Source: an uncultured Clostridia bacterium
GTDB taxonomy: Bacteria > Bacillota > Clostridia > Christensenellales > CAG-917
DNA: 64,000 nucleotides
Reading direction: 5' to 3'
Assembly: GCA_963545485.1 (NCBI GenBank)
Contig: CAUUJG010000005.1
Location: 5,890 to 69,889, forward strand
Part shown: one piece after another, positions 1 through 64,000 of the stretch
How positions within the stretch are numbered: position 1 is the stretch's first letter
Layout of the letters: each line of letters starts with the position of its first letter
Position numbers and translations under genes: made by a program
Notes under the pieces: generated by a model
What the model was told of the DNA's origin: nothing
The model's input: the letters and a program-made list of their open reading frames with translations, nothing else
Database searches by the model: none

Positions 1-8
1 ATAGTCTG

Positions 9-1520
9 TTATGCCAACAGACTATGTCCTGTCATTTCTTTAGGAATTTTCATTCCAAGTAACTCAAGCATTGTTGGTGCAATATCACATAATTTTCCAT
101 CTTTAAGCTTGTGATTGTCTCCAACTAAAATCAATGGAACAGGATTGGTTGTATGAGCTGTGAATGGAGTTCCGTCATCATCAAACATATGATCTGCATT
201 TCCATGATCTGCTGTTATCAAAACCTTGCCTCCTTTTGCAATAATTGCATCAGTTACTTGCTTTGTACATTCATCAACAGCTTTAACAGCTTTTCTTGCA
301 GCATCAAAAATGCCAGTATGCCCTACCATATCACAATTTGCAAAGTTCAAAATCATTACATCATACTTTCCGCTATTTATAGCTTCAACAGCCTTATCAG
401 CAACTTCATATGCACTCATTTCAGGTTTTAAATCATATGTAGTAACTTTAGGTGAAGGAATTAATATTCTGTCTTCTCCCTCATTAGGTGCTTCAACTCC
501 TCCATTAAAGAAAAATGTCACATGGGCATATTTTTCAGTTTCGGCAATTCTGAACTGCTTCTTATCATTTTTAGCCAAATACTCTCCCAATGTATTTTCA
601 AGATTCCTTGGCTTAAATGCGATTCTAACATTCTTAAATGTGGCATCATATCTGGTGAATCCCACATAAAAAGGTTCTAAATATCCACCTTTTCTTTCAA
701 AGAAGCTGAAATCTTTTTCTGCAAGAGCTCTACTTATTTCTCTTGCTCTATCTGGTCTATAATTAAAGAAAATTACACTATCACCTTTTTGAATAGTTGC
801 AATTGGATGCCCATTTTCTTGTATTGATGTAGGGATAACAAATTCATCAGTTATATTGTTCTTGTAACTTTCCTTTATAGCTGCGATTACATCAGTAGAT
901 GTGTTGCCTTCTCCTTGAGTTAAGAGGTTATATGCTTTTTCAACTCTTTCCCAACGGTTGTCTCTATCCATTACATAAAAGCGTCCACAAATACTTGCTA
1001 TCTTCCCAACGCCTACCTTATCAATATATCCCTGCAGTTCTGTAAGAAATATTTCACCTGATGTCGGTGGAGTGTCACGACCATCAAGAAAACAATGTAT
1101 AAACACATTCTCTACTTTTTCTTTGGCAGCCATATCTATCAATGCTTTCAAGTGATCAAAATAGCTATGTACTCCGCCAGTTCCAAGAAGTCCCATAATA
1201 TGCAATTGTTTTCCATTTTTTGCATTATTCATTGCTGCAAGCAGTTCATCATTTTTAAAAAATGTACCTTCATCAATCTCTTTTGATATTTGAGTTAAAT
1301 CCTGATATACAATTCTACCTGCTCCCATATTCAGATGCCCGACTTCGCTATTTCCCATCTGTCCATCCGGTAATCCAACATTCAGTCCACTCGCTTGTAA
1401 TGTAGATACTGAAGCATGTTTCTTAATTTCATCTAAACAAGGAGTTCCTTGTACATATATTGCATTTGCCGGTGTCTCTGGAGCTATCCCGAAACCATCC
1501 ATTATTATCAATCCGACCAT
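9..1520 (-). CDS. gpmI: 2,3-bisphosphoglycerate-independent phosphoglycerate mutase
   Basis: 503-aa ORF with MDGFG, NSEVGHLNMGAGR and TADHGNA motifs typical of iPGM. It is the last gene of a pgk-tpiA-gpmI operon. Confidence 0.95.
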   Translation of the reverse strand: MVGLIIMDGFGIAPETPANAIYVQGTPCLDEIKKHASVSTLQASGLNVGLPDGQMGNSEVGHLNMGAGRIVYQDLTQISKEIDEGTFFKNDELLAAMNNAKNGKQLHIMGLLGTGGVHSYFDHLKALIDMAAKEKVENVFIHCFLDGRDTPPTSGEIFLTELQGYIDKVGVGKIASICGRFYVMDRDNRWERVEKAYNLLTQGEGNTSTDVIAAIKESYKNNITDEFVIPTSIQENGHPIATIQKGDSVIFFNYRPDRAREISRALAEKDFSFFERKGGYLEPFYVGFTRYDATFKNVRIAFKPRNLENTLGEYLAKNDKKQFRIAETEKYAHVTFFFNGGVEAPNEGEDRILIPSPKVTTYDLKPEMSAYEVADKAVEAINSGKYDVMILNFANCDMVGHTGIFDAARKAVKAVDECTKQVTDAIIAKGGKVLITADHGNADHMFDDDGTPFTAHTTNPVPLILVGDNHKLKDGKLCDIAPTMLELLGMKIPKEMTGHSLLA

Positions 1521-1543
1521 CTATATATCCCTTCTTTTATCTT

Positions 1544-2299
1544 TTATTTATTATATTTTACGACTTGTGAAAAATCCAAAGCTTTAAGAGATGCTCCTCC
1601 AATCAAACCGCCATCTATTTCTTCCATTGCCATAAGTTCTTTTGCATTCTTAGGATTCATGCTTCCGCCGTACTGTATTCTCATTTTGTCAGCTTCTGAT
1701 TGACCATACAATTTTGCAATTGTATCTCTAACGATTTTAATAGTGTCATTTGCTTGCTGTGCTGTTGCCGTTTTTCCTGTTCCTATCGCCCATACTGGTT
1801 CATATGCGATAACAATATTATTCAAATCTTTTACATCAATGTCTGCAAATGCTCCCGTTGTCTGCCTGACAAGTACCTCTTCTACTTTGTCGCCTTCTCT
1901 TTCAGCTAAAGTCTCACCTATACATATAATAGGCTTTAACCCTGCTACCAATGCAGCTTTTGCTCTTTTGTTGACGGTTTCATCAGTTTCATTAAAATAC
2001 TGTCTTCGTTCGCTGTGCCCTATAATTACATACTTTACCCCAAGTTCTTTGAGCATCTCTGCACTGATTTCTCCAGTATATGCTCCTTTTTCAGCCCAGT
2101 GAACATTTTCCGCTCCAACTGATATATTGCTATTTTTTGTAAGCTCTATGGCTTTTGCAAGAGATGTAAATGGTGCACATATTACAACTTCACAATCCGC
2201 ATCGGCTACTAGAGGCTTTAGATCCTTTAGCAATTCCTCTGTTTGTGCAATTGTATTATTCATTTTCCAGTTTCCTGCTATTATTGGTTTCCTACTCAT
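1544..2299 (-). CDS. tpiA: triosephosphate isomerase
   Basis: 251 aa with AGNWKMN, IIGHSERR and AYEPVWAIGTG signature motifs. Confidence 0.96.
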   Translation of the reverse strand: MSRKPIIAGNWKMNNTIAQTEELLKDLKPLVADADCEVVICAPFTSLAKAIELTKNSNISVGAENVHWAEKGAYTGEISAEMLKELGVKYVIIGHSERRQYFNETDETVNKRAKAALVAGLKPIICIGETLAEREGDKVEEVLVRQTTGAFADIDVKDLNNIVIAYEPVWAIGTGKTATAQQANDTIKIVRDTIAKLYGQSEADKMRIQYGGSMNPKNAKELMAMEEIDGGLIGGASLKALDFSQVVKYNK

Positions 2300-2323
2300 T
2301 TTTTATTTCCTCCAAATTTTTAT

Positions 2324-3622
2324 TTATTTGTTATTTAAACATGCAATGCCCGGCAACTCTTTTCCTTCAAGAAATTCAAGCGAAGCTCCACCACCAGTTG
2401 ATATGTGTGATATCTTATCTGCATATCCTAAAATTGCAACTGCCGCAGCACTATCTCCACCACCGATAATTGTTGTTGCCTTTGCTTTTGATAAAGCTTC
2501 TGCGATAGCTTCTGTTCCTTTCGCAAAAGTTGGCATTTCAAATACACCCATAGGTCCATTCCATACAACCGTCTTTGCTTTTAAAATTTCATCACTAAAT
2601 AACTTAATTGATTTTGGTCCTATATCAAGTCCCTGCCACCCTTCTGGAATATTTCCTTCTACAACTTTCGTATTTGCATTATTATCAAATGCATCCGCAA
2701 TAATATTATCGACTGGCAATAATAACTTTACTCCTTTTGCTTTTGCTTTCTCTAACAATGTCTTTGCTAATTCAATTCTATCTGATTCAAGAAGTGAGTC
2801 TCCTACATTTTTTCCTAATGAATTAAGGAATGTATACGCCATCCCACCACCAATAATTATTGTATCGCATTTTTCAATAAGGTTTTCTATTACCTTAATT
2901 TTGTCGCTAACTTTGGCTCCTCCCAAGATTGCAACCAATGGTCTCTTTGGATTGTTGATTGCAGACCCAAGAAACTCAAGTTCTTTTTCTATGAGGAATC
3001 CACTGACTGCATCTTTTACAAATCCATACTGTACGATACCTGCTGTTGTCGCATGGGCTCTATGTGCAGTTCCAAAAGCATCATTTACATATATATCGCA
3101 AAATTCTGAAAGTTTTTTACACAATTCTGCGTCGTTCTTTTCTTCACCCTTCTCAAATCTTGTATTCTCTAAAAGAACACATTCTCCATCTTTTAATGCT
3201 GCAACCTTCTTTTTTGCGTCTTCTCCAACTAGGTCTTCAGCAAATGTAACCTTATTATTCAAAAGTTGATTTAATCTTTCTGCAACAGGTTTTAAAGTAA
3301 ATTTTTCCTTATCTGTTTTTAGTGCTTTCTCCAAAAATTCTTTTGTCTTGGCTTCTTTTTCATTCTCAGGTAGGCTTTCAACTAGTTTCTTTTCTTTTTT
3401 TGTTAAACCAAAACCCTCAGAAAATATATTGTGAGGCTTCCCCATATGTGAGCAAAGAATTACTTTTGCTTCATGCTCCATCAAATATTTTATAGTTGGA
3501 AGTGCCCCATTAATTCTATTTTCATCCGTTATCTTGCCATCCTTCATAGGTACATTAAAATCAACTCTTACAAGGCATCTTTTGCCTTTCACATTAATAT
3601 CTTTAACTGTTTTCTTATCCAT
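2324..3622 (-). CDS. pgk: phosphoglycerate kinase (with lineage-specific ~37-aa insertion)
   Basis: 432 aa with [26 protein letters not shown] and [14 protein letters not shown] motifs. There is extra Lys/Glu-rich sequence between SHMGKP and FTLKPVA. Confidence 0.95.
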
Positions 3623-3879
3623 TTGGAATTCTCCTTAAAAATTATTTATTAATTATAACATGCTCAAAACGGCATTCTCAATTTTTTTAAGCACTGTTTA
3701 TGTTTATTTTATTAACAACATGTTTTTTATTTCTTATATAAATATTCTATATTGTTAGTGTTTTAGACATTCTAATCCGATATATATTGTTTAAAGTAAC
3801 TCGTTATAACTTCTCACTAATATTTTTTAACATCGTATAAATTGACTACCACTTATTCTTGGTTTAAATTAATTAACGG

Positions 3880-5385
3880 ATGGATAAACGACTTATTATA
3901 TTTGATACTACCCTTAGAGATGGCGAGCAATCTCCTGGCTGTTCTATGCATTTAAAAGAAAAACTTGATTTTGCAGAAGCTTTAGAATCTCTCGGCGTTG
4001 ATGTCATAGAAATAGGTTTCCCAGCAAGTTCTAAAGAGGACTTCATTTCATGTGTAGAAATATCCAAAGTCCTAAAAAATTCTTCAATTGCCGCTTTATG
4101 TCGTTGCAATAAAGCTGACATAGAAAAAGCATACGAGGCAATTAAAGATGCAAAAAAACCTAGGTTACATGTATTTATAGCCACATCCGATATCCATTTA
4201 AAATCAAAACTGCACATTTCTCGTGATGAATGTATTCAAAAAATATTTGAAAGCACAAGATTTGCAAAATCTCTTGTATCAGATATCGAATTTTCTTTTG
4301 AAGACGCAACAAGGACGGATGTTTCATTTTTAATTAAAGCCGCAAAGACGGCAGTATCAGCCGGAGCGAATACTGTAAACTTTCCAGACACTGTAGGATT
4401 CAGCTTCCCAGAAGAAATGACTGTGATGATTTCAGCTTTAAGAAAAGAGCTCCCAAGTAATATTATAATATCCACACATTGTCATAATGATCTAGGGCTT
4501 GCAGTTGCAAATAGTATTGCCGCTATTAAAAGTGGTGCCGAACAAGTTGAGTGTACCGTCGGTGGAATTGGTGAACGTGCAGGAAATGCTGCTCTTGAAG
4601 AAATTGTCGTTGCTCTTAAAGTAAAAGGCTATCCAATTAAACATAATATAGACTTCTCTAAAATATATAAGACATCCAGACTGCTTTCTTCTATTCTTGG
4701 AAGAAAAATTTCTCCAAACAAACCGATTGTAGGTGCAAATGCCTTTATACACGAATCCGGCATACATCAACATGGAATAATACAAGATAAAGAAACATAC
4801 CAAATAATAAACCCTGAAGATGTAGGTATTTTTGAAAACAATCTTGTTTTAGGTAAGCATAGTGGGAGACATGCATTTTTAAATTTACTAAATGAAATGG
4901 GTTATCAACTAGAACAAAACGAAGTTGATTTTTATTTTGATAAATACAAAAACCTCGCTGAAAAGAAAAAAACTATAACAAGAAATGATATTGATGCTCT
5001 ACTTGTAGGTATTGGAAAAAGAAAAATTAAAAGGCTATTCTCTCTTCTGGACTATGAAATAACCGCATATTCATCCTCTTCTAATGCAACTATTACTTTA
5101 GAAACTAATGGAACAAGGATTACAGAAAGAATGACAGGCGACGGACCTGTAGATGCAGCTTTTAAAGCAATACTTTCAATAATCGGAGAAAATTTTAATC
5201 TTGTAGACTACAATGTTAATTCAATCACTGAGGGTAAAGATGCTTTAGGTGAGGCTATCGTCAGACTAAAATTCAATGATAGAACTTTATCAGGCAAAGG
5301 AGTATCCACAGATGTACTGGAAGCTTCTATTCTTGCTTATCTTGATGCTGCAAACAAGCTAATTGAGGTTGAATATGAAAATTGA
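3880..5385 (+). CDS. leuA: 2-isopropylmalate synthase
   Basis: 501 aa with LRDGEQSPG and HCHNDLGLAVANS (HMGL-like TIM barrel) plus a C-terminal LeuA-dimer-type regulatory region. Confidence 0.88.
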   Translation: MDKRLIIFDTTLRDGEQSPGCSMHLKEKLDFAEALESLGVDVIEIGFPASSKEDFISCVEISKVLKNSSIAALCRCNKADIEKAYEAIKDAKKPRLHVFIATSDIHLKSKLHISRDECIQKIFESTRFAKSLVSDIEFSFEDATRTDVSFLIKAAKTAVSAGANTVNFPDTVGFSFPEEMTVMISALRKELPSNIIISTHCHNDLGLAVANSIAAIKSGAEQVECTVGGIGERAGNAALEEIVVALKVKGYPIKHNIDFSKIYKTSRLLSSILGRKISPNKPIVGANAFIHESGIHQHGIIQDKETYQIINPEDVGIFENNLVLGKHSGRHAFLNLLNEMGYQLEQNEVDFYFDKYKNLAEKKKTITRNDIDALLVGIGKRKIKRLFSLLDYEITAYSSSSNATITLETNGTRITERMTGDGPVDAAFKAILSIIGENFNLVDYNVNSITEGKDALGEAIVRLKFNDRTLSGKGVSTDVLEASILAYLDAANKLIEVEYEN

Positions 5386-6901
5386 ATTTCTTGATACAAC
5401 TCTTCGTGATGGTGCTCAATCAGAAGGAATTTCATATTCCAAGCTAGATAAAAAAATAATATCAGATCTGCTTATTAATTTCGGCATAGACTACATTGAG
5501 TGCGGTGATCCCTCTTCCAATCCTAAAGACAAAGAATTCTTTAAAACTTATTCTTTCAACAAGTATGTAGCTTTTTCTGGTACTCACAGAAAAACAATAT
5601 CCGTATCAGAGGATCCTTCAATACAAACTCTAATAGAAGCAAATACGAAATACTGCACAATATTTGGGAAATCAGGAATATTGCTTGCAAAAAAAATTCT
5701 AAATATTTCAGAAAGTGAAAATTTAAAACTAATTAACGATACGATTTCATATTTGGTTTCAAAAGGAAAAACTGTTTTCTATGATGCAGAACATTTTTTT
5801 GATTCATACAAAAGCAACCGTAAATATGCTTTAAAAACTATTGAAACAGCTTATTCAGCAGGTGCTGATGCTATAGTCCTCTGTGATACGAATGGTGGTA
5901 CTCTTCCAGAAGACATTAAAACTGCTGTAAAAGATGTGAAAACTTTATTCCCAAAAATGAAAATTGGAATTCATACACACAATGATATCGGCTGTGCAGA
6001 TATATCTTCAATTGCTGCAATTGAAGCTGGAGCAACACATATTCAGGGAACTTTTTTAGGATTTGGTGAAAGATGCGGAAATGCAAATTTGTCTAATATT
6101 ATTCCAACTCTCGTTTTTAAACTTGGATTTAATTTGGATGTAAAAATGGAAACCCTAACTTCAACAGCTAGAGAAATCGCAAATATATCAAATATAAATC
6201 TAAATCCACATATGCCATATGTGGGCAATTCTGCATTTACGCATAAAGCCGGAACTCATACAGATGGAATTTTAAAAATGCCTCACTCTTTTGAGCATAT
6301 AACTCCATCTGCAGTGGGCAACAGCAGTCATATACTATTGAGTGAAATTTCAGGAAAAGCTGCAATGGCAAGAAAACTTTCAAGCATCCTTCCTAATATT
6401 GAAAAAACTGATGCTCGTGTTGAAAAAATTCTTAAAGTCATAAAAGAAATGGAACTAAATGGATATCAGTTTGAAGGTGCAGATGCCAGTCTTCTTTTAT
6501 TAGCTAAAAAAGAATTAAAGATATTCAAACCTTCATTTAAACTAATTAATTACTCTATAACCTCTAATGAAAATAAAAATATAGCAACTGTTACAATAGA
6601 AGTTAATAACAAGCAATATACAAACACAAGTGAAGGGAATGGACCAGTTCACGCCCTTGATAAAGCTCTAAGAAGTACTCTCTTTGGAGTTTATCCCCAA
6701 ATAAATGACTTCAAGCTTGAAGACTACAAAGTTCGTGTAATTGATTCCAATATGGCTACCGGTGCTCTAGTACGAGTTGTTATAACATCGAAAGATTCAA
6801 CAAATATATGGAAAACCGTCGGAGTGTCGACCGATGTAATTAAAGCTTCTTGGTTTGCTTTGTCTGATAGTTTTGAATTTAAGCTACAAAAAATTAAGTA
6901 A
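5375..6901 (+). CDS. citramalate synthase / LeuA-family paralogue
   Basis: LRDGAQSEG and HTHNDIGCA motifs with a C-terminal regulatory domain. The ATG at 5375 is preceded by GAGG and overlaps the leuA stop by 11 nt. The ORF track starts at a TTG at 5363. Confidence 0.8.
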   Translation: MKIEFLDTTLRDGAQSEGISYSKLDKKIISDLLINFGIDYIECGDPSSNPKDKEFFKTYSFNKYVAFSGTHRKTISVSEDPSIQTLIEANTKYCTIFGKSGILLAKKILNISESENLKLINDTISYLVSKGKTVFYDAEHFFDSYKSNRKYALKTIETAYSAGADAIVLCDTNGGTLPEDIKTAVKDVKTLFPKMKIGIHTHNDIGCADISSIAAIEAGATHIQGTFLGFGERCGNANLSNIIPTLVFKLGFNLDVKMETLTSTAREIANISNINLNPHMPYVGNSAFTHKAGTHTDGILKMPHSFEHITPSAVGNSSHILLSEISGKAAMARKLSSILPNIEKTDARVEKILKVIKEMELNGYQFEGADASLLLLAKKELKIFKPSFKLINYSITSNENKNIATVTIEVNNKQYTNTSEGNGPVHALDKALRSTLFGVYPQINDFKLEDYKVRVIDSNMATGALVRVVITSKDSTNIWKTVGVSTDVIKASWFALSDSFEFKLQKIK

Positions 6902-6903
6902 TT

Positions 6904-7137
6904 TTATTTCTTTAAAGCATTTGTTATATAATCAACAACATCGCCCACACCGCTAAAATTGAGAACTACAGAATTATCAAATTCCATTCCAAATTCATCT
7001 TCAGCACACATTAATAATTCAACTATATCCAAACTGTCTATTCTCAAATCATCAACAAATTTTGTTTTAAGCGTAATCCTATCAGGGTCAATATTTAACT
7101 GCTCTGCCATCATCTTACGTATCTTTTCAAAAATCAT
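6904..7137 (-). CDS. acpP: acyl carrier protein
   Basis: 77-aa acidic protein with the phosphopantetheine attachment motif DSLDIVEL. Confidence 0.85.
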   Translation of the reverse strand: MIFEKIRKMMAEQLNIDPDRITLKTKFVDDLRIDSLDIVELLMCAEDEFGMEFDNSVVLNFSGVGDVVDYITNALKK

Positions 7138-7612
7138 TTTCCACCGCCTCTAATGAAATTTCATAACCTTTTATTTCTTGTTTTTCACTGCACACTGAAA
7201 GATAATATTTTTCATATAAAATAAATGTTTCATATGTAAGTGAATTATCTACTGGTTCCTTTTTTATTCCTGTCCCCAAATACTTATAATATGCTTCATG
7301 CTTTGTCCATTCTTTATAAAATGTATCCAAACAATCAGCCTTTATAAATTTAATCTTATTATAGTCCCTTTCCCTTCCCCACTCAATATCGATACCAACA
7401 TTTCTATCTGACATTGCTATCGCTGTAACATCTTCACTATGTGACAAAGAAAAATATATATTCGCACAACTAAGTCTAGGTTTTTTAGCAAACTCTCTAA
7501 TTATCTTAACATCATCTTTAATTTCACAACCGTTCAAGGCAATAAAATTCATGTATGCAAAACGAACCAGCTTATCACTGTTCACTTTACCTTTGACTAT
7601 AAAGATAATCAC
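7127..7612 (-). CDS. 4'-phosphopantetheinyl transferase family protein
   Basis: 161 aa with GIDIE and WTKHEAYYKYLG (W-x-x-KEA-x-x-K) PPTase motifs. It overlaps the downstream ACP gene by 11 nt. Confidence 0.7.
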   Translation of the reverse strand: MIIFIVKGKVNSDKLVRFAYMNFIALNGCEIKDDVKIIREFAKKPRLSCANIYFSLSHSEDVTAIAMSDRNVGIDIEWGRERDYNKIKFIKADCLDTFYKEWTKHEAYYKYLGTGIKKEPVDNSLTYETFILYEKYYLSVCSEKQEIKGYEISLEAVENDF

Positions 7613-9130
7613 TTAATTATTTATCCTTCCGTATATATTGTTTAAATCATAGTAGTACCCGGTATCAATTGTTCCCATCTGTTCATATATAACTCTAAAC
7701 TTCCAATTTCCGTCAGATGTTCCCGGAATATTCATCCTTGTATCTCCACCGTAACCCAACAAATCCTGAATCGGAATAATCACCATTCCGGCTGATGACC
7801 GTATTAATGTTTTTATGACAGCTTTATTTGACTGACATTCTCTTCCCCCTATGCCCCAACCTGAGCCATAAAAATCACAATACTTTAAAGCAAAAGATCT
7901 TGCTCCTTCATTTTGATTATACAGCCAATCAAGCAATGTAGTGTTGTCATGTGTCCCAGTATATGCAACACAATTTTTAATATAATTATGTGGAATATGA
8001 ATATTCATAGTTCCATCAAATGCGAACTGAAAAATTCTCATTGTTGGCAATCCGGTATTATCCAAAAATTCTCTGCACTTCTCATCAAGATTCCCAAGAT
8101 CTTCAAGAATTATTTCTTTATCACTATTATCCTTTATAAATAAATTTACAAGTTCTTTTCCTGGTCCCTGTTTCCATTTGCCATTCTCAGCAGTTATATT
8201 CCCATATGGTATCTCAAAATAATTATATAGTGCTCTGGCATGATCGATTCGCAATGAATCATACATATTAAATGCGTGTTTTACTCTACTTCTCAAAAAT
8301 GCATATTCATCTTCCTTCATGTTTTTAAAGTTATATATAACATTACCCCAAACCTGCCCGTCTTTTGCAAAAGCATCACCCGGCACACCTGATACATATC
8401 GTGGAAGATCTGTTTTAGGATCCAATGCAAAATCTTTTTGATTAGCCCATACATCAGCTGAGTCCGTTGCAACATAGTACGGCAAATCTCCAATTATCTT
8501 AATTCCTCTTGCATTTGCTTTCTCCTTTATTGCATTCCACTGTTTAAAAAACTCATATTGTTCAAAAAAATAGAACTGCACATCGTTTTCATGTTTTTTA
8601 TAATATGATTCTATCGCTTCAGCATTATGTTCCTTTAAACCTTTTTCCCAAGTTGTCCAATCAGTTGAATGATATTTTGCTATATGCATAAAAAGAGCAT
8701 AATCTTTTAACCACTTCTCTTTTGTTGAGAATGTTAATATTTCTTTTCTTAACTTCTCATCAACTCTTAAATATGCCTGCCATAAATATCTTTCAGAGTT
8801 ACTATACGCAAACGCATAATCGACATTATATGGTTGACCGCTATATTTATAACTTTCAACTTCTTCCGGTGATAGCAAACCATCACGCATTAATCCTAAT
8901 GGAGAAATGTACAACCTATTTCCTGCAAAAGATGAGAGTCCTGAATATGGAGAATTTCCAGCTCCTATTATAGTTATAGGCAACACTTGCCAACATTGAC
9001 ATCCCATATCAACAAGTAAATCAATAAAAGTATCAGCATCTTTTGAAAAACACCCTATGCCAAATTCACTTGGCAAAGATGATATATTCATTAAAACACC
9101 CATTTGTCTCTTGAGTTCTTTTTGCATCAA
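7613..9130 (-). CDS. malQ: 4-alpha-glucanotransferase (GH77 amylomaltase)
   Basis: 505 aa with conserved GH77 blocks (LRIDHARAL, GDLPYYV, EDLG, YTGTHDN). Confidence 0.92.
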   Translation of the reverse strand: MMQKELKRQMGVLMNISSLPSEFGIGCFSKDADTFIDLLVDMGCQCWQVLPITIIGAGNSPYSGLSSFAGNRLYISPLGLMRDGLLSPEEVESYKYSGQPYNVDYAFAYSNSERYLWQAYLRVDEKLRKEILTFSTKEKWLKDYALFMHIAKYHSTDWTTWEKGLKEHNAEAIESYYKKHENDVQFYFFEQYEFFKQWNAIKEKANARGIKIIGDLPYYVATDSADVWANQKDFALDPKTDLPRYVSGVPGDAFAKDGQVWGNVIYNFKNMKEDEYAFLRSRVKHAFNMYDSLRIDHARALYNYFEIPYGNITAENGKWKQGPGKELVNLFIKDNSDKEIILEDLGNLDEKCREFLDNTGLPTMRIFQFAFDGTMNIHIPHNYIKNCVAYTGTHDNTTLLDWLYNQNEGARSFALKYCDFYGSGWGIGGRECQSNKAVIKTLIRSSAGMVIIPIQDLLGYGGDTRMNIPGTSDGNWKFRVIYEQMGTIDTGYYYDLNNIYGRINN

Positions 9131-10404
9131 TCTTCCACCCTTATCACCGCAGCTACAGATTCAACTCCAACTAATTGTGAAATTTCATCAAGTGCATTCT
9201 TCATAGATTTCTCTCTTGTTTCATGTGTAATGAAAAGAATAGATACATTTTTCTTTTTTGAGTCTTTCTGTACAAGAGACTTAATTGATATCTTATTCTT
9301 TGAGAAAACTGCGGCAATTGCACTTAATATACCTTCATTATCATCAACCAAAATCCTAACATAATATTTAGAAATGAAATTATATTCAAAATCGTTTTTG
9401 TCTATGTCAAGAACTTCTTCCCATGCATAACGTCTATGTTCAGTTACCGTAGCTGCATATACAATATCGCTCACAATTGCACTTCCTGTTGGAAAAGAGC
9501 CTGCACCTCTACCATACAACATTACATCATCAACATTATCCCCATGCATAAAGAGAGCATTAAATGAACCTTGAACTTGAGCCAATGGATGTTCACTTGG
9601 TATAAAGGCAGGATGAACTCTCGCTTCAATTTTACCATCAATACACTTTGAAATTGCCAATAACTTCAATGTATATCCCATATCTGTGCCAGCTTCCATA
9701 TCTTCTAACGAAATATTTGAAATGCCTTCTCTATATATCATATCTATAGGCACCCTTTTCTTATATGCCAATGAACTTAATATGCTGTTTTTATACATCG
9801 CATCAAAACCATCAACATCAGCAGATGGGTTCGCTTCTGCATATCCAAGCTTCTGTGCATCTTTTAAACATGTAGCATAATCAACTTTCTCTTTTATCAT
9901 CCTTGATAAAATATAGTTAGTTGTACCATTTACAATACCTTTCAATGAAACTATATTATTACCCTGCATACTTTCTGTTAAAGCTCTAATCACAGGAACA
10001 CCACCAACACAGCTGGCTTCAAAATATATTCCTGCATTCCCTTCTCTTGCGGCTTTTTCTAATTCAGACCAACTTTTTGCCAGCATTTCTTTATTTGCCG
10101 TTACTATGCTTTTCCCACTTTTTAAACACTTTATCAAAAATGTTTTTGCGGGATCAATTCCACCAAAAAATTCCGCAACAATTTGAATATTCTTATCTTC
10201 CACTATTTCATCAATACTTTTCGCAACCATTGATTTCGGGATCTTAAGTTCTTTTAATCTCTCTTGATTTTTTTCAAGCACTTTCACAACTTCTATCTCT
10301 ACTTTATCATTGTTTGCAATATATTCTCTTTTGTTATGCAAAATACGATATGTGCCACTTCCAACTACACCTAATCCCAGCAACGCAACTTTTACCTGTT
10401 TCAC
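9127..10404 (-). CDS. hom: homoserine dehydrogenase
   Basis: 425 aa with an N-terminal GLGVVGSG Rossmann motif, a central homoserine-DH catalytic region and a C-terminal ACT-like domain. Confidence 0.92.
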   Translation of the reverse strand: MKQVKVALLGLGVVGSGTYRILHNKREYIANNDKVEIEVVKVLEKNQERLKELKIPKSMVAKSIDEIVEDKNIQIVAEFFGGIDPAKTFLIKCLKSGKSIVTANKEMLAKSWSELEKAAREGNAGIYFEASCVGGVPVIRALTESMQGNNIVSLKGIVNGTTNYILSRMIKEKVDYATCLKDAQKLGYAEANPSADVDGFDAMYKNSILSSLAYKKRVPIDMIYREGISNISLEDMEAGTDMGYTLKLLAISKCIDGKIEARVHPAFIPSEHPLAQVQGSFNALFMHGDNVDDVMLYGRGAGSFPTGSAIVSDIVYAATVTEHRRYAWEEVLDIDKNDFEYNFISKYYVRILVDDNEGILSAIAAVFSKNKISIKSLVQKDSKKKNVSILFITHETREKSMKNALDEISQLVGVESVAAVIRVED

Positions 10405-10414
10405 TAATTATCTC

Positions 10415-11185
10415 CTATCTATTAATTTCATAAATATATCTTAACCCTTTCAGTGACAATGCTCGATCAATTACATCAATGAGTTGCGGTTCCACATTAT
10501 GTATCAACTCGCTTAGCCCACCTGTTGCTACAACCTTAGCATCTTTCATTCCATTAATTTCTTTATATTTATCAATCATGTATTTTACCATTCCGGCATA
10601 TCCATATACTATTCCACTTTGCATACATGCAACTGTTGATCGTCCTACTATATTTTCAGGCTTTATAAGCTCAACTCTTGGCAATTTCACCGCCGTATTT
10701 ACCAAAGACTCAGCAGATGTTTTTATCCCAGGTGCAATTGCCCCACCAAGAAAAACTCCATCACCAGTAACCAAATCAAATGTTGTAGCTGAACCAAAAT
10801 CAATTATAATTGCCGGTCCACCATATTCTTTATATGTTGCTAAAGCTCCAATAATTCTATCAGAACCTAACATACTCAAATTGGTATATTGTATTTTAAT
10901 TCCAACATTTATATCACTTGAAACCATCAATGGCTTTTTCTGAATATAATATTGACACATGTGTTCAAGTGTGTAATTTAGCATCGGTGCAACCGAAGAT
11001 ATTACTGTATCATCTATATCGCTGAAGGAAAGATTTTCCTGCGAAAGCAGATCATAAAGAACCATACCATATTCATCTGATGTCCTAGAAGCAGTCGTTG
11101 ATAATCTCCATGAAGCTTTTAATTTCTTTTTATCAAAAATGCCTATTTTAAGATTTGTATTCCCTACATCTATTGCTAAAAGCAT
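10415..11185 (-). CDS. coaX: type III pantothenate kinase
   Basis: 256 aa with LLAIDVGNTN at the N-terminus and the IIDFGSATT and ATGG ASKHA-fold motifs of CoaX. Confidence 0.92.
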   Translation of the reverse strand: MLLAIDVGNTNLKIGIFDKKKLKASWRLSTTASRTSDEYGMVLYDLLSQENLSFSDIDDTVISSVAPMLNYTLEHMCQYYIQKKPLMVSSDINVGIKIQYTNLSMLGSDRIIGALATYKEYGGPAIIIDFGSATTFDLVTGDGVFLGGAIAPGIKTSAESLVNTAVKLPRVELIKPENIVGRSTVACMQSGIVYGYAGMVKYMIDKYKEINGMKDAKVVATGGLSELIHNVEPQLIDVIDRALSLKGLRYIYEINR

Positions 11186-11298
11186 CTAATATTCTCCTAA
11201 TCACGAGTTTCATTATACCACACGAAAGATTACGAAATAAACGCAAAAACAGATCGATAGATCGGTTAATAAAAATATCTATTTGTGTTAACTTACAG

Positions 11299-11904
11299 CT
11301 ACATCTCTTGCATATATCTCTTTTCAGCAATATCCCAATTGACAAGCTCCCACCATGCAGATAAATAATCTGGTCGTTTATTTTGATATTTGAGATAATA
11401 AGCATGTTCCCACACATCATTTGTTATTACGATATTATATCCATCACTGAATGGAGTATCCTGATTTAAGTGATTTACAATAAAAAGTTCTCCATCTTTT
11501 TCTACTAGACTGACCCATCCGGATCCAAACTGTCCCTTTCCTTTATCTTCAAATTGCTTTTTAAATTCAGCAAAACTTCCAAATTTCTTTTCTATTGCTT
11601 TTTTTAGATTCCCAATAGGTTCTTTTGCTCCACCTGGAGTCATTACTTCCCAGTAGATCGTATGATTAAAATGTCCGCCTCCATGATTCTTTACAGCTGT
11701 CCTTTTATCAGCTGATATTTTATCAAGATTTCTCAAAATATCTTCAATCTTTCTATCTTCCCATCCTGTTCCCGCTAAAGCATTATTAAAATTTGTTACA
11801 TAGCCCTGGTGATGTTTGTCGTGATGTATGGCAACTGTCTCCTTATCTATGACTGGTTCAAGAGCATCATTTGCATATTTAAGCGGCTCCAATATAAATG
11901 CCAT
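11299..11904 (-). CDS. sodA: Fe/Mn superoxide dismutase
   Basis: 201 aa with HHDKHH, the metal ligands and the DVWEHAYYL signature. Confidence 0.95.
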   Translation of the reverse strand: MAFILEPLKYANDALEPVIDKETVAIHHDKHHQGYVTNFNNALAGTGWEDRKIEDILRNLDKISADKRTAVKNHGGGHFNHTIYWEVMTPGGAKEPIGNLKKAIEKKFGSFAEFKKQFEDKGKGQFGSGWVSLVEKDGELFIVNHLNQDTPFSDGYNIVITNDVWEHAYYLKYQNKRPDYLSAWWELVNWDIAEKRYMQEM

Positions 11905-12050
11905 TTTTAATTCCTCCTCCCTCTTTCTGACTTAATTATATATTTTTATTTTTAATTTTTTCAATAATCCAATTTCATTAATTAGCTAATTCGTACTATT
12001 CATTTACATTGCCTTTATAACCAATAATTGAATATAATTAGTTTGCTTTT

Positions 12051-12139
12051 GGAGATGTATCGAAGTGGTTATAACGGGGCTGACTCGAAATCAGTTAGGG
12101 AGCAATCCCTCGGGGGTTCGAATCCCTCCATCTCCGCCA
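12051..12139 (+). tRNA. tRNA-Ser (anticodon CGA), CCA encoded
   Basis: Acceptor GGAGATG pairs with CATCTCC. The anticodon loop is CTCGAAA, there is a long variable arm (TAGGGAGCAATCCCTCG), the T-loop is GGTTCGAATCC, and discriminator G precedes CCA. Confidence 0.9.
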
Positions 12140-12279
12140 CGCACCCAAAATTGCTACCTGATCATATCGAATTTACCCCAAATATTGCCCCTACACGCCC
12201 TAGTTTTAACGATTTAGTTTCTTTCGATGACATTATCAACGGCGAGTGGAGAGACCTGAGATTGCGAGGAAATGGTTAT
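12140..12279 (+). repeat. island repeat copy R1 (B segment only), abutting the tRNA-Ser 3' end
   Basis: The core ...cccaaaattgctacctgatcatatcgaattt...cattatcaacggcgagtggagagacct...ggaaatggttat recurs at 15499, 17700 and 24697, and in diverged form near 22130. Confidence 0.9.
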
Positions 12280-12326
12280 GTGAGAGAGTAAAAATAATTA
12301 CTAATTGTCTTGACTTGGGGAGCATA

Positions 12327-12995
12327 TTAATTTTCTACTTCCGCAATCATTTTCGTTAATTTGTGATATCTACAATATGAAGTTTCTTCGTTGCTTGTTT
12401 CTCCACCTAAATCAATTATCGCCTGACCTATTATTGCCCTCTTTGATGGCTTGCTGTTATTTAGAATTTCCAGCTTGGTATCTCTTTCTAATATAGACAA
12501 TGTCCCCCGATTGTTTGTCGTACCATAATATGTCTTCCCTGTTAAGGATGACGTGAATTCAATATCTTTGAAATGATGTCTCTTTATTGACATCTCGGAT
12601 TCTTCTTCTGCTACATCATTTTCTAATTCTTGTTCTTCAGTAATATCAATTTTCTTTAAATTGTCTACTAGCCCATTTATTTCGGCAATTGCCTCAAGAA
12701 TTTTATATGCTTCTTCAGCAGTCATAGCGTAGAATTCCCTCTTCCTTTCTTTGTTATTATATATTTCTCTTGCTCTTAAATTAGGATTAAGTTGATCAAT
12801 TAAGTCGTGAATCTTTATGTCTGTTAATCTTTTTTCAACTTCATAATAGGCATATAATCTGAAGGCAAATGGTATACATGAACTGCTATTTAAAGTATTT
12901 ACTCTTTCTTTTACGTCATCCGCATAACCAATCTTGACATACTGCGGAAAAGAAGGATTTGTTAAAATATAAATAACTCCTGCTTTATTTTTCAA
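12327..12995 (-). CDS. GIY-YIG / T5orf172 (MUG113)-type domain protein
   Basis: 222 aa. The N-terminus GVIYILTNPSFPQYVKIGYADDVKERVNTLN... fits the GIY-YIG-like T5orf172 fold. The C-terminal half is unassigned. Confidence 0.6.
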   Translation of the reverse strand: MKNKAGVIYILTNPSFPQYVKIGYADDVKERVNTLNSSSCIPFAFRLYAYYEVEKRLTDIKIHDLIDQLNPNLRAREIYNNKERKREFYAMTAEEAYKILEAIAEINGLVDNLKKIDITEEQELENDVAEEESEMSIKRHHFKDIEFTSSLTGKTYYGTTNNRGTLSILERDTKLEILNNSKPSKRAIIGQAIIDLGGETSNEETSYCRYHKLTKMIAEVEN

Positions 12996-13271
12996 AATAG
13001 CTTACCTCTTTTATATGTCCATCTTTTCTATTTTTATTTTTTGAATCGTCCTTTCTCATTATTTCCAACATCTCCTATTTTTTCTACAGCTCTATCGTAA
13101 CATAATAACGGAACTTTTCACTAACGCCAAAATCGCCCGATAGAATTAGACGGGAACAAAAAATCAGCAGACAATATTTGCCTAATTACTCAATTCAAGA
13201 ATAGACCTGTTCGATAACCATTTCAAAACAATAGCAATCAGTTATAATATATTGAGTGATAAAAATGAACC

Positions 13272-14237
13272 ATGAGGAGGATGAGGATGAAAAAACGACT
13301 ACTTTCAATGAAAGCCGACGGATTTTATGGGATTTGGTATCCGAATTCCAAGAGAGAAAGTCACTGCGGTATGATACTTATGCTTGGTGATTCTTCGGAC
13401 GGCAGGATGGTTTGTGCCGGGGTAAAATGGGTGCATGGGCAAGGACTTCATGCACTTTCACTTTCGCCTGGGAAAAAGGATCTCGGTCGACACAATTATC
13501 CGTTGGAATTCGTGGGAAAGGCGATTGAATTCCTTCGAACTCAAGGCTGTGAGAAAATCGGAATTTGCGGAGTATCTGCAACGGGGATAACAGTTCTTCT
13601 TGCCGCATCTTATTATTCGGACATCAGTCTTACCATAGCAATGACTCCTGCGGATTTTGTCATGGAGGGGTATTATAGGGACGGTGCGGACGGTGCTCAC
13701 GAGCGACCGGGAGATCATGAATCCTCCGTGTCATGGGAGGGAAAACCTTTGCCGTATTTGCCTTATGCTTACAGACATCCGGAGTATTGGAAAAAAATTA
13801 AAGAAGAGTCCAAAGCGGGCGGTGATTTGATCGCAGCTCGAAAGATGTTTGATGAATCGGAACGTCGTCATCCCGTCACCGAAGAAGAAACGATTAAAAT
13901 AGAACGTATTCACGGGAAGATGGTTTGTATCGGAGCGGAAGATGACGTTTTGTGGGATACCTGCAAATATATTCGAAGAATGCAGCGGAGACTGGAACGG
14001 CTCCCACACAACTGTGATTTCGAGGCATTGACTTATGAACACGGGACACATTTTATATTTCCGGAATTCATGTTGAAACGGATATTTCCGATCGGCTCGG
14101 GACTTCTGATGGGATTTATATTTAAGGCGGCAAGAGAATATCCGAAGGAATGCAAAGAGACAAGATTGGATATTGACAGGAGACTTATGCGGATAATCAG
14201 TAAATGGTCAAACGAAAAAAAAAAGAAAAGCCATTAA
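13272..14237 (+). CDS. alpha/beta hydrolase, BAAT / acyl-CoA thioester hydrolase C-terminal-like
   Basis: 321 aa with a nucleophile elbow GVSATG and a C-terminal HGTHF. GC content is clearly higher than the flanks. The likely true start is the ATG at 13287, 6 nt after AGGAGG. Confidence 0.6.
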   Translation: MRRMRMKKRLLSMKADGFYGIWYPNSKRESHCGMILMLGDSSDGRMVCAGVKWVHGQGLHALSLSPGKKDLGRHNYPLEFVGKAIEFLRTQGCEKIGICGVSATGITVLLAASYYSDISLTIAMTPADFVMEGYYRDGADGAHERPGDHESSVSWEGKPLPYLPYAYRHPEYWKKIKEESKAGGDLIAARKMFDESERRHPVTEEETIKIERIHGKMVCIGAEDDVLWDTCKYIRRMQRRLERLPHNCDFEALTYEHGTHFIFPEFMLKRIFPIGSGLLMGFIFKAAREYPKECKETRLDIDRRLMRIISKWSNEKKKKSH

Positions 14238-14334
14238 TTTCCAGCTTAATGACATCGGTCTTTAACCGAGGCTGTCGATTTTTTAATGACCCCATCAAAA
14301 ATCTATCAAAATTAACACATCAATTCATGAAAAA

Positions 14335-14435
14335 TAAAAAAGCACCTATTTCTAGATGCCATAGTATTAAAGTCTTCACCATATTCTCCCAACAACTCAA
14401 CTCATCAATAATCGACAATCTAACCCACTCAATTA
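14335..14435 (+). repeat. island repeat fragment (A segment only)
   Basis: aaaaaagcacctatttctagatgccatagtatta..cttcaccatattctcccaacaactcaactcatcaataa... matches the A segments at 15349, 17540 and 24530. Confidence 0.85.
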
Positions 14436-14535
14436 ATAAAAACCCCCATCAAAAAACATTATCAAGGATGATACGCTACTAGACTTTTATTAATGACTTT
14501 TTCGCTACATGAGATTTTTTGTTAAAAGTTTTCTA

Positions 14536-15210
14536 TTAGATGAAATTTACTCTTCGATCTATTTCTTCATGCCATTCATCATCGTAATCTTTATAAAACC
14601 TAAAAAGACCTTTAAACGATTTCTTATTATTATTTAAATATGACCTTGAAAACTGGCAGTTGATACGTTGCAGACTTTCACAATTATAAAATGCCTCATC
14701 CTCAATACTTTTCACTGAACTTGGGATTATTATTTCTGAAATTGATGTCCCAAGAAATGCTGCAGCACCTATCTTTTCTAATCCTTGATTTAGCGTTATA
14801 GTTTTCAAATTTTTACAATAATAAAATGCATTTGTCCCTATTATTTTTATCCCATTTCCAAATGCAACCTCTCTTAAATTTGTACATTGATTAAAAGCAT
14901 GAGATTGAATTTCTTCTACTGAATTTGGAATATTCACTTTTTCAATATATTCCTTAAACATAAATGCCCTTTCGGATATTCTATTTATTGGATACCCTTT
15001 ATATTTTGTAGGGATATTTACATTTTCTCCAACACCTATGTATTCTTTTATTGAGTACCCGTTAGCAACTCTTTCCATTTTAAAATTTTTTTCTATATCT
15101 GCATCAGTCATAATCTTCTTTGTAGTCGCTCCATTTGAACAACCAAACAATGACATTGATAGTAGTAAAATTAAAGATATAAACAATGCTAACTTGATTT
15201 TTTTATTCAT
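14536..15210 (-). CDS. lipoprotein with BspA-type leucine-rich repeats
   Basis: 224 aa with a signal peptide and lipobox (LFGCSNG). Repeats follow the pattern I.IP.SV..I...AF..C..L. It is a paralogue of the C-terminal half of 15703-16890. Confidence 0.75.
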   Translation of the reverse strand: MNKKIKLALFISLILLLSMSLFGCSNGATTKKIMTDADIEKNFKMERVANGYSIKEYIGVGENVNIPTKYKGYPINRISERAFMFKEYIEKVNIPNSVEEIQSHAFNQCTNLREVAFGNGIKIIGTNAFYYCKNLKTITLNQGLEKIGAAAFLGTSISEIIIPSSVKSIEDEAFYNCESLQRINCQFSRSYLNNNKKSFKGLFRFYKDYDDEWHEEIDRRVNFI

Positions 15211-15242
15211 AAAACTCCCCTCGAAAATAAATTATTAAAAAC

Positions 15243-15273
15243 ATTCTACCCCCCCCCCATTTTAATTTGTCAA
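15243..15273 (-). promoter_or_regulatory. sigma-A-type promoter with a G10 tract inside the spacer
   Basis: The minus strand reads TTGACA(15273-15268)-AATTAAAAT-G10(15258-15249)-TAGAAT(15248-15243). The spacer is 19 nt. RBS GAGGGGAG and the ATG at 15210 follow. Confidence 0.65.
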
Positions 15274-15632
15274 TACCATAGTGAATTTTAAGTTATGAAA
15301 GACACATGAAATAGCCATTCAAAAATTAATCAAGAGACTCATAGAAAATAAAAAAATACCTATTTCTAGATGCCATAGTATTAGAGGCTTCACCATATTC
15401 TCCCAACAACTCAACTCCTCAATAACCGACCATCTACCCCACTTAATCACCCAAATTCAATGCCTCATTCCACAAGTATTATTAAACTTAATCTATGCGC
15501 CCAAAATTGCTACCTGATCATATCGAATTTGCCCAAAATATTGCCCCTACGCGCCCTAGTTTTGATGGTTTCGATTCTTTCGATGACATTATCAACGGCG
15601 AGTGGAGAGACCTTAGAATGCGAGGAAATGGT

Positions 15633-15669
15633 TATAAATAAAATATGGACATCGGTGAGGACATCCATA
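15633..15669 (-). terminator. intrinsic terminator at the end of repeat B
   Basis: The minus strand reads TATGGATGTC-CTCACC-GATGTCCATA (10-bp stem including 2 G-U pairs) followed by TTTTATTTAT. It lies 34 nt after the stop of 15703-16890. Confidence 0.6.
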
Positions 15670-15702
15670 GTTATAATTTTGATATTGATTTAATTTTTTG
15701 TT

Positions 15703-16890
15703 CTATCCGTTTACCCAGTTGATTATAGATTCTTTTTCAAGTAGTCCTCTAAATTTACTCTCATTAGCTTGAACATAACTTTTCTTTAACTTACATTCTA
15801 TTGACCTAAGTTTATCGCAAAAGTTAAATGCCCTTTCTCCTATCTCTTCTACTGTACTTGGAATTGTTATTTCTTCGATACCTGTTTCATGAAACGCACT
15901 TGGTTCTATTTCTTTTAAGCCTTCATTTAGAGTCACTTTTTTAAGATTTGAACAACCCGCAAAAGCAAGTTTTCCTATTTTTTCTAATGTGCTTGGCATT
16001 CTTATTTCTTCGATACCTGCTCCAGCAAACGCTACTTGTTCTATTTCTTTCAATCCTTCATTTAGAGTCACTTTTTTAAGATTTTTACACCCCCAAAAAG
16101 CACCGCCTCCTATCTTTTCTAATGTACTTGGCATTGTGACTTTTTCTATATTGCTATCGAAAAATATTTTAGCTCTTGTCTTTTTACACGTTAATGGTTT
16201 AGTTAATTTCTTTAGAAAAGCTACTTCCTTTAAAAAATCAGAAAACGCTCCTTCTATTATTTCTATTATTTTATAACCTTTATAAATACTAGGAATTCTT
16301 ACATCTGTTGCTTCTCCCTTATATTTCGTTATTACCAATCCGTTTGGAACTCTTACTATTTCAAACAACTTTTTTATCTCGGCATCGGTCATCTTTATTT
16401 CAACTTCTTGATCCAAATCAAAATCTTCACTAGGGGATTTCTTAATATGAGCAAGTCCCAAATTACTATTTAACGCAAGTAATTCCATCTTCTTCTTTTC
16501 AAATTCTTCTTGAGTTATTATGCCAAGATCAAGTAACTCTTTTAATTTTCTTAGTTTAGTAATATTTTCTGCTGGCATGTTGTTTTGTGTTGTTTCTCGT
16601 GCCACATTCTTTTTATTCTTAATATCTTCATCTTTAGAATTTGCCACCATAAATAAAGCCACAACTGGAACAATGGGAATAAAAAACCCTACTATCAAAA
16701 GTATCCATATCGTATTATCATTTACAGATTTATTTTTTTTATTTTTGCCGTACTCAACAGTTACAACTATATGAAAGACAAAAGCTATTGTGACCAGAAT
16801 ATGCCCTATACCTATTATTAACGTTAGATAGCCCACTATATATAAGATAGCTGCATCTTTTGCCATTTTTTTAAGTTCATGTGATTCCAT
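15703..16890 (-). CDS. membrane protein with SHOCT domain and BspA-type LRR domain
   Basis: 395 aa. The N-terminal 2-3 TM region and the LRKLKELLDLGIITQEEFEKKKMELL (SHOCT) motif are paralogous to 16925-17407. The C-terminal LRRs are paralogous to 14536-15210. Confidence 0.75.
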   Translation of the reverse strand: MESHELKKMAKDAAILYIVGYLTLIIGIGHILVTIAFVFHIVVTVEYGKNKKNKSVNDNTIWILLIVGFFIPIVPVVALFMVANSKDEDIKNKKNVARETTQNNMPAENITKLRKLKELLDLGIITQEEFEKKKMELLALNSNLGLAHIKKSPSEDFDLDQEVEIKMTDAEIKKLFEIVRVPNGLVITKYKGEATDVRIPSIYKGYKIIEIIEGAFSDFLKEVAFLKKLTKPLTCKKTRAKIFFDSNIEKVTMPSTLEKIGGGAFWGCKNLKKVTLNEGLKEIEQVAFAGAGIEEIRMPSTLEKIGKLAFAGCSNLKKVTLNEGLKEIEPSAFHETGIEEITIPSTVEEIGERAFNFCDKLRSIECKLKKSYVQANESKFRGLLEKESIINWVNG

Positions 16891-16924
16891 TTCCCCTACT
16901 CCAAGTTAATTACTATAGTACATG

Positions 16925-17407
16925 TCATGCTAGTAGTTCATTTTTCTTCTTATCAAATTCCTCTTGAGTTATTATTCCTGAATCAAGCAACTCTTTTAGT
17001 TGTTTTAGTTTTTCAAAGTTATCAACTGTTTCTTCCCCTTTAGAGTTTTCAGCAGACATATTATTTGTAGTTTCTCCACTCAACTTTTTAGAATTTGCAA
17101 CTAAAAACAAAGCTACAATTTCAACAATATGCACAAAAAATCCGATTATCAATAATATAAAAACAGTATCTTTGCTATCTTTAGAAAATCTTCCATACTC
17201 AACTGTTACGATTATATGAAGTATAAAACTAACTAAATACATCGCACTAGCTATCGAATAAGTGATGACATATGCTATCACCATTCCCTTAGGATTTGCA
17301 GTTACGAGTGCCATAGCTATTATAAGTCCTACTATAATTAACACAAAAACTAGAATTTTTAGTATTGCAGTATTCTTTGCAAGTTTTTTGATTTTATTAA
17401 TTTCCAT
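16925..17407 (-). CDS. membrane protein with C-terminal SHOCT domain
   Basis: TM helices plus LKQLKELLDSGIITQEEFDKKKNELLA. The ATG at 17407 is preceded by GGAGGAA. The track ORF starts at a TTG at 17419. Confidence 0.75.
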   Translation of the reverse strand: MEINKIKKLAKNTAILKILVFVLIIVGLIIAMALVTANPKGMVIAYVITYSIASAMYLVSFILHIIVTVEYGRFSKDSKDTVFILLIIGFFVHIVEIVALFLVANSKKLSGETTNNMSAENSKGEETVDNFEKLKQLKELLDSGIITQEEFDKKKNELLA

Positions 17408-17435
17408 TATTTCCTCCAAAATTTAATATATTAAA

Positions 17436-17466
17436 ATCTTACCCCCCCCCCATTTAATTTTGTCAA
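17436..17466 (-). promoter_or_regulatory. sigma-A-type promoter with a G10 tract inside the spacer
   Basis: The minus strand reads TTGACA(17466-17461)-AAATTAAAT-G10(17451-17442)-TAAGAT(17441-17436). The spacer is 19 nt. RBS GGAGGAA and the ATG at 17407 follow. Confidence 0.65.
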
Positions 17467-17832
17467 TAGTTGAGTGAATTCGAGGTTATGAAAACATATG
17501 CAGTGGTCATTCAAATTAATATGATAATTCTTGGAAAAATAAAAAAGCCCCTATTTCTAGAAGCCATAATTTGAGAACATTCACCATATTCTCCCAACAA
17601 CTCAACTCATCAATAACCGCACATCTAACCCACTCAATTGACCAAATTCAACACCTCTGCTCCACAAGTATTATTAAGCTTAATCTACAAACCCACGCAC
17701 CCAAAATTGCTACCTGATCATATCGAATTTACCCAAAATATTGCCCCTATGTGCCCTTGTTTTGATGGTTTGATTTCTTTTGATGGGATTATCAACGGTG
17801 AGCGGAGAGACCTTGGAATTGAGGGAAATGGT

Positions 17833-17869
17833 TATAATAAAATATGGACATCGTGTTGGGACATCCATA
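17833..17869 (-). terminator. intrinsic terminator at the end of repeat B
   Basis: The minus strand reads TATGGATGTC-CCAACAC-GATGTCCATA followed by TTTTATTAT, downstream of res. Confidence 0.55.
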
Positions 17870-17961
17870 CTCTTAATATTTTTCTTTATTTGATTATAAA
17901 CTCTCCCCCTAACAAACTATTTCATAAATCCTAATTGTTTTGTCATATGGCACATCACCAT

Positions 17962-20175
17962 TTAGAAAATTTTTTCTATTGGCATCCATCTATTGTCTGA
18001 CATTTTCAATACGAACTCAGTGTTGTTGATATAAAGGTTATTGTCGACGTCACGAACAAAACCCCAACTTAGATGTTTTTCATTTGCATATTTCTTAAGT
18101 GCATTAAATTTATTACCAATCTGGGCATCTATATTCTTGTTTGTTCCAGCAATCTCGCCACCTTTTGTTTCAATAACCCACACCGTCCCATCTTTCTTTT
18201 TTACAATATAGTCTGGATAAAATAACCATTGTTTTTGAACAGCATCGATATATACAATTGAAAAATATTGTTGACCAGAATCGCCGTTTTTATACACCCA
18301 ATCAATATCATCTCTTCTTTCACAATACTGTTCAAATAATTGCTCACAAGTGCTTCTAATCAATCTCGTATTAAATTCAGATGTGTACCCATCATAGGCA
18401 TTACTCAATATGTCAATGACCTTTTTAGTAGTTGGATCGTATTTAAAAAAATCTTCAACTAGCATATGGAAGGTTGATGTTTTCACAAACAAATCCATTC
18501 TGCCCTGTTTAACCATTCCAGCTGTTACTTCTTTGAATTCTTCTTTTAGTTTTTTTTCATTGTTGATTATAAAGGCATAGAAGAAATCTGTATCGAGATT
18601 GAGCAGTTTCTTATATTTGTTTGTTTGTTTTTTGAACAAGCGTTCTAGAATTGCTTTTGTCTGTTTTGTTTCAAGACCAATGACTTTTTTAAGTTCATCA
18701 GTAGCATGTAACAAATAAATACCATGTTTATGCGTATTCACCTTTCTTTTAGTTTCAATTACTCGTGCTGTCTCATCACCTACTGTCTCTGTTTTTACAT
18801 AAGTACCAGTCAGTGTTTGACCAAGCAATGAATCGCCAAATACATATCCAGCATTTTCAAGTTTTAGTTGATTTTGTTTTTTATCGGCGGTTAGCTTGTA
18901 TTTCTCCACAAAGAAATCGTATATCTTATTCGAGACATCACGCTCCCCCATTATTGATAAATCACGATCACGAACTTGTTTTTCGAGCTCAAATGTTTTG
19001 CATTTATCCTTTAGAAATAGACGCCTCGTTTCGTACGCCTTATCCATTTGTTCAAGCAATCCGTTTTTCCAAATCTCGTCGAATGTATATACGAAGCAAT
19101 AGTCAAGAAGATTATCTTCATAATGTTTCGCTTCTGGCATCCTTCTAATTCTACCGATTGTTTGAATCTCAAATTGCTCACTCATTCCCTCACGAAGTTT
19201 CACTAGGATCTTTGCACGTGGACAATCCCAACCTGTGCTGATAGCTTGTTTCATGAGTAAAAAGACTGGTGTTGCATCATTGTCGGTCAAATTCTCAGGC
19301 AAATCCCGCTTGTCCTCGCTCATCCACTTACTAACAAATCCGTTCTCATATGTATAACCCATATCCCTAAGTTTTTGTTCTACTGCTTCTATTGTTTCTG
19401 GTTGTCCGTTTGGAAATTGAATTAATACAAGAGGTCTGATTTTCTTTTCTATTTCATTGTATCGTTTTTGAATAGCTTTTCTCTTTTCATCTGCAAGTTC
19501 TAATAACCTATCATAGTCATTATCTATTACTTCCCCACGCTCAATGCCTTCATTGACTGACAGTGCTTTTGTTATTAACCCTGCGTCAATCACCCTTCTT
19601 TCGTCAATTTCATAGTACTCAAACCTTTTATTCTCTCTAGCAGTGGCACTCATCCTTATTATGTGTTTGGCAGTGAAAGAGTCAATTATTGCATTTGCTT
19701 TCGCAGTATTATTGGAGTGTTCCTCATCAATTATAATGATAAAATATATATTGTTGCACCTTGCTTCATCAATTCTATCATACAATGTTTTCCGTTCACT
19801 CTCGGTTATTGCCCTATTACCAGTCTTCGTCACTAATTCCCAATTAATAAATGTCGTGCTTCCCGCTGTAAAACCGCTGGTTAAGGCATCATTTAATGTT
19901 TGTGCTTTCATGGTTGGGGCTATTTTTAGCATCTTTCGACGGCTTTGTTCCTCGAGGTCTCCTTTGCCAGGACATAACCATATAAAAGCAACATTTTTGT
20001 CAACTTTATTAAAAAACTCGTTTATGTAATTGATGAGAATTATTGTTTTACCTGAACCAGTAGGTGATTTAATCGTTACAGTCGGTTTATGATTCCCTGT
20101 CGTTAATTCAATTAACTTTATTACCGCATCTTCCTGAAAATCAAAAAGTTTGATATTCACATTTCCACTTACCAT
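17962..20175 (-). CDS. res: Type III restriction enzyme, Res subunit (SF2 helicase plus PD-(D/E)xK nuclease)
   Basis: 737 aa with Walker A SPTGSGKT, DEEH box IIIDEEH, a helicase C-terminal QTIGRIRR motif, and a C-terminal PDYIV...VIETKGG nuclease motif. The start overlaps the mod stop (ATGGTAA). Confidence 0.85.
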   Translation of the reverse strand: MVSGNVNIKLFDFQEDAVIKLIELTTGNHKPTVTIKSPTGSGKTIILINYINEFFNKVDKNVAFIWLCPGKGDLEEQSRRKMLKIAPTMKAQTLNDALTSGFTAGSTTFINWELVTKTGNRAITESERKTLYDRIDEARCNNIYFIIIIDEEHSNNTAKANAIIDSFTAKHIIRMSATARENKRFEYYEIDERRVIDAGLITKALSVNEGIERGEVIDNDYDRLLELADEKRKAIQKRYNEIEKKIRPLVLIQFPNGQPETIEAVEQKLRDMGYTYENGFVSKWMSEDKRDLPENLTDNDATPVFLLMKQAISTGWDCPRAKILVKLREGMSEQFEIQTIGRIRRMPEAKHYEDNLLDYCFVYTFDEIWKNGLLEQMDKAYETRRLFLKDKCKTFELEKQVRDRDLSIMGERDVSNKIYDFFVEKYKLTADKKQNQLKLENAGYVFGDSLLGQTLTGTYVKTETVGDETARVIETKRKVNTHKHGIYLLHATDELKKVIGLETKQTKAILERLFKKQTNKYKKLLNLDTDFFYAFIINNEKKLKEEFKEVTAGMVKQGRMDLFVKTSTFHMLVEDFFKYDPTTKKVIDILSNAYDGYTSEFNTRLIRSTCEQLFEQYCERRDDIDWVYKNGDSGQQYFSIVYIDAVQKQWLFYPDYIVKKKDGTVWVIETKGGEIAGTNKNIDAQIGNKFNALKKYANEKHLSWGFVRDVDNNLYINNTEFVLKMSDNRWMPIEKIF

Positions 20176-21889
20176 GATTCTCCAACCTCCTTCATTTCAA
20201 AATCAAAATAATAATCTGGAATTGTTTGTATTTTCACTTTATCAAAAAGCTCTATCTGCTTAGTCGATAACAAAACTTCTCTAGAAATGTATATACACTC
20301 TGGAAAATTGTTTTTATCCCATTTTGCTTCCAAATCGTCTGCAGCACTATCGTTTAATAAAACAACATATTTCTTGCCGTCAATCTTTATTCCATTTTCA
20401 AGTTGTATCATTTCACATACGTGTTCAAGTAAGGCATCTAATAAAAAGTCCTCATCTCGTGATACAAAATCTGTCTTGTAATATTTTAAATTATGTGGTA
20501 ACTCCTTCTGAATATTCTTAAGCCTTTGATAGGTGACTTCCTCGCAAATTTTATTCTCATTATTCGTGCAAAGTATATATCTGCGATTCCCGCCATCTTC
20601 TTTGTTTAATTCAATCACTGCATGACCTGTTGTACCTGAACCCGCAAAAAAATCTAAAATTATTGTGGGTTCGCTATTCTTTGTTTCTGCACTTTTAATC
20701 AAGCGTTTTAATAACTTTAATGGTTTTGGATAATCAAATTTACCTCGACCTAATATTTTGATGACTTCATTGTTCCCGTTTGTTGAATCAGTAATTATAT
20801 TTTTTAAATTCGTAGAGAACATGTCTCTAATTTTTGTAAATATCCTAAATGTGTCTCCGTCCTTTTGAAAATGAAGATTTTCTACATCTTCACAAACTTT
20901 TTTTTCAGACCATCTCCATGCATGAAATTTATGTATACCATCTGCATTGTTGTGAGGTTTTATCAAAACAAAATTTGGATCTATTTTTTTTACTACTTCT
21001 CCATCATCTATCTTGGCAGTAATTACTTCTTTCGTTCTATCATTATAATAAATGTTATAAACTAAATTTGGTCTAGTTTCTTCATTGAAGGCAGAGTTCG
21101 TGTTAAATAACTCATTTTTAATCACATACTCACTTATTTTGTCTTTATATATTCTATATTCATTGTTTTTATAAATTGAAGGCATTTCTGTCGACAATTC
21201 TCTTATGTCTCCCTTAAAAGTATGAATATTTTCACCTGTTGCCGCATATAACAAAATATTTTCATATGTCTTGACAGCTCCACCACGCCCAATTTGTCTA
21301 CCTTTAGAATTATTTATCCATACAAAATCTGAAATAAAATTTTGTTCACCAAATATAGAATCACATAAAAGTTTTAAATTATACAACTCGTTATCATCAA
21401 TACTGATAAAAATAACACCGTTTTCTTTTAGTAATTGTTTTGCTATGCATAATCGTTTTGCCATAAAAGATAGCCATTTTGAATGTCTATAGCCATCTTC
21501 TTCTCCAACCATTGCATCATCATAAATAAATTCCTTCCCCGTGTTGTATGGCGGATCAATATAAATTACATCAATTTTTCCCTTATGTGTTTTTTGTAAT
21601 AAATACAGAGAGTGTAAATTGTCTCCCTCTAGTAGAAAATTATACCCCCCCCCCGCACATTGCTTATTATTTTTTCTTTTACTTCGGTAAAAACAGGAAT
21701 ATTGCCCCGTATATTATCATCAACTGTTTCTGTATGTTCCTCCCAAACCAAACCATACTTTTTACTTTTCAAAGCACTCTCAATTTCCCCAATTGCTACA
21801 AGGGACTCATCATCTGTCTTATTTTGTTCTTTAAGTTGTTGAAGAAAATTTAGCATCTTTTCTCTCTTCAGTTTTGATATATTCCCCAT
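20169..21889 (-). CDS. mod: Type III R-M Mod N6-adenine methyltransferase, frameshifted at a G10 tract (phase-OFF as assembled)
   Basis: The ORFs 21629-21889 and 20169-21512 are two pieces of one gene. With G11 or G8 the frame reads ...RGGGGYNFLLEGDNLHSLYLLQKTHKGKIDVIYIDPPYNTGKEFIYDDAMVGEEDG..., running into the 447-aa ORF that carries motif I (LDFFAGSGTTGHA). Confidence 0.85.
21645..21654 (-). repeat. homopolymeric G10 (C10 on the plus strand) inside the mod coding sequence
   Basis: Counted directly as 10 consecutive C at 21645-21654. The reading frame breaks immediately downstream (TAG at codon 87). Confidence 0.95.
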
Positions 21890-22049
21890 TTTTGCTCCTT
21901 ATTCTTTTTTATTGGCGAAAACATGCCAAACTTTAATACATATTAATTAAATAAGAGAGAAATATCAATTTAATTTATTAGTGACGACTGCCATGAGCCC
22001 GCATCACACGGTTGTCCAATAGAATTTAGTTTGATTAAAATATTTTGAT

Positions 22050-22305
22050 AACGGTACATCTAATTCACCTAATACAAGACATCCCCCACTCCAAATCCCT
22101 TATCAAGAATATTCTACAAACCCACCGCCAACAAATCACTAACGGATAATATCAAAACTAGCCCAAACATTGCCCCTACATGCCCTAGATTTCGTGACTT
22201 TGATGTTTATGACTACATTATTCACCGTGAGATACTAACCCCTTAAATAATAGGAAATGATTATGTATGGGAATAAAATATGGGCATCGGTTAGGACATC
22301 CATTT
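22050..22305 (+). repeat. island repeat copy R4 (diverged A+B)
   Basis: Retains ...ctacaaacccac...cattgcccctacatgccctag...attat.caccgtgag...ggaaatgattatg...aaaatatgggcatcggttaggacatccat in the same order as the other copies. Confidence 0.7.
22272..22303 (-). terminator. intrinsic terminator at the end of repeat B
   Basis: The minus strand reads ATGGATGTC-CTAACC-GATGCCCAT followed by ATTTTATT. It lies 16 nt after the stop of 22319-22849. Confidence 0.5.
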
Positions 22306-22318
22306 CAACTATTTTATT

Positions 22319-22849
22319 TTAGTCAATATCTTCTTTGACATTTATGATTTTCCCTATCAAACATTTCTTCCCAATCAGTCTATTCAAAATGTCTAGCCCT
22401 GACTTATGCATCTCGATTCCAGCGTTAGAAAAACAATACTCCGTTAAAACAATAGGCATTATACCCTTTTCAAACAAGTCTACCGCTATCTTTAGAACAC
22501 AACAATCAGTATCAACTCCACAGACATGTACTTTATTTGGCACTCTGTTATTGTTTAATTTTTTAAGTAAATCTATAAAGTCATTATTAACGCAAGTATA
22601 TACTTCCTTATCAACTACTTCATCTGCTTTAATTCCATCAACCAAATCGATATCTGGATTCTTTGAAAGTTTATCCCAGTTTAAATATTTCCTAAAAGGG
22701 CTTTCTTCCTTATTTATAAATCTAGTGGCTACTACTTTATCAAAACTGCCATTCCTAGTTAGGGCTATAATTTTATCCGCTACCTCTCTAGTTTCATTCG
22801 TTTGGCAAAACCCATTCTGTATATCCACTACAATTAAAATCTTATTCAT
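22319..22849 (-). CDS. isochorismatase-family cysteine hydrolase (nicotinamidase-like)
   Basis: The protein starts MNKILIVVDIQNGF (catalytic Asp block) and contains VCGVDTDCCV (nucleophile Cys block). The ATG at 22849 lies 7 nt after the upstream gene's TGA, with RBS GAGGGA overlapping that stop. Confidence 0.8.
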   Translation of the reverse strand: MNKILIVVDIQNGFCQTNETREVADKIIALTRNGSFDKVVATRFINKEESPFRKYLNWDKLSKNPDIDLVDGIKADEVVDKEVYTCVNNDFIDLLKKLNNNRVPNKVHVCGVDTDCCVLKIAVDLFEKGIMPIVLTEYCFSNAGIEMHKSGLDILNRLIGKKCLIGKIINVKEDID

Positions 22850-22856
22850 TAATCCC

Positions 22857-24083
22857 TCATTTATTTTTATAGTTAAATAATACTGTAGCAATTGCAACCG
22901 CCAATAAGGCAATAAATAATATCCAATTTCTCCAACTAAATTGACTTTTCACGATATCCCAAACTGTTTTATACAATGATGACGCTGTGAAAACTGCTAG
23001 GAATATATCAACCACCACTTTGTTCTTTTTCTTCCTGTCTAGATTTTGTGCCTCTTTTATTTTCTTTTGAATACTTATTTGATTTGCTACTGATTTATAT
23101 AATTGTTTGACTTCTGATGTAGCTATTACCTTTTCAAGTATTGTTTTATACAGTGAACTCATATTGGCACTTATTCCATTCTCTAACTCTGAATGTGAGT
23201 ATTCAATTAAACTTGCTAGCCTTTGCAAACTCTCCATACTGCATGTACTAGTCTTGGTTATGTTGTCCATACAATTGTCGGCAATAAACCATCTAGATTG
23301 GATATATGCCTCTACTTTAATTAACTCAGAAATCAATGGTATGTTCAAAACTTCTTCATAGCTTGTTAAATTTCTTTCTGCCTCAACTGCTACACCAGAC
23401 CAAGAGTAATATGATAAGGCATTGTCTGCTTCCAATACGTACTTTACTTTTTCTGCTTTACTTGCTTTTATATTTTTATCTATATTTGCCCATTCACTAT
23501 TAGTAGTAACTTTGTTAAAAATCTTTGACTCCATTAAGTGATTAATTTCATTTTCGTTCAATGCATTCTTATTAATCAAATAAACTGTCAACACATACGA
23601 CAACCCATCGGCTTTATATGTTTTTGCCCCTGAAAATTTTCTAGTATGTGGAATCAATTTTTTCTTTACGCCCTCGCCTACTATCTTCCAACATAAATCA
23701 CGGAACAACTCCATCATCTTTTTCTCTTCTGCAAAAATTTCCTTATCTTCGAAACGATTCAATATTGCTGCTTGAGATACTTCTTTTTGATAGTTTGCTA
23801 ATAAAGCCTTGCTATATGTAAAAATTGATTTGTCGGTATTCTTCAGTGCGTTACCATCAAAGTCTGAAAGCACGAATATCCCCACTCCATTAGACAGGAC
23901 ATAACATTTTAAATGTGGCAACAAACTTGCAATGCAAATAGATGAGTCCACAAGGTCACTATTATCAAATGAAATCCCATCAACAGTCTGCCCTAAATAT
24001 TTTAAAGTGATATTGTCTTTTACCTCTATTCCATATTCTTTAGCTATATTTATGAGGTTTTGATTGAATGATTTTGCGAACAC
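22857..24083 (-). CDS. hypothetical protein with a C-terminal transmembrane anchor
   Basis: 408-aa ORF with no motif I can assign. The C-terminus has WILFIALLAVAIATVLF (TM). The start is a GTG without a visible SD, so the 5' end is uncertain. Confidence 0.5.
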   Translation of the reverse strand: MFAKSFNQNLINIAKEYGIEVKDNITLKYLGQTVDGISFDNSDLVDSSICIASLLPHLKCYVLSNGVGIFVLSDFDGNALKNTDKSIFTYSKALLANYQKEVSQAAILNRFEDKEIFAEEKKMMELFRDLCWKIVGEGVKKKLIPHTRKFSGAKTYKADGLSYVLTVYLINKNALNENEINHLMESKIFNKVTTNSEWANIDKNIKASKAEKVKYVLEADNALSYYSWSGVAVEAERNLTSYEEVLNIPLISELIKVEAYIQSRWFIADNCMDNITKTSTCSMESLQRLASLIEYSHSELENGISANMSSLYKTILEKVIATSEVKQLYKSVANQISIQKKIKEAQNLDRKKKNKVVVDIFLAVFTASSLYKTVWDIVKSQFSWRNWILFIALLAVAIATVLFNYKNK

Positions 24084-24289
24084 TGAATTTTTGAATTATT
24101 GACACTTAAACAATCATTGAAAATACACCCTAAATCAAAAGGGATAATGTGCACTTGTTGAATTGGGTTGCTTTCTATTACAAATTGCCTAGTCACATAT
24201 TTATTATACAACCTAAAATTAAATTTTCTATCACTGAATATACTAAAGTAATGGCTAGTTCATAAGCTTCGTAGTCACAACATCAACAA

Positions 24290-24335
24290 AATAAAAAAGC
24301 ACCTATTTCTAGATGCAATTTTATGAGAGCCTCGA
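24290..24335 (+). repeat. island repeat fragment (start of A)
   Basis: aaaataaaaaagcacctatttctagatgcaattttatgagagcc matches the first ~45 nt of the A segments. Confidence 0.7.
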
Positions 24336-24529
24336 GCCCTGGTCTTATAAACCCAGTTTTTAACGACTGGCTGTTCTCTCGTTACGACCTCAATCGTACC
24401 ACGCTTTTTTACGGCGTCAAATCGTAAATAAAATATAAAGGAGCTTTATAAAAATGTCAAGATGTCGTTGAAAAACAAATCTCCTAAGAGGACATTAAAG
24501 AGTTATCAATATTAATATGACACATCATG

Positions 24530-24872
24530 GAAAATGAAAAACGCCTACTTATAGATGCCATAGTATTAGAGCCTTCACCATATTCTCCCAACAACTCAAC
24601 TACACAATAACCGCATATCTAACCCACTCAAATATCCTAATTAAACACCCCCACCCCATATGTATTATTGAACATGCTCTACAAACGCACAACGACAAAA
24701 TTGCTACCTGATCATATCGAATTTACCCCAAATATCACCCCTGTGTGCCCTTGCTTTGATGATTAGGATTCTTACGATGGCATTATCAACAAAAAGTGGA
24801 CTAACCCTAGAATGGCAAAAATAATTGTGTGGAGAATAAAAAATACGGACATCAATTGGGAGATCCATATGC
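24530..24872 (+). repeat. island repeat copy R5 (A+B)
   Basis: ...cttatagatgccatagtattagagccttcaccatattctcccaacaactcaac...caaaattgctacctgatcatatcgaatttacccc...cattatcaac...acggacatcaattgggagatccata. Confidence 0.88.
24838..24869 (-). terminator. intrinsic terminator at the end of repeat B
   Basis: The minus strand reads TATGGATCTCCCAATTGATGTCCGTA (imperfect stem) followed by TTTTTT. It lies 21 nt after the stop of 24890-26104. Confidence 0.5.
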
Positions 24873-24889
24873 TTGAAACTCTACACCTA

Positions 24890-26104
24890 TCATTTGTTTT
24901 TATTGATTTGCTTAATTAAGTAGTTCAAAAGCACTTCACTGTAGTCCATTGGTATATCCTTTGTATGCTTATATAACGCATTACAAAAATCTAGGTAATA
25001 CGGATCATTGACATTTTTTGAAACTAAATAATTATAAATATCTCTGTATCTTATTTCTTTATATAACTTACTACCCTCATATAATGACAAATCTAGTTTG
25101 TTATGATTCGGTAAAAATAGAAAATACGATGCTCTTTTATGTTTCTCTCTAGCATAGTTCTCAGCGAAACTATAATACTTTGATAATTGAGATTGTATCA
25201 AACAACCATCACTAAAATCATGTCGATATGAAACTCCATTAATTCCCGATTTTATTTTGTTTTCAATAATAAGAATATTCGTATCGTCTTCAATCCATAA
25301 ATCAATATTATGAAACTCTCTTTTTATACTATATGTAGGATTTATATTGATATTTAAAATTTCTCTTGCGAAGTCTACAAATAAATAGCTGTATTTACTA
25401 AAAAAATAATTGAACATATTTGAGAAAGACAATTCATCATCCTCTTTGCCGATTAAGGTTAAAAAATTAAAATGATTATTATGTTTCTCGTTATCTATTC
25501 TAGTTATTATTTCACACCAAATCTCCTCGTCATTAATCATCCTCATAATTTCATTAAAGGAATCAGGTGTACTAATGTCGTCAACATACATATGCAGTGA
25601 CTGCTTTGCGAAACGTTTGTCCGCCATTTTATAAGAAACAATACAGTCACTAACTGTTTTATTGTAATGCGAATCTAATATAAAGATTTGTCTCTTCGGA
25701 TACAACAGTTTCTCTGATTTAAAAGTTATAGGCACCCATTCTTCTGTATCTTTTATGTAAGGAACTCCGCCATAATTAATAGGATGTTTTTTAGTATATT
25801 CTTTTAGCTCATGTGAACAAATTCCAAGTTTTTCTTTTAACCTGCATCCTTTTGCATGCACCAACTGACTTTCATCATTTAAGATACTAACCCCTATTAC
25901 TTCAAAACACCCAGTTTCATATAATCTCGTGTGAATAACTGCACGAACCGTATTATCATACCTTGAATTAAACAAGCCTTGAGGATTAATAAAGCAATAA
26001 TTTATTCCCTCATCTGAATGAAGTAAATTTATAACCTCGCCACCACCAATACCACGAGTCAAATACTCTCCAGCATACATTCTATTAATAATAATTGAAT
26101 TCAT
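24890..26104 (-). CDS. PD-(D/E)xK nuclease-family protein with an unassigned N-terminal domain
   Basis: The C-terminal half has NIDLWIEDDTNILIIENKIKSG...QLSKYY (D...E-x-K core). The ATG at 26104 overlaps the upstream TAA (TAATG) and is preceded by GAGAGGA. Confidence 0.65.
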   Translation of the reverse strand: MNSIIINRMYAGEYLTRGIGGGEVINLLHSDEGINYCFINPQGLFNSRYDNTVRAVIHTRLYETGCFEVIGVSILNDESQLVHAKGCRLKEKLGICSHELKEYTKKHPINYGGVPYIKDTEEWVPITFKSEKLLYPKRQIFILDSHYNKTVSDCIVSYKMADKRFAKQSLHMYVDDISTPDSFNEIMRMINDEEIWCEIITRIDNEKHNNHFNFLTLIGKEDDELSFSNMFNYFFSKYSYLFVDFAREILNININPTYSIKREFHNIDLWIEDDTNILIIENKIKSGINGVSYRHDFSDGCLIQSQLSKYYSFAENYAREKHKRASYFLFLPNHNKLDLSLYEGSKLYKEIRYRDIYNYLVSKNVNDPYYLDFCNALYKHTKDIPMDYSEVLLNYLIKQINKNK

Positions 26105-26622
26105 TATATTTCCTCTCTCGAGACATAACACATTGATGCTTTCTCATCTGGTAGCACTAAATAAAACTCCACATCAAACTCGTCAATAAGTTCTCTTAGT
26201 TTTTCATACACTTTAGATCCAACACATTCATGCTTATAGCCGTGATGACCCGTTCCCAAACTAACACTAATAATATTTTTATAACCCCTTTGGGCAGCAC
26301 TATTGAATATTAAATAATAACTATCAAGCAATTCCACATAAGGATTTGTTGATTCAAAGAACTTCGGACAATAGATATGTAAAATATCCACATTTAAACC
26401 AAAATCTGGCGTGAATCGTATCTCATTCACTTCCATATTTTTAGTAAATTTTTTTTGACAATAATCTTCTAATTCTCGCATGCCTGCTCGTTTATATGTT
26501 TGTCCACAAATGCCACTGCCATATAACATATATTTATTATTGCTATTAACGATTAAATCTTTGCCACCCAAATAGTCGAATAAAGTGCCAGTTACTATGT
26601 GCAGTTTGTTAGTTCTTTCCAT
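26104..26622 (-). CDS. macrodomain (ADP-ribose binding/hydrolase) protein
   Basis: 172 aa with IVNSNN...GSGICGQ and ISVSLGTGHHGY blocks. These correspond to the macrodomain NAAN...GGGV and ISFP.IStG.yG motifs. Confidence 0.7.
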   Translation of the reverse strand: MERTNKLHIVTGTLFDYLGGKDLIVNSNNKYMLYGSGICGQTYKRAGMRELEDYCQKKFTKNMEVNEIRFTPDFGLNVDILHIYCPKFFESTNPYVELLDSYYLIFNSAAQRGYKNIISVSLGTGHHGYKHECVGSKVYEKLRELIDEFDVEFYLVLPDEKASMCYVSREEI

Positions 26623-26701
26623 AAATTACCTTTGAGCATATATTACGTCACTAATGTCAAACATCTTTGCAATGCACACCTTTACTTTATTCCTTATATT
26701 T

Positions 26702-28108
26702 TTACAGCAACCTCTTGTATATATCTAACATACTTTCCATTTGATATTTTAATAGCCAAGCGACATCATTATATTCACTTGTTTTCTTTATTGTTTCTAA
26801 TAACTTTGGATAATATCTCTCAGTTTCTTTTATCATTTGAAACATCCTCTCCTTACTAAGTCCCCACGACATTGTTGTTAAGTTATTGCAACGATCAATA
26901 CACTTTGTTATTGATGCCTTTACATTGCAGCAAATTGTATTGTAGTACATTTCCATATCGCTTTCAGTTGTATTCTCTTTTGATTTCCTTCTTGTCATAA
27001 GTCTTACTATTTCTTTCGATTCGTCTCCAACTGGTAACTCACGCTCTTCCTTCCCGCAATCTTCAATTACATCGTGTAAAAGTATTGCGGAAATTAACGC
27101 ATCATCTCTAATCCCCATTGCCAGTGCGTGACAAGCCATATTTAAGGGATGATATATGTAAGGAACTTCTGAGTTTTTTCTTGTTTGTCCATAATGTGAT
27201 TCTACTGCATACTCAATACTCTTTAATGTATCATTCAAGTTGCATTTCTTTGCTACTCGCTCAACATATTCCCTCATGTGTTCCCAATCATATATTGCTT
27301 CCTTTGTTTTAAAATCTTTCCCTTTTATACCAATCCTTCGAATTTCTTCAACACCCACAATTTGCAATTTTCTTATCCCCTGTCTGAATTTTTCAAATTT
27401 GTTTGCACGTCTAAAAGGTAATGTTGGAAAGATTGTCGCACACATTGCTGTTAGAATACCTATAGGTATACACAATCTCACCATAAAATTTATTAATTCT
27501 ACCTTCATATTACTATTTAAATTTTGCAAGTAACCGCCACTTAATACCAAAAACAATGGGAAAATAAAAGTTGAAAATATTTGTAAAACTACTATTGCAC
27601 CCTTCCATTCATAAGTTTTTTTATTTCTCAAAATTTCTATTTCACTAGCAATTGCATCTAGTGCTTTTTCATCTGCTGTGTCTACTTTTTTAGCTATAAG
27701 TAGTTCATTTAAGACTCTTGCTTCTTCTAAATCTGATTCCCCTATAAGTGGGTCGACTTCAACTGCTTTTTTTAAGGTTATATTAGCATTAATACAAAAC
27801 CATAAACCCACAATGAAAAATAAGATAACACAAACTATAAAAACATAAAATTCCTTTATGGTCCCAACTTTGAGAGCAAACACTCTTATTCCTTCTACAC
27901 CTATAATGATAAGCAAAATCGAACACAAAACTGAATAAATAATACCCTGTATTTTTCTTTCCTTTCTACTCTTTTCAAATCCACTTTCTTCTAATTTTTC
28001 ATTAAATGCAGGTTTCTTTCCTTTAGACTGTTTTTTCTCTTCTTTTTTCCTTTTTTCCTCATTGTTTAGTTTTTTAACATACTGTTTTGCTAATTCTTCC
28101 ACCAACAT
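26702..28108 (-). CDS. multi-pass membrane protein with a C-terminal SpoT/RelA-type HD hydrolase domain
   Basis: 468 aa with a Lys/Glu-rich N-terminus and about 6 predicted TM helices. The C-terminal part has YIYHPLNMACHALAMG...LLHDVIEDCG (the H...HD...ED pattern of (p)ppGpp-hydrolase-type HD domains). Confidence 0.65.
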   Translation of the reverse strand: MLVEELAKQYVKKLNNEEKRKKEEKKQSKGKKPAFNEKLEESGFEKSRKERKIQGIIYSVLCSILLIIIGVEGIRVFALKVGTIKEFYVFIVCVILFFIVGLWFCINANITLKKAVEVDPLIGESDLEEARVLNELLIAKKVDTADEKALDAIASEIEILRNKKTYEWKGAIVVLQIFSTFIFPLFLVLSGGYLQNLNSNMKVELINFMVRLCIPIGILTAMCATIFPTLPFRRANKFEKFRQGIRKLQIVGVEEIRRIGIKGKDFKTKEAIYDWEHMREYVERVAKKCNLNDTLKSIEYAVESHYGQTRKNSEVPYIYHPLNMACHALAMGIRDDALISAILLHDVIEDCGKEERELPVGDESKEIVRLMTRRKSKENTTESDMEMYYNTICCNVKASITKCIDRCNNLTTMSWGLSKERMFQMIKETERYYPKLLETIKKTSEYNDVAWLLKYQMESMLDIYKRLL

Positions 28109-28295
28109 AAATCCTCCTCAAAAATACAAGTTTTGTTATATATAAAATCTTGTGGCACATATTAATTAAATTAGCCTCAAAGTAAATCCCTAATTCCTCT
28201 CAATCTATTCCTAAAAATCATATCACGCATTAATTTTTCAAACTATTCGTAGCTTCAATATTATTTTTACACAACAATTCTTACATTCCCAACTT

Positions 28296-28664
28296 TCATA
28301 GTTCTAATTTAATTCCTTTTCCCCTCAGATTTTCTATACACTCAATTAGATACTCTTTATTATGTTCTTTGTAAATTGGACTTTCTAAAACTTTTTCTTC
28401 AAGAATATTGTAATTTTCTGTTCTCTTCCCTCTATAATTCTTATCTCTCCACTCTTTAGAAACTTTATACCCTCTTTTTTCCATTTCATCCATAACTACT
28501 GAATGATAAATAAATAAGTAATATGGAGAATATGAAAATACATAATCTACTATTTTATGTTTCTTTTGCCATCCATTTCCCCTAAGTGCACAGCATTCTC
28601 TATGTTGTCCAAGAAGCTGGTTTTTAGGCAATAGATGAATGATTTGTTCATGCCATAGTCTCAT
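28296..28664 (-). CDS. pyrimidine-dimer DNA glycosylase (T4 DenV / TIGR02328-like)
   Basis: 122 aa. MRLWHEQIIHLLPKNQLLGQHRECCALRGNGW matches the conserved N-terminus of the DenV-like family. Confidence 0.7.
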   Translation of the reverse strand: MRLWHEQIIHLLPKNQLLGQHRECCALRGNGWQKKHKIVDYVFSYSPYYLFIYHSVVMDEMEKRGYKVSKEWRDKNYRGKRTENYNILEEKVLESPIYKEHNKEYLIECIENLRGKGIKLEL

Positions 28665-28665
28665 T

Positions 28666-29051
28666 TTATTCTCCTCTTAATAAAGTGGATTCTTGTAAAT
28701 ATTTATTTGGATATTTCTTTAGCAAATTATTGATATATTCAATTAACGATTCCTGATTATTATTTTGTCTCATATATTCTTCCAGTATGCTAAATAACCC
28801 TTGTTTTTCCACTTCAGTTGCTTGATTCTTAAAATATCCCCATATGTGAAAAATGGCATTCTTAAAATCTTTTTTACTTTCTTTTATATTCCTTGCCTTT
28901 TGTATTCTTTCATTAAGGATCAAAATATCAACTTCTTTTTCTTTCAGATACTCTCTATTTCTAAGTACACTTTATGTGATTTGCTTAATACATAATATTT
29001 ATTTTTTACCCATAGCTCTTCACATTCTCTTTTTATATTCTTGTGGTTCAC
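28666..29051 (-). pseudogene. DUF1722 (YbgA-like) gene, apparently frameshifted
   Basis: An N-terminal piece (GTG 29051 to TGA 28944, ...ELWVKNKYYVLSKSHKVYLEIESI*) and a C-terminal piece (ORF 28666-28923, ...HIWGYFKNQATEVEKQ...YL) lie in adjacent frames. The RBS AGAGGG precedes 29051. Confidence 0.5.
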
Positions 29052-29252
29052 ATTAGCCCTCTTTCCAAATATGAAAATAATACATCTATATAATGTTTCA
29101 AATTTTATAAAACAAAAACTTTAAATTCTTACCATTCATAACCTAATTTATAAACTTATATAACGTCACAAACCCTGTTAATTTTTCGAAATTTGCAATA
29201 CTAAATATATATTTGATTCTCCTGTTTCAAATCATAACTACAAATAATTCAG

Positions 29253-29801
29253 CTAATCTCCATTTATAAATATACAATCATCTACTACAACTTCATTCAA
29301 AGCAACTTTACTATAAAAATATTTCTCTTCATCTTTATATCTGTCTGTAACAAATATTAAGTTTTTATTTTTAGAACCTATTAGCAACCTATTTTCATCA
29401 ATTTGATTCTCAATAAACGGTCCATCTATCAAAAGATCTACGCTATTAACTAGTGCATTATCTAAACAATCTATATTTTTACCTGAAAACATAATTATTC
29501 CCAGCCCCAGCTCTTTAATTGCTTTATTAAATTCAATTAACCCCTGCTGTAGAGATGGTTCACCACCACTTAAAGTAACTCCTTCTATATCAAAATTTCT
29601 CTTTGCCTCTTTAACAATATCTATCAGCTTGCCTAATGTGACGATATGTTTAGGTAATAACTCCTGTAAATCTTTATTGCAACAACCTTTGCAATTAATA
29701 TTGCAACCCTGAAACCAAATACAGCATCTATTAAAAGGACCTTCAGTTTTTGTAAATAACTTTATATGTGCAATGTTAAACTTTATTTTATTTAAATCCA
29801 A
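29253..29801 (-). CDS. NrdG-like radical-SAM activase (4Fe-4S single-cluster domain)
   Basis: 182 aa with the CX3CX2C cluster GCNINCKGC, and with GVTLSGGEP and VDLLIDGPF...LLIGSKNKN blocks as in anaerobic RNR activases. It overlaps the upstream AAA+ gene by 14 nt. Confidence 0.75.
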   Translation of the reverse strand: MDLNKIKFNIAHIKLFTKTEGPFNRCCIWFQGCNINCKGCCNKDLQELLPKHIVTLGKLIDIVKEAKRNFDIEGVTLSGGEPSLQQGLIEFNKAIKELGLGIIMFSGKNIDCLDNALVNSVDLLIDGPFIENQIDENRLLIGSKNKNLIFVTDRYKDEEKYFYSKVALNEVVVDDCIFINGD

Positions 29802-31713
29802 AATTCAATCCTGACTTCCCAACTGAAGCAATTAATTTACTATTTGGGAGCAAATTCAAAATCTCTTTATTTTCAAATAAGAATATCCCCAACGGCTCAA
29901 TTAATTTCTGATCTATTGCGTTTAAGATATCACGCCCGCCTTTCATTAAATCTACTTCAGAAATTATGTAATTAATCGCAGTTATTTCATCTTCAAATTC
30001 GAACCTCAGTTTGTATTTTTCTTTTATTTCATCTATTAATGGCATCATCTTTGATCTACAAATCTTATATTGAAATCCCTTATCCTGAATAAAGTTAAAT
30101 GGCACAATATTACTATATCCAATTCTTCCCAACAATTCTGGTCTCTGCAATTTAGTATCAAAGTATTCTTTAACAACATCAATAAATTGTTGAGCAACGA
30201 CCTTCTTATCTTCATTCGGTCTAACGACACTGCTACCCAAATTTGATGTAAACACTATAACGGTATTGCCAAAATAGACTGTCTGTCCCTTTGAATCTGT
30301 TAATCTACCATCTTCTAGTATTTGCAAAAATATATCCAGTATCCTTGGATTTGGTTTTGCTGCTTTCTCAATTTCGTCAAACAATATAACGCTAAACGGA
30401 TGTTCTTTAACTGCATTGGTGAGTTGCCCTCCTTCCTCATATCCTACATATCCCGGAGGTGCACCAATCAACTTTTGATCACTATTCTGTCCCGCATATT
30501 CAGACATATCGAATCTAATACACGCCTGTTCGTCTCCAAATAAAAATTTTGCTAAAGCCTTACATAATTCTGTTTTACCTACACCTGTTGGTCCAACAAA
30601 AAATAAAACTCCTTTGGGGGTAGACTTTGACGATTTCTTATGAATTCCTGTTAGCCCCATGTACGCCTTTATTACCGCTCTTTCAACTTTTTTAATTGCG
30701 TCTTCTTGTCCTACGACCTGTTTTTCTAATTCTTTTTGGATATTCTTTACTCTCTTATATTCTAACTTCTCCCATGGATTATCTTTCTCGCCATATTTAA
30801 AGAGATAAAATAGTTTTTCAAAACTTGTTTTTTCTTCTTTTCTAGACATTCTCGCCAATTGAATTATTTCTCTGTTAGTAAAGTCTTCTAGTAAATCAAT
30901 ACAATTCAGATTCTCATCATCTAAAAGTGTTTTTGTTTCTTCTTTCAATTCTATTTCAAATCCTGTGCTGATTTTCTTTATCATCCTTTTGCGTTCTTCT
31001 CTATCTGGTTTTTGAAGTGTAATGATTTCAACCTCTGGATTGTCACGGTATAACGATATTGGTATAGAAGATGCACTATTGAGCAATATGACTACAACAC
31101 TCTCATTGCAATCTGGTGATATATATTGAACTTTTCTATCCTTTATTGACTTGCTCAATAAAGTTATATTTTCTCTTTCTTCATCATTTAGATGATCACT
31201 ATCAAACAAGTATTCAGACCAATTAATTATAAAAGCACTCTTTTGTTTAGTATCAACTAAATTCTTATAAATTATGTTGAATATATCTGTCGGCGATTTG
31301 AATTGTGCATCGGCTGGTCGTCTATTTTGCCTTACTATTTGAGTACGTCCTACAACATTCCCATGTCTATCATATGCATCCTCAAAGTAGTCATCGTCGT
31401 CGATTAAATCGTAATCAAACGTATCGTCGTCCAAACCACTTATGTCATATGCGTCTCCCTCTAGATTGATCTTCGTGTCTACCAATTTTAAGCTATCCCC
31501 TATGCCAACTGCTCCTTCAATTCGATCCCAATATATGATTTCTCTATATTCCATCTCTTTGAACATGTTTTCTAAGTACTCGCGTAACGTGACAATCTTA
31601 GCTCTGCTTCCACTATCTGATAAATATACATCTCCAATATTGCCATCAATTATGAGACACTTTTTAATACCAGCATTTCTCTTAATTTTATTAAAACTGT
31701 TCTCTAATGACAT
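29788..31713 (-). CDS. ClpB-D2-like AAA+ ATPase with a divergent N-terminal half
   Basis: 641 aa with Walker A GPTGVGKT, GAPPGYVGYEEGGQLT, Walker B ILFDEIEKA, sensor FTSNLG and LEDGRLTD. The N-terminal ~330 aa lacks a P-loop and contains an acidic stretch (DDDTFDYDLIDDDDYFEDAYD). Confidence 0.8.
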   Translation of the reverse strand: MSLENSFNKIKRNAGIKKCLIIDGNIGDVYLSDSGSRAKIVTLREYLENMFKEMEYREIIYWDRIEGAVGIGDSLKLVDTKINLEGDAYDISGLDDDTFDYDLIDDDDYFEDAYDRHGNVVGRTQIVRQNRRPADAQFKSPTDIFNIIYKNLVDTKQKSAFIINWSEYLFDSDHLNDEERENITLLSKSIKDRKVQYISPDCNESVVVILLNSASSIPISLYRDNPEVEIITLQKPDREERKRMIKKISTGFEIELKEETKTLLDDENLNCIDLLEDFTNREIIQLARMSRKEEKTSFEKLFYLFKYGEKDNPWEKLEYKRVKNIQKELEKQVVGQEDAIKKVERAVIKAYMGLTGIHKKSSKSTPKGVLFFVGPTGVGKTELCKALAKFLFGDEQACIRFDMSEYAGQNSDQKLIGAPPGYVGYEEGGQLTNAVKEHPFSVILFDEIEKAAKPNPRILDIFLQILEDGRLTDSKGQTVYFGNTVIVFTSNLGSSVVRPNEDKKVVAQQFIDVVKEYFDTKLQRPELLGRIGYSNIVPFNFIQDKGFQYKICRSKMMPLIDEIKEKYKLRFEFEDEITAINYIISEVDLMKGGRDILNAIDQKLIEPLGIFLFENKEILNLLPNSKLIASVGKSGLNFGFK

Positions 31714-31726
31714 TCTTCACTCCTTC

Positions 31727-32848
31727 TTAGTCTTGAGTTTGTCTTCCCTTATTGGAATCCTCAAAAAAGCGTCTTTGTTTTAATTTCTTTAGTGGCTCAT
31801 CGTGATATACGGTTTCGCTTACTATATGTATGCCATATATTTCTTCTAATATTTTCAAGAATGGTTCTATATCATTTGTGCAAGTTCCGCCCTCATACCC
31901 ATCAAAATGATACATAAATTTGCCGTCTAGTTTTACTTCAAATTCAGCCATTTGCCCTGAAGGTTTTTGTGCAACCATCTTAACTACGTCTTTTTTTCTA
32001 TCAATTTTAATATTGTTTTTTGTATCTACTACAAATCCAGTTTCTCTTATCGCCTTAATAATTGCCTTTAGCGTCGCATTTCTTGTGCGTTCTTTAACAA
32101 TTTCTCGATATGTTGCACTAAATACTTCTCTTGTTCCAAAGTAATCTTGTATTGCAAATTCAGATACATTGTTCTCTCTTAACTTATTTCTACAATACTC
32201 CTTTATTTCCTCTCTTATATATCCATTGAGACTATTTGCTCTCCGTTCTGCTTTGCTTTTAATTTTCTTAAATGTTAGATCTGCATTAATCGGTCTCATC
32301 AACTCTCTATATACCAACTCCCGAATAGTTACACTCTTTATATTTTTTGCTTCTTCTAGTTTTTTAACAAATGCCTTTGTGTTTAACTCTGGTTTTTCTC
32401 TGAGCATCTCCTCAATATGAAGAAGCCCATCTCCATATATTTTTTTATCAAGCATTATCTTCATCAGTTCAATTTCAACTCCAAGGACACCAATGACGTC
32501 TCTTGATAAGTCATTCGATATGTCTCGAAGTTGGTTATATATTTCTGCCAATTCTTTTTCCTCTTTTGTTCTGTTATACCTTACATCCGCATTAAATCTT
32601 TTAGTCTTCAAGTCTCTATTTAATTCAAAAGCAGCTCGTGCTTTTTTGGTTCTCTTAATAATTTTTTCTCTATATTGCAAAAGATACTTTTTATATTCTA
32701 TGACCTTGTCTTCCCCAATTTTTTCGCCAACACGATCTAAATGACGAAGCATTTCTGTTATACGCTCTAACGCCTCTAAGGCAACTTGACACTCCACCTC
32801 ATTCTCAACCGCCAATGCTTCAAAATTAACCATTACTCTTCTACTCAC
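31727..32848 (-). CDS. hypothetical coiled-coil protein (first gene of the three-gene operon)
   Basis: 373 aa, Lys/Glu/Arg-rich and predicted helical through about 270 aa, then a compact C-terminal domain (...[28 protein letters not shown]...). AAGGAG lies 13 nt upstream of the downstream ATPase start. Confidence 0.55.
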
Positions 32849-33065
32849 AACACACTCCCATAGCTGGCTTTATGCACAGCTCAAAAATATACTCTCCGTT
32901 TTCTACGATACATATTACTTGCTTACAAATTTCAGAATTACCGCACTAATTTATATGAACAAAACCGATCTTCCATTCTTGTACGGCATTGATATAACTT
33001 GCAAAATCATATCTCATTTTATATCATCATCATATCACAAATTTACATTAAAAAAAGAGGTAAAA

Positions 33066-34451
33066 ATGTCTACATTAACAATGGATAAGCTTGTTGCACT
33101 TGCAAAGAATAGAGGCTTCGTATTCCCTGGAAGTGAAATATATGGTGGTCTAGCTAATACTTGGGATTATGGTCCTCTAGGAGTTGAATTAAAGAACAAT
33201 GTAAAATCAGCATGGTGGAAAAAATTCGTAAAGGAATCGCCATATAATGTTGGTGTTGATTGTGCAATTTTAATGAATCCTACTACTTGGCAAGCTAGTG
33301 GACATCTCGGTGGATTTTCTGACCCACTCATGGATTGTAAAGAATGCAAGTCAAGACATAGAGCCGATAATCTTGTTGAAGATTATCTTAAAAAGAAAAA
33401 GATAAATCAAAATGTTGCAACTTTATCTAACGATGAATTGGAAAATTTAATTGAAAAATATAACATTGCTTGCCCTGTGTGCGGAAAACATAATTTCACA
33501 AAAATACGAAAATTTAATTTAATGTTCAAAACTTTTCAAGGTGTAAATGAGGATACAGCAAATACTATTTACTTGAGACCTGAAACTGCACAAGGAATTT
33601 TTGTTAATTTCAAAAATGTGCAAAGAACATCAAGAAAAAGAGTCCCTTTCGGTATAGCCCAAATTGGGAAAAGCTTCCGTAACGAAATAACTCCAGGAAA
33701 CTTCACTTTCCGTACTCGTGAATTTGAACAAATGGAATTAGAATTTTTCTGCAAACCTGGAACTGATTTAGAATGGTTTGATTATTGGAAAAACTTCTGT
33801 ACTCAATGGTTATATGATTTAGGTATAAAAAAAGAAAACTTAAAACTTCGTGACCACGATAAGACAGAGCTCTGTTTCTACTCAAAGGCAACAACAGACT
33901 TTGAATTTTTATTTCCTTTTGGTTGGGGTGAATTATGGGGTATTGCTGATAGAACAGACTATGACCTCTCTCAACATATGAAAACCAGTTCGAAAGATTT
34001 ATCATATATTGATCCTGTAACTAATGAAAAATATATACCGTATGTAATTGAGCCTTCATTAGGTGTTGATAGAATGGTACTTGCATTTTTGTGTAACGCA
34101 TACGCAGAAGAACAAATTGATGAAAATGATTCTCGTGTCGTTTTAAAATTACATCCTGTGCTAGCTCCTGTAAAAGTGGCGGTTCTACCACTTCAGAAAC
34201 AACTTAATGAAAAAGCAGAAGAATTATTTAAAGCAATCTCAGCTAATTACAATTGCGAGTTTGATACCAGCGGATCTATTGGAAAAAGATATAGACGTCA
34301 AGACGAAATTGGCACTCCATTCTGTGTAACTGTAGACTTTGAATCATTAGAAAATGACACTGTAACTATAAGAGAGCGTGATACAATGTGCCAAACTAGA
34401 GTAAGTATATCTGAATTAGAAAGTTATTTACAAAAAGCTTTCAAGTATTAA
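33066..34451 (+). CDS. glyQS: glycine--tRNA ligase (dimeric class II)
   Basis: The protein starts [39 protein letters not shown]. The ATG at 33066 is preceded by AGAGG. The track ORF starts further upstream at 32919. Confidence 0.93.
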
Positions 34452-35047
34452 GCGAATAATTCCGGATTCTTTTCTATTGGATCGATTTCGGTTTTTGGCA
34501 AATCAATTATTCTAATTCCGCCTTTAAATACCAGTTTCCTTTGCCATACAACAAGTATGCAATTAAATATGCCTAAAACAATAAATACCATTGCAATAAT
34601 GATGACAAAAATATAAAAGACAATCGCTCCTTTTTGACCCATGCCTTTAAGGAAATATTCAGACATTTCAGTTGCTGTAAATCTTTTTGCTGCTTCTGAT
34701 GGTTGCTGTAATGCCATTTTTGTTAAACCGATAAATGATGGAATCAATGTAAAAGTTAAAAATACATTTAAAATAGTAATAAATACACTTAAAATGTTTC
34801 TCACAATTTTATTTTTTAACATTGATGCTGCTGTGGTGAATGTAGTTATACTTGTAGACATCGTTGCCAAAATAATCAAAAATCGATAAATCATTTTAGG
34901 TAAATCATCAAATGCTGGGAATATGTGTCCCTTATCTCCTGGTTTAGATGTAACTGTCGATATGAATAACAGTCCAAAAATAATCATAACTGTCGCTATT
35001 AAAATGAATACTATTTTGGTTAATTCTGCTTGTTTTTCTCTACTCAT
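34448..35047 (-). CDS. hypothetical membrane protein
   Basis: 199 aa with about 5 hydrophobic helices and no assignable motif. Confidence 0.5.
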
Positions 35048-35194
35048 AGAAGAAATATATTAATTTGCTAGTGATATGTCAAATTAGGTAGTTTAATCAA
35101 TTCATAAAAATTGATTTTCAAATTCCAGATAAAATATAACCACACTCTTATATTTACTTAGCAATTAATCGATTTTTTTCTACTTCACTTATTC

Positions 35195-38100
35195 TTACTT
35201 CTTTCCCCTTTCTTTATCATTCTTTCTTAATATGACAATAATAATTGCAACTGTGATCCCTATCAAAGCGACTATAGATATTGTTATTCCAGCGACTGCT
35301 CCTTTACTCAACTTTGTGTTTGTTTGACTATTTTTATTATCTCTAGTCTTCTTCTTTTTGTATTGTAACTTCCCAAAATCTAAGGTGATTTCATTGTAGT
35401 TTTTATTGCCCTTTACTCTCATCCTCACTTTTCCTTCTAATCTTTTTTCTTTATTATATTCTTTCCAAATATTATCTTTTTCATCAAAGTACTCAGCTCT
35501 TAATCCATCTTCAAAATCAAACTTCCCTTTCTCAAAAGTATATTTCGGATCAATCGGTATAATTTTATATTTACCATAAACTACATTTTTTTCATTTGCA
35601 AAAACATAATTATCTTTATCTGATATTTCAAAAGTTATCGAATATTCACCTACATTCAAGCCCTTATCCGCTGATGAATTGTAGTATTTATTTGCATATA
35701 TCGGTTCTATCTCTTTTCCACTATATTCATATTCTTGTATATATTCAGGAACCTTTATCTTTTTCTTTTGAACATTAATATTCAATTTGTACTTAATCTG
35801 ATAATCATAGAAGTTAAAAATTAATTCAACACTTTTTGTTGTTGCAAACAAGTATGTTCCCATCGGATAATTTACTTTTATATTTTCAATAAATGTCTCT
35901 ATTCCGCCATTTATTTTAGCCGTAACCTTTTCAATTAAAACTACATCTTCTGTATGTAATGTTTTGTTATATATTACTTCCATTATCTCAATCTCTGGTT
36001 CTGTTATCATACAAGTTTCATAATGAATATCTCCATCAGCAAATGTGAAGTTTTTATCTTTATGAGAAACTCCTACTTGATAGCTACCTATGTTCTTTTG
36101 TTCAGCATTTATAAACTCATATATGTCATTACCCCTTGCAAAATTTTGCACCTGTCCGCTGTATCTCAACATTGATGTAATCTGTGAATTATCAAATAAA
36201 AGTTGTTTTTTTGAAACGCTTATTTCTTTAACAACTTTATATTCCTTATCTTGATACTTAACAAAAAAAGTTAACTGTTTTGTGTTGTATTCTACTTTCT
36301 TTTCTAACACCCTAAGCAATTGCACATTAGCTGGATCCCCATTGCTTACAGTTACTTCGTAATCATCTAACTTTACTTCATCTAGAGTTGTGTATTTTGT
36401 CTTTCCTTTTATATCCACTCCTAATTCATCAAATGTAAAATTGTGCTGAAAATCAAGGAAAAATACATATTGATATTGTCTTCTCTCCTCAAGCGACATT
36501 CCTTTTGTTGCTCTATTTGTTTCTTGATATTGGTATTTATTTAAACCTCCTTCGCTATTAAACTTTTTAAACCTTCCAACTTCATCAATGTTAATAATTT
36601 CTTTATTACCATCTTTATCAATTAATTGAACAACTTTCTGCTCATCTGCACCTGATCCAAAAATTCCCACATCCAACTTTGAATACTCTGAAGTTGCATC
36701 ATATGAAATCGGAGTCAATATGTCTGGATAATTGCGAACATACTTATCTTTAATCCCATAATGTCTACCAAAAACTCCTGCAAATGTTGTTTTCTCATTT
36801 GCAATCCATACAAGTCTAAGTATTCTTTCAACTTTCGAATTATCATTTAATGTAAATACAATTTTTTTATATACGACTTGCTCTTTTTGTTCATCAAATG
36901 GGATTTCTATTTTCGCCTCACCGTTTTTTTTAACGAATGGTTTATCCCCTTTGCCATCAAAATTGTATTCCTTTATTTCAGAGTATAGTGTTGGCTTAAG
37001 CGTTAATGTCCCTTTTGTCGATTCCTCATTAATGACAGTTATAGGCTTCTCTGAATCAACATGCTGATATGTCGTCATATTCAAATGATTATTTGAACTG
37101 TTTGTTGCTAAAAATTCTGCAAAATCAACAATATGTAATTGTCTATACTGGACATGTTTTTGTCCAGATTTGTTATATTCAATTTTTACATTATAACTTT
37201 TCGATGCTAATGAGTTATCTTCTTTTTGAATTACACTAATACTATTGCCGAAAACATTTATATTGAATTTATGCGTTATATCTTTATTCCCATCCAATAC
37301 TTGTATGTTTAATTCATCACTCCCTGGAGCTTTATATGTAATATTAATTTTCTGATTTTTTGTAAAGATATTATTATTTTTAAACTTACCTTGTTCAGAT
37401 ACAAAATTCACGCTTGAATTATTTTTATTAACAATTTTGTTATCAACATAATCAACTGGTCCTCTTTCAGATATAACTTGCTCGCCTTTATTTACAAATC
37501 TATAACCCGCAACATCTAGTTGATTGTCAGCATTTTCAACATACTTATAAGGCACATATACAACTGAATCTCCTTTATGGTATGAATTACTGTTCATCCC
37601 TATAAAAGCTCCTTTATAGGTTTTCCCTTTAAATTCATATTTGTATTCATCATCAAATCCAATTAATGATATGGCATGATCCTCATTAGCACTTGGTTTC
37701 TTTTCTTCAAGATTTACCGTTTCACCACTGTTCAGTGTATTTAGCTTATATATATAATTTTTAATTTCATAAAAAACTGAACTTTCATGATATATGTGTT
37801 TTTTTATCTTCGCTACTTTGTTTTCTCCACTTATTCTTACCGGCTCAATCATCTCGCCAAGCCCTTTCAATTTTAATTTATTCAAATAGCTATTAATTCT
37901 TTTCGCCGTTCCCTTATTTTTTCTTGGATTACCATTGGCATAAAATAAAAGCTCATATGGAAACTGATTTTCAAAATATGAAAACCCATCCTTCTCATCA
38001 TCATCTCTATCTTCGTCCCTAGACATTGCATAATGATGTGTGCTGAAAGGCGATCCCGAACCTACCTCTTTTGTATAAAATGCATATCCTGCCTCAGAAA

Positions 38101-38359
38101 GGCTAATATATTCATTAAGGTGTTTCGCATAAAGTGTCTCTACTGATCTTGTACTTGCGAAATCCCAACATAATCCCATCTTTCCTTGATTTTTATTTAA
38201 TACATAATAGTCATCAAGAATTGAATAGTAACCTGGCAAAGATGCTTCTGATCCCGCCTGTTGTGGTCTTAGTCCCATACCTAATGTCGCTATTATCGCT
38301 ATAATACAAATTATTAAAATCAAAAAACTACTAATTCTACTTTTTTTCATAAATTCCAA
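35195..38359 (-). CDS. large membrane-anchored surface protein with an N-terminal papain-like (C1) peptidase domain
   Basis: 1054 aa with an N-terminal signal/TM. It has QGKMGLCWDFAS (Cys), DHAISLIGFDDE (His) and GMNSNS (Asn) blocks. A long beta-rich region follows, then a C-terminal TM (AVAGITISIVALIGITVAIIIVIL) and a basic tail. Confidence 0.65.
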   Translation of the reverse strand: MEFMKKSRISSFLILIICIIAIIATLGMGLRPQQAGSEASLPGYYSILDDYYVLNKNQGKMGLCWDFASTRSVETLYAKHLNEYISLSEAGYAFYTKEVGSGSPFSTHHYAMSRDEDRDDDEKDGFSYFENQFPYELLFYANGNPRKNKGTAKRINSYLNKLKLKGLGEMIEPVRISGENKVAKIKKHIYHESSVFYEIKNYIYKLNTLNSGETVNLEEKKPSANEDHAISLIGFDDEYKYEFKGKTYKGAFIGMNSNSYHKGDSVVYVPYKYVENADNQLDVAGYRFVNKGEQVISERGPVDYVDNKIVNKNNSSVNFVSEQGKFKNNNIFTKNQKINITYKAPGSDELNIQVLDGNKDITHKFNINVFGNSISVIQKEDNSLASKSYNVKIEYNKSGQKHVQYRQLHIVDFAEFLATNSSNNHLNMTTYQHVDSEKPITVINEESTKGTLTLKPTLYSEIKEYNFDGKGDKPFVKKNGEAKIEIPFDEQKEQVVYKKIVFTLNDNSKVERILRLVWIANEKTTFAGVFGRHYGIKDKYVRNYPDILTPISYDATSEYSKLDVGIFGSGADEQKVVQLIDKDGNKEIINIDEVGRFKKFNSEGGLNKYQYQETNRATKGMSLEERRQYQYVFFLDFQHNFTFDELGVDIKGKTKYTTLDEVKLDDYEVTVSNGDPANVQLLRVLEKKVEYNTKQLTFFVKYQDKEYKVVKEISVSKKQLLFDNSQITSMLRYSGQVQNFARGNDIYEFINAEQKNIGSYQVGVSHKDKNFTFADGDIHYETCMITEPEIEIMEVIYNKTLHTEDVVLIEKVTAKINGGIETFIENIKVNYPMGTYLFATTKSVELIFNFYDYQIKYKLNINVQKKKIKVPEYIQEYEYSGKEIEPIYANKYYNSSADKGLNVGEYSITFEISDKDNYVFANEKNVVYGKYKIIPIDPKYTFEKGKFDFEDGLRAEYFDEKDNIWKEYNKEKRLEGKVRMRVKGNKNYNEITLDFGKLQYKKKKTRDNKNSQTNTKLSKGAVAGITISIVALIGITVAIIIVILRKNDKERGKK

Positions 38360-38725
38360 TTATCACTACTTTAATATTTTTCATTACAATCTATTTTTAA
38401 TGTAAGATTATTTTACTCTATTTTATTTATGTTTCCTTATTTTAAATATATCGTCAATCATTTTCCTTTTGTATCAAACAATCTATGTCGACAAAATATA
38501 TATCTAAAATTCCACAGATGAAAACTTAAATTACTGCACTCTATCCACTATTATACAAACTAATTAAATTATATAATATCTTTTGAATTTATTATTCGAT
38601 TACTTATCCTCAGTATCTGATAATCACATTTCGCACTGACTCACAAAGAATAGAAACATTCGTATACTACCTAACAAAATTATATATTTTAAGCATTGAA
38701 TATTTTTTAATTTGTTTTTATTTTA

Positions 38726-39067
38726 TCAGTTTAGACTGCCTGTTTTGACTAAATTTACATTCAAATCAAGAATATTATTTATTACGACATCACCTTGGTC
38801 TAAATTATCTTCTGCTCTGACTGTTTTGAGACATTCCATCAAGTCTTTTATTTTATTTTTTGGAATCAAATCGTTTGTTTTAACCGATATAACCCTATTT
38901 GTTCTTGTAAATACAAGTGATGTAAAGGACCGCATTGGACATGTATACTCTGCAATGCCGTATATTTCACCTCGCTTACAGCTATTCCCTGCAACTACAA
39001 TTTTTCCTTCTCTTTCAATTATTTTTAAACTACATCCAATGGGACACATTATGCAAGTTGTTTCCAT
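38726..39067 (-). CDS. DUF1667 domain protein
   Basis: 113 aa with CIMCPIGC...GNSCKRGE Cys motifs. It sits in the typical position after two FAD oxidoreductases. Confidence 0.75.
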   Translation of the reverse strand: METTCIMCPIGCSLKIIEREGKIVVAGNSCKRGEIYGIAEYTCPMRSFTSLVFTRTNRVISVKTNDLIPKNKIKDLMECLKTVRAEDNLDQGDVVINNILDLNVNLVKTGSLN

Positions 39068-40305
39068 TATTCACCTTCAACATTTATATAAATATCAGAA
39101 GTAAAATTACATGATACAGTTATCTTTTCCATTTCTCCGGGAGATAAAACTAAATAACTTTTTGAAAATACAACTTCATCTTTCATTCTCACTTTCAACT
39201 TTGCCTTCTTAATTACCTTATTAACTCTAAAATAAATATCTACTTTTTTATCCCCTTTATGTATCATTTCTGGGAGTGCATAAATAAGGTTGCTGTCTGG
39301 ATGAACTTCTATCATATCTCCATGAATGTATTCGCCTTTCGCATACTTGGCTGCATTCATTCCCGCTATAGCTGATTCATTACTTACATTATCAACAAGA
39401 TCATGAACATGAAGAGTATTACCACAAACAAAAACTCCATCAATAGATGTCATTCTATTTTCATCTACAAGTACACTTTTTGTAACGGCACATTGTTTTG
39501 CTCCCATCTTCTTTAAAATCTCACAATATGGTATTAATCCAACTGACAACAACAATGTATCTGCCTTAATACTTTTTTCTTTCCCCATAATAGGCTGCTT
39601 ATTGGCATCCACAGGGGCATACATAATTTCGCTTATTCTTTCTTTTCCCTTTATTCCAGTTACTGTATGTGAGTATAAAATTGGAATATTAAAATCCTCC
39701 AAACACTGCACAATATTCCGCTTCAATCCAGATGAGTAGTCCATCAGTTCTATAACCATTTTGACATTAGCCCCCTCAAGCATCATTCTACGTGCCATAA
39801 TAAGACCTATATCTCCGCTCCCAAGTATCACAATTTCTTTTCCTACGAGATACCCCATGATGTTACAAATCTTTTGAGCAGCACCTGCCGTATATATTCC
39901 ACTTACTCTATCGCCATTTAAAAATATTGAACCAGCACCTCTTTCTCTACATCCGGTTGCAAAGACAACAGCCTTTGCTTTAACTGTTCTATATCCTTCA
40001 CTCTTTGAAATGAATGTCACTTCCTTATCCTTAGATACTGAAGTACAAAGTGTTGAAACCAAAACATCCACATCTGTCTTATTTAACTCATTGATAAACC
40101 TAGAGGCATACTCTGGACCAGTTAATTCTTCTTTAAAATAATGGAGTCCAAATCCTGCATGTATGCACTGATTTAAAATTCCTCCAAGAGTATCTTCCGA
40201 CTCAATAAGTAAGGTGAGACAATTATTTTTTGAACTCTCGATAGCTGCCGCCAAACCGGCTGGTCCTCCACCTATTACAACTACATCGTATTCATTTTTA
40301 ATCAT
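39067..40305 (-). CDS. FAD/NAD(P)-dependent pyridine nucleotide-disulfide oxidoreductase
   Basis: 412 aa with VVVIGGGPAGLAAA and a second dinucleotide-binding motif, VILGSGDIGL. Confidence 0.8.
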   Translation of the reverse strand: MIKNEYDVVVIGGGPAGLAAAIESSKNNCLTLLIESEDTLGGILNQCIHAGFGLHYFKEELTGPEYASRFINELNKTDVDVLVSTLCTSVSKDKEVTFISKSEGYRTVKAKAVVFATGCRERGAGSIFLNGDRVSGIYTAGAAQKICNIMGYLVGKEIVILGSGDIGLIMARRMMLEGANVKMVIELMDYSSGLKRNIVQCLEDFNIPILYSHTVTGIKGKERISEIMYAPVDANKQPIMGKEKSIKADTLLLSVGLIPYCEILKKMGAKQCAVTKSVLVDENRMTSIDGVFVCGNTLHVHDLVDNVSNESAIAGMNAAKYAKGEYIHGDMIEVHPDSNLIYALPEMIHKGDKKVDIYFRVNKVIKKAKLKVRMKDEVVFSKSYLVLSPGEMEKITVSCNFTSDIYINVEGE

Positions 40306-41782
40306 CGGGTAACCCCTTTATTCTAGATACAGCAACTTCACTTCCTATGTTATCTTTTCTTATTTGATCTATAGATATATTTAGTTCTCTTGAAAGTATT
40401 TCTATTATCTTAGGCTGACAAAATCCACCCTGACATTTCCCCATACCTGTTCTGAGTCTTTTTTTAATCGCATCTACCGTCTTTGCTGGAAATGGTGAAT
40501 GAATTGCTTCAACAATTTCATGTTCACTTACCTTTTCACATTTACAAACTATATTCCCCCATGTTTCATCTTGTCTAATTAATTCCGTTGCTTCTTTGGC
40601 TTGCATCTCTACAATTCTTTTCTTTTTAGGCATCTGAACAATTACATCTTTTTTTTCTTTATATTTTCCTTCAAAGGCAATTGCTTTCGAAATATATTTT
40701 GCTATAGCCGGGGCACTTGTTAATCCTGGAGAACAAATTCCAATAGCCATAAAATAATGTTTATCATATTGTGATGCTCCGACTATAAAGTCATCCCCAA
40801 TTATAGTTCTCACTCCAGCATATACTTTTAATGTATTTGCCATGTTCGGTTTTGAGTACATTCTCTTGATTCCTTCAGCTATCTCTTTTATACCTTCTGA
40901 AGTTGTTCGTGCATCCCCCTTTGTCGTTAAAGTTGATGTAGGTCCATATATTACATTCCCATCCGCAGTAGGGGCAACAAGTATGCCCTTTCCTTTTTCT
41001 GTTGGTAAAGGGAAAAGAACTTTAGAAACATTTGCTCTTTCTGATACATCTAACAAACAGTATTCACCTCTTCTATATGTTGTCTCGTAATGTTCATAAT
41101 TTAACATGTCATTAATGTTTGCACCTTCCGCTCCAGCTGCATTGACCAGAAACTTGCATCTCAAAAATCCACGTGGTGCAGATATGCCAAAATAAATGTC
41201 ATCATCCCTTCCACCCTTCAAAAGTGCACAAACTCTATCATCTGTCATGATCTTAGCACCATTAAGCACTGCACGATCCGCATACGCAATCGCTAACTGA
41301 TATGGAGAAACTATTCCTGCCGTTTTTGCATATAACCCATACTTAATATTTGGAGTTAAATTTTTTTCCAATTGGTGCAACTGTTCACCTTCAACAATCT
41401 CAGTCTCCACACCATTTTGTTTACCTTGTTTTTGAAGTTTTATTAAGATATCTTTCTGATCTTCTTCTGCTAATACTAAGGAACCGCATTGCTCGCCTGG
41501 AACATTCAATTCCTTTATTACTTGCCACATCATTTTGTTGCCTTCAACATTATAAAGTGCCTTTAATGTATCCGGATTACAATCATACCCAGCATGTACT
41601 ATTCCGCTATTTGCACCACTTGAACCCGTTGCCACATCATGAGCTTGTTCAATGAGTCCAACTTTCATCTTATATCTTGCCAACGAGTCCAGTATCGCTG
41701 TTCCTATAATGCCACCACCGATTATAAGACAATCAAATTCATTGTCTTTTAATTTTTTCCCCATACATAAATAATTATACAA
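40298..41782 (-). CDS. FAD-dependent glycerol-3-phosphate dehydrogenase/oxidase-like protein with a BFD-like [2Fe-2S] domain
   Basis: 494 aa with CLIIGGGIIGTA (FAD) and a C-terminal CKCEKVSEHEIVEAI...GKCQGGFC (BFD-like) region. Confidence 0.75.
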   Translation of the reverse strand: MYNYLCMGKKLKDNEFDCLIIGGGIIGTAILDSLARYKMKVGLIEQAHDVATGSSGANSGIVHAGYDCNPDTLKALYNVEGNKMMWQVIKELNVPGEQCGSLVLAEEDQKDILIKLQKQGKQNGVETEIVEGEQLHQLEKNLTPNIKYGLYAKTAGIVSPYQLAIAYADRAVLNGAKIMTDDRVCALLKGGRDDDIYFGISAPRGFLRCKFLVNAAGAEGANINDMLNYEHYETTYRRGEYCLLDVSERANVSKVLFPLPTEKGKGILVAPTADGNVIYGPTSTLTTKGDARTTSEGIKEIAEGIKRMYSKPNMANTLKVYAGVRTIIGDDFIVGASQYDKHYFMAIGICSPGLTSAPAIAKYISKAIAFEGKYKEKKDVIVQMPKKKRIVEMQAKEATELIRQDETWGNIVCKCEKVSEHEIVEAIHSPFPAKTVDAIKKRLRTGMGKCQGGFCQPKIIEILSRELNISIDQIRKDNIGSEVAVSRIKGLPDD

Positions 41783-41812
41783 ATGCTCTTTTTTAAAAAC
41801 AATATTGAACTT

Positions 41813-44032
41813 TTAAAAATTATTATCGATAAAGAATGCTACTTTTTTTGTAGTCTCATCCTTACCCATTAATAACTGTTCAACTGTGTACTGTGACACT
41901 CCAATGTACTTCTTTGCCAACCTATCCGACTTAATCATAGGTCCCAACAGCTGACATTTTACATTTTCGTCATTCTTCTCATATATAACACTTTTGCTAC
42001 TTCTGTATAGATTGCATTTTGTCTCATAAGTCATTTCACATTCTAATTTATTATCTTTAAAATATCTTTTTCTAAACGCTGTTGTTCTAACTTCGGCTGT
42101 TACTAAAACTGTTTTCTTAATCTTGATATCTGTTTTCAGCAACTTAATAACCACATCGTTAAATATACCATATCCATATATATGAGCTATATGAGTATAC
42201 CCCTTTGAATTTAAATAATCTCTTATTTCAGTTGCACTGTTCTCATGAGAAATATAATTTGAAGTATTTTCTCCAAATCCCCTGAATAATGGAATTATAA
42301 TATGATATTCGTCTCTCAAACTCTTTACTAAACATGACTGTTCATTTAAATTCGCAAAACTCGGATGACATAATATAATATGTTTTTTTGAACATATACC
42401 AAATTCTTTAAATGCTATCGTCTTACTTTCATCGTTTCTTTTTCTTTCAACATATAGTGAAGATTTTTCTATTATATCTCCAAATGCAGTATATTTGTCT
42501 TTTTTTATTTTTACTAATGCTTGTTTGACAATATTGAACTCATCCTCTATCGACTTCTTTACATCTGGTTTTATCTTTCTGTTTGTTACATACGAAATCA
42601 CAAACAACATTAATGTAGATAAAAGAAATCCTGGGATCAATTCATATACTTGCCATATTCCTCCAAGTCGTGATAATCCATATTTAAACACTACGGTGGT
42701 AACCACTCCGGTTATAATTGATGCCACTGCTCCATACTTGTTAATCTTTTTTGAATAGAGTGAAAATAAAATTACAGGACCAAATGAAGCACCAAGTCCT
42801 CCCCATGCATACTTAACTAATTCAAATATTGAACTATGTTCGTTGAGTGCTATTAAAAATGCAACTATAGCCAAAAGAATAATTAACAACCTTCCAAGTC
42901 TTATCATTTTTTTATCACTTACTTCTTTACCATTCTTTTGCTTAATTTCGTAATATATATCATTCACAACAGCACTAGAGGCAACTAGTAACTGACTGTC
43001 TGCCGTTGACATAACCGCTGCAATAGTTGCTGATATAATTACTCCTGCAAAAATCGGATGAAGCAATTTTGATGAAAGGTCTATAAAAATTCTTTCCGGA
43101 TTATCTGATGATTTAATATATCCAAAAGCCATTATGCCCATAATAATTGTAGCTAACACAGATATGGTCACCCATACTGACGCTATTAATATTGATGACT
43201 TTGTCTTCCTCGAATCTTTAATTGCCATAAACCGAACAAGGACATGAGGCATACCAAAATAACCAAGCCCCCACGCAAGACCTGTAACAACGGTCATCCA
43301 ACTGAATTCATCTCCATGTCTTGGAATTATTGAAAATGCTTTTACCAACGATTCTTTCGTCTGTATTTTTTGTACGGGATCCATTCCTGCTAAAGCTATA
43401 ATAGGAACAGTAACGATCGCAAAGAACATCAACAATCCTTGAAAAAGATCTGTCCAACTTGCAGCAAGAAATCCACCAAGCATAACATATGATGTTATCA
43501 CTGTTACACCAATAACTAACGCTATTTTATAATCAATCCCAAATAGATTTTTAAACAACACAGCACTCGCAGAAAACATAGATGCTGCATAGACTGTAAA
43601 GAAAATACACAATGCAAATGCTGATACAATTTTCAACAAACCTGAGTTTTCTTTAAATCTATTTTTTAAATAACTTGATATTGTCTTTGCATCTCCAGAT
43701 ACCTGGGTATATACTCTCAACCTTTTCGCTACTAAAAGCCAATTCACCATAGTACCAATCAATACCCCTAATGCGGTCCATATTGCCTCTTTTGTCCTTC
43801 CTATATTTGTAAGCATTCCCGCATATGCAAGCCCTGGTAATCCCATAAGCATCCATCCACTCATATCAGATGCTTCTGCCGATAACGCTGTCACCCATGG
43901 ATTAAGTTTTCTTTCACCTAATACAAAATCATCATTTGATATTTTCTTTCGATAAAATATAAATCCGACTACCAACATTGCAGCCATGTAAACAATTAAT
44001 ACAACTAAATTTATAATTTTATCTTTTGTCAT
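41813..44032 (-). CDS. putP: sodium:solute (proline) symporter fused to a ~240-aa cytoplasmic C-terminal domain
   Basis: The first ~490 aa match the SSS/PutP family (ALSAEASDMSGWMLMGLPG...). The C-terminal part resembles an alpha/beta-hydrolase fold but has GYGIF where the GxSxG elbow would be. Confidence 0.75.
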   Translation of the reverse strand: MTKDKIINLVVLIVYMAAMLVVGFIFYRKKISNDDFVLGERKLNPWVTALSAEASDMSGWMLMGLPGLAYAGMLTNIGRTKEAIWTALGVLIGTMVNWLLVAKRLRVYTQVSGDAKTISSYLKNRFKENSGLLKIVSAFALCIFFTVYAASMFSASAVLFKNLFGIDYKIALVIGVTVITSYVMLGGFLAASWTDLFQGLLMFFAIVTVPIIALAGMDPVQKIQTKESLVKAFSIIPRHGDEFSWMTVVTGLAWGLGYFGMPHVLVRFMAIKDSRKTKSSILIASVWVTISVLATIIMGIMAFGYIKSSDNPERIFIDLSSKLLHPIFAGVIISATIAAVMSTADSQLLVASSAVVNDIYYEIKQKNGKEVSDKKMIRLGRLLIILLAIVAFLIALNEHSSIFELVKYAWGGLGASFGPVILFSLYSKKINKYGAVASIITGVVTTVVFKYGLSRLGGIWQVYELIPGFLLSTLMLFVISYVTNRKIKPDVKKSIEDEFNIVKQALVKIKKDKYTAFGDIIEKSSLYVERKRNDESKTIAFKEFGICSKKHIILCHPSFANLNEQSCLVKSLRDEYHIIIPLFRGFGENTSNYISHENSATEIRDYLNSKGYTHIAHIYGYGIFNDVVIKLLKTDIKIKKTVLVTAEVRTTAFRKRYFKDNKLECEMTYETKCNLYRSSKSVIYEKNDENVKCQLLGPMIKSDRLAKKYIGVSQYTVEQLLMGKDETTKKVAFFIDNNF

Positions 44033-44097
44033 TATTCCTTTAATAAAAATGCGAGCTCAATTTATAAACTGACTTTATTCTATGATACAACTACAAT

Positions 44098-45051
44098 TTA
44101 ATCAGATACTGAATATAAAAATGCCGCTCCTATTATGCCTGCATCATTCTTAAGTTCTGAAGTTACAACTTTTACTTCTGGAACATATCCCTTAGCAAAT
44201 TTATGTTCATCAATATACTTTTGAATAGAGTCGGTCAACCTTTTGCCTTCATTTGAAATCGCTCCACCAATAATAATATACTCGGGAACAAATAAAGTAT
44301 GTAATGTCAATGCCCCAATAGCAACATACTTTAAAAATTGCTCTATTATTTGTGTGCCCAGAGGATCGCCTTCTCGTTCCGCTATAAATGCCGTTCTTCC
44401 AGTTCCCTTACCCTCTGTAACTTTTGCAAGAATACTATCTGGATTTTTGTCAATCACTGCTTGTGTCTGCTTTGAAAGTGCTCGTATTGATGCGTATGAT
44501 TCAAAATGTCCTTTCTCTCCGCAACCACATGTTTCGCCATCTACATCAATTATCATATGACCGCCTTCCGAACCAAGGCTTCCTCTACCCTTTAAAGGTC
44601 TACCACTTGAGATTATCCCAGTCCCTATACCAGTACCTATCGTTATAAGAACACAATCTTCACTACCACTCGCTACACCAAACTTTGATTCCGCAAGAAC
44701 TGCACAATTTGCATCATTGCTAACAAATATATTGTTATATTTCAATATATTTTTCAGTTTTTCAACCAAATTGATTTTAACCAGATTTATATTGCAACAA
44801 TACTCAACTGTCCCATGTGAATCATCGCACAATCCAGGTATGCCAATACCTATCGATTTAAGATCAGAAATTTTAAGTTTCCCTTCTTTTAAGGTTTCTT
44901 TTATTAAATTTGCTATATCTTTAATTATATTTTCACAAGATTCATGTGCTCTTGTAGAAGCAACTTTCTTAAGTATAATTTTCCCATCAAGATCTACTAT
45001 GCCAGCTTTAATACTCATTCCACCGACATCAACACCAAGACTATACATCAA
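44098..45051 (-). CDS. glk: ROK-family glucokinase
   Basis: 317 aa with GVDVGGMSIKAG, NDANCA and the Zn motif CGCGEKGHFESYAS. Confidence 0.88.
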   Translation of the reverse strand: MMYSLGVDVGGMSIKAGIVDLDGKIILKKVASTRAHESCENIIKDIANLIKETLKEGKLKISDLKSIGIGIPGLCDDSHGTVEYCCNINLVKINLVEKLKNILKYNNIFVSNDANCAVLAESKFGVASGSEDCVLITIGTGIGTGIISSGRPLKGRGSLGSEGGHMIIDVDGETCGCGEKGHFESYASIRALSKQTQAVIDKNPDSILAKVTEGKGTGRTAFIAEREGDPLGTQIIEQFLKYVAIGALTLHTLFVPEYIIIGGAISNEGKRLTDSIQKYIDEHKFAKGYVPEVKVVTSELKNDAGIIGAAFLYSVSD

Positions 45052-45887
45052 AACTCCGCTGTATCCGGATGCGACCCGTACGCATTTCCTGAATACTTAT
45101 CCAATTTATTTATTTCATCAACCGTTAGCTTAAAATCAAATATATTTATATTTTCAGCTATTCTTTCTTTGTGTACTGATTTAGGTAACGGAACTGTTCC
45201 TTTATCAATACAATATCGTATTAACACTTGAGCCTCTGTCTTCCCATACTTTTTTGCTATATCAAAGATTAATTTTTTCTTAAACTCGTTACCCCTAGCA
45301 ATTGGAGCCCATGCTTGTACAATTAACTTATTCTTCATTGACAAATCAACAGCCTCCTCTTGAATATATCCAACATGAAATTCAATTTGATTAACCATAG
45401 GTTTTACTTCACATTCACTAAGTAATGCTTGCAAATGGTGTGGCAAAGAATTACATACACCGATTGCCTTTATAACCCCTTCTTTATATAATTTTTCAAA
45501 TGCTCTCCATGTATCCAGCAATTTTGTAGGAAACTCCTTTCTGAATGGAAATGGTGCTGGCCAGTGAACTAAATACAAATCTACATAATCTGTGCCAAGC
45601 TTCTTTAAAGATCCAGCAAATGCCTTCAATGTATTATCATATCCTTGATGTGAGTTCCATACTTTAGTTGTTAAAAAGAGCTCTTTTCTATCAATTCCGG
45701 AGCGTCTAATCCCTTCTTTTACTCCATTTTCATTTTGATAAAATTCAGCCGTATCAATCTGTCTATACCCGCACTCTATTGCAATTTTTACTGACTCTGC
45801 ACACACATCTCCATCTGGCGTTAAATATGTTCCAAATCCTATTTCTGGCATTTTATATCCATTAGCTAGAACTTTATTTCCAATCAT
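45048..45887 (-). CDS. aldo/keto reductase
   Basis: 279 aa with MPEIGFGTY, IDTAEFYQNE and YVDLYLVHWP motifs. Confidence 0.9.
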   Translation of the reverse strand: MIGNKVLANGYKMPEIGFGTYLTPDGDVCAESVKIAIECGYRQIDTAEFYQNENGVKEGIRRSGIDRKELFLTTKVWNSHQGYDNTLKAFAGSLKKLGTDYVDLYLVHWPAPFPFRKEFPTKLLDTWRAFEKLYKEGVIKAIGVCNSLPHHLQALLSECEVKPMVNQIEFHVGYIQEEAVDLSMKNKLIVQAWAPIARGNEFKKKLIFDIAKKYGKTEAQVLIRYCIDKGTVPLPKSVHKERIAENINIFDFKLTVDEINKLDKYSGNAYGSHPDTAEF

Positions 45888-46894
45888 ATTATTTTAACCC
45901 CCAACATTTGTGAAAGAACCTTTTTATTATTGAAAAACTTTGTACCTCCAAGAACGGTTGCATTGTCAATATCATTTAATAACGATATTTTTAATTCAAG
46001 TGCTTTCTGAAAATATTCGATCAACCCCGGAATTTTAACAGAATTTCCGGTTAAGAATATTCCTTTTCTAGAAATTTCTGAGGCAAGCTCTGGTGCTGTT
46101 TCAGATATTACCAACATCACAACCTCTATAATGTCATTAATTCTTGGAATAACTGCCTCTCTCATAAATTTTGCCGTCATTGTTAATGTTTTAATCTCAC
46201 CACTCGTTCCACCACCGGTTATTGGATATGAACCATCATCATTTAAATATAAAGATAAGGCTGTTTTCTTTAATGTTTCTATTGTTGTGTTGCCAATCTT
46301 CACTCCATACTGAATGTTTGCTTTATCTATAATTGCCTGATTGAACGCATCTCCTGCAATATTTAGCGTATATCCATTAACAATACCTCTATTAGTTACA
46401 GCACAAACCTCTGTCTTCCCTCCACCAATATCAACAAATAATCCTCCTATCGTTTCTGCTTCTGCTAATAACGAGATTGGAGACTCAACAACAATTATTT
46501 CCTTTATTCCAGCTTTAAAAAAACATTTTTCTACAATTCTTCTTTCTGAATTGCTCATTGCGGATGTTATAGATATGATTGCTTTGATTGTAGGCATCAT
46601 TACTTTTCGGTTATATATTTTTCTTAAAAAAAACTTAACAAGTTTTATAAATATTTCTTCGTTTACGATAATACCTTCTTTAACAGGTTCTACAATATTG
46701 ACTCCGCCCATTGACTTACTAATAATACTAACTGCTGAAAATCCGGCTTCAACTATTTCGTTTTTATTTTTTACTTTTTGGACTATTGCCACACATGGTT
46801 CACATAACAAAAGCCCTGAACCTCTCTGTGCAACTCTGAATGTCTTACTCCCCAAATCAATGGATAACTCTATCATATTTCCCCTTTTAGGCAT
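45884..46894 (-). CDS. mreB: MreB/Mbl-like actin-family protein (divergent)
   Basis: 336 aa with IDLGSKT and FVDIGGGKTEV phosphate-binding motifs and the LTGNSVKIPGL adenosine motif. Confidence 0.7.
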   Translation of the reverse strand: MPKRGNMIELSIDLGSKTFRVAQRGSGLLLCEPCVAIVQKVKNKNEIVEAGFSAVSIISKSMGGVNIVEPVKEGIIVNEEIFIKLVKFFLRKIYNRKVMMPTIKAIISITSAMSNSERRIVEKCFFKAGIKEIIVVESPISLLAEAETIGGLFVDIGGGKTEVCAVTNRGIVNGYTLNIAGDAFNQAIIDKANIQYGVKIGNTTIETLKKTALSLYLNDDGSYPITGGGTSGEIKTLTMTAKFMREAVIPRINDIIEVVMLVISETAPELASEISRKGIFLTGNSVKIPGLIEYFQKALELKISLLNDIDNATVLGGTKFFNNKKVLSQMLGVKII

Positions 46895-46895
46895 T

Positions 46896-47480
46896 CTAAT
46901 CGGCTAATTTTATCATTTTTGCCAATTTTTCTTTTGGTAATCCAACTATATTTGTATAACTACCTATATACTTTTCAACTACTGCACCATCCTGTATTCC
47001 ATAACTGCCAGCTTTATCCAATGGCTGATATTTTTCTATATATTCATCGATCATCTTAGTATTCATTCTCTTTAGCTTAACTCTTGAGCATTTAGTGAAT
47101 GAAATGGTTTTTTTATCACTGAATATCCATACTCCAGTATATACTTTATGCCACCTGCCCGACAATTCTTTAAGTATCCTAAATGCATCTTCCCCATCTC
47201 TTGGTTTTGTATATACTTTATCTTTATATACAATCGTGTCGGCAGATATGACAATGCTATTCTTATTCTCCTTGTACACTTCAATTCCCTTTTTATACGC
47301 AATATCGAGAACCATTTTTCTAGGTCCGATTGCTTTAGTCTTTTCTTCTGTCGGAATTACCTTTTTTTCAAAATTAATACCAAGATCATGAAGAATCTCT
47401 GCCCGCCTTGGAGAATTAGAAGCAAGTATAATATTTTTAGAGAATTTCAAGCCCTTTCCCAAATGCATTTTTAAAATCAT
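46896..47480 (-). CDS. maf: Maf-like nucleoside triphosphate pyrophosphatase
   Basis: ILASNSPRRAEIL and KAGSYGIQ motifs. The exact start is uncertain because it overlaps the ppx end. Confidence 0.88.
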   Translation of the reverse strand: MILKMHLGKGLKFSKNIILASNSPRRAEILHDLGINFEKKVIPTEEKTKAIGPRKMVLDIAYKKGIEVYKENKNSIVISADTIVYKDKVYTKPRDGEDAFRILKELSGRWHKVYTGVWIFSDKKTISFTKCSRVKLKRMNTKMIDEYIEKYQPLDKAGSYGIQDGAVVEKYIGSYTNIVGLPKEKLAKMIKLAD

Positions 47481-48960
47481 TGGATGTAGTTAAGGCTGTC
47501 TTTATCTCAATCGAGCAATCTGCACCTTCTTTTTGCTCTGTCTTAATTATTACACTGTCACCAAGAACATCGCACGCCATATCTGTTATAACCTGACTCA
47601 TACTTCTATCAAAAGCTTTTGCTATTCTCAAAAGCACATTTAGCTGCTTGATATACATGATATCCGTCTCATTAATCAGTTCACGATATCTTATAATTTC
47701 TTCTTTTGATATTGCTTCAGTCTGATTCCCTTGCACAACAATTGCTGCCATAAGCATTTCTTTATGAGTAAGCCCATATATATTGCTGTTCAAAATAATA
47801 TATCCGCTATGCAACTTATGATTATAAAATTTAATCCTCATTCCACTATCTGACAATAAAGCTGCAGTTCTCAATATCTTCTGACAATTTCTTGGCATTT
47901 TATGAAGAACCCTTATTTGTCTATACAACTGCATTGCCAAATCATATACATGTTCAGCATGCTGAATATTTACATCAAAATATTTCATATGTGTATAAAG
48001 CGAATGTCCCAAAATGTCTGGTATCGGTCTTTCAAATACACTAGTTGATGCGTGTCTAAACATAGCTCCTTCTCTTAAGCCACAACCACCTATTGTGATG
48101 TTGTTAAATGAGAAGTTTTTAAATAATGCATTCATAATCGACAAAGCTGATGGGAATATATCTGCTCTTCCCTGTGACAATCCCTTGATCTGCATCGTAC
48201 TATTTATGTCAAGTTTACTTATAGTTTCATGAATTGTTTTAAAATCATTCATTGACATTTCATAATTGTGAGTCATATTGATAGGATATCTTCTTATTAG
48301 TCTAGAAATTCTACCTAAATTTCTAAATGCACCACCTATTCCAATAAATGTTGCATCCTTATCAACATTTTTAAGCCAATCTATTTTTGAGAATTCTTCT
48401 GCCATGAATTCTTCTATTTTACGATTTCGTTCAACAGGATCATCTATTCCCTTTACCATATCTGTCATACTTACAGTTCCGTATGGAATTGATGCACTAT
48501 TTATTAAACATCTGCGATTGTAATGAAAAAGCGTTGTGGAACCACCACCCATTTCCATAACAAAACCTTTAGAAATATCCATTGAATTTATTACACCGTT
48601 GTAAATTAACATTGTGTGTTCTTCAACACTAAGAACTTTAATCTTAATTCCGCATGTCATAGTAACTTCATCAAGAAAACTTTTCTGATTTTTAGCCCTA
48701 CGCACTGCTGAGGTGGCATAGGCATAAATTCTATCCACTTTATTTGCTTCGCATAATTTTCTAAACATTGTGAGAGTTTTTATTGTCTGATCTATCCTGT
48801 GCGGTTTAATAAAACCATCTCCATTCCAATCCAGGTCCTGTCCCAAGCGGATATTTTCTTTCAGTTCATCAAACACGACAAAGAAACCACCTTCCAGAAC
48901 ATTTACGAGCACTAATCTTGCCGAATTCGAACCGATATCGATAATTCCTATTTTTTCCAT
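47437..48960 (-). CDS. ppx: Ppx/GppA-family exopolyphosphatase
   Basis: 507 aa with GIIDIGSNSARLVL at the N-terminus (ASKHA fold) and a C-terminal HD-like region. Confidence 0.88.
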   Translation of the reverse strand: MEKIGIIDIGSNSARLVLVNVLEGGFFVVFDELKENIRLGQDLDWNGDGFIKPHRIDQTIKTLTMFRKLCEANKVDRIYAYATSAVRRAKNQKSFLDEVTMTCGIKIKVLSVEEHTMLIYNGVINSMDISKGFVMEMGGGSTTLFHYNRRCLINSASIPYGTVSMTDMVKGIDDPVERNRKIEEFMAEEFSKIDWLKNVDKDATFIGIGGAFRNLGRISRLIRRYPINMTHNYEMSMNDFKTIHETISKLDINSTMQIKGLSQGRADIFPSALSIMNALFKNFSFNNITIGGCGLREGAMFRHASTSVFERPIPDILGHSLYTHMKYFDVNIQHAEHVYDLAMQLYRQIRVLHKMPRNCQKILRTAALLSDSGMRIKFYNHKLHSGYIILNSNIYGLTHKEMLMAAIVVQGNQTEAISKEEIIRYRELINETDIMYIKQLNVLLRIAKAFDRSMSQVITDMACDVLGDSVIIKTEQKEGADCSIEIKTALTTSNDFKNAFGKGLEIL

Positions 48961-49108
48961 CCTGTATTACTCCCTGTTCGCTAAAAGCCAACTGCATATA
49001 TTTTAACAACTATGAATATAAATCACAATATGGAACTTTCTCTTTTTATTGCTTAAGATGTTTTTTTAGTTTATTATATATAAGTTAATTTAAATATATG
49101 GAGCTGAC

Positions 49109-52100
49109 ATGACAAAATTAAAATTTAAAAATGCTTTAAGATTTTTCTGTATAGTAGTTTCGGCACTTGTTATTTCTGCAATGATGTTCGTTGCTTGCAC
49201 AAAAAAAACGAAACCTTCTCAGCAGACGAAACCTAACACTCCTGCCCAACAGGAAGAAATGACCAAAGATCTAATTCTTCCGAACTCTGACTTTAAGGTT
49301 ACAGAAGCCAAAGACAATAAGTACCCTGCAAATATTAAAAGCTGGTCAAAGAAAAACATCCGTGGAAATATTGAAAGCAAAATAAATGCCGGTGCTATAG
49401 AAACTGCTCCAGAGAAATACAAAGAACACTCAAAGTCATGGGGAGATGAAAAAGGAGATAATTCTGAACTGTATTCAAAAATCAAAAGCAATTCTAATCT
49501 TCCTTCAAAACTCGCCATGATTCATACCCCTAAAGTTAAAAAAGAAGATGACAGTAAATATGAAGGTGCCTCGGCTTATTCATTATCTAATGAATTTGAA
49601 CTTGAAGGTGGATATTTATATAAATTTTCAATTGATGTAATGACTGATCAGTTGGAAGGCTATGAAGAAACAAATGACTATTACAAAGAAAAAGTAAAAA
49701 AGCCTGGTGCTTGGCTCTCATTAACAAACTCAACAAGATCAACTTTCAGGCACATAAATACAAATGGAACATGGAAAACATACACATTCTATATGCAAGC
49801 TCCATCAAGCGATGCAAAATCAAAGCTAAAATTTGAAATGTCATTAGGTAACTTAGATCGACCATCTTCATTTGAAAAAGGTTATCTCACATCTGGATAT
49901 GCGTTCTTTGGAAATTTAAAGATAGAAAAAATTGCTAAAGACAAAATGTCTCAAGTTATGAATGAAGCAAAAGCATCGGATAAAGAGGTTACAAGAATTA
50001 CAGATTTGCGTTTCCTTAATGGCGATTTCAAACACTATAACGATACATATATTTCTCAAGGTTCTGCTCCTGACTTTTTTACAACAAGACGTGGTACAGA
50101 TAAGAATGATCCTAATCCTCCTGATGTTTCTGCCAGAAACCTTGTAATGGATTCAGATAAGTTCATACAAAGGTGGGATAACTTTGGTAACGATTTTTAT
50201 TCTCCTGCAGGACCTACTGGAGTATTAAGAAAAAATTCTGCTCAATTCTCAGAATTATATAAAGCTAATGACATTGTTAAAAATATGCCATCCGGAGTAG
50301 ATGGTAGATACTACATCATGTCGCAGTCTCTTATGTCAGCACAAGAGCTACAAACCAAAAATAAGATTGTACTTGAACCTCACAAAAAATACAGAATCTC
50401 AATGTGGTTATACACATACAATATTCACGGTGCTGGCGTTGACCTAGTTCTAAGAGGTGCAAATACAAAAGACATCGTAATTAAAGGCATATCAAAAAAT
50501 CAAAGCAAATTTGACACTGTTAAAGAAGGATATCTTGATCCGGGTCGTGATCCGTTTGCAACAGATGGTAGATCAAATGGTGGGTGGAAAGAATATATTT
50601 TTGAAATTGAATCAAATCTCTCTTATTCACAAGAATATACACTAGGGGTAGCTCTTGGTAGTGGCGGTCCTAAGGCTAATAAAGCAATTAAATACAATCA
50701 TTTTACCAATGACGGTAAAATTGCAGAAAAAACATTGTATAACGGAAATGGAACATTTTCCTCCGGTTATGCTTTTGTTGCTGGCATGAAGTTTGAAACC
50801 ATTGATTCTCTTTCAATTGCTCCAAACGCCACTGAAGATACAATAACTGGAAACTACTATGTTGACGGTGATGATAAACAAAAAATCGCTGTAAGGTTGG
50901 AAAATACAAATACTAATACCAACACAAATCACAGCGACAACTTCTCCTATAATCTTGACGTAGATAATAAATTTGCGAAAGGAACAGAAGGGATTCCTGG
51001 TGGTTGGAAACTTAAAGAACCCAAAAATGAGAATGATGATTATTTGATTCAACCTTCATGGGCAAAGGCCGGTCTTGTGGATTTAAAAAATCCTACATAC
51101 AATGATGAATTAAAAAAACAGCTCGGTGATACAAAACTCCCTGAACTTCCATTTGATACTCCAAACAATAAAGTAATGATGTTATCCATGAAGAATAACC
51201 AGTCATCTTTATTTATGGACACAAAAGATGGATTTGAACTTAACCCCCTATCATCAACAAGAGTGTCATTCTATATGCACACTGCACTAGCTGATAAAAA
51301 TCTCAAAAATGCATATGTACAACTAATATCAAAAGACGAAAACGGAAAAGAAAAAGTTCTCTCTACTTTCAGTGATTTTAAAACTCATGACAAAAATAAT
51401 TTTTATAATAACTGGCGTGAGATATCAATGTATATAAACAATACAAGCCGTAAAAAATTAAAATATTATCTCCGTGTCTCTTTGGGTAAAGCCGATAAAC
51501 GTTTTGCTCATGCTGATTCAGCACTCGGCACAATGTTCTTCACGCAGCCTACATTTACAGATATAAGCGAAAATGTATACTCAACTGTTTCTGCAAGTGG
51601 AGACGCAATTAAAAAATACGAAGATAAATCTTCTGTAAGAGAACAGATTTCAAACACTTCTTTTAATCAATTTGATAATAAAAATGGTCGTGCAGATATT
51701 GATGAAAATGGACACTTGAAAAACGGAACAGCTGATCCTAAAGGATGGGAGATTTCAGATAAAACATTAAAAGATCCTAACCTTGTTAATGGTGTCGTTG
51801 AATATGAGAGAGATAGCTCTACTTATCCTGGAACAAATCCTGCTGTAAATAGATTCAAAAAGGGTCATAATATCGACAATGTCTTCGGTGCTGACAGTAA
51901 TTTATTTGATAAACCTTATGCAGATGAAGATCTTGATACTAATCCAAAATACAGCGACAGCTATACATATGATGTAGATAAATATGGCTATAATGGACCT
52001 AATATGCTAGCGATGGGTAGCAAAAATGATTCAACAAAGTTTTCTTTTGGATATACTTCAAGCAAAAAAACTCTTGACGCAAATTCATTCTATGAAATTA

Positions 52101-53578
52101 CCGTTTATGCAAAGAGTGTAAAAAATGCAAATTTCTCCATGTACATAACAAATAGCAGCGGTGTTACTCCAATCGGTCCATCAAAGAAGCTTCTTGTTCA
52201 AAAAGGCACAACTCAAATGACTGCTTACAAATTTTACATCAGAACAGGTGTTGATTCGGTAACAATGCAACTTAATTTCTGGCTTGGCTACAATGAAAAG
52301 AAGTTCTCTGCTGATGATATAGGTGACTCAAGTATATCTCCTAAAAGTAGTGGCTATGCCCTATTCGATCATGTAAGTTTAAACAAAATAGATGAAAAAT
52401 CATTTAATGATGCAGCTATTGATGCAAAAACTGCAAAACTTGAACTTTCAAGATCAAACTTCGATATTACCGATGTTGATCCTTCAAAGAGAAATGAACT
52501 TAAGAATCCTACAGATTGGACAACTGAAGCTGATGACACTAAAAAATCATCAACTGGTTTATTAACCTCAAATGATGCTGAACTAGATAAGAAAGAAGAT
52601 GTTGAAGATACTGAAATAGATGAATCAAAATACTTCAAATCATTTGGAAAAGAAAAATATACTGATGATAAATTCAAACCAACCCAAGATGAACTTGTTG
52701 ATGCAAAATCTGATTATCCAGGTCTATCTGACACAGAAATTTCAAAGATACTAAGTATCAAAAAATATACAGCTTACATCAAGAAACATTGGTTAGAAGC
52801 TACAAGTGACAATGTTCGCACATCAAACAGCAATAACAATTCAAACTTCACTATCTATAACAGTGAAGAAACTACAACTGTTGTTAAAAAGAAAAACTTT
52901 AAGCTTGAAAAAGAAAGCACATATAAGATTTCTATTACTTTGCGTACAAAGATTGTTCGTAACGAAACTGATACTGATGAAGATTTCAAAAAGCGTGGTG
53001 CTTATCTAAAAATGAAATTTAATTCAAATGATAACTCTCCTGTAGAGTTTGAAGCTATTCAGACTGAAACATATAAGACATATACATTCTATTTGAGAAC
53101 CCAAAATACAGATGTCTCTCAAGTTTCTCTCATGATGTCATTAGGTCGTCAAAATGCTAAGAAAGAGGATAATATTGCACAAAGAACTGCAGGATGGGCA
53201 TTCATTGACACTGTATCCATTCAAAAAGTTTCAAATGAAGAGTTCGATGAATCAAAGAATAATGAATATACGATTTCAAGAAAATTAAATGACAAAGCTG
53301 AAAAAGGTTCAAAAGACAAAACACCTGATGTAAATAGTAATAAACCTAAAGCAAGATTTAATACTGAGATGCTCTGGTGGATGATTCCAACTATTATCCT
53401 CGGTGTACTTATTATTGTTGTTCTAGTAATTGCAATTTACAACAAAGTACACAAAAAGACCGGCAAAGGCTTTATGGAATACATGCGAGATGATATATCT
53501 GATTCCGCTCTAGAAGATAAACATAAGCTCTATGAAAGTTTTGATGATGATTCTCCAGGATCGACAGATACTAAATGA
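49109..53578 (+). CDS. very large lipoprotein / surface protein built from five related ~250-300-aa modules, with a C-terminal TM anchor
   Basis: 1489 aa with lipobox FVAC. The module signature W(K/R).Y.F(Y/E)...L...(S/V)LG...G(Y/W)A(F/L)(F/I)...(I/F)..(I/V) recurs five times. The C-terminal TM is WWMIPTIILGVLIIVVLVIAIY. Confidence 0.7.
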   Translation: MTKLKFKNALRFFCIVVSALVISAMMFVACTKKTKPSQQTKPNTPAQQEEMTKDLILPNSDFKVTEAKDNKYPANIKSWSKKNIRGNIESKINAGAIETAPEKYKEHSKSWGDEKGDNSELYSKIKSNSNLPSKLAMIHTPKVKKEDDSKYEGASAYSLSNEFELEGGYLYKFSIDVMTDQLEGYEETNDYYKEKVKKPGAWLSLTNSTRSTFRHINTNGTWKTYTFYMQAPSSDAKSKLKFEMSLGNLDRPSSFEKGYLTSGYAFFGNLKIEKIAKDKMSQVMNEAKASDKEVTRITDLRFLNGDFKHYNDTYISQGSAPDFFTTRRGTDKNDPNPPDVSARNLVMDSDKFIQRWDNFGNDFYSPAGPTGVLRKNSAQFSELYKANDIVKNMPSGVDGRYYIMSQSLMSAQELQTKNKIVLEPHKKYRISMWLYTYNIHGAGVDLVLRGANTKDIVIKGISKNQSKFDTVKEGYLDPGRDPFATDGRSNGGWKEYIFEIESNLSYSQEYTLGVALGSGGPKANKAIKYNHFTNDGKIAEKTLYNGNGTFSSGYAFVAGMKFETIDSLSIAPNATEDTITGNYYVDGDDKQKIAVRLENTNTNTNTNHSDNFSYNLDVDNKFAKGTEGIPGGWKLKEPKNENDDYLIQPSWAKAGLVDLKNPTYNDELKKQLGDTKLPELPFDTPNNKVMMLSMKNNQSSLFMDTKDGFELNPLSSTRVSFYMHTALADKNLKNAYVQLISKDENGKEKVLSTFSDFKTHDKNNFYNNWREISMYINNTSRKKLKYYLRVSLGKADKRFAHADSALGTMFFTQPTFTDISENVYSTVSASGDAIKKYEDKSSVREQISNTSFNQFDNKNGRADIDENGHLKNGTADPKGWEISDKTLKDPNLVNGVVEYERDSSTYPGTNPAVNRFKKGHNIDNVFGADSNLFDKPYADEDLDTNPKYSDSYTYDVDKYGYNGPNMLAMGSKNDSTKFSFGYTSSKKTLDANSFYEITVYAKSVKNANFSMYITNSSGVTPIGPSKKLLVQKGTTQMTAYKFYIRTGVDSVTMQLNFWLGYNEKKFSADDIGDSSISPKSSGYALFDHVSLNKIDEKSFNDAAIDAKTAKLELSRSNFDITDVDPSKRNELKNPTDWTTEADDTKKSSTGLLTSNDAELDKKEDVEDTEIDESKYFKSFGKEKYTDDKFKPTQDELVDAKSDYPGLSDTEISKILSIKKYTAYIKKHWLEATSDNVRTSNSNNNSNFTIYNSEETTTVVKKKNFKLEKESTYKISITLRTKIVRNETDTDEDFKKRGAYLKMKFNSNDNSPVEFEAIQTETYKTYTFYLRTQNTDVSQVSLMMSLGRQNAKKEDNIAQRTAGWAFIDTVSIQKVSNEEFDESKNNEYTISRKLNDKAEKGSKDKTPDVNSNKPKARFNTEMLWWMIPTIILGVLIIVVLVIAIYNKVHKKTGKGFMEYMRDDISDSALEDKHKLYESFDDDSPGSTDTK

Positions 53579-53590
53579 ATAAACTAAAAT

Positions 53591-53617
53591 AAGAGCCAAG
53601 TGGCTCTTATTTTTTTA
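53591..53617 (+). terminator. rho-independent terminator
   Basis: AAGAGCCAAGTGGCTCTT inverted repeat followed by ATTTTTTT, 13 nt after the stop of the 1489-aa gene. Confidence 0.8.
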
Positions 53618-53725
53618 TATTCTCTTCCATATATCTGCCTTCATTCGTCAATGACTCCAAAATCTTTAAAAATCATTCTTAACAATCTCTGCATAATTAT
53701 GGTATTTTAAATAGAGGTGAAAATT

Positions 53726-54772
53726 ATGAATATTCCAGAGTATATTTCTAAAGAAAGAATCCCGGTGTCTACACCGGAAAGTATTGTTGATAAAAACGGC
53801 AATGCAATATTTGGCACTTTTGATACGCAGTTTAAAAACTTGAATCTACTTGATTGTAAAAAACCATGCGGTATAGCATCCAATAAATCGAGACTTACCG
53901 AGTGGGAAGCATTTGAAGTGAATTTTGATGAATGTAGTATAGTAAGTGCTGTATATAATACTGCGGCATTAGGATTCTCTATTATTGTCTTCTATGATAA
54001 AAAAACTAAAAAAGTATATTCATGGCAGAACTATGGGAAAACACATGTCGCATCAAATTTAATAAATGACAACTCTTATTTCAAAACAAAAAAATCAGAT
54101 GTATATATAGAAAATCATTTAGATATTGGCAAAGCCTTTGCAAGAGAAAGTGCAATAAATAAAAAATTCGGTAGCATTAAATTTGAAATCACTGCAGAAA
54201 GAGTCTCCCCTATCTCAAATGTTTCAATTCCATTTGGAAAAAATAAGCCTTTATATTCAGAAAAAGACTTTTTCAAAGCAAGTGGCTATGTTGAAGTGAA
54301 TGGAAAAAGATACGAGTCAAATGCAAATAGTACTGCTATAATTGATGACCATAAAGGATACTATCCGTTCAAAGCTCACTATGACTGGCTTACGACCATG
54401 GGTAAAATAAAAATTGACGGCACAGATCAATATTTTGGTTTCAATTTAACAAGAAATCAATCAATCGATCAGGATAAATATAATGAAAATATTGTTTGGT
54501 TAGAAAATTCAGCTTTTCCTCTAACTCCAGTGTCCTTTATTCATGATAAAAAGAATAAAAATGTCTGGTATGTAAAAGATGAGAAAGGTCTTGTAGATAT
54601 CAAATATGTAATAGATGGAAAGTTCAGAATTGGATTGCATTTACTCTTCATTGATATTTCTTATGATTTAGTTTTTGGAACTATCTATGGAACAATAAAA
54701 GACTACAACGGTAAAGAATATAAATTAGACGGTTTAACTGGTATAGGCGAAGACAAGACAACTAGAATTTAA
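53726..54772 (+). CDS. conserved hypothetical protein (possibly DUF2804-like)
   Basis: About 348 aa. The ATG at 53726 follows AGAGGTG, while the track ORF starts at a GTG at 53717. The family assignment is from memory of size and composition only. Confidence 0.45.
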   Translation: MNIPEYISKERIPVSTPESIVDKNGNAIFGTFDTQFKNLNLLDCKKPCGIASNKSRLTEWEAFEVNFDECSIVSAVYNTAALGFSIIVFYDKKTKKVYSWQNYGKTHVASNLINDNSYFKTKKSDVYIENHLDIGKAFARESAINKKFGSIKFEITAERVSPISNVSIPFGKNKPLYSEKDFFKASGYVEVNGKRYESNANSTAIIDDHKGYYPFKAHYDWLTTMGKIKIDGTDQYFGFNLTRNQSIDQDKYNENIVWLENSAFPLTPVSFIHDKKNKNVWYVKDEKGLVDIKYVIDGKFRIGLHLLFIDISYDLVFGTIYGTIKDYNGKEYKLDGLTGIGEDKTTRI

Positions 54773-54846
54773 ACTATTACGTACTATTTTTATAGATCAT
54801 TATCACATGTCGCATTTTCATGTAAGATTTATTTTGTTCTATTTTG

Positions 54847-54871
54847 AACCTGTCAAAAATCCTGACAGGTT
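54847..54871. terminator. perfect 9-bp hairpin between convergent genes
   Basis: AACCTGTCA-AAAATCC-TGACAGGTT. There is no clear U-tract on either strand. Confidence 0.4.
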
Positions 54872-54916
54872 GGAATTGATAATAAATATTACTGCATCCC
54901 ACTAATTCTCGTATTA

Positions 54917-55840
54917 CTAGCCAACAGTATCCATTTTTTCTTTTTCTACCACATCACGCTTAACTGCGTATTTATATTTCTTTGCTCCAACCATCTCTGA
55001 AATATCGCTTATAGCTACAAATGCAGATGGGTCAATTTTTGCTATTATATCTTTAATTCTCACCACTTCAAATCTATTTACAACACAATACAACATCTTC
55101 ATATTTTCGTTACTAAAATACCCTACACAATCTAATACTGTAACACCCCTTCTAAGCTCTTCAGATATTGTATGTGCTATTTCTTCTTTTTTAGTTGTAA
55201 TGATTGTACACCCTTTAGCTTTATCAAATCCCTCAACAATAAAGTCAACCACCTTCAAACCAACAGCATATGAAACTACGGAATAAAGCCCTACTTTAAA
55301 TTGATTTAAAACAATACTCGCTATAGCATATAAAATAATATTAAACGCCATTACAAACTGTCCTATAGACATTCCAAGCTTCCTTGCAAAACATATTCCC
55401 ATAACTTCAATTCCATCAATTGCACCTCCATATCTGATCGTTAATCCACTTCCAAATCCAGATAGAAGTCCTCCAAAAACTGTTGCAAGGAACATGTCTC
55501 CCTTAATTGCTTTCAACACCACATTATCTATAAAAAATACACTTTTAAATAAAGCTGACCACACTGTATACGATATGATTGCAACTATTGAATAAATGAT
55601 GAATCTAAAATTCAACTTCTTAAACCCTAATAAAAATAAAGGTAAGTTAAAGCAAACAAGCAGTATGGCTATATGTGCCTTGGGAGCTACTGCTGATATG
55701 AATATTGAAAGTCCTGATATACCGCCATCAATTACTCCAAACGGCTGCAAAAAAAGAATTACACCCACAGCATTAATAAAACCAGCTATTATAAGCATCA
55801 AAACATTAACTGGAGAAATTCTAGTTTCTTTTTTGTTCAT
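54917..55840 (-). CDS. YitT-family membrane protein (DUF2179 C-terminal domain)
   Basis: 307 aa with 5-6 TM helices, GGISGLSIF and a C-terminal soluble domain typical of YitT. Confidence 0.8.
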   Translation of the reverse strand: MNKKETRISPVNVLMLIIAGFINAVGVILFLQPFGVIDGGISGLSIFISAVAPKAHIAILLVCFNLPLFLLGFKKLNFRFIIYSIVAIISYTVWSALFKSVFFIDNVVLKAIKGDMFLATVFGGLLSGFGSGLTIRYGGAIDGIEVMGICFARKLGMSIGQFVMAFNIILYAIASIVLNQFKVGLYSVVSYAVGLKVVDFIVEGFDKAKGCTIITTKKEEIAHTISEELRRGVTVLDCVGYFSNENMKMLYCVVNRFEVVRIKDIIAKIDPSAFVAISDISEMVGAKKYKYAVKRDVVEKEKMDTVG

Positions 55841-55841
55841 A

Positions 55842-56567
55842 CTAAATAACCATATAAAGTTTTAATACTTCATCAATCTGACCGACCAATTTTTCAAAAA
55901 GTCCATCATACGAAAGACATCGTCTAATTGCCGTCCACATAGCTTTAATAAGTTCCGTATCTCTTGTGTCCATTGCTATTGTAAACCCTTCCATCATTCT
56001 TGTGTATTCATTTCTGGACACTTTCCCAAGTCTAGTTGTCTCTCTAAGATTCTGAGTCAATTTATCAACATAGTATGCTAACTGCTGTCTTATTCCTTCA
56101 TTTACAAAATCAATTTCTCTAGAATCTTGTTCAACTGGTTTTGTTACACCTTCAACTATTACTCTGCATAATTTGTTTGAGAACGGTATTAATACTTCTT
56201 CGTAGAATTTTCTAAAACTTTTTTGTTCATTTTCAGCCGGAAAATATATTTTAAGGAACTGCAACAAATCTATTGTATTATTATCAAATTCAACTAAAAG
56301 ATTTAAAGTGAATACAACACACTCATTATCTCCAACTGGCAAACTAAATATGTTCCGTCCCTGCACCTCATGCATCGCTTTTTTCTTTAAAGCAACATAA
56401 CTAGTAGCTTCGCTACATTCTCTTACTGTATTTTTGATATCATCATAATATGCAATACATCTTAATAACCGTTTAATTTTCTTATCAACCACTAACAAAC
56501 TACATTTTTTTAAGTCATCAAATGCCATTACTAATGCTTCAATTGCTTCGCTGTTTATCTCTCTCAT
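55842..56567 (-). CDS. hypothetical protein
   Basis: 241-aa ORF adjacent to and co-oriented with the YitT gene. No motif recognised. Confidence 0.5.
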   Translation of the reverse strand: MREINSEAIEALVMAFDDLKKCSLLVVDKKIKRLLRCIAYYDDIKNTVRECSEATSYVALKKKAMHEVQGRNIFSLPVGDNECVVFTLNLLVEFDNNTIDLLQFLKIYFPAENEQKSFRKFYEEVLIPFSNKLCRVIVEGVTKPVEQDSREIDFVNEGIRQQLAYYVDKLTQNLRETTRLGKVSRNEYTRMMEGFTIAMDTRDTELIKAMWTAIRRCLSYDGLFEKLVGQIDEVLKLYMVI

Positions 56568-56617
56568 TTAAAAAATCCTTGCCATAGAAATTCGTTTAAT
56601 TTATAATAACACAATAC

Positions 56618-56691
56618 TGGAGCGTGGTGTAGTGGTAGCACACGAGACTCTGACTCTCTTGGTGTAGGTTCGATTCCTATCGCTCCTGCCA
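56618..56691 (+). tRNA. tRNA-Gln (anticodon CUG), CCA encoded
   Basis: Cloverleaf folded by hand. Acceptor GGAGCG pairs with CGCTCC, with T1 opposite T72. The D-stem is GTGT/GCAC, the anticodon loop CTCTGAC, the variable loop 4 nt, the T-arm GTAGG-TTCGATT-CCTAT, and discriminator G precedes CCA. Confidence 0.8.
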
Positions 56692-56697
56692 CAATTT

Positions 56698-56719
56698 GAA
56701 CCTTTTGGGTTCTTTTTTT
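56698..56719 (+). terminator. rho-independent terminator after tRNA-Gln
   Basis: GAACC-TTTTG-GGTTC followed by TTTTTTT. Confidence 0.7.
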
Positions 56720-56749
56720 ATTTCAATTTTAAATTACATCAATCTCAAA

Positions 56750-58702
56750 CTATGCTGTAAGCATTGTCCCAATTTGCTTTTTCATATTTCTGATATTAGA
56801 TGCACTTATCTTCAAATTAATGCTGTTCTTTACTATTTCAAGCTGTCTCAATGTATTGTTTGCATTACTTACATTGCTCATGCCATTCATATATAAAGAT
56901 TGCTTTTTCATTTTATTCATTAAATTAGCAACCTTACCATACTCTCTCACTGAGACAAGTTCTTTCTTCATCTTTTTAAACATTTTTAGGTTATTATATT
57001 CTATCTTAACAAACGCTGGTCTCTTATCGACAACTGCTCTTCTTCCAGGTATTTCCTTAAAATCAACCGAATCTCCCTTAATTTTTTCCATCGCTTCTGC
57101 ATGCAATTTTTTACTTAATGGATAAAATATCATAACAATAGCCATTAACGCCGCTGATATTGCTCCTATTATAAACACTAATCTGAACCAATTATTTGCT
57201 ATATTAATCTTTTCCGATGTATATCTAAACGCTTTAAGTGCTTCAGCCGACAAATTTTCAGGGATCTGATAATCATATGGTTCATACCCAACAGCTTTCT
57301 GCAGTGGATACATAATAAGTCTTCCAATCGAAACAATAAATATTGGCATTGTTAATAAAAAGTTTTGCACATGCCCTTCATATCGTCTTCCACTTATACT
57401 TTGTTGATAGTCACATATGTCTCCCAACATAATAGGAATAAGCAATATTTCCGGAGTTATTCTCGCAAGGAAAAAAGCTAAAGTAATTATTACTGCCGAC
57501 GGTGTTCCGTCTGGAATTCTATGAAGTCCCACTACTCCTAATGTTCCATACGATAATGCCATTAATCCCGTAAATATAACCAATATTAATCGCTTACTCA
57601 TAAATCTGCTAAGTATTGGCAACATAATCATCGCCACAGTTACGCCAAAGCCTATAATTGTTAGAGGTAGACCACTTAAATCAAGTGCTAACTTTACAGT
57701 CGGTGCAAGCTTTGTTTGCAATATGATCCCCAAAAATTCCAGAGGAATAATTTTTAATGAACCGACTGTTAACGCCAGTGAAAATATAATTAGCGGTTTA
57801 TTTGCAAATAAAGATTTCATTGTTGTTTTAAAATCCATCTTAGCCTGTTTTTCCGCCTTTACAACAAAAACTCTCTCTCTCACTCTTATAATTAGTAGCA
57901 TGAATAAAACACCTAAAATAGTGCTTATAAATCCTACGATTCTAGCTTCCCATAATTCACTACCCAAATACTTTGCACAAAATGTTCTTAATGGTCCTCT
58001 GATTACCTGCAATATACTTGGAGCCGCTCCAAATATAAGTTGTATAGGGCTCATTATATCTATTCTTTCTTGTTGATGTGATGTTATAACGGTAGGGAAT
58101 GTCTGATACATGAACATTATAAAATTGTTTATTACTATGACCGGAACAAATGTTAAATAAACATAGAGAACTCGCATCCCACCATCACGAAATTCAGGCA
58201 TAAGCGAAATCAATATAGTAAATATTCCTGCTGCTGGTAAAACCGCAAGCATATACGGTTTATATTTTCCATATTTGGTATTTGTCTTTTCAAACATTCT
58301 CGCTAAAATTGGCTGTACTGCAAAATTCATAAGTGCAGCCAATAACCCAATTACGTATGCATGAATGCTAGAAACTTTATAATAATATGCAATATTTACT
58401 ATAGTAGCTAAACTGTATATCCACGATGTTAAAAACGATACCCCTACTCCAAATCCCGAATAAGCTACAATTTCCTTAAGTGGAAGTTGCCTTCCTCTAC
58501 TAATAGGTCTTGACCAAAACTTAACAAATGTTGAGCCTATTTCTTTTAATGCAGCTTTTGGACCTTTCCCATATAGTCTTGCCTTTAACGGCAAATTAGC
58601 TTTCCCAAAATGCGGATTATATATCTGTCTTCCATTTATTCTTTTTGATAAATTGGTAGTATCACTATCTGCAACATTGTCTTTTACAGCACTTAAACTC
58701 AT
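56750..58702 (-). CDS. MFS/GPH-family transporter with an extended C-terminal tail
   Basis: 650 aa with about 12 TM helices and sequence features resembling glycoside-pentoside-hexuronide symporters. The ~150-aa hydrophilic C-terminus is unassigned. Confidence 0.55.
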   Translation of the reverse strand: MSLSAVKDNVADSDTTNLSKRINGRQIYNPHFGKANLPLKARLYGKGPKAALKEIGSTFVKFWSRPISRGRQLPLKEIVAYSGFGVGVSFLTSWIYSLATIVNIAYYYKVSSIHAYVIGLLAALMNFAVQPILARMFEKTNTKYGKYKPYMLAVLPAAGIFTILISLMPEFRDGGMRVLYVYLTFVPVIVINNFIMFMYQTFPTVITSHQQERIDIMSPIQLIFGAAPSILQVIRGPLRTFCAKYLGSELWEARIVGFISTILGVLFMLLIIRVRERVFVVKAEKQAKMDFKTTMKSLFANKPLIIFSLALTVGSLKIIPLEFLGIILQTKLAPTVKLALDLSGLPLTIIGFGVTVAMIMLPILSRFMSKRLILVIFTGLMALSYGTLGVVGLHRIPDGTPSAVIITLAFFLARITPEILLIPIMLGDICDYQQSISGRRYEGHVQNFLLTMPIFIVSIGRLIMYPLQKAVGYEPYDYQIPENLSAEALKAFRYTSEKINIANNWFRLVFIIGAISAALMAIVMIFYPLSKKLHAEAMEKIKGDSVDFKEIPGRRAVVDKRPAFVKIEYNNLKMFKKMKKELVSVREYGKVANLMNKMKKQSLYMNGMSNVSNANNTLRQLEIVKNSINLKISASNIRNMKKQIGTMLTA

Positions 58703-59156
58703 TTTTCCCTTGTCTCAATTCCTTAAAAAATTCTTTTAGAACTGTTGCACATTCATCTTCTCTTATCCCCTTATGAATGCCTACCATATGAGTATATAGT
58801 TTATTAGACTCCAAAGCAATATGAGTATTTGTTGCTCCTTTTTTATCGTCATCTGTTCCATAGTAAATATTTTCTATTCTCGACTGACAAATTGCCGCAA
58901 AACACATTGCACAAGGCTCCAATGTAACATATATATCACACCCATCAAGATGCCAGTTGCGTAACTTTCTACTCGCCTTTCCAATAGCTACCATCTCTGC
59001 ATGCAATATGGCACAGCCTTTTTTTTCTTTTTGATTATATCCCTTAGCTATTATTTTATTATCCTTAACGATAAGTGCCCCTACGGGAACATCTCCGTTC
59101 TTTGCTGCCTTATGTGCCAAGTCTATACAAATACCCATATAATCTTCGTGTGTCAT
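58665..59156 (-). CDS. tadA: tRNA-specific adenosine deaminase
   Basis: 163 aa with the HAEMVAI and PCAMCFAAI zinc-binding deaminase motifs. Confidence 0.9.
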   Translation of the reverse strand: MTHEDYMGICIDLAHKAAKNGDVPVGALIVKDNKIIAKGYNQKEKKGCAILHAEMVAIGKASRKLRNWHLDGCDIYVTLEPCAMCFAAICQSRIENIYYGTDDDKKGATNTHIALESNKLYTHMVGIHKGIREDECATVLKEFFKELRQGKNEFKCCKRQCCR

Positions 59157-59611
59157 TTATGATATGCACTATTATTTAAAATTGATAATGCCCTATAAAT
59201 CTGTTCCAGCATCATCACTCTAAATAGCTGATGTGGAAATGTCATTTTTGAAAAGGATATTTTTTCATCTGCATCTTCCAAAATTTCTTCACTCAGCCCT
59301 GTGCTTCCCCCTATTATTATGCTTATTTCATTCTTTCCAGATATTTGTAATTTTTCTATTTCTCTTGCAAATTCAAGGCTATTTTTCTGAACCCCGTCAA
59401 TTGCGGTTGCTATAACGTAGCCTTTTATTTTTGTTTTGATTTGTTTCCCCTCAATTTCTTTTATCTCAATATCTGATTTATTAAAATTACCTTCATTTAT
59501 TTCTATGATATTTAATATACACCATGGCTTAAGTCTCTTAATATATTCATTTACAGCATCTCTTAAATATGGTTCCTTTATCTTTCCAACACATATTAAA
59601 TTGATTTTCAT
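59153..59611 (-). CDS. rlmH: 23S rRNA (pseudouridine1915-N3)-methyltransferase
   Basis: 152 aa of the SPOUT family, starting MKINLICVGKIKE and carrying IIGGSTGL...SFSKMTFPHQL. Confidence 0.9.
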   Translation of the reverse strand: MKINLICVGKIKEPYLRDAVNEYIKRLKPWCILNIIEINEGNFNKSDIEIKEIEGKQIKTKIKGYVIATAIDGVQKNSLEFAREIEKLQISGKNEISIIIGGSTGLSEEILEDADEKISFSKMTFPHQLFRVMMLEQIYRALSILNNSAYHK

Positions 59612-60615
59612 AATACGGTACTACCCCATACAAGCGTTAGTGTTGCCATTGATACTCCTATAAGTATTGTAATGTAATAGGGAATATTGTTCTTCCATTC
59701 TCCTTGATAGTATCTGTTTTTATCTTTAGGGTCATATTCTCCCGTCTTTATTGCTCTATATCTCATCCATACAAATACTCCGATCATACCTATTACACAC
59801 CCTGTAACCAGAAGGGAAAACTTTGCGAGGTCTGCTACAGTACCTCCCGGCAAGAATGCATTCCTGATTTTCAATAACCATGGCATCGTCCCAGTATCAC
59901 CTGCATACTGATATAAAACTTGTAACCCATTGTTTAAGAAATGTATGAGCACACCACCCCAAATTGAACGGGAATAAAACATACACAAACCAACTAAAAT
60001 CCCAAAGAAAAATGTATATCCAGTTTGTCTAATATTTTGATGCATTAACGAAAATAATAAGGCACTTCTCAATACAAATACATGCCCACGGTCTTTATAT
60101 GCAGAAAATAAAAGTCCTCTATTAAACATTTCTTCTCCAATGGCAGGAGATATTGCCGTTAAAAATATTGATGCAATTAGTGCCTGAACTGTTATAATTT
60201 TGTCATCGTTAGTAGGGAACACATATCCGAAAGGAGAAAGTACAAAGTAATAGAAAATAAGATTAACTACAACTACCAGCGGTCCCGAAAAAACGAATAT
60301 CAAAAATGCCTGCAGAAATTTTGTAAAAGAAAATTTATTAACTCCAAAGTCACTATACCATTTCGATGTATCATCTTTATTTATTTTTTTATGTATCAAA
60401 TATGCAGATATTGTTACAGCTGTAAAAAAGACCCACTGTATCAACATCGTAAAGACGGCATCACTTTTAAGCCCACTAGGATCATTCTTGTCGTTAAATG
60501 CCGGTAGCTGTAGTACAAAACTTGTAATTATACGCACCATAAGTGTAGCTATAGTTATGAAAAAATATATTATATTAACATTTCTCTGCCTTATTTTTAA
60601 CACATCATTCATCAT
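59608..60615 (-). CDS. CPBP-family intramembrane glutamic endopeptidase
   Basis: EEMFNRG, FSLMH and HFLNN motifs in a polytopic membrane protein. Confidence 0.85.
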   Translation of the reverse strand: MMNDVLKIRQRNVNIIYFFITIATLMVRIITSFVLQLPAFNDKNDPSGLKSDAVFTMLIQWVFFTAVTISAYLIHKKINKDDTSKWYSDFGVNKFSFTKFLQAFLIFVFSGPLVVVVNLIFYYFVLSPFGYVFPTNDDKIITVQALIASIFLTAISPAIGEEMFNRGLLFSAYKDRGHVFVLRSALLFSLMHQNIRQTGYTFFFGILVGLCMFYSRSIWGGVLIHFLNNGLQVLYQYAGDTGTMPWLLKIRNAFLPGGTVADLAKFSLLVTGCVIGMIGVFVWMRYRAIKTGEYDPKDKNRYYQGEWKNNIPYYITILIGVSMATLTLVWGSTVL

Positions 60616-61697
60616 TTACCTGCAATGGTTATTATTGTCACCGCCACCAAACTTGCACCACCTAATGCAAAAACTATATACATACTCAGCATTGACTGTT
60701 TTTTTGTTCCTATATATGGAACATTATGAAGATCTTCAAGCTTACTGTCCAAATTTTTCCAGCCTTGCTTTGAAAAAAAACCTCCAAAAAACTCTATCAA
60801 TCCTCTGCCAAAAGGTTTTCTAATTGTTTGAACCTTAAAAGGCATTTCACCTTTTTCTATATCATATTCCCCATCATTAAGGTATATAATCCGCTCAGCA
60901 TATCCTTCTCTAGTTATATAATAAAAAGCATACATTAACATTAATAAAATTGGTAGTCCTATAAGTATTGCTACGAAGTCAGTCGCATAAAGCCAGTTCC
61001 CAATTTTATCAAGATTTATTTTATCTTGTAAATATGAACTATATATAATTACTATAAGATTATTCAAAAAATGCATTATTATTGTTGCAAATATTGAGCC
61101 AGATATTAACAGAACAATAGCTAAAACTATTCCAAAAATAAACTGATATACAGTTTGTAAAATATTCATATGAAATAATGAAAACAACAATGCCGAAAGC
61201 AATATTGCCTTTTTAGCACCCATTGTTTTAAATCCCGAAAATACTGCTCCTCTAAACAGAATCTCTTCACCAAATGCCGGAATTATTGCAATGCAAAGTA
61301 CAGATAAGAAAAAGTATCCAACACTCCCCGAGTATATCTGCGGTCCTATTATTTTTTGTCCGCCTACGGCTTGTGAAATAAGATTCATTATCTTTACAAT
61401 CCAACCTTGTATTGGAAGAAAAGTTATTATACAAAATATAACTATAAGTGGAATTAACAATAAACTTAACGGCTTTATCGGTTTTTTAAATTGTCCAACT
61501 TCAACAGTATCAACTTTAAAAAATGCACTACACCCAAAGAACACAACAATTAAAATTATTGAAACTGTATTCGCTAAAATTGCCGCAAGAATTGAAAAAT
61601 TTAATCTTATTAATATTCTTTCAAGGATGGTTATGATTAACTGTGCGATTATATAATATATAATTGCTACATTTACAGTTATATATTTATTTTTCAT
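60612..61697 (-). CDS. CPBP-family intramembrane glutamic endopeptidase
   Basis: EEILFRG, FSLFH and HFLNN motifs. It is a tandem paralogue of the downstream gene. Confidence 0.85.
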   Translation of the reverse strand: MKNKYITVNVAIIYYIIAQLIITILERILIRLNFSILAAILANTVSIILIVVFFGCSAFFKVDTVEVGQFKKPIKPLSLLLIPLIVIFCIITFLPIQGWIVKIMNLISQAVGGQKIIGPQIYSGSVGYFFLSVLCIAIIPAFGEEILFRGAVFSGFKTMGAKKAILLSALLFSLFHMNILQTVYQFIFGIVLAIVLLISGSIFATIIMHFLNNLIVIIYSSYLQDKINLDKIGNWLYATDFVAILIGLPILLMLMYAFYYITREGYAERIIYLNDGEYDIEKGEMPFKVQTIRKPFGRGLIEFFGGFFSKQGWKNLDSKLEDLHNVPYIGTKKQSMLSMYIVFALGGASLVAVTIITIAGK

Positions 61698-62448
61698 ACC
61701 TTATAGTTCTCCCGCACCACATAGCAGAAAGTTCAACATCAAAATCTTTTAATTTTCCCCATACAGTTTCAAGTGCCCTTCTCGGTTCATTATTATTTTC
61801 ACTTAAATGTCCAAGTATGAATTTCTTTACTCCTCTTTCAGCAAGACGACTACAAACATGTGCAGCCTCATCATTGCTCATATGTCCTCCATCTCCCATT
61901 ATTCTCATTTTTAATGACTGATCATAAGGTCCATATTTCAACATCTGCATATCGTAGTTGGATTCTATAAACACCTCATTACACACCCCAAGTGCATCGA
62001 TTATACTTTCTGTTACTTTCCCTACATCAGTACATATACCAACTTTTGATTCGTGATCTGATAAAACATAACCAAATGTCGGATATGCATCATGAATAAC
62101 CGCAAAAGGTTTCACATATACATTCTCTATGTAAAATCCATCACAAAAACTATCTTTTACCTCTATATGATTTTTTTCAATATCTTTGCATCTCAACTCA
62201 CTAAAATGTTCTTTATCTATATATACTCGAGATTTATTTGCAACCAACTTTATGCCACTAAAATGATCACAGTGAGTATGAGTTATTAAAACTCCAATTA
62301 CATCAGAAAATGTCTTACCAATTTTTTCTAACCCTTCTCTCACTCTCTTACATGAAATCCCTGCATCAACAATAACGATTCCATTATCTGCAATAACTAG
62401 GTGCGAATTCCCCTTGCTGCTACTTGCAATAGAATGAATTCTAAGCAC
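61687..62448 (-). CDS. MBL-fold metallo-hydrolase
   Basis: 253 aa with the THTHCDH motif and downstream His/Asp ligands. Confidence 0.85.
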   Translation of the reverse strand: MLRIHSIASSSKGNSHLVIADNGIVIVDAGISCKRVREGLEKIGKTFSDVIGVLITHTHCDHFSGIKLVANKSRVYIDKEHFSELRCKDIEKNHIEVKDSFCDGFYIENVYVKPFAVIHDAYPTFGYVLSDHESKVGICTDVGKVTESIIDALGVCNEVFIESNYDMQMLKYGPYDQSLKMRIMGDGGHMSNDEAAHVCSRLAERGVKKFILGHLSENNNEPRRALETVWGKLKDFDVELSAMWCGRTIRYEK

Positions 62449-64000
62449 TATTTGAATCCATCCTTCAATGAAACTATACTGTTAAACTCTTTGTCATTTC
62501 TCTTAACATAGTATCCTTTTCTAATAAACTGGAATCTTTCTCCATGTTTTGCTGTTGATAAGAATGCCTCACCCTTTGCTTTAATTACCTTCAAAGAATC
62601 CTTATTGATCCTATCCATATAATCACCTTCAGCTTCATCGATGAGATAATCAAATTCATTTATAGTTAGATCTATTGCATTTTCTACACTTACCCAATGA
62701 ATTGTGCCTTTTACTTTGATGTTCGCACCTTCTTCACCAGATTTTGTACCTTCCAATACCCTTACATGCACTTCAGATACTTCACCACTCTTATCTTCTT
62801 TATGAGAAACATACTCAATAACATATGCTCCTTTCAATCGTACCACACCATCCTTTTTTAACCTGAAATATTTTGGTGGCGGATTTGTTGAAAAATCTTC
62901 TCTTTCAATATATATCTCTTTTGTTAATAATGATTTATGCTTCCCAGCATTTTCAATCTGTGGATTGTTATCTATTTCCATTTCCTCAGAGTTTTCCAAA
63001 TTATCTATAACTACCTTCAATGGGTCCAATACCACCATCGCTCTAGTCGCTGTATTGTTAAGATTTTCTCTAACACAATGCTCAAGTAGCTTTATAGACA
63101 CCTCACTATCTGCTTTTGCAACACCTATACGGTTACAAAAATCCTTAATTGCCTCCGGAGGATAACCTCTTTCTCTCAACCCAGATAATGTTGACATTCT
63201 TGGATCATTCCATCCCCAAACAATATGCTCGTCTACAAGTTTCTTCAAGAACCTTTTACTCATAACTGTATTTTCAAGATTTAACCTTGCGAACTCTATT
63301 TGTCTAGGTCTTTTTTCAAATCCGGTATTGGCAACAACCCAATCATATAGTGGACGATGATTTTCAAACTCCAACGAACAAAGAGAGTGTGTAATCCCTT
63401 CAATTGCATCTTCTAATGGATGTGCAAAGTCATACATAGGATAAATAACCCACTTATCTCCAGTTCTATGATGTGTGCAGCGATTAATTCTATATATAAC
63501 AGGATCCCGCATATTAATATTTGGAGAAGCCATATCTATCTTTGCTCTCAAAACTTTTTCTCCATCCCTATACTTTCCGTTTTTCATCTCATCAAACAGC
63601 TTGAGATTTTCCTCCACAGTACGATTCCTATATGGACTATTTGTGCCAGGAACTTCAAATGTTCCTCTTGTTTCTTTTATTTCTTCCGCACTAAGATCAC
63701 ATACATATGCCTTGCCCGATTTGATCAACATACATGCACATTCATACATTTTGTCAAAATAATCTGAAGCATACAATTCTCTATCCCACTTAAATCCCAA
63801 CCAGCTTATATCCTCTTTTATTGAATTTACATACTCAACATCTTCCTTACTTGGATTTGTATCATCAAATCTCAAGTTGCATTCTCCATGATACTTTTCC
63901 TTAACACCAAAATTTATACACAGTGCTTTTGCATGACCTATATGTAGATATCCATTTGGCTCCGGTGGAAATCTAGTTATGATTTTTTCGTGCTTATTTT
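62448..64000 (-). CDS. glnS: glutamine--tRNA ligase (5' end beyond the window)
   Basis: The reading frame continues upstream of the track ORF to the window edge (...FPPEPNGYLHIGHAKALCINFG...NLRFDDTNP). The VMSKR (KMSKS) motif and the GlnRS-type C-terminal beta-barrel region are present. Confidence 0.9.
   Translation of the reverse strand, partial: NKHEKIITRFPPEPNGYLHIGHAKALCINFGVKEKYHGECNLRFDDTNPSKEDVEYVNSIKEDISWLGFKWDRELYASDYFDKMYECACMLIKSGKAYVCDLSAEEIKETRGTFEVPGTNSPYRNRTVEENLKLFDEMKNGKYRDGEKVLRAKIDMASPNINMRDPVIYRINRCTHHRTGDKWVIYPMYDFAHPLEDAIEGITHSLCSLEFENHRPLYDWVVANTGFEKRPRQIEFARLNLENTVMSKRFLKKLVDEHIVWGWNDPRMSTLSGLRERGYPPEAIKDFCNRIGVAKADSEVSIKLLEHCVRENLNNTATRAMVVLDPLKVVIDNLENSEEMEIDNNPQIENAGKHKSLLTKEIYIEREDFSTNPPPKYFRLKKDGVVRLKGAYVIEYVSHKEDKSGEVSEVHVRVLEGTKSGEEGANIKVKGTIHWVSVENAIDLTINEFDYLIDEAEGDYMDRINKDSLKVIKAKGEAFLSTAKHGERFQFIRKGYYVKRNDKEFNSIVSLKDGFK

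Follow-up and report, generated by a model that had tools for sequence, protein, structure and literature searches.

A tRNA-anchored array of defence and surface-protein cassettes separated by a conserved two-part module in a Clostridia genome

How can unrelated gene cassettes be exchanged at a fixed chromosomal site that holds no recombinase gene? Defence and surface-antigen genes turn over fast at fixed hotspots, many of which lack mobility genes that would explain it. The window analyzed here, a 64-kb stretch of Clostridia DNA, contains such a site beside a tRNA-Ser gene. A sequence-only reading had proposed a repeat-delimited cassette array anchored at the tRNA 3' end, resembling either attC-bounded integron cassettes or serial accretion at one att site. 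Our analysis supports a true array at this anchor, but its extent had been drawn too short: the variable island begins at tRNA-Ser and continues as far as the radical-SAM gene (about 12.1-29.2 kb), rather than ending at 24.9 kb. This interval is a hypervariable island of self-contained transcription units that comprise defence systems and BspA-type LRR surface proteins.

Anatomy of the module and its cassettes

A repeat search of the window recovered five copies in one orientation, the first consisting of B alone and one other diverged, and two short fragments (Table 1), in line with the sequence-only reading. The unit length given there, up to ~430 bp, also stands (330-430 nt, or ~0.4 kb), with the correction that the unit consists of two parts, A of about 250 nt and B of about 180 nt. 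The 28-mers AAAATTGCTACCTGATCATATCGAATTT (from B) and TTCACCATATTCTCCCAACAACTCAACT (from A) each have four exact occurrences in the window, none of them outside 12-25 kb, and had no matches in 100 shuffles. The first B directly abuts tRNA-Ser(cga), its first base being the one after CCA, and the junction string ccacgcacccaaaattgctacc at 12137 is repeated at 17694, as had been noticed. The minus-strand stops described as lying just before each copy are separated from B's outer end by 16-95 nt (stops at 12327, 15703, 17962, 22319 and 24890 versus B outer ends at 12290, 15672, 17871, 22303 and 24868).

Table 1. Features of the array and its distal boundary in the window; terminators (T1, T2) and promoters are consensus predictions only
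Feature	Position	Strand	Remarks
tRNA-Ser(cga)	12051-12139	+	ARAGORN and Rfam; array anchor
B1	12140-12290	+	repeat match 12134-12286; CCA-C, hexamer GCACCC, then AAAATTGCTACC...; without A on left
T5orf172/GIY-YIG-like protein	12327-12995	-	PADLOC candidate defence family PDC-S57
BAAT_C-type hydrolase	13272-14237	+	same cassette as T5orf172 gene
A' fragment	14308-14455	+	repeat match 14308-14433; T2 and conserved A block; truncated before junction
BspA-type LRR_5 lipoprotein	14536-15210	-	predicted driver: promoter in A2
A2-B2 module	15241-15672	+	repeat matches A 15322-15447, B 15490-15642
A2-B2 parts		-	T1 hairpin 15669-15644, B core, junction ~15496, A core, T2 ~15389-15345, promoter
SHOCT+LRR_5 protein	15703-16890	-	cassette cargo
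SHOCT membrane protein	16925-17419	-	cargo together with SHOCT+LRR_5 protein
A3-B3 module	17433-17871	+	repeat matches A 17513-17638, B 17690-17842
A3-B3 parts			T2 17565-17546 (minus strand); junction ...aaacccac / gcaccc / aaaattgc at 17693-17703
Type III restriction-modification system	17962-21889	-	res 17962-20175, mod 20169-21889
A4-B4 module, diverged	22044-22303	+	62-70% identical to other copies; B match 22119-22271 (62% identity)
Isochorismatase-family protein	22319-22912	-	cassette cargo
408-aa protein without family	22857-24083	-	cassette partner of isochorismatase-family protein
Extra T2 copy (terminator-only fragment)	24332-24288	-	preceded by promoter TTGACA-17-TATATT, 24460-24432
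A5-B5 module	24507-24868	+	repeat matches A 24507-24632, B 24684-24836
A5-B5 junction			...aaacgcac / aacgac / aaaattgc; anchor at 24697
PD-(D/E)XK-like nuclease	24890-26131	-	cassette cargo
Macro-domain protein	26104-26622	-	nuclease cassette
HD-domain protein	26702-28108	-	nuclease cassette
Pyrimidine-dimer glycosylase	28296-28664	-	within variable stretch
Radical-SAM gene	29253-29801	-	first conserved gene past array; distal boundary of island

Gene content agrees with the earlier list of unrelated cassettes, and five ORFs had no family after Pfam and NCBIfam searches. Truncation of A' at 14455 has cost the LRR lipoprotein gene its own B. Relatives do not share the N-terminal half of the HD gene, similarity to them breaking off at 27313, and two related loci (L009 and L013) carry other genes at the position of the pyrimidine-dimer glycosylase. 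The B subtype of the diverged module A4-B4 also precedes a resolvase cassette in L013.

Read on the minus strand, the module runs through predicted terminator T1, the conserved B core, the junction, the A core and predicted terminator T2; in two of the four full window copies (A2 and A3) a predicted promoter, TTGACA-N9-G10-TAGAAT (TTGACA-N19-TAGAAT), lies beyond T2 and is directed at the following cassette. G.U pairs permit the T1 stem to form a hairpin on the minus strand only. The extra T2 copy with its own predicted promoter (24288-24460) might be transcribed as a unit of about 135 nt. Apart from the two terminators, the module has no dyad symmetry or hairpin. It is non-coding, with neither a common open frame nor 3-base periodicity, and it is not a structured RNA (alignment fold of -4.9 and -3.0 kcal/mol without covariation; z = +0.3 and +0.6 in single-sequence folding).

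The hexamer after CCAC occurs in two very different forms, GCACCC and AACGAC, within single arrays, and this 6-nt polymorphism is linked to neither neighbour. A stretch of 28-45 nt in B is invariant in main-type copies, even across species with core DNA of only about 77% identity. Homologous recombination alone does not account for such invariance, a point against it as the full mechanism. The invariance suggests a protein-binding site, possibly that of a recombinase.

The window contains three C10 tracts, at 15249-15258, 17442-17451 and 21645, and nowhere else. On the minus strand, the first two are slippage-prone G tracts inside the -35/-10 spacers of the A2 and A3 promoters, and the third (21645-21654) frameshifts mod, in which G8 or G11 gives back a 572/573-aa Mod. 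The same module promoter carries C10, C11 or C12 in different assemblies, although homopolymer assembly error may account for such length differences. The locus has the marks of simple-sequence contingency, namely: i) a homopolymer in a promoter spacer or reading frame, and ii) length differences between strains. It resembles the Mycoplasma vlp promoters, Neisseria opc/porA and the type III mod 'phasevarions' in placing homopolymers in the promoter spacer of surface genes and in a type III mod. However, contingency loci explain expression switching, not cassette turnover, and the switchable promoter predicted here, unlike theirs, is built into a repeated module and moves along with the cassettes.

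Distribution and polymorphism among relatives

The repeat might have been a generic dispersed intergenic element of the REP/BOX type, or a duplicated promoter/terminator whose array-like appearance is incidental, and the ordinary parts of the module (two terminators and a promoter) would suit such an origin. REP, BOX and ERIC repeats occur as many copies scattered in ordinary intergenic regions. Here, the window copies lie only in the island, and the remaining ~51 kb has none. A 21-mer from B has only three exact sites in two of 185,579 species genomes (1-2 sites per genome) and three exact matches in the metagenome collection, module copy numbers being lower bounds since the MAGs are fragmentary. 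Every recovered copy either adjoins the end of a tRNA or separates cassettes, and cassettes move between modules as units. These observations make a generic repeat hardly credible, and the genome-wide scatter that would have undermined the sequence-only reading is not seen.

An invariant interval among relatives would equally have spoken against it; instead, relatives show massive gain, loss and reordering of cassettes. About 35 related array contigs display at least six different first cassettes after the same tRNA, and this first position is the most variable. Within one species (core 96.8% identical), the arrays of the window, L013, L014, L023 and L020 all differ. The T5orf172 and nuclease cassettes are in reversed relative order in the window and L013 versus L023, and the arrays of L020, L014 and L013 are nested one within the next, as would result from the addition of cassettes beside the tRNA. 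Between species, cassettes are 95-99% identical where core genes are 77-86% identical. For instance, the nuclease cassette matches its counterparts in L002 and L009 at 95% identity (core DNA 77% and 80-87%, respectively), and for the T5orf172 cassette the identity to L035 reaches 96.7% (core 85-86%).

The anchor is not confined to one tRNA gene. B sits at CCA-C, at the same distance each time, beside three intact tRNA genes: tRNA-Ser(cga), tRNA-Ser(tga) and tRNA-Ala(ggc). The A end (...CCCAC) resembles the tRNA end (...GCCAC), CCAC being the sole 4-nt match; local alignment of A with the tRNA on both strands was no better than with shuffles (p 0.2-1.0).

Exchange points and the search for a recombinase

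Cargo can be 99-100% identical while its own B and A ends reach only 82-88%; the cargo of the T5orf172 cassette is 99-100% identical in L005/L007. In B coordinates, similarity breaks at the junction (-14..-1), at +23..68, about +84, +102..139 and +167 (T1), and in L020 the crossover that removed the first cassette lies within B, between +23 and +68. The largest class, about half of all breaks mapped, falls at the junction or the invariant block, where site-specific and homologous crossover are indistinguishable; the mapping comprises 32 non-independent pairs that probably reflect 6-8 underlying events.

The spread of exchange points across the repeat argues for homologous recombination rather than a single crossover site. 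On balance we lean towards modules acting as portable homology: RecA-type recombination between copies would delete, insert, replace and reorder cassettes, the partners being copies within one genome or in incoming DNA of other strains and species. The arrays themselves would go back to an earlier site-specific event in which an element targeting tRNA 3' ends integrated; such seeding best explains why B lies at the CCA of three distinct tRNAs. The earlier proposal of serial accretion at one att site may describe at best the origin of the array, but not the dispersed exchange points of the present day.

No integrase, transposase, resolvase or relaxase was detected in the 64 kb (Pfam on non-nested ORFs of at least 100 aa; NCBIfam on the unknowns), as the sequence-only reading had stated, and neither an integrase nor a remnant of one was found in the related contigs, about 300 kb in total. 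The only recombinase-type genes in those arrays are one IS transposase and one resolvase, the latter located by a 328-nt inverted repeat within restriction-modification genes.

A recombinase encoded elsewhere could nevertheless operate an active, integron-like platform that inserts and excises cassettes, homologous recombination only blurring its products afterwards. A-B would then be the attachment site on each excised circle, and the tRNA end plus B the primary insertion site. The exact position of B relative to CCA at three tRNAs fits this scheme, as do the CAC end of A that mirrors the tRNA end, an invariant 28-nt core to the right of the junction with a loose dyad (AAATT..TGATCA..AATTT), the variability of the first position, the nested series and the predominance of junction and invariant-block breaks. 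It is weakened by the lack of a candidate recombinase in any array searched, by several breaks deep within B or at T1, and by the two hexamers in single arrays, which are awkward for the overlap region of a tyrosine recombinase. In addition, repeated arm-type sites in the module are not above chance, and no phage, plasmid or viral contig carries it. We regard such a platform as a serious but minority possibility. It is rather improbable, in our view, that A-B is the attachment site of a Clostridia cassette-capture system without integron ancestry, in which a trans-acting recombinase would bind the invariant 28-45-nt B core and circles with one A-B would insert by tRNA CCA ends or resident A-B copies.

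Non-autonomous transposons with ends B and A (IS200/IS605-type PATEs, IS91-like or Tn7-like), mobilized from elsewhere and inserting 3' of CCAC, would account for the constant orientation and the position right after CAC without inverted terminal repeats or clear target duplication. Their A end would also remake the CAC target, favouring head-to-tail arrays. PATEs of the IS200/IS605 type have a subterminal hairpin at either end, and their host genomes encode a Y1 transposase, but neither strand of B or A forms conserved subterminal hairpins, and Y1/Y2 (Y1_Tnp included) and Tn7-type genes are absent from every locus examined. Repeats of a transposase-binding motif do not exceed chance, and the mosaic ends recombine independently of the cargo, all of which makes transposition very unlikely.

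Comparison with known systems

Integrons and CALINs are similar to this array in that their cassettes share one orientation and hold unrelated cargo, with a conserved recombination-prone element after each one, and in strong strain-to-strain turnover that is greatest next to the anchor. A full integron has an IntI tyrosine recombinase adjoining attI, its attC sites are imperfect palindromes of 57-141 nt that fold into hairpins, and its cassettes are mostly promoterless and expressed from a common promoter. In contrast, we found no IntI, a repeat of unstructured DNA far from attC in form, a tRNA 3' end in place of attI, cassettes with their own predicted terminators and (phase-variable) promoters, and dispersed exchange points. 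The attC-bounded integron of the sequence-only reading is accordingly not what this array represents.

Tycheposon arrays in Prochlorococcus, CIMEs beside ICEs and pseudo-SCC elements are stacked by tRNA genes, and members that lack an integrase but retain att-type repeats and carry defence or niche-adaptation cargo are known (bioRxiv 10.1101/2020.12.28.424599; PMC5704250; PMC6222049). The array shares with these tandem elements the stacking, with the newest plausibly nearest the tRNA, and location at the 3' end of an intact tRNA. The differences are: i) their repeats copy part of the tRNA or are short cores, whereas the module is long, two-part and unlike the tRNA except for CCAC; ii) their islands hold integrases or remnants, whereas the roughly 35 arrays searched here showed neither; and iii) they use a single fixed crossover at the att core, whereas the breaks here are plural. 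Core defence hotspots and 'additive/replacement' islands also combine a fixed tRNA-side site with changing defence genes, often without recognizable mobility genes, and transfer via flanking homology has been proposed (PMC10250203). Their homology resides only in the core genes at the ends, without a conserved module between every cassette.

The island offers a visible handle on hotspot turnover: a conserved module lies between cassettes, and it is there that exchanges take place, both inside a species and across species. Should the modules be purely portable homology, gut-type Clostridia would have a simple means of shuffling genes much as integrons do, but with no recombinase. If a trans-acting recombinase exists, this would be a new cassette-capture system, a functional analogue of integrons with tRNA ends as the primary site and a phase-variable promoter per cassette. 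Under either reading, the B core can serve as a sequence tag with which to search metagenomes for these arrays and the defence and adhesin genes pooled in them.

The array and its spacer module

The observation of a tRNA-anchored, repeat-delimited array in the window is confirmed. A repeat search recovered every copy of the conserved element that the sequence-only reading had listed as recurring in one orientation. The repeat has two parts, B (~150-180 nt) and A (~250 nt); A lies directly to the left of B at three places, and left of the diverged B copy there is just a short diverged A core (see table). Two 28-mers, one from B and one from A, have four exact occurrences each, all within 12-25 kb of the 64-kb window, and 0 matches in 100 shuffles. 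The junction string ccacgcacccaaaattgctacc, said in the same reading to be reproduced away from the tRNA end, is found at 12137 and again at 17694.

Identification of the cargo by Pfam and PADLOC matches the earlier gene list, including its claim that the cassette contents are unrelated. Outward from the tRNA, the cassettes encode a T5orf172 protein (candidate defence family PDC-S57) with a BAAT hydrolase; an LRR_5 lipoprotein; a SHOCT+LRR_5 protein with a SHOCT protein; type III Res and Mod; an isochorismatase with a 408-aa protein without known family; and a PD-(D/E)XK-like nuclease with macro-domain and HD-domain proteins. The 164-aa SHOCT protein is a paralogue of the N-terminal membrane and SHOCT part of the adjoining 395-aa LRR protein, whose gene contains tandem units. 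The HD-domain gene is a hybrid, whose likeness to relatives stops at 27313 (comparison with loci L009 and L013, and also L002): a 271-aa HTH_3+HD_4 gene of these three loci matches its C-terminal half at 94-96% identity and bears no relation to its N-terminal half, which is a predicted membrane region. Four sizeable ORFs of the window have no Pfam or NCBIfam family; a PDB sequence search with two unknown ORFs gave no match, and an exact sequence look-up found no record of the window SodA. The 373-aa ORF is conserved in L009, beside a radical-SAM gene and an AAA_2 ATPase gene.

Nearly all array genes are on the minus strand, on which the module reads as stop codon, predicted terminator T1, B core, A/B junction, A core, second predicted terminator T2 and, in some copies, a promoter. 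T1 is a hairpin followed by a T run, 16-95 nt past the stop codon of the preceding gene (for example, TATGGATGTCC-TCACC-GATGTCCATA TTTTATTT), and the G.U pairs of its stem are possible on the minus strand only. The conserved B core spans ~150 nt and the A core beyond the junction ~100-150 nt; T2 is GGCATCTAGAAATAGGTGCT TTTTTATTTT. In the second and third modules, A carries a predicted promoter, TTGACA-N9-G10-TAGAAT, pointing at the next gene.

Several other identities for the module were considered and rejected. A protein-coding remnant looked plausible in two copies as a 52-aa minus-strand ORF, but the B copy at the tRNA has an in-frame stop, no reading frame is open across all module copies, and the variable columns, 33/28/30 by codon phase, lack 3-base periodicity. 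As for a structured RNA (an sRNA, a tRNA trailer, or one of bridge- or seekRNA type), neither strand has a consensus structure or covariation: for 12 B copies, RNAalifold gave -4.9 and -3.0 kcal/mol for the two strands, essentially without covariation, the whole-module fold is not better than shuffles (z = +0.3 and +0.6), and Rfam has zero matches to the module, permissive mode included. Internal direct and inverted 12-mer counts equal those of shuffles, which speaks against arm-type or transposase-binding repeats within A and B, and on neither strand is the similarity of A to the tRNA above shuffles, which speaks against a decayed tRNA copy. The likeness to hix, Tn7-end or dif sites is weak and not conserved in diverged B copies, and the module has no IS200/IS605-type hairpins.

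The homopolymers of the A promoters, noted for the window, L013, L023, L024 and L026-L029, lie within the 19-nt spacer between the -35 and -10 boxes. At the promoter of the LRR-528 gene, where the flanks are identical, the tract is C12 in L023, C10 in L026-L028 and C11 in L029. Apart from three C10 tracts, the 64 kb have no run of C9 or longer. The G10 tract splits the type III mod gene next to an intact res; because G8 or G11 restores a full-length frame (a 572/573-aa Mod), mod is by prediction a phase-variable methyltransferase of the phasevarion type, OFF in the window sequence. A putative small transcription unit on the minus strand starts from a predicted strong TTGACA-17-TATATT promoter and runs ~135 nt up to an extra T2 copy. 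It has a folding z of -2.1 and a 77% homologue at L023 1333-1463, with no Rfam match and no ORF.

Coordinates of the array, its repeats and other features of the window
Feature	Position	Remark
tRNA-Ser(cga)	12051-12139	+ strand; ARAGORN and Rfam
B copy	12140-12290	same orientation as other copies
B copy	15497-15672	same orientation as other copies
B copy	17697-17871	same orientation as other copies
B copy, diverged	22127-22303	62-70% identical; same orientation as other copies
B copy	24691-24868	same orientation as other copies
A	start 15241	directly left of B
A	start 17433	directly left of B
A	start 24507	directly left of B
A core, short, diverged	~22044	left of diverged B
A fragment (A')	14308-14455	truncated
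Terminator-only fragment	24288-24332	
T1 example	15669-15644	
C/G homopolymers in A promoters	15249-15258, 17442-17451	
395-aa LRR protein and SHOCT region	15703-17419	
Tandem units in LRR gene	15826-16095	135-nt units
SHOCT repeat pairs	16468-16715, 16922-17169	73-76% identical
res	17962-20175	
mod	20169-21889	minus strand
G10 tract in mod	21645-21654	
Putative small unit	24288-24460	minus strand
Predicted promoter of small unit	24460-24432	
HD-domain gene	26702-28108	
ORF without family	31727-32848	373 aa
ORF without family	34448-35047	199 aa
ORF without family	49109-53578	1489 aa
ORF without family	55842-56567	241 aa
SSF transporter gene	41813-44032	

Distribution of the module and cassette turnover

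The module is rare. Across 185,579 species genomes, a 21-mer of the B core occurs at just 3 sites, which belong to 2 MAGs, so that a genome-wide REP-like element is not borne out, and it matches 3 metagenome contigs. A phage, plasmid or viral carrier was rejected, with 0 matches in viral contigs, phage records and plasmid records. The nearest named relative of the flanking CoaX, 68% identical, is from an Acutalibacteraceae MAG (Clostridia). The loci used for comparison are those matched by the B core together with contigs reached via cassette proteins; the contig of a distant CoaX relative (L012) stops short of the tRNA.

B starts at a constant spacing, CCA-C, a variable 6 nt and then AAAATTGC, after one of three tRNAs, each intact: tRNA-Ser(cga) in the window, L002, L006, L008, L013 and L023, tRNA-Ser(tga) adjoining proC in L001, and tRNA-Ala(ggc) adjoining a dihydroxyacetone kinase gene in L004. 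The last two loci have a common three-gene cassette (LRR protein, protein without known family, trypsin-like peptidase) that is 85% identical in part, and their upstream flanks are unrelated. A junction of A with native flank in L005 may reflect a deleted B and is not counted as attR. Core gene order around the tRNA anchor differs between species: L002 (4056-6173, compared with window 32988-35084) has glyQS and the 199-aa gene between coaX and tRNA-Ser, and sodA is missing there.

The sequence-only reading looked to strain comparison for cassette gain, loss or reordering, and turnover proved extensive. L013, L023 and their relatives belong to the same species as the window (the L013 sodA-coaX-tRNA stretch is 96.8% identical, and the L023 tRNA 100%), and their arrays differ almost completely. 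Outward from the tRNA, L013 has two small ORFs, CfrBI R-M, T5orf172 pseudogenes, glyoxalase with Bro-N, the nuclease cassette, LRR, and a resolvase with an invertible MmeI-like R-M; L014 begins with TfoX, glyoxalase and Bro-N, followed by the nuclease cassette; L023, L026 and L027 begin with LRR335 with LRR528, the nuclease cassette, T5orf172 with BAAT, and RNase III; and L020 has the nuclease cassette first. By these orders, the relative position of the T5orf172 and nuclease cassettes is reversed between the window or L013 and L023. Sister species begin their arrays with an LRR-420 gene (L008), a GmrSD gene (L006) or the nuclease cassette (L002).

A ~13-kb operon (LRR-1107, Big_2-like, MoxR, DUF58, BatA, VWA and LRR-864) lies between modules in L024, L025, L033, L034, L007 and L036, with different cassettes on either side in different strains, and behaves like a very large cassette. 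Between species, cassettes are far more similar than core genes: the nuclease cassette is 95% identical to that of L002 (core 77%) and 95.8% to that of L009 (core 80-87%), and the T5orf172 cassette is 96.7% identical to that of L035 (core 85-86%). Comparison with L009 and L013 extends the variable island to the radical-SAM gene at ~29.25 kb. In the sister species represented by L035 (6787-8199), the T5orf172 cassette with the truncated A' of the window adjoins the SSF transporter gene (counterpart region 41773-48387 in the window); a DDE_Tnp_1 insertion sequence lies between them, and the array, or part of it, has therefore been relocated there.

Points of exchange and the agent of shuffling

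Similarity of shared cassettes is lost at several points. L005/L007 match the window at 99-100% identity in the T5orf172 cargo, but at 82-98% in its B end and 84-88% in its A' end. For the nuclease cassette, L013 or L009 agrees fully (100%) with the window in the cargo and in the outer 80 nt of the B copy, whereas identity is ~80% at B positions ~45-88 and 68-85% over the junction and A. In L002, a different B is attached to the nuclease cargo, and the break is at T1. The outer segment of the B type that the window has at its nuclease cassette also stands before an RNase III cassette, unrelated in content, in L023. The B of L020 is like the first B of L014 at +23 and like the nuclease-cassette B of the window from +68 onward, which is what a deletion via crossover inside B would leave.

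Change-point analysis of 32 cargo-sharing pairs, which are non-independent and represent an estimated 6-8 underlying events, placed breaks at -14..-1 (14 pairs), +83..87 (8), +102..139 (3) and +167 (6), with 1 pair (-118) lacking a real break. These positions are the edges of conserved blocks. The 6 nt after CCAC are mainly GCACCC or AACGAC, which are unrelated to each other (GACGAC is a close variant of the second), and the form is unlinked to the left partner (tRNA or A type) and to the right-hand cassette. Under a dedicated site-specific system, the similarity of orthologous cassettes in different arrays would end at a single point; the multiple loss points are instead the pattern expected of homologous recombination and gene conversion among mosaic repeats, with crossovers falling in the best-conserved blocks.

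On balance, we lean toward a model in which homologous recombination via the spacer modules shuffles the cassettes of arrays that an older integration at tRNA ends had seeded. Crossing over between two copies of the module would release an excised circle bearing one A and B; this circle by a single crossover, or incoming linear DNA by a double crossover, with any resident B or complete module would then insert or replace a cassette, and the B-only copy at the tRNA could also serve as partner. Homologous recombination is sufficient to account for cassette exchange.

Two features go beyond it. The identical B spacing at the CCA of three unrelated tRNAs, together with the end of A (...CCCAC, compared with ...GCCAC of the tRNA), points to older integration by an element targeting the extreme tRNA 3' end, and we take the pattern as its trace; according to a source cited in PMC10250203 (reference 26), this sublocation is a known target of some integrase families. 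In addition, a 28-45-nt stretch of B is invariant in main-type copies, even across species with ~77% core DNA identity, amid neighbouring sequence that varies by 20-30%, which argues for a bound protein and makes this block a candidate protein-binding site.

The invariant block also holds the largest class of breaks, and for this reason we keep in play, as the main rival, an integron-like system that is active and relies on a recombinase gene elsewhere in the genome. We regard it as unlikely: cargo-sharing arrays part at several points rather than one, and the recombinase-free character of the 64 kb, claimed from sequence inspection, held in a survey with Pfam (every non-nested ORF of at least 100 aa) and NCBIfam (unknowns), which found no integrase, transposase, resolvase or relaxase. 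Among ~35 related contigs (~300 kb, partly redundant), only two recombinase-type genes were found, a 200-aa resolvase in L013-L015 and a single IS transposase in L035. The resolvase was considered as the cassette recombinase and rejected. It lies alongside an MmeI/Eco57I-like R-M gene and an adjoining inverted TaqI_C-domain gene (L013 1-4790, also L014 and L015), which have in common a 328-nt, 99% inverted repeat (2097-2424 and 3815-4142); given this placement, the set is most simply read as an invertible specificity-swapping system carried as an array cassette, with the resolvase as its probable invertase.

Relation to known systems

The array resembles an integron in its co-oriented cassettes, unrelated cargo, repeat after each cassette and highest turnover near the anchor. 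The interpretation given at first reading is partly supported: the repeat-delimited cassette array anchored at the tRNA stands, whereas attC-bounded cassettes do not, as the window array lacks both IntI and an attC hairpin and its cassettes come with (predicted) promoters; serial accretion at one att site would be the origin at best. Tandem tRNA-site islands (tycheposon arrays, CIMEs and pseudo-SCC elements) occupy the same location (bioRxiv 10.1101/2020.12.28.424599; PMC5704250; PMC6222049), but the repeats of the window type are not partial tRNAs, the window and ~35 related contigs have no integrase or remnant, and the crossover points are plural. Core defence hotspots likewise lack mobility genes (PMC10250203), whereas the window array has a conserved module between every cassette. 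We class the locus as a tRNA-anchored additive island, in which cassettes would be separated, insulated by predicted terminators, switched through predicted promoters and shuffled by one repeated spacer module.

Follow-up and report, generated by a model that had tools for sequence, protein, structure and literature searches.

The putative promoter of a BspA-like LRR lipoprotein gene in the window, the whole 64-kb stretch of DNA analyzed here, has a run of 10 G's (G10) between its -35 and -10 hexamers. We propose, with a probability of roughly 0.75, that this G10 is a hypermutable repeat in the spacer of a sigma-70-type promoter, and that slippage within it would switch the lipoprotein stochastically and reversibly. 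A phase switch at this site had been put forward in a first-pass annotation of the window, and that interpretation is supported by comparison with related promoters in other strains. The features discussed are listed in Table 1.

The G+C content of the window is 33%, and a script scan for G or C runs of at least 6 nt returned exactly 3, each of them a G10 with its G's on the minus strand. These 3 matches compare to 0.00 expected from 100 dinucleotide-preserving shuffles. Chance was rejected as an origin of the runs because none of the 100 shuffles yielded any G10. The G10 at the lipoprotein promoter is confirmed as real and non-random, and the annotation was right that a 10-nt G run is very unlikely by chance. 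A G-quadruplex was also considered and, by reasoning only, rejected because an intramolecular quadruplex cannot arise from a lone G10. Among A/T runs, just one in the window exceeds 8 nt, an A10 at 14215-14224, near the 3' end of a BAAT-family hydrolase ORF, where it codes for KKKK.

The hexamers of the lipoprotein promoter were assigned from sequence alone. They are 19 nt apart (9 nt plus the G10), and the sequence agrees with the first-pass description of a G10 inside the spacer of near-consensus hexamers. The distance from TAGAAT to the ATG is 32 nt, consisting of 20 nt, the ribosome-binding site GAGGGGAG and a further 4 nt; the 24 nt that had been counted from TAGAAT to the ribosome-binding site is corrected to 20 nt. 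The gene product matches Pfam LRR_5 (BspA-type) over residues 77-194 (E=3e-29), and reading of the translation revealed a lipoprotein-like signal peptide at the N-terminus (MNKKIKLALFISLILLLSMSLFG, then C; lipobox LFGC). A terminator hairpin is located 34 nt past the upstream gene, ahead of the lipoprotein promoter. Because this is a strong hairpin with a U-run behind the upstream gene, read-through into the lipoprotein gene is unlikely, and the terminator would insulate the promoter from it.

Table 1. Features of the window and of related contigs, with promoter elements and gene functions as predicted from sequence.
Feature	Position	Strand	Basis or remark
Whole promoter element of the LRR lipoprotein gene	15273..15243	-	TTGACA / AATTAAAAT / GGGGGGGGGG / TAGAAT; read from sequence
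-35 hexamer TTGACA	15268..15273	-	Sequence; invariant in 17/17 related promoters
9-nt AT-rich proximal spacer part AATTAAAAT	15259..15267	-	Sequence
G10 homopolymer, putative hypermutable element	15249..15258	-	Sequence, shuffles, orthologue comparison
-10 hexamer TAGAAT	15243..15248	-	Sequence; compared across promoter groups
Ribosome-binding site GAGGGGAG	15215..15222	-	Sequence; 4 nt before ATG at 15210
BspA-type LRR (LRR_5) lipoprotein gene, 224 aa	14536..15210	-	Pfam, translation
Intrinsic terminator hairpin and U-run	15644..15669	-	Terminator scan; -11.1 kcal/mol, z=-3.6
G10 tracts of the window	15249-58, 17442-51, 21645-54	-	Script scan of window
Paralogous promoter TTGACA-AAATTAAAT-G10-TAAGAT	17436..17466 (G10 at 17442-17451)	-	Repeat D7
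SHOCT membrane protein, 160 aa	16925-17407	-	Pfam SHOCT
SHOCT and LRR_5 protein, 395 aa	15703-16890	-	Pfam SHOCT and LRR_5
Type III mod ORF with internal G10	20169-21889 (G10 at 21645-21654)	-	ORF scan, Pfam, PADLOC
res gene	17962-20175	-	ResIII, REase_III
G-less homologous promoter TTGACA-17 nt-TATATT, fixed-spacer control	24460..24432	-	Alignment and sequence; another intergenic-module copy
Module copies in the window	15215-15700, 17413-17895, 24288-24869		Repeat analysis
Partial module copies	12141-12279 (abuts tRNA-Ser 3' end), 14304-14434, 22133-22303		Repeat analysis
Module ahead of group B / group A genes elsewhere	L012 4495-4943, L024 2572-2996		76-78% identity

Relatives of the lipoprotein promoter were collected by pattern scans of contigs, by a protein homology search and from the contigs of cluster members. 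The pattern scan of contigs from one genome per species gave 8 matches, of which the sole true relative was L006, an 'uncultured Clostridia bacterium' MAG; the others were in unrelated organisms. The identity of L006 to window 15275..13905 is 96.4%, with homology starting exactly at the -35 box. The scan of metagenome contigs gave a single match, L009, which was unrelated, and exact-protein look-ups of the window LRR lipoprotein, res and the SHOCT ORF (with TTG start) returned no match. The lipoprotein homology search yielded three groups, P0001 (98% identity), P0002 (58%) and P0003 (43%). Orthologues of the lipoprotein (P0001, P0255 and P0256) are referred to as group A, and the more distant paralogues as groups B (58%) and C (43%). 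The contigs encoding the orthologues were compared, and their downstream DNA was at least 96% identical.

The promoter comparison covered 17 related promoters with a G-run, including that of the SHOCT gene in the window. TTGACA was invariant and the G-run uninterrupted in all 17. The block between the two was a constant 9 nt, with varying sequence (AAATAAAAT, AAATCAAAC, AGATAAAAT, ATTTCAGAT, AAATTAAAT), and the -10 hexamer came directly after the G-run, reading TAGAAT in groups A and C, TAAGAT at the SHOCT promoter and GAGAAT in degenerate group B alleles. This TTGACA-9 nt-Gn-(-10) layout is kept in the paralogues of 58% and 43% protein identity, so that the spacer layout first described for one promoter recurs both at a second promoter in the window and in diverged paralogues. 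Between groups A and B, the 5' block (promoter, ribosome-binding site, signal peptide and first ~45 residues) is nearly identical, and the LRR body has diverged. Since the proximal 9 nt are fixed in length, the -35/-10 distance is 9 + n. The spacers seen among the G-run promoters were 17, 18, 19, 20 and 22 nt, and they straddle the optimum of 17 +/- 1 nt for the spacer of a sigma-70 promoter.

Three unrelated upstream contexts occur among the strains, whose sequences come together exactly at TATTGACA; this indicates that the conserved unit starts at the -35 box. The fact that strain homology breaks at precisely this point, and that a repeated intergenic module of ~440 nt has the promoter as its 3' end, could also be taken to mean that the G-run is outside a functional promoter, as a neutral slippery sequence or a cassette recombination junction, with transcription by read-through or from a promoter upstream in the D1-D2 part of the module. 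We consider this very improbable. The near-consensus hexamers have a constant 9-nt offset from the tract in every copy while the upstream DNA is replaced, and a terminator is present upstream of the promoter. Strains of the L006 type are without the D2 part of the module and still keep the sequence from TTGACA onward. Moreover, a neutral unbroken G-run of at least 8 would not survive divergence to 43% identity.

Spacers are fixed at 16-17 nt in the homologous promoters that lack a long G-run. One of these is the G-less promoter of another module copy in the window, and the others belong to the distant SHOCT homologues L022 and L023, which have TTGACA-ATATAAAT-GGGG-TTGC-TATCCT with only G4. Promoters predicted in the intergenic regions of sodA (TTGAAA-18-TATAAT), the pgk operon (TTGAGA-18-TATAAT, with TG), tRNA-Ser (TTGCCT-18-TATAAT) and tRNA-Gln (TTGCCA-17-TATAAT) show that the organism uses sigma-70-type promoters with 17-18-nt spacing. 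Perfect matches to TTGACA-N15-22-TAnnAT in the window were only the two G-tract promoters and three long-spacer matches, and are uninformative on promoter usage.

Similar elements were observed in unrelated DNA. A viral contig (L031 884-913(-), IMGVR_UViG_3300031555_001378) has TTGACA-ATTGTCGA-G10-TAGAAT, with an 18-nt spacer, as the single match in a viral contig scan for the architecture; this promoter-like element is 40 nt upstream of a ribosome-binding site and ATG. Three related Chloroflexi genomes (Anaerolineales MAGs; L003 934-954, L005 2685-2705(-) and L008 5673-5693) have TTGACAAAATAAAAT-G6/G9/G8-TA(A/G)TAT, respectively, upstream of genes for secreted PT-rich HExxH metalloproteases. 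This resembles an independent instance of G-run variation within a promoter spacer.

Tract lengths were read from assembled contigs, and the differences reported are between samples or assemblies. For group A, the tract was G10 in the window and in L024, L025 and L026, G9 in L006 and L027, G8 in L011, and G13 in L028 and L029; two further contigs were unusable, as L030 begins within the tract and L010 is garbled there (C7G7CG4). The first-pass annotation had predicted that loss of one or two G's would give spacers of 18 and 17 nt, and orthologues with G9 and G8 were indeed found with near-identical flanks. L027, L028 and L029 encode an identical 224-aa protein, yet have G9, G13 and G13. In pairwise alignments of the group A orthologues, the tract was the only indel or one of two. 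Group B had G11 in L012, G10 in L014 and L016, and G9 in L015, while L013 begins within the tract; these four measurable contigs differ by at most 1 SNP over 1.1-2.2 kb. L012 and L014 have 0 mismatches over 2246 nt, and their sole difference is one G. Both group C tracts (L017 and L018) were G9.

The group B alleles (P0002; L012 4943-5000, L014, L015 and L016) have lost 1 nt from the signal-peptide codons (MNKKIKLHCLYF, then a stop). Gene callers start these alleles at an internal Met, giving 227 aa, and the intact allele P0269 has 245 aa. The P0002 gene is probably a decaying copy in which the G-run still varies from G9 to G11. With a GAGAAT -10 hexamer and a frameshifted signal peptide, the variation of the group B tract reflects mutability and not selection for switching.

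No other sites in this DNA change nearly as fast as the G-runs, which is the signature of slippage-prone contingency repeats. It could be argued that the length differences come from poly-G sequencing or assembly, through two-color Illumina chemistry or homopolymer miscalls, and that the tract is really fixed. Short-read metagenome assemblies can miscall long homopolymers, several of the contigs have low coverage (e.g. cov 3.4), one contig has junk at the tract and two begin within it. G10 is also suspiciously modal (11 of 21 tract observations, with all three window tracts exactly 10), and technical bias could contribute to this, although the modal G10 might also reflect a default-OFF state. 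However, the tracts are internal to contigs and bordered on either side by unique conserved sequence, and the assemblies are independent, coming from different studies and made with different assemblers. The gap of 4-5 G's between G8/G9 and G13 is too big for a consensus miscall, and L028 and L029, from different samples, both have G13. In these contigs, A/T homopolymers of 7-8 hardly ever vary in length, and paralogues of 43-58% identity still have the tract. An artefact is therefore a highly unlikely source of the differences. Contigs that break at the tract (L010, L013 and L030) may hint at length heterogeneity within a clone. Taken together, the length variation with near-identical flanks, the conserved layout and the fixed spacers of the G-less homologues indicate that the tract is a hypermutable contingency repeat.

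Near-identical strains are separated by few other indels. One of these is in a poly-A run upstream of the T5orf172 gene (window 13076-13091(-)), with A6 in the window compared to A7 or A8 in the related contigs L024/L025 and L027/L028.

We infer that the hexamers are a promoter and that spacer length sets its expression. Replication slippage would add or remove G's in the spacer between TTGACA and TAGAAT. Tracts of G8 or G9 would give 17-18 nt, as in the housekeeping promoters of the window, and are predicted to be ON. G10 would give 19 nt and a weak or OFF promoter, and G11 to G13 would give 20-22 nt, with the hexamers misaligned for RNA polymerase and the promoter again weak or OFF. This prediction of G8/G9 as ON, G10 as weak and G11 or longer as OFF follows from the sigma-70 spacer optimum. 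Lipoprotein expression would be switched stochastically and reversibly across the population, with such switching presumed to occur within a clone. The window strain, with all three of its tracts at G10, would be in a predicted low or OFF state.

The tract could instead act as a graded rheostat, or through a regulator or DNA-shape effect beside the -10 hexamer, and not as a clean ON/OFF spacer switch. The tract lies directly against the -10 hexamer, within the extended -10 region, and such effects are known elsewhere: porA levels are graded, not binary (PMC3639595), and the effects of the poly-G tracts of Treponema pallidum tpr genes combine with a CRP-like regulator (PMC7864442). On the other hand, there is no evident regulator site, and spacers of 17 to 22 nt exceed the range of fine tuning by far. 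We regard a rheostat as unlikely, and it is a variant of the spacer switch and not a contradiction of it.

The spacer switch would also apply to a second operon in the window. The SHOCT promoter is 80% identical to the lipoprotein promoter over 61 nt (repeat D7). The SHOCT and SHOCT-LRR genes downstream of it are separated by a 34-nt gap in which a terminator scan was negative, and they are probably one operon under this second G-tract promoter. The tract of the SHOCT promoter was G10 in both genomes compared, the window and the near-identical L019, with no variation there.

[quoted passage not shown] The mod product matches N6_N4_Mtase and PADLOC MTase_III (E=4.6e-88), and the gene adjoins res. 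At G10 the frame is broken after 86 codons, splitting mod into ORFs of 86 aa and 447 aa. By translation, G8 or G11 would restore a Mod of 572/573 aa, and G9, G10, G12 and G13 are OFF. Over 16,066 nt, L019 matches window 31509..15448 at 99.907% identity and differs from it by 11 SNPs and 2 indels. The first indel is in the mod tract, which is G13 in L019 compared to G10 for the window strain; the second, near window 20011, puts a +1 G frameshift into res. The mod tract was G10 and frame-OFF in L020 and L021, a 76%-identical relative, so that all 4 mod alleles seen (window, L019, L020 and L021) were frame-OFF. The methyltransferase would be switched by frameshift through this intragenic G-run, and the tract is a candidate phasevarion. 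Type III mod genes are classical contingency loci, and the variation of this tract between near-identical strains is further evidence for G-tract contingency in the genome. Known phasevarions with Type III Mod (PMC5909438, PMC1976455) likewise have a simple sequence repeat (SSR) in the 5' coding region whose length sets the frame, and res is often inactivated, as it is frameshifted in one strain here. The likeness concerns the mod tract and not the promoter tract, and only OFF alleles (G10 and G13) were seen here. An internal promoter at the mod tract, where the G10 is followed by TATAAT, was rejected because no -35-like hexamer is present upstream and the sequence encodes a conserved part of Mod.

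The lipoprotein gene is inside a strain-variable island at ~12.1-24.9 kb that adjoins tRNA-Ser. The cassettes of the island are T5orf172/PDC-S57, the BAAT hydrolase, the LRR lipoprotein, SHOCT-LRR, the Type III R-M system and an isochorismatase. In place of these, GmrSD or other genes are present in other strains. The T5orf172 protein (window 12327-12995(-)) matches the PADLOC candidate system PDC-S57 (E=7.6e-60), and a GmrSD-type enzyme is encoded at the equivalent place in another strain (L027 2-2245). Because T5orf172/PDC-S57, Type III R-M and GmrSD-type genes are found there, the LRR surface-protein genes sit in a defence/variable island.

The intergenic module between cassettes is ~440 nt long and consists of a terminator hairpin, a 153-nt D1, a 126-nt D2 with a second terminator-like hairpin, and the promoter. 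The module had no match in Rfam at E<=1, and no recognizable integrase was found near its copies. The D1-D2 module was rejected as a structured RNA or riboswitch leader because of the lack of an Rfam match and a positive (penalizing) covariation term in RNAalifold; the D2 hairpin of the lipoprotein copy folds no better than shuffles, which also counts against such a leader. A separate observation concerns window 24288-24460(-), where a segment of ~135 nt that ends in an intrinsic terminator (fold z=-2.1) comes after the fixed-spacer promoter TTGACA-17-TATATT. This segment is conserved in L022 150-320 with compensatory changes in the terminator stem, has no Rfam match, and is a candidate small RNA or leader. 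A more novel but unlikely reading is that the module is a portable phase-variable expression cassette, and that the tRNA-Ser island is a contingency island whose surface-protein and anti-phage cassettes are swapped at the repeats. Surface proteins and restriction might then be switched stochastically in a coupled way, perhaps as phage-receptor/defence bet-hedging.

Repeat-mediated contingency loci are textbook in Neisseria, Haemophilus, Campylobacter, Helicobacter, Treponema and the mycoplasmas. To our knowledge, such loci are hardly documented in human-microbiota Clostridia, for which invertible promoters are the usual explanation of phase variation. A literature search for promoter-spacer poly-G switching in Clostridia found none, although absence is not proof. 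The vlp genes of Mycoplasma hyorhinis, which encode a family of variable surface lipoproteins, have poly-A in the -35/-10 spacer and switch independently, as reported by Yogev et al. in 1991 and Citti and Wise in 1995. In that system, a conserved 5' block (promoter, ribosome-binding site and signal peptide) is joined to a divergent mature region, as in the lipoproteins here; however, vlp has poly-A, a Mollicute host and tandem-repeat mature regions, compared to poly-G and LRR_5 domains here.

The closest counterparts are porA of N. meningitidis and the poly-G promoters of T. pallidum. The porA promoter has a poly-G of 9-11 between -35 and -10 in which one-G changes alter expression and strains differ (PMC3639595). 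Expression is high with 11G, ~2-fold lower with 10G and ~13-fold lower with 9G (PMC3639595). Both cases have poly-G in the -35/-10 spacer of a surface-protein promoter. However, porA is from a Gram-negative proteobacterium and is experimentally demonstrated, whereas the Clostridia switch is predicted from sequence. The porA optimum is also the longest common tract (11G, or 17 nt), with shorter tracts reducing expression, whereas here G10 is over-long and loss of G should activate. The first-pass annotation had drawn a spacer analogy to both opc and porA of Neisseria; it holds for porA (PMC3639595) but not for opc, in which poly-C overlaps the -35 box and is not purely in the spacer (PMC7864442).

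In T. pallidum, tp0126 has poly-G between -35 and -10 and functions best at 17-nt spacing, with 8 or fewer G's permissive and longer tracts OFF (PMC7864442). Promoter poly-G tracts of 7-12 are found across the tpr family; a genome has several variable tracts, which differ both between strains and within a strain (PMC7864442). As here, these are promoter poly-G tracts in a paralogous surface-protein family. T. pallidum is a spirochete, however, and the proteins are outer-membrane beta-barrel/porin candidates instead of LRR lipoproteins; in several tpr genes, the tract is just upstream of the transcription start site and not in a clear spacer as here. In Candidatus Mycoplasma girerdii, BspA-like proteins and a Type III mod (G8 tract) are SSR-variable in metagenome reads, and the dominant genotype has most loci OFF (PMC5476646). 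Both gene classes are those seen here, in an uncultured, host-associated, Firmicutes-affiliated organism. The BspA-like genes of Ca. M. girerdii differ in that they have intragenic dinucleotide repeats with translational frameshift, and not a promoter-spacer homopolymer (PMC5476646).

The mechanism itself is thus already known. What is new is its setting, an uncultured Clostridia lineage from human metagenomes, with a putative paralogous second switch and a candidate phasevarion nearby. If the proposed switch is true, this lineage would individually and stochastically switch a family of BspA-like LRR surface proteins, which are likely to be adhesins or targets of immunity or phages, together with a Type III methyltransferase. 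There would then be cell-to-cell heterogeneity that is hidden by consensus MAGs. Poly-G lengths in MAGs would hold biological information, and TTGACA-N9-Gn-TAGAAT would be a simple signature to mine in metagenomes.

Follow-up and report, generated by a model that had tools for sequence, protein, structure and literature searches.

A poly-G tract in a promoter spacer as a likely phase-variable switch of a SHOCT/LRR operon in an uncultured Clostridia lineage

Does a run of ten guanines lying between the −35 and −10 hexamers of a promoter make the operon behind it switchable, and is this run kept by selection? The question is raised by promoter B, located on the minus strand of a window of 64 kb (the whole stretch of DNA analysed), which belongs to an uncultured, gut-type Clostridia lineage of low GC content, known from metagenomes.

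Promoter B and the operon behind it

The promoter region was characterized, from the −35 hexamer to the start codon, by the following elements.

17461-17466, minus strand: −35 hexamer TTGACA, a 6/6 match to the consensus
17452-17460, minus strand: A/T part of the spacer, AAATTAAAT, 9 nt, read from the sequence
17442-17451, minus strand: G10 homopolymer, proposed to be prone to slippage, which brings the spacer to 19 nt
17436-17441, minus strand: −10 hexamer TAAGAT, matching the consensus at only 4/6 positions
17411-17417, minus strand: ribosome-binding site (RBS) GGAGGAA, with 5 nt between GGAGG and the ATG
17405-17407, minus strand: ATG start of gene 1, 28 nt from TAAGAT

The hexamers, the G10 tract, the 19-nt spacer, GGAGGAA, and the ATG at 17407 all read on the minus strand as the original prediction had described them. 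Transcription would be expected to start near 17429. In front of a gene, two recognisable hexamers (−35 and −10) thus enclose a homopolymer long enough to slip (~7 nt or more). Promoter B was missing from our consensus promoter scan because its spacer is 19 nt, and the scan takes only spacers of 16-18 nt.

Tracts of this kind were rare. A regex census of the 64 kb for G or C runs of at least 6 nt returned only three, each of exactly 10 nt and all of them G when read on the minus strand; runs of 6-9 nt, whether of G or of C, were absent from the 64-kb window.

15249-15258, minus strand: G10, within sister promoter A
17442-17451, minus strand: G10, within promoter B
21645-21654, minus strand: G10 within the 5' coding region of a type III mod gene (start codon ATG at 21889), whose frame is broken at the tract

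Words of eight Gs gave nine overlapping matches (the three tracts) against 0.25 expected, and nine or more were obtained in 0 of 100 shuffles. The sister site at 15273-15243 differed from the 27-nt core of promoter B by one mismatch, with 0.00 matches expected in shuffles. The observation at promoter B is confirmed as real and is clearly non-random.

An artefact of sequencing or assembly, such as the poly-G of two-colour chemistry, is extremely improbable as its source. One related contig does carry C/G low-complexity junk at this position (L014, 1-250), and another begins within the tract (L017, 1-10). Against this, many independent assemblies, produced by several pipelines, have the tract within a long contig and with conserved sequence to its left and right, and the poly-G at B is not a contig-end artefact, because other assemblies carry it with the same flanks. 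The two failures indicate that assemblies are fragmented at such loci and that assembly-derived tract lengths need read-level confirmation.

The genes downstream of promoter B, together with their paralogous stretches and the hairpins on either side, were located as follows.

16925-17407, minus strand: gene 1, 160 aa, with about three hydrophobic segments (hydropathy) and a C-terminal SHOCT domain (Pfam, E = 1.5e-10)
15703-16890, minus strand: gene 2, 395 aa, with a transmembrane (TM) segment, SHOCT (Pfam, E = 2.5e-8), and a BspA-type LRR_5 region (Pfam, E = 4.5e-70)
16468-16715 and 16922-17169: paralogous stretches of genes 2 and 1
15826-16095: 135-nt tandem duplication in the LRR region of gene 2
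15644-15669, minus strand: terminator-like hairpin with a T-run, closing the operon (terminator scan)
17546-17565, minus strand: terminator-like hairpin just upstream of promoter B, at the end of repeat D2 (terminator scan)
17869-17843, minus strand: hairpin upstream of the operon, after the type III res gene (17962-20175)

The original prediction of a two-gene operon (16925-17407 and 15703-16890) is reasonable, the genes being separated by a gap of 34 nt with no terminator-like site between them and followed by the terminator at 15669-15644. Gene 2 has its own RBS, and, judging from this arrangement, the two genes are probably co-transcribed. The BspA-type LRR domain of gene 2 is predicted to be surface-exposed. 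The N-terminal third of this gene (the TM and SHOCT module) is a paralogue of gene 1, with 73-76% identity in DNA; in a related contig, L036, one fused TM-SHOCT-LRR gene takes the place of the pair.

Upstream, the two predicted terminators shield promoter B from read-through out of res. The operon, insulated in this way, must therefore rely on its own promoter, and, from 17545 to the ATG, the consensus promoter scan listed nothing else that could serve as a promoter. Two candidates were rejected, namely TTGAAT-18-CATAAC, upstream and within the repeat module described below, which is without the essential T at −7, and TTAATA-17-AATAAT, which overlaps the RBS and the ATG.

Taken together, we consider it likely that promoter B is a sigma-A (sigma-70-type) promoter with a slippage-prone poly-G spacer, that is, a phase-variable switch of spacer length. 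Slipped-strand mispairing during replication would add or remove Gs, giving a spacer of 9 + n nt: G8 would produce the optimal 17 nt, G7 and G9 would produce 16 and 18 nt, and G10 and G11 would produce 19 and 20 nt, respectively. The output of the two-gene operon would then differ between cells of one population. By analogy with porA of Neisseria meningitidis and tp0126 of Treponema pallidum, in which the optimum is 17 nt (PMC2791445, PMC7864442), promoter strength would peak at G8, with G10 weak or OFF. Since G10 gives a 19-nt spacer, the sequenced state of promoter B is probably weak or OFF and not a working promoter. From the sequence, we infer the start site, the effect of length on transcription, switching at B, and the assignment of the ON and OFF states.

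The repeated module and the island beside tRNA-Ser

The original prediction held that the core of promoters A and B had been kept while the flanks drifted, and took this as a sign of selection on the tract. This argument does not stand, as the two promoters proved to be the ends of copies of one module of about 470 nt, of which the core is no better conserved a part.

15243-15273, minus strand: sister promoter A, TTGACA-AATTAAAAT-G10-TAGAAT, preceding an LRR_5 lipoprotein gene
14536-15210, minus strand: LRR_5 lipoprotein gene, 224 aa, downstream of promoter A
17513-17869, minus strand: module at B, composed of a hairpin, a 153-nt D1, and a 126-nt D2 ending in the second terminator, with the promoter at its downstream end
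15322-15669 and 24506-24870, minus strand: further copies of the module (repeat comparison)
12134-12286, 14308-14433, and 22119-22271, minus strand: partial copies (repeat comparison)
L034 1350-1720 and L008 930-1200: copies outside the window

The alignment of A with B extended over ~470 nt, with an identity of about 79-82%: it began at the hairpin that follows the gene before, took in D1 and D2, and ended at the −10 hexamer. Upstream of the −35 hexamer, identity was 79%; in the 31-nt core, 27 of the 31 positions were identical (84% as aligned by MAFFT, 87% ungapped), and many 40-nt stretches of the module were conserved at least as well. Directly after the −10 hexamer, identity dropped to 55%, which is the background for DNA as A/T-rich as this. 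Because A and B are copies of one module, this pair alone shows no selection on the tract.

The same homology would be expected if the tract had been passively inherited with a duplicated repeat and did not switch, the length differences being noise from sequencing or assembly, or slow neutral drift, and the operon being constitutive or driven by another signal. We regard this explanation as unlikely. A window that contains no G or C runs of 6-9 nt and yet three of 10 nt speaks against it, as does the occurrence of the tract and hexamers without the flanks of the module (family P0008; L021 and L022); moreover, no alternative promoter was seen.

Several other roles were considered for the module. 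Rfam searches (gathering threshold for the whole window; E ≤ 1 for 12000-22400) returned tRNAs only, with no match on the module. A structured RNA on the minus strand was rejected, RNAalifold of the minus strand of seven D1-D2 copies having given no consensus structure (−1.5 kcal/mol). A plasmid BLAST of the module in distant mode found no match. D1 was also rejected as an attachment site that includes the 3' end of tRNA-Ser: it does not have the appearance of a recent att duplication, because the homology consists of the terminal CCA only and the copies are 62-86% identical. A short conserved plus-strand ORF in D1 ('PKLLPDHIEF...') was discarded as well, its copy at 12028 overlapping the tRNA gene. 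Promoter-carrying miniature repeats (Correia/MITE-like) were weighed as a comparison for the D1-D2 promoter module, and the direct-repeat structure was examined.

The copies lie in an island bordered by a tRNA gene.

12051-12139: tRNA-Ser(CGA), island border

To the left of this tRNA, we found housekeeping genes (SOD, pantothenate kinase, and homoserine dehydrogenase), and to the right a variable island with genes for T5orf172, a BAAT-type hydrolase, the LRR lipoprotein, the SHOCT operon, a type III restriction-modification (R-M) system, an isochorismatase, and Macro- and HD-domain proteins. No transposase or integrase was found among the scanned island ORFs of at least 150 aa, which cover most of the island (ORF 22319-22912 left out). 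The module separates the gene cassettes of the island, in copies that are 62-86% identical, and a G-tract promoter follows it at three copies (window A, window B, and L034). Cassettes associated with the module so far include BspA-type surface proteins, the SHOCT operon, a DUF2326-like gene followed by a GIY-YIG gene, and the R-M system.

A portable ~470-nt module (terminator, D1, D2 with the second terminator, and TTGACA-N9-G(n)-TAxxAT) might punctuate this hypervariable island, giving new cassettes both insulation and a stochastic switch, with the repeats as recombination substrate for cassette exchange. We offer this as a speculative and rather doubtful reading; were it true, a Clostridia lineage of gut commensals would possess a modular 'contingency-cassette' system.

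The third G10 tract lies in the type III mod gene, and type III mod ORFs are a classic phase-variable target. At G10, the N-terminal frame meets a stop, and the ORF encoding the N6_N4_Mtase domain (20169-21512) is in another frame; by frame arithmetic, G11 or G8 would put mod back in frame. In contig L013, a 99.88% identical strain, the tract is G13 (L013 3233-3245), which also leaves the gene OFF. A simple-sequence repeat inside the ORF thus sets the frame and differs in length between strains, as in a phasevarion, and from its sequence mod looks like a classic phase-variable methyltransferase that is OFF here. A contig look-up with the mod protein found nothing beyond the contig already known. 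With this tract, the sequence places at least three poly-G contingency loci within 6.4 kb: promoter B, the LRR lipoprotein promoter, and the type III mod gene.

In L013, res carries an extra G after a T6 run (window position 20011; res 17962-20175), which splits it into products of 56 and 683 aa. As res is split and mod is frameshifted, the R-M system of this strain appears to be doubly inactivated.

A small conserved unit was also observed in the window, at about 24288-24470 on the minus strand, with counterparts in L012 (146-319) and L023 (~30-205). Its own promoter-like site, TTGACA-17-TATATT, is separated by ~150 nt from a terminator-like hairpin; the unit is 78% identical between the window and L012, is without an Rfam match, and may be an unannotated small RNA.

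Tract length in related contigs

Tract lengths were taken from low-coverage short-read metagenome assemblies, which are unreliable at G9-G11, and are given here for the related promoters.

L008: lipoprotein promoter A, TTGACAAAATAAAAT-G9-TAGAAT; homology to the window 96.5%, beginning exactly at the −35 hexamer
L015: lipoprotein homologue (98% aa identity), orthologue of promoter A with G8
L016, L018, L019, and L020: family P0007 (58% aa identity), TTGACAAGATAAAAT followed by G11, G10, G9, and G10, respectively, then AGAAT
L021 and L022: family P0008 (43% aa identity), with an unrelated upstream flank, TTGACAATTTCAGAT-G9-TAGAAT
L034: B-type promoter, TTGACAAAATCAAAC-G11-TAAGAT, behind a full D1-D2 module
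L036: ~95%-identical orthologue of promoter B, with an interrupted 11-nt tract GGGGTGGGGGG, a 20-nt spacer, and the intact fused gene

Across this family, the tract measured 8-11 nt and the spacer 17-20 nt, in a common design of TTGACA, 9 nt, G(n), and TA(A/G)(G/A)AT. The −35 hexamer TTGACA was unchanged in window promoter A, L008, L015, L016-L022, L034, L036, and L012. The A/T-rich block 5' of the tract was 9 nt in all G-tract members and 8 nt in the tract-less L012 and L023, and the −10 hexamer abutting the tract was TAAGAT in L034 and L036, as at B, and TAGAAT in the A family. Homologous promoters were polymorphic in length, with G10, G9, and G8 for the A type, G11, G10, G9, and G10 for P0007, and G10 and G11 for the B type.

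The operon itself was recovered in two further assemblies, in ENA contig NODE_331 (L001/L013/L037), which differs by 7 SNPs and 2 indels across 9.4 kb, and in Logan contig L002, identical at 100% over 1970 nt. Promoter B carried G10 in both, and hence in 3 of the 3 assemblies with an identical operon (the window, L001/L013, and L002), which may not all be independent samples. The original prediction of a phase-variable promoter is therefore only partly borne out, in that the same architecture occurs with G8-G11 at related loci, while B itself is G10 in all near-identical assemblies. The independent switching that had been proposed for the two promoter loci has indirect support from the mod tract, which differs between the window (G10) and L013 (G13) with B unchanged; no switching was observed at B.

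That B is G10 in every near-identical assembly is what passive inheritance would lead one to expect, and the breaking of contigs at the tract, where assemblers struggle, as well as the interrupted tract tolerated in L036, point the same way. The five P0007 contigs argue otherwise: they come from five samples, encode one identical protein, and differ over up to ~1.1 kb only in the tract (9, 10, 10, and 11 nt) and in one SNP. A difference of 11 versus 9 nt was seen even among contigs sharing one source prefix (VALL22-1), presumably from one pipeline, and the mod tract differs by 3 nt, versus the ±1 typical of consensus error.

For the spacer-length switch, the sequence thus offers support in the form of a perfectly kept TTGACA always 9 nt before the tract, with the −10 hexamer directly after the tract, the contigs that differ in the tract only, the membrane or surface cargo, the 3-nt difference of the mod tract between near-identical strains, and the near-absence of other G/C runs. 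Membrane and surface proteins are the usual cargo of such switches. Counting against the switch, the B-type spacers seen were all of 19-20 nt, with none at the predicted optimal 17-18 nt. The interrupted tract of L036 fits strict spacing control poorly, unless sequencing introduced the T by mistake or that promoter is locked OFF. The −10 hexamer, with its 4/6 match, and the short-read origin of the tract lengths also weigh against the switch.

These spacers would be easier to understand if the tract were hypermutable and regulatory but acted by other means, through the binding of a regulator, as a G-rich element by an extended −10-like region, or with an alternative sigma factor, in which case 19-20 nt would not be OFF. 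The mode of the family is indeed 18-19 nt and not 17, and the tract always abuts the −10 hexamer, of which it replaces the first T in the P0007 promoters. Precedents exist in T. pallidum, where the effect of poly-G at tprE/G/J is modulated by a CRP homologue, and in N. meningitidis, where the poly-C tract of opc is thought to act via a regulator (PMC7864442). We nevertheless judge this alternative quite improbable, as TTGACA is perfectly kept at 9 nt from the tract in all G-tract members and the tract-less homologue has a canonical 16-nt spacer; moreover, on inspection short of a dedicated search, the surroundings of the tract showed neither a candidate operator nor an inverted repeat.

That homologue, found in L012 and L023, encodes a SHOCT protein of 135 aa, and its DNA is 81% identical to the beginning of gene 2. 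Its promoter keeps TTGACA, followed by a 16-nt spacer with only GGGG and then TATCCT, which supports the assignment of the hexamers and a lineage-specific expansion of the tract. In L034 (1740-3276), the promoter precedes a different gene of 224 aa (weak DUF2326 match) and then a GIY-YIG (T5orf172-like) gene, which suggests that the switchable promoter also serves possible defence genes, beyond surface proteins.

Among the wider searches, a pattern scan of species-representative genomes gave eight matches, of which one was a relative (L008, 'uncultured Clostridia bacterium'). Four (L003, L004, L006, and L009) look like chance matches, and L005, L007, and L010 were rejected as relatives, since they belong to an unrelated Anaerolineales locus. 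The viral contig scan for the promoter pattern gave no matches, and the sole match of the metagenome (JGI) scan, L011, looks like chance in unrelated sequence. P0003, a SHOCT protein without a tract from an unrelated organism of ~45% GC, was uninformative.

Comparison with known repeat-controlled promoters

In both porA of N. meningitidis and tp0126 of T. pallidum, poly-G between the −35 and −10 hexamers controls expression, with an optimum of 17 nt; in porA, tract length sets the distance between the hexamers and thereby promoter strength, so that expression is high, medium, or absent (PMC2791445, PMC7864442). Promoter B resembles porA, and the fetA and opc (poly-C) genes listed alongside it, in having a G homopolymer in the core-promoter spacer of a surface-protein gene. 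It differs in its host, an uncultured low-GC Clostridia lineage and not a Gram-negative pathogen such as Neisseria, in the tract directly abutting the −10 hexamer, and in the promoter riding on a repeated ~470-nt module; the effect of length is taken by analogy.

In T. pallidum, poly-G tracts of 7-12 nt occur in the promoters of the putative outer-membrane protein genes tp0126 and tprE/G/J/L, and most cells carry a poorly permissive length; at tprL, G8 is active and G10 is near background (PMC7864442). The cargo is related in kind, BspA-type LRR proteins being of the 'TpLRR' class (PMC5476646), whereas the phylum and gene families are different, and variation and activity were shown experimentally in T. 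pallidum versus comparisons between assemblies only here.

The cargo of the island is closest to that of Candidatus Mycoplasma girerdii, in which BspA-like proteins and type III mod genes vary through simple-sequence repeats, with many loci OFF in the consensus, and in which most of the repeats are CA dinucleotides located within ORFs and affect translation (PMC5476646). Both organisms thus pair BspA-like LRR surface proteins with type III R-M methyltransferases as contingency cargo. In contrast to Ca. M. girerdii, two of the three tracts here are homopolymers in promoter spacers, predicted to act on transcription.

A further parallel is offered by the vlp genes of Mycoplasma hyorhinis, paralogous surface-lipoprotein genes that each have their own poly-A in the −35/−10 spacer and switch independently. 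The tract is poly-G here versus poly-A there, and the vlp host is a mollicute.

Promoter B is most likely a poly-G spacer switch of a well-known kind, that of porA, fetA, tp0126, and the tpr genes, with no new mechanism. Mildly new are the host lineage, the three tracts in 6.4 kb, and a promoter carried on a repeated insulating module in front of different cargo. Repeat-mediated phase variation has been documented mainly in pathogens (Neisseria, Haemophilus, Campylobacter, Treponema, and mycoplasmas), and in gut anaerobes attention has focused on invertible promoters. If confirmed, this locus would give an uncultured low-GC Clostridia lineage a poly-G contingency cluster of two surface-protein promoters and a type III methyltransferase, and BspA-type LRR surface proteins would be stochastically varied in such commensals. 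It would also mean that metagenome assemblies alone can reveal switches, through differences in tract length in otherwise identical contigs. In practical terms, a consensus genome cannot give the expression of these genes, and assemblies tend to break at the tracts.

Finally, a similar design was observed in the homologous upstream region of Anaerolineales MAGs (L005 934-954, L007 2685-2705, and L010 5673-5693), in which TTGACAAAATAAAAT is followed by G6, G9, or G8 and then by a −10-like hexamer, TA(A/G)TAT. These loci are an independent instance of the G-tract promoter design in Chloroflexi.

Follow-up and report, generated by a model that had tools for sequence, protein, structure and literature searches.

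A poly-G tract as a probable phase-variable switch of a Type III methyltransferase gene in an uncultured gut Clostridia lineage

In the stretch of uncultured Clostridia DNA analysed here (64,000 nucleotides, hereafter the window), a Type III mod gene is frameshifted at a run of ten Gs, and we consider it probable, at roughly 85%, that slippage of this poly-G tract acts as an on/off phase-variable switch of the Type III Mod. We regard the tract as a real switch and not as an error or a dead gene because its length differs between otherwise near-identical bacteria of other samples. This type of switch is well known.

The mod gene occupies positions 20169-21889 on the minus strand, as do all other features of the locus given below, and the G10 homopolymer is located at 21645-21654, where it appears as C10 on the plus strand. 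The glycine run encoded by the tract lies inside a variable linker between an N-terminal domain of about 80 amino acids and the methylase core. According to the preliminary description, the ORF at 21629-21889 ends with SNVRGGGIIFY right after the G10 run, the addition of one G or the removal of two reads through, the Mod N-terminus with motif IV is continuous with a 447-aa ORF carrying motif I, and res overlaps the mod stop. Our reading of the frames agreed with all of this: the N-terminal ORF of the G10 state comprises 86 aa and terminates at a TAG stop (21629-21631), whereas at G11 and G8 a single mod ORF of 573 and 572 aa, respectively, reads RGG(G)YNFLLEGDNLHSLYLLQKTHKGKIDVIYIDPPYNTGKEFIYDD across the tract. 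The gene is truncated at G9, G10, G12 and G13, and no other lesion is involved in the change of frame. The motif I FAGSGTT, which binds AdoMet (20628-20648), is inside the 447-aa ORF (20169-21512), which is continuous with the frame-restored mod, and the catalytic motif IV DPPY (21546-21557) is outside every start-codon-bearing ORF at G10. Since the 447-aa ORF has its first start codon only downstream of DPPY, the G10 state is devoid of the catalytic motif, and this ORF was rejected as an active methylase by itself. The G10 of the window is predicted to be the hard-OFF state. A Shine-Dalgarno sequence, AAGGAG (21895-21900), precedes the ATG of mod by 5 nt, and promoter-like sites, which are consensus matches only, were located at 21968-21940 and 21929-21901.

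The assignment of the locus as a predicted Type III mod-res pair is supported by comparisons of both proteins. Mod matched the Pfam family N6_N4_Mtase (1.8e-35) and, among the PADLOC models, most strongly MTase_III (5.3e-141), 11 of the 12 top matches being Type III models. Among the PDB sequences it matched 7DSU (3e-63), the Mod of 6K0W (3.7e-45) and the EcoP15I Mod 4ZCF_A (9.7e-33), and the order of its motifs (DPPY, variable recognition region, FAGSGTT) is that of beta-class N6-adenine methylases. The res gene (17962-20175) adjoins mod on the same strand, its start overlapping the mod stop in ATGGTAA (20169-20175), and encodes an intact protein of 737 aa with a predicted SF2 helicase and a PD-(D/E)XK nuclease. 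The helicase motifs GSGKT (20044-20067), DEEH (19717-19728) and QTIGRIRR (19141-19164) and the nuclease motif PD...ExK (18202-18219 and 18160-18174) were identified, and the residues that are invariant in a 33-member Res family alignment (GSGKT, DEEH, SAT, QxxGRxxR, D655, E669 and K671) are all present in the Res of the window. Res matched Pfam ResIII (8.3e-18) and, with partial matches only, PADLOC REase_III (8.1e-15). When PDB was searched by sequence, with the single protein as well as with a 33-sequence profile, all matches were of the generic SF2 P-loop kind, and the Res of 4ZCF was not among them. The structure model of Res (pLDDT 84.5) had the EcoP15I Res, 4zcf_C, as its top Foldseek match (E 3.5e-12, 664 columns), with a TM score of only 0.34-0.39 and other SF2 helicases close behind.

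We read the tract length in 30 public metagenome contigs with mod or its orthologues, which together with the window makes 31 loci; the assemblies report the majority tract length only. The lengths among the 30 contigs were G9 (12), G10 (12), G11 (2, in frame), G13 (1), G16TG (1) and G8 (2, in a third lineage). In the 28 contigs with G9, G10, G11, G13 and G16TG the tract site was identical, and these lengths occur in backgrounds that are 97.5-99.98% identical. G13 was found in a contig (L083, coverage ~6x) that is 99.9% identical to the window over 16 kb, and G9 in two contigs (L084/L085) that are 97.5% identical. In a sister lineage, loci with G9 (L092), G10 (L102) and G11 (L086, ON) are separated by 1-7 substitutions over 4100 bp, and the tract is the sole indel in this 4.1-kb comparison of near-identical loci. 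The G11 locus encodes an in-frame Mod of 582 aa and an intact Res. In the third lineage, where the N-terminus is 77% identical, the G8 tract occupies the same codon position. G9 and G10 each recurred in MEGAHIT, scaffold-pipeline and Logan assemblies. Moreover, peptide variants matching G8 through G18 were found in a collection of 15 billion proteins, and matching N-terminal peptides in the protein database end in GGV, GGGV, GGGIIFY, GGGGIIFY or GGGGGV before the stop. Of the 31 loci whose DNA was read, 2 were in frame; a protein-cluster count that overlaps these loci gave about 7 in-frame contigs out of roughly 70. With ON and OFF lengths present in near-identical backgrounds, the phase-variable poly-G switch of mod proposed in the preliminary description was supported.

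Relatives of the mod gene differ also in their central part. The variable region at 20700-21300 (about aa 200-400) is a putative target-recognition domain, and in a comparison of the window with the L086/L092 allele its identity was 10-28% at the protein level and 50-57% at the DNA level; the N- and C-terminal parts were conserved. Two loci that share the same genomic context (L081, with the allele type of the window, and L086) have N-termini that are 100% identical, C-termini that are 95-100% identical and centres that are 10-32% identical. Alleles of mod in which this putative recognition domain is swapped thus exist. The extent of the module was indicated by an orthologous locus set in other genomic surroundings (L081/L082), which blastn aligned with the window over 22167-17962 only, so that the shared mod-res module corresponds to 17962-22167. 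In the species-representative genomes scanned with Mod no close relative was found, the best full-length match being 44%, and none of 80 loci from these genomes had a G/C run of at least 8 in mod. Three loci (L039, L056 and L068) had the look of fragmented mod genes but proved to be in frame, their central domain being a different one. A search of a plasmid database with the 10-kb region returned a single helicase match of 188 bp, 75% identical. The housekeeping protein Ppx matched only entries of the type 'MAG: Clostridia bacterium', its identity to Candidatus Faecicola pullistercoris being 59%.

One explanation for the frameshift of the window would be an error of sequencing or assembly, with a true tract of G11 or G8 everywhere and a constitutively intact mod. 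G homopolymers are error-prone and the window derives from a metagenome-type assembly (a 78-kb contig), and single-G differences in low-coverage contigs, such as that with G13 at only ~6x, could for this reason be miscalls. However, 28 of the 30 public contigs are out of frame, with G9 and G10 seen about 12 times each in several samples and three assembly pipelines, and two contigs of the same lineage have G11 called correctly. Two different wrong lengths that recur are not what a systematic error would yield, and we therefore regard this explanation as extremely improbable. The preliminary description had named a uniform G11 or G8 as the sign of an assembly slip; this is not what was found, because different samples and assemblers gave OFF lengths repeatedly. 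The gene could also be a decaying pseudogene, inactivated by a frameshift that has become fixed, in a system on its way to loss. Among the 31 loci with DNA reads of the tract length, 29 have OFF lengths, in line with this, and as ON is rare (2 of 31 loci), drift towards loss would also fit. A few relatives carry a second lesion in mod (A9 to A8 in L093, nonsense in L104/L109), and res has been broken independently in three sets of contigs: L083 (+1 G), L094/L099 and L096/L097 (junction to a repeated sequence). At the same time, neither mod nor res of the window has any lesion besides the tract frame, the lineages keep an uninterrupted tract at the same codon, and in-frame alleles with intact res exist. 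Of the 27 loci in which the frame-corrected mod ORF was readable to the stop, 24 have it intact, and in three lineages whose synonymous divergence is saturated about 490 codons past the tract have stayed open. The dN/dS downstream of the tract was 0.05 between the window and L081 and 0.15 between the window and L084, and that of Res was 0.06. A dead gene, with G10 fixed together with extra inactivating mutations, had also been named in the preliminary description; the lack of other lesions in the window's mod and res and the dN/dS of 0.05-0.15 indicate that this is not the case, and we consider decay very unlikely.

The strong purifying selection despite mostly out-of-frame genomic lengths would be explained as well if RNA-polymerase slippage or ribosomal frameshifting on the G run enabled the OFF lengths to make some Mod, so that expression is constitutive at a low level. 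Long homopolymers are known slippage sites. Yet the variation in length is directly observed in the DNA and suffices to explain the selection, and such expression can coexist with phase variation instead of replacing it; as an alternative we consider it extremely improbable.

We infer slippage as the mechanism of the preferred phase-variable switch and suppose that a single clone can switch back and forth. Phage defence may be affected downstream, and so may gene expression, in which case the locus would be the phasevarion that the preliminary description proposed as a candidate. Slipped-strand mispairing at the poly-G, 79 codons into mod, would shift the tract by single Gs at replication. At lengths n = 2 mod 3 (G8, G11) the full Mod of 572/573 aa would be made and its target site methylated, and together with Res unmethylated DNA would be restricted. 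At n = 1 mod 3 (G13 and the G10 of the window) translation would end after 86-87 aa with no DPPY-bearing product. Type III Res depends on Mod for the recognition of DNA, and methylation and restriction would for this reason both be off. At n = 0 mod 3 (G9, G12) the full-length Mod would be lost too. The population would then be a heritable and reversible mix of methylating/restricting and silent cells.

The tract may also have a third state. The sequence ATGTGC at its 5' edge (21655-21660) provides an ATG whose frame is that of the methylase core when n = 0 mod 3, and G9 and G12 give a predicted ORF of 496/497 aa from this ATG, starting with MCGGGYNFLLEGDN; gene callers called this ORF in G9 contigs. 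The 496-aa ORF keeps DPPY and FxGxG and is devoid of the N-terminal 77 residues. AATGTGC at the tract edge is conserved, and lengths of n = 0 mod 3 are as common as G10 in the public contigs. No Shine-Dalgarno sequence was found upstream of the tract-edge ATG; the ORF could be translated by termination-reinitiation, since this ATG lies 17 nt ahead of the stop of the upstream ORF. We think it unlikely that the tract is three-state, with full Mod at n = 2, none at n = 1 and, at n = 0, an N-truncated methylase of altered activity or Res partnership.

Long G tracts are rare in the window, which has 33% G+C and, among G/C runs of at least 7, just three C10 tracts (15249-15258, 17442-17451 and 21645-21654). 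The count of G9 matches was 6 (3 tracts with 2 overlapping matches each), in comparison with 0.04 expected from 100 shuffles. The two other G10 tracts sit in the spacer of a promoter sequence, TTGACA-N19-TA(G/A)(A/G)AT. The preliminary description had spoken of three G10 switches, of which the presence of three tracts and the variation of the mod tract stood; the comparable promoter tract, that of the SHOCT gene, was G10 in 3 of 3 samples compared, with no length variation seen, and it thus gave no evidence of variation. An exact look-up of the 224-aa LRR lipoprotein, made in order to compare its promoter tract, found it not on record, and a scan of JGI metagenomes for the promoter-tract motif returned one chance match with G7 in unrelated sequence. 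The G+C profile around mod-res revealed no compositional island, and Rfam detected only tRNA in the 11.5-25.5 kb region, with no match for the repeated element.

Phase-variable Type III methylases are established epigenetic and defence switches of host-adapted pathogens, and repeats of this sort are present in about 17% of Type III mod genes. In the gut microbiome, studies of epigenetic phase variation have mostly addressed invertible Type I and specificity genes, and the terms SSR and simple sequence repeat are absent from a gut preprint on this subject. The present locus suggests that an abundant, uncultured lineage of gut Clostridia uses the homopolymer route. As the ON/OFF states and the recognition-domain alleles can be read straight from public metagenomes, a population study is possible, relating the dominant state to host, phage or diet pressure. 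For annotation, it means that a frameshifted mod of this kind should not be labelled a pseudogene. Sets of poly-G contingency loci have so far been documented mainly in Campylobacter, Helicobacter and Neisseria; in a wider version of the unlikely reading above, the G10 tracts in two promoter spacers of BspA-type LRR surface-protein genes of the same repeat-bounded island would form a small poly-G contingency set with mod.

In its organization the locus resembles EcoP15I (PDB 4ZCF), which has a beta-class m6A Mod running from motif IV through the recognition domain to motif I, the gene order mod-res, and a Res that, like the one predicted here, combines an SF2 helicase with a C-terminal PD-(D/E)XK nuclease. 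EcoP15I is, in contrast, not phase variable, and its Res has 970 aa. The Res of the window is shorter (737 aa; 627 residues of 4zcf_C aligned) and matches it in fold only, with a low TM score (0.34-0.39). The closest parallels to the switch itself are modH, modJ and modL of Helicobacter pylori and modU of Campylobacter upsaliensis, in which a G[n] tract inside mod determines ON or OFF by the frame, several alleles of the central recognition domain occur and res follows immediately downstream (PMC5909438). The survey of phase-variable mod genes took mononucleotide tracts of 9 or more as long enough for frequent slippage (PMC5909438), and the G10 in the mod ORF of the window is of such length. 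Unlike those mods, the present one belongs to an uncultured gut Clostridia host of Gram-positive type with 33% G+C and to a different sequence family; beyond the lineage, its best full-length relatives reach 44-51% identity. With modA of Haemophilus influenzae and Neisseria it shares conserved 5' and 3' parts, a variable centre and a repeat in the 5' part of the ORF (PMC1976455). A minority of strains with modA have an inactivated res (PMC1976455); in the relatives examined here res is broken in three sets of loci, but mod has second lesions too (L093, L104/L109), so that mod need not be retained selectively. The modA repeats are, however, tetranucleotides (AGTC/AGCC) and its regulons have been shown experimentally, whereas the present repeat is a homopolymer. 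Among Firmicutes, commensals included, repeat-bearing Type III mod genes are found in Streptococcus thermophilus, S. suis (modS), S. mitis and Lactobacillus saerimneri (PMC5909438; PMC6265453); these Gram-positive mods use pentanucleotide repeats (GCACA/GAGCA), whereas the mod described here uses poly-G.

On the minus strand, the Type III methylase gene mod (20169..21889) is split by a run of ten G residues at 21645-21654, in the context ...AGCAATGTGC-G10-TATAATTTTCTACTAG.... The ORF starting from the ATG at 21889, which is preceded by AAGGAG at 21900-21895 on the same strand, comprises only 86 codons and reaches a TAG at 21631-21629, giving the C-terminus ...SNVRGGGIIFY*. When the tract length was set in silico, one continuous mod ORF was obtained at G8 (572 aa) or G11 (573 aa), and the computed frames stopped after 82/83 codons at G9/G12 and after 86/87 codons at G10/G13. 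For the window and sister lineages we refer to lengths of n = 2 mod 3 (G8, G11) as ON and to all others as OFF. The frame-restored Mod contains YNFLLEGDN...IDPPYNTG and FAGSGTT, the DPPY and FAGSGTT motifs being encoded at 21546-21557 and 20628-20648, respectively (minus strand). The first start of the 447-aa ORF remaining at G10 is at 21512, downstream of DPPY, and the G10 state therefore lacks any product with the catalytic motif. The restriction partner gene res (17962-20175, minus strand, 737 aa) starts inside ATGGTAA, which also contains the mod stop codon. The G+C content of the window is 33%, its only G/C runs of at least 7 are three C10 tracts, and nine-G runs were observed 6 times (in the 3 tracts) against 0.04 expected. 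These frames and coordinates confirm every detail of the preliminary description, namely the G10 run, the split frames, the restored ORF, the motifs and the overlap with res.

Mod matched Pfam N6_N4_Mtase (1.8e-35), the PADLOC Type III methyltransferase models (best 5.3e-141, in two stretches with the centre skipped) and solved Type III Mods (7DSU, 3e-63; 6K0W, 3.7e-45; EcoP15I Mod 4ZCF_A, 9.7e-33). Res matched Pfam ResIII (8.3e-18) and, partially, PADLOC REase_III (8e-15); a search of PDB sequences, family profile included, retrieved nothing past the helicase P-loop. An exhaustive search yielded a large family of ~740-aa proteins with 2596 representatives (584 below 1e-30). When 33 of its members were aligned, the helicase motifs GxGKT, DEEH, SAT and QxxGRxxR as well as the C-terminal PD(655)...E(669)xK(671) were invariant, and all are present in the Res of the window. 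The first PDB fold match of the Res AlphaFold model (pLDDT 84.5) was EcoP15I Res 4zcf_C (E 3.5e-12, 664 columns), with a low TM and other SF2 helicases close behind. We therefore class the two genes as a Type III-type R-M system, with Res on a short, divergent branch.

In the protein databases mod is represented by its two halves instead of one complete protein; the 447-aa half breaks off at the same point as a 449-aa half from another lineage, to which it is 74% identical. With the N-terminal 82 residues as query, the members of the matching clusters proved to be peptides that vary at their ends alone: ...RGGV* (G9), ...RGGGV* (G12), ...RGGGIIFY* (G10), ...RGGGGIIFY* (G13) and ...RGGGGGV* (about G18), along with in-frame peptides reading ...RGG(G)YNFLLEGDN... 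(G8, G11). We also read the DNA of the tract in 30 public contigs. Within the window lineage, the L083 contig, which over 16 kb matches the window at 99.9% identity and differs from it by 11 substitutions, carries G13, and L084/L085 (97.5% identical) carry G9. In the sister lineage, which shares 76% DNA identity with the window and has a different chromosomal context, the tract was G10 in 12 contigs, G9 in 10, G11 in 2 and G16TG in 1. Three of these loci, L092 (G9), L102 (G10) and L086 (G11), differ by two substitutions in the 4100 bp of mod and res, the sole indel being the tract; in L086/L087 mod is in frame, giving a 582-aa Mod, and the 737-aa Res is intact. In a third lineage (N-terminus 77% identical) the tract occupies the same codon position as a G8 that is likewise out of frame, and a length of G9 or G6 would restore the frame. 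More distant homologues lack the tract and have a variable linker of 5-7 residues (LGNGEK, SNDSSD) before the conserved YNFLLEGDN. The tract is thus old, positionally conserved, uninterrupted and length-polymorphic, and is sited where extra glycines are tolerated.

The occurrence of ON and OFF tract lengths in near-identical loci supports the interpretation of the G10 tract in mod as a switch, as had been proposed. An assembly homopolymer error concealing a uniform G11 or G8 had been considered as an alternative, but both G9 and G10 were found in MEGAHIT, scaffold-pipeline and Logan assemblies from different samples, and the lengths are therefore not a pipeline artefact. The other alternative was a dead gene with additional inactivating mutations; apart from the frame, mod and res of the window have no lesion. 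Downstream of the tract, comparison with L081 of the sister lineage gave a pN of 0.137 and a pS of 0.73 (synonymous sites saturated), with dN/dS ~0.05; dN/dS was 0.15 against L084 and 0.06 for Res. The frame-corrected mod was open to the normal stop in 24 of the 27 judgeable loci, the exceptions being L093 (A9 to A8) and L104/L109 (a nonsense change). A long-dead gene is thus ruled out. The L093 frameshift lies in an A-run at about nt 1396 of mod, and another sister-lineage sequence, the database protein P0167, is a G8 allele that would be in frame but for a shift in an A8 run ~50 nt beyond the G tract; either assembly errors or a second mutable site could account for these frameshifts.

The best explanation for the switch would be slipped-strand mispairing at the G tract that toggles Mod translation. 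Since Type III Res relies on Mod for site recognition, the OFF state would silence methylation and restriction together. ON loci were rare in assemblies (2 of the 31 whose DNA was read, and about 7 of ~70 contigs when counted from the protein clusters, the two counts overlapping); OFF cells usually dominate. This excess may reflect a cost of self-restriction upon switching, or ON may be favoured only under phage pressure. In the window and sister lineages, the tract is bordered on its 5' side by AATGTGC (21655-21660, minus strand), whose ATG is in frame with the methylase core at n = 0 mod 3 (G9, G12). The resulting 496/497-aa ORF (MCGGGYNFLLEGDN...) keeps DPPY and FxGxG, overlaps the end of the 82-aa ORF by 20 nt and is called by gene callers in G9 contigs (L084, L092 and others). 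No Shine-Dalgarno sequence was found upstream of this ATG and the arrangement is absent from the third lineage; a functional N-truncated Mod is unlikely. The G10 of the window is the state without any possible DPPY-containing product.

The module common to the window and the sister lineage spans exactly 17962-22167, and its insertion site has different neighbours in each. The clusters to which the window's housekeeping proteins belong have 30-113 members from many gut metagenomes, whereas the Res cluster has four members; the mod-res system is therefore accessory. The nearest named relatives of the housekeeping protein Ppx are 'MAG: Clostridia bacterium' and Candidatus Faecicola pullistercoris (59%). 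Each gene module is headed by a minus-strand repeated element of 150-400 bp (12134-12286, 14308-14433, 15322-15642, 17513-17842, 22119-22271 and 24507-24836; copies 62-86% identical), which has a hairpin followed by a T-run (TATGGATGTCC...GATGTCCATA TTTTATT), short open frames on both strands and no Rfam match. The first copy abuts the 3' end of tRNA-Ser (12051-12139). Two copies flank the mod-res module, an arrangement suggestive of accretion or exchange in cassette-like fashion. The stretch 13000-14000, with 42.5% G+C against the 33% background and a plus-strand BAAT/acyl-CoA thioesterase-like gene (13272-14237), is probably foreign DNA. Upstream, 24890-28108 (minus strand) encodes a weakly PD-(D/E)XK-like protein (413 aa), a Macro-domain protein (172 aa) and an HD_4-domain membrane protein (468 aa); no PADLOC model matched any of these, and they and mod-res could jointly make up a defence-type neighbourhood.

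The remaining two G10 tracts lie in the spacers of putative sigma-70-like promoters on the minus strand. One (TTGACA 15273-15268, 9 nt + G10, TAGAAT 15248-15243) is upstream of a BspA-type LRR_5 lipoprotein gene (14536-15210), and the other (TTGACA 17466-17461, 9 nt + G10, TAAGAT 17441-17436) is upstream of two SHOCT-type genes, encoding a SHOCT membrane protein (16925-17419) and a SHOCT/LRR_5 protein (15703-16890). The spacer is 19 bp at G10 and would be 17 bp, the optimal promoter spacer, at G8, a design matching known promoter-spacer phase variation. Of the three G10 switches proposed earlier, both spacer tracts exist, but the only one compared, at 17442, showed no length variation (G10 in the window, L083 and L090). 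The 'three switches' and 'phasevarion' readings are unproven.

In several relatives res has been damaged independently. In L083 it is frameshifted by one extra G that lies outside any repeat, GAGTTTTTT-G-AATAAAG (L083 11503, ~window 20011), and res is interrupted at two different points in L094/L099 (L094 about 8060) and L096/L097 (L096 about 7413). The interrupting sequence also makes up the ends of other contigs and is therefore probably a mobile element. This resembles H. influenzae, where res is lost in 17% of strains with phase-variable modA (PMC1976455). Because mod also has occasional second lesions, we do not take the res disruption to prove that the system has moved from defence to regulation.

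Among all Mod alleles the first 120 residues are 92-100% identical and the last ~140 are conserved; in the centre, identity between the window/L081 type and the L086 type falls to 10-32%. L081 and L086 have a common genomic context, and outside the Mod centre their identity is 95-100%. The best-conserved DNA of the whole module between lineages is window 21600-21900, the 5' 300 bp of mod including the tract (85-94% DNA identity against ~75% elsewhere and pS 0.25 against 0.73, in comparisons with L081, L092 and L112), which suggests recent recombination of the switch segment or nucleotide-level constraint.

Epigenetic phase variation in the gut microbiome was the subject of a recent study that covers inversions in methylase and specificity genes, and the terms SSR and simple sequence repeat are absent from it; for gut Clostridia, the homopolymer route has therefore been described too little. 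Known repeat-switched mod genes include those with G[n] tracts in H. pylori (modH/J/L) and C. upsaliensis (modU), and repeats in mod genes of Gram-positive commensals are on record (PMC5909438). That survey counts mononucleotide tracts of 9 or more; the present mod, with ten Gs, falls within this definition and adds population evidence. Its conserved ends and swapped recognition domain follow the same pattern as the alleles of modA (PMC1976455) and modH (PMC5909438).
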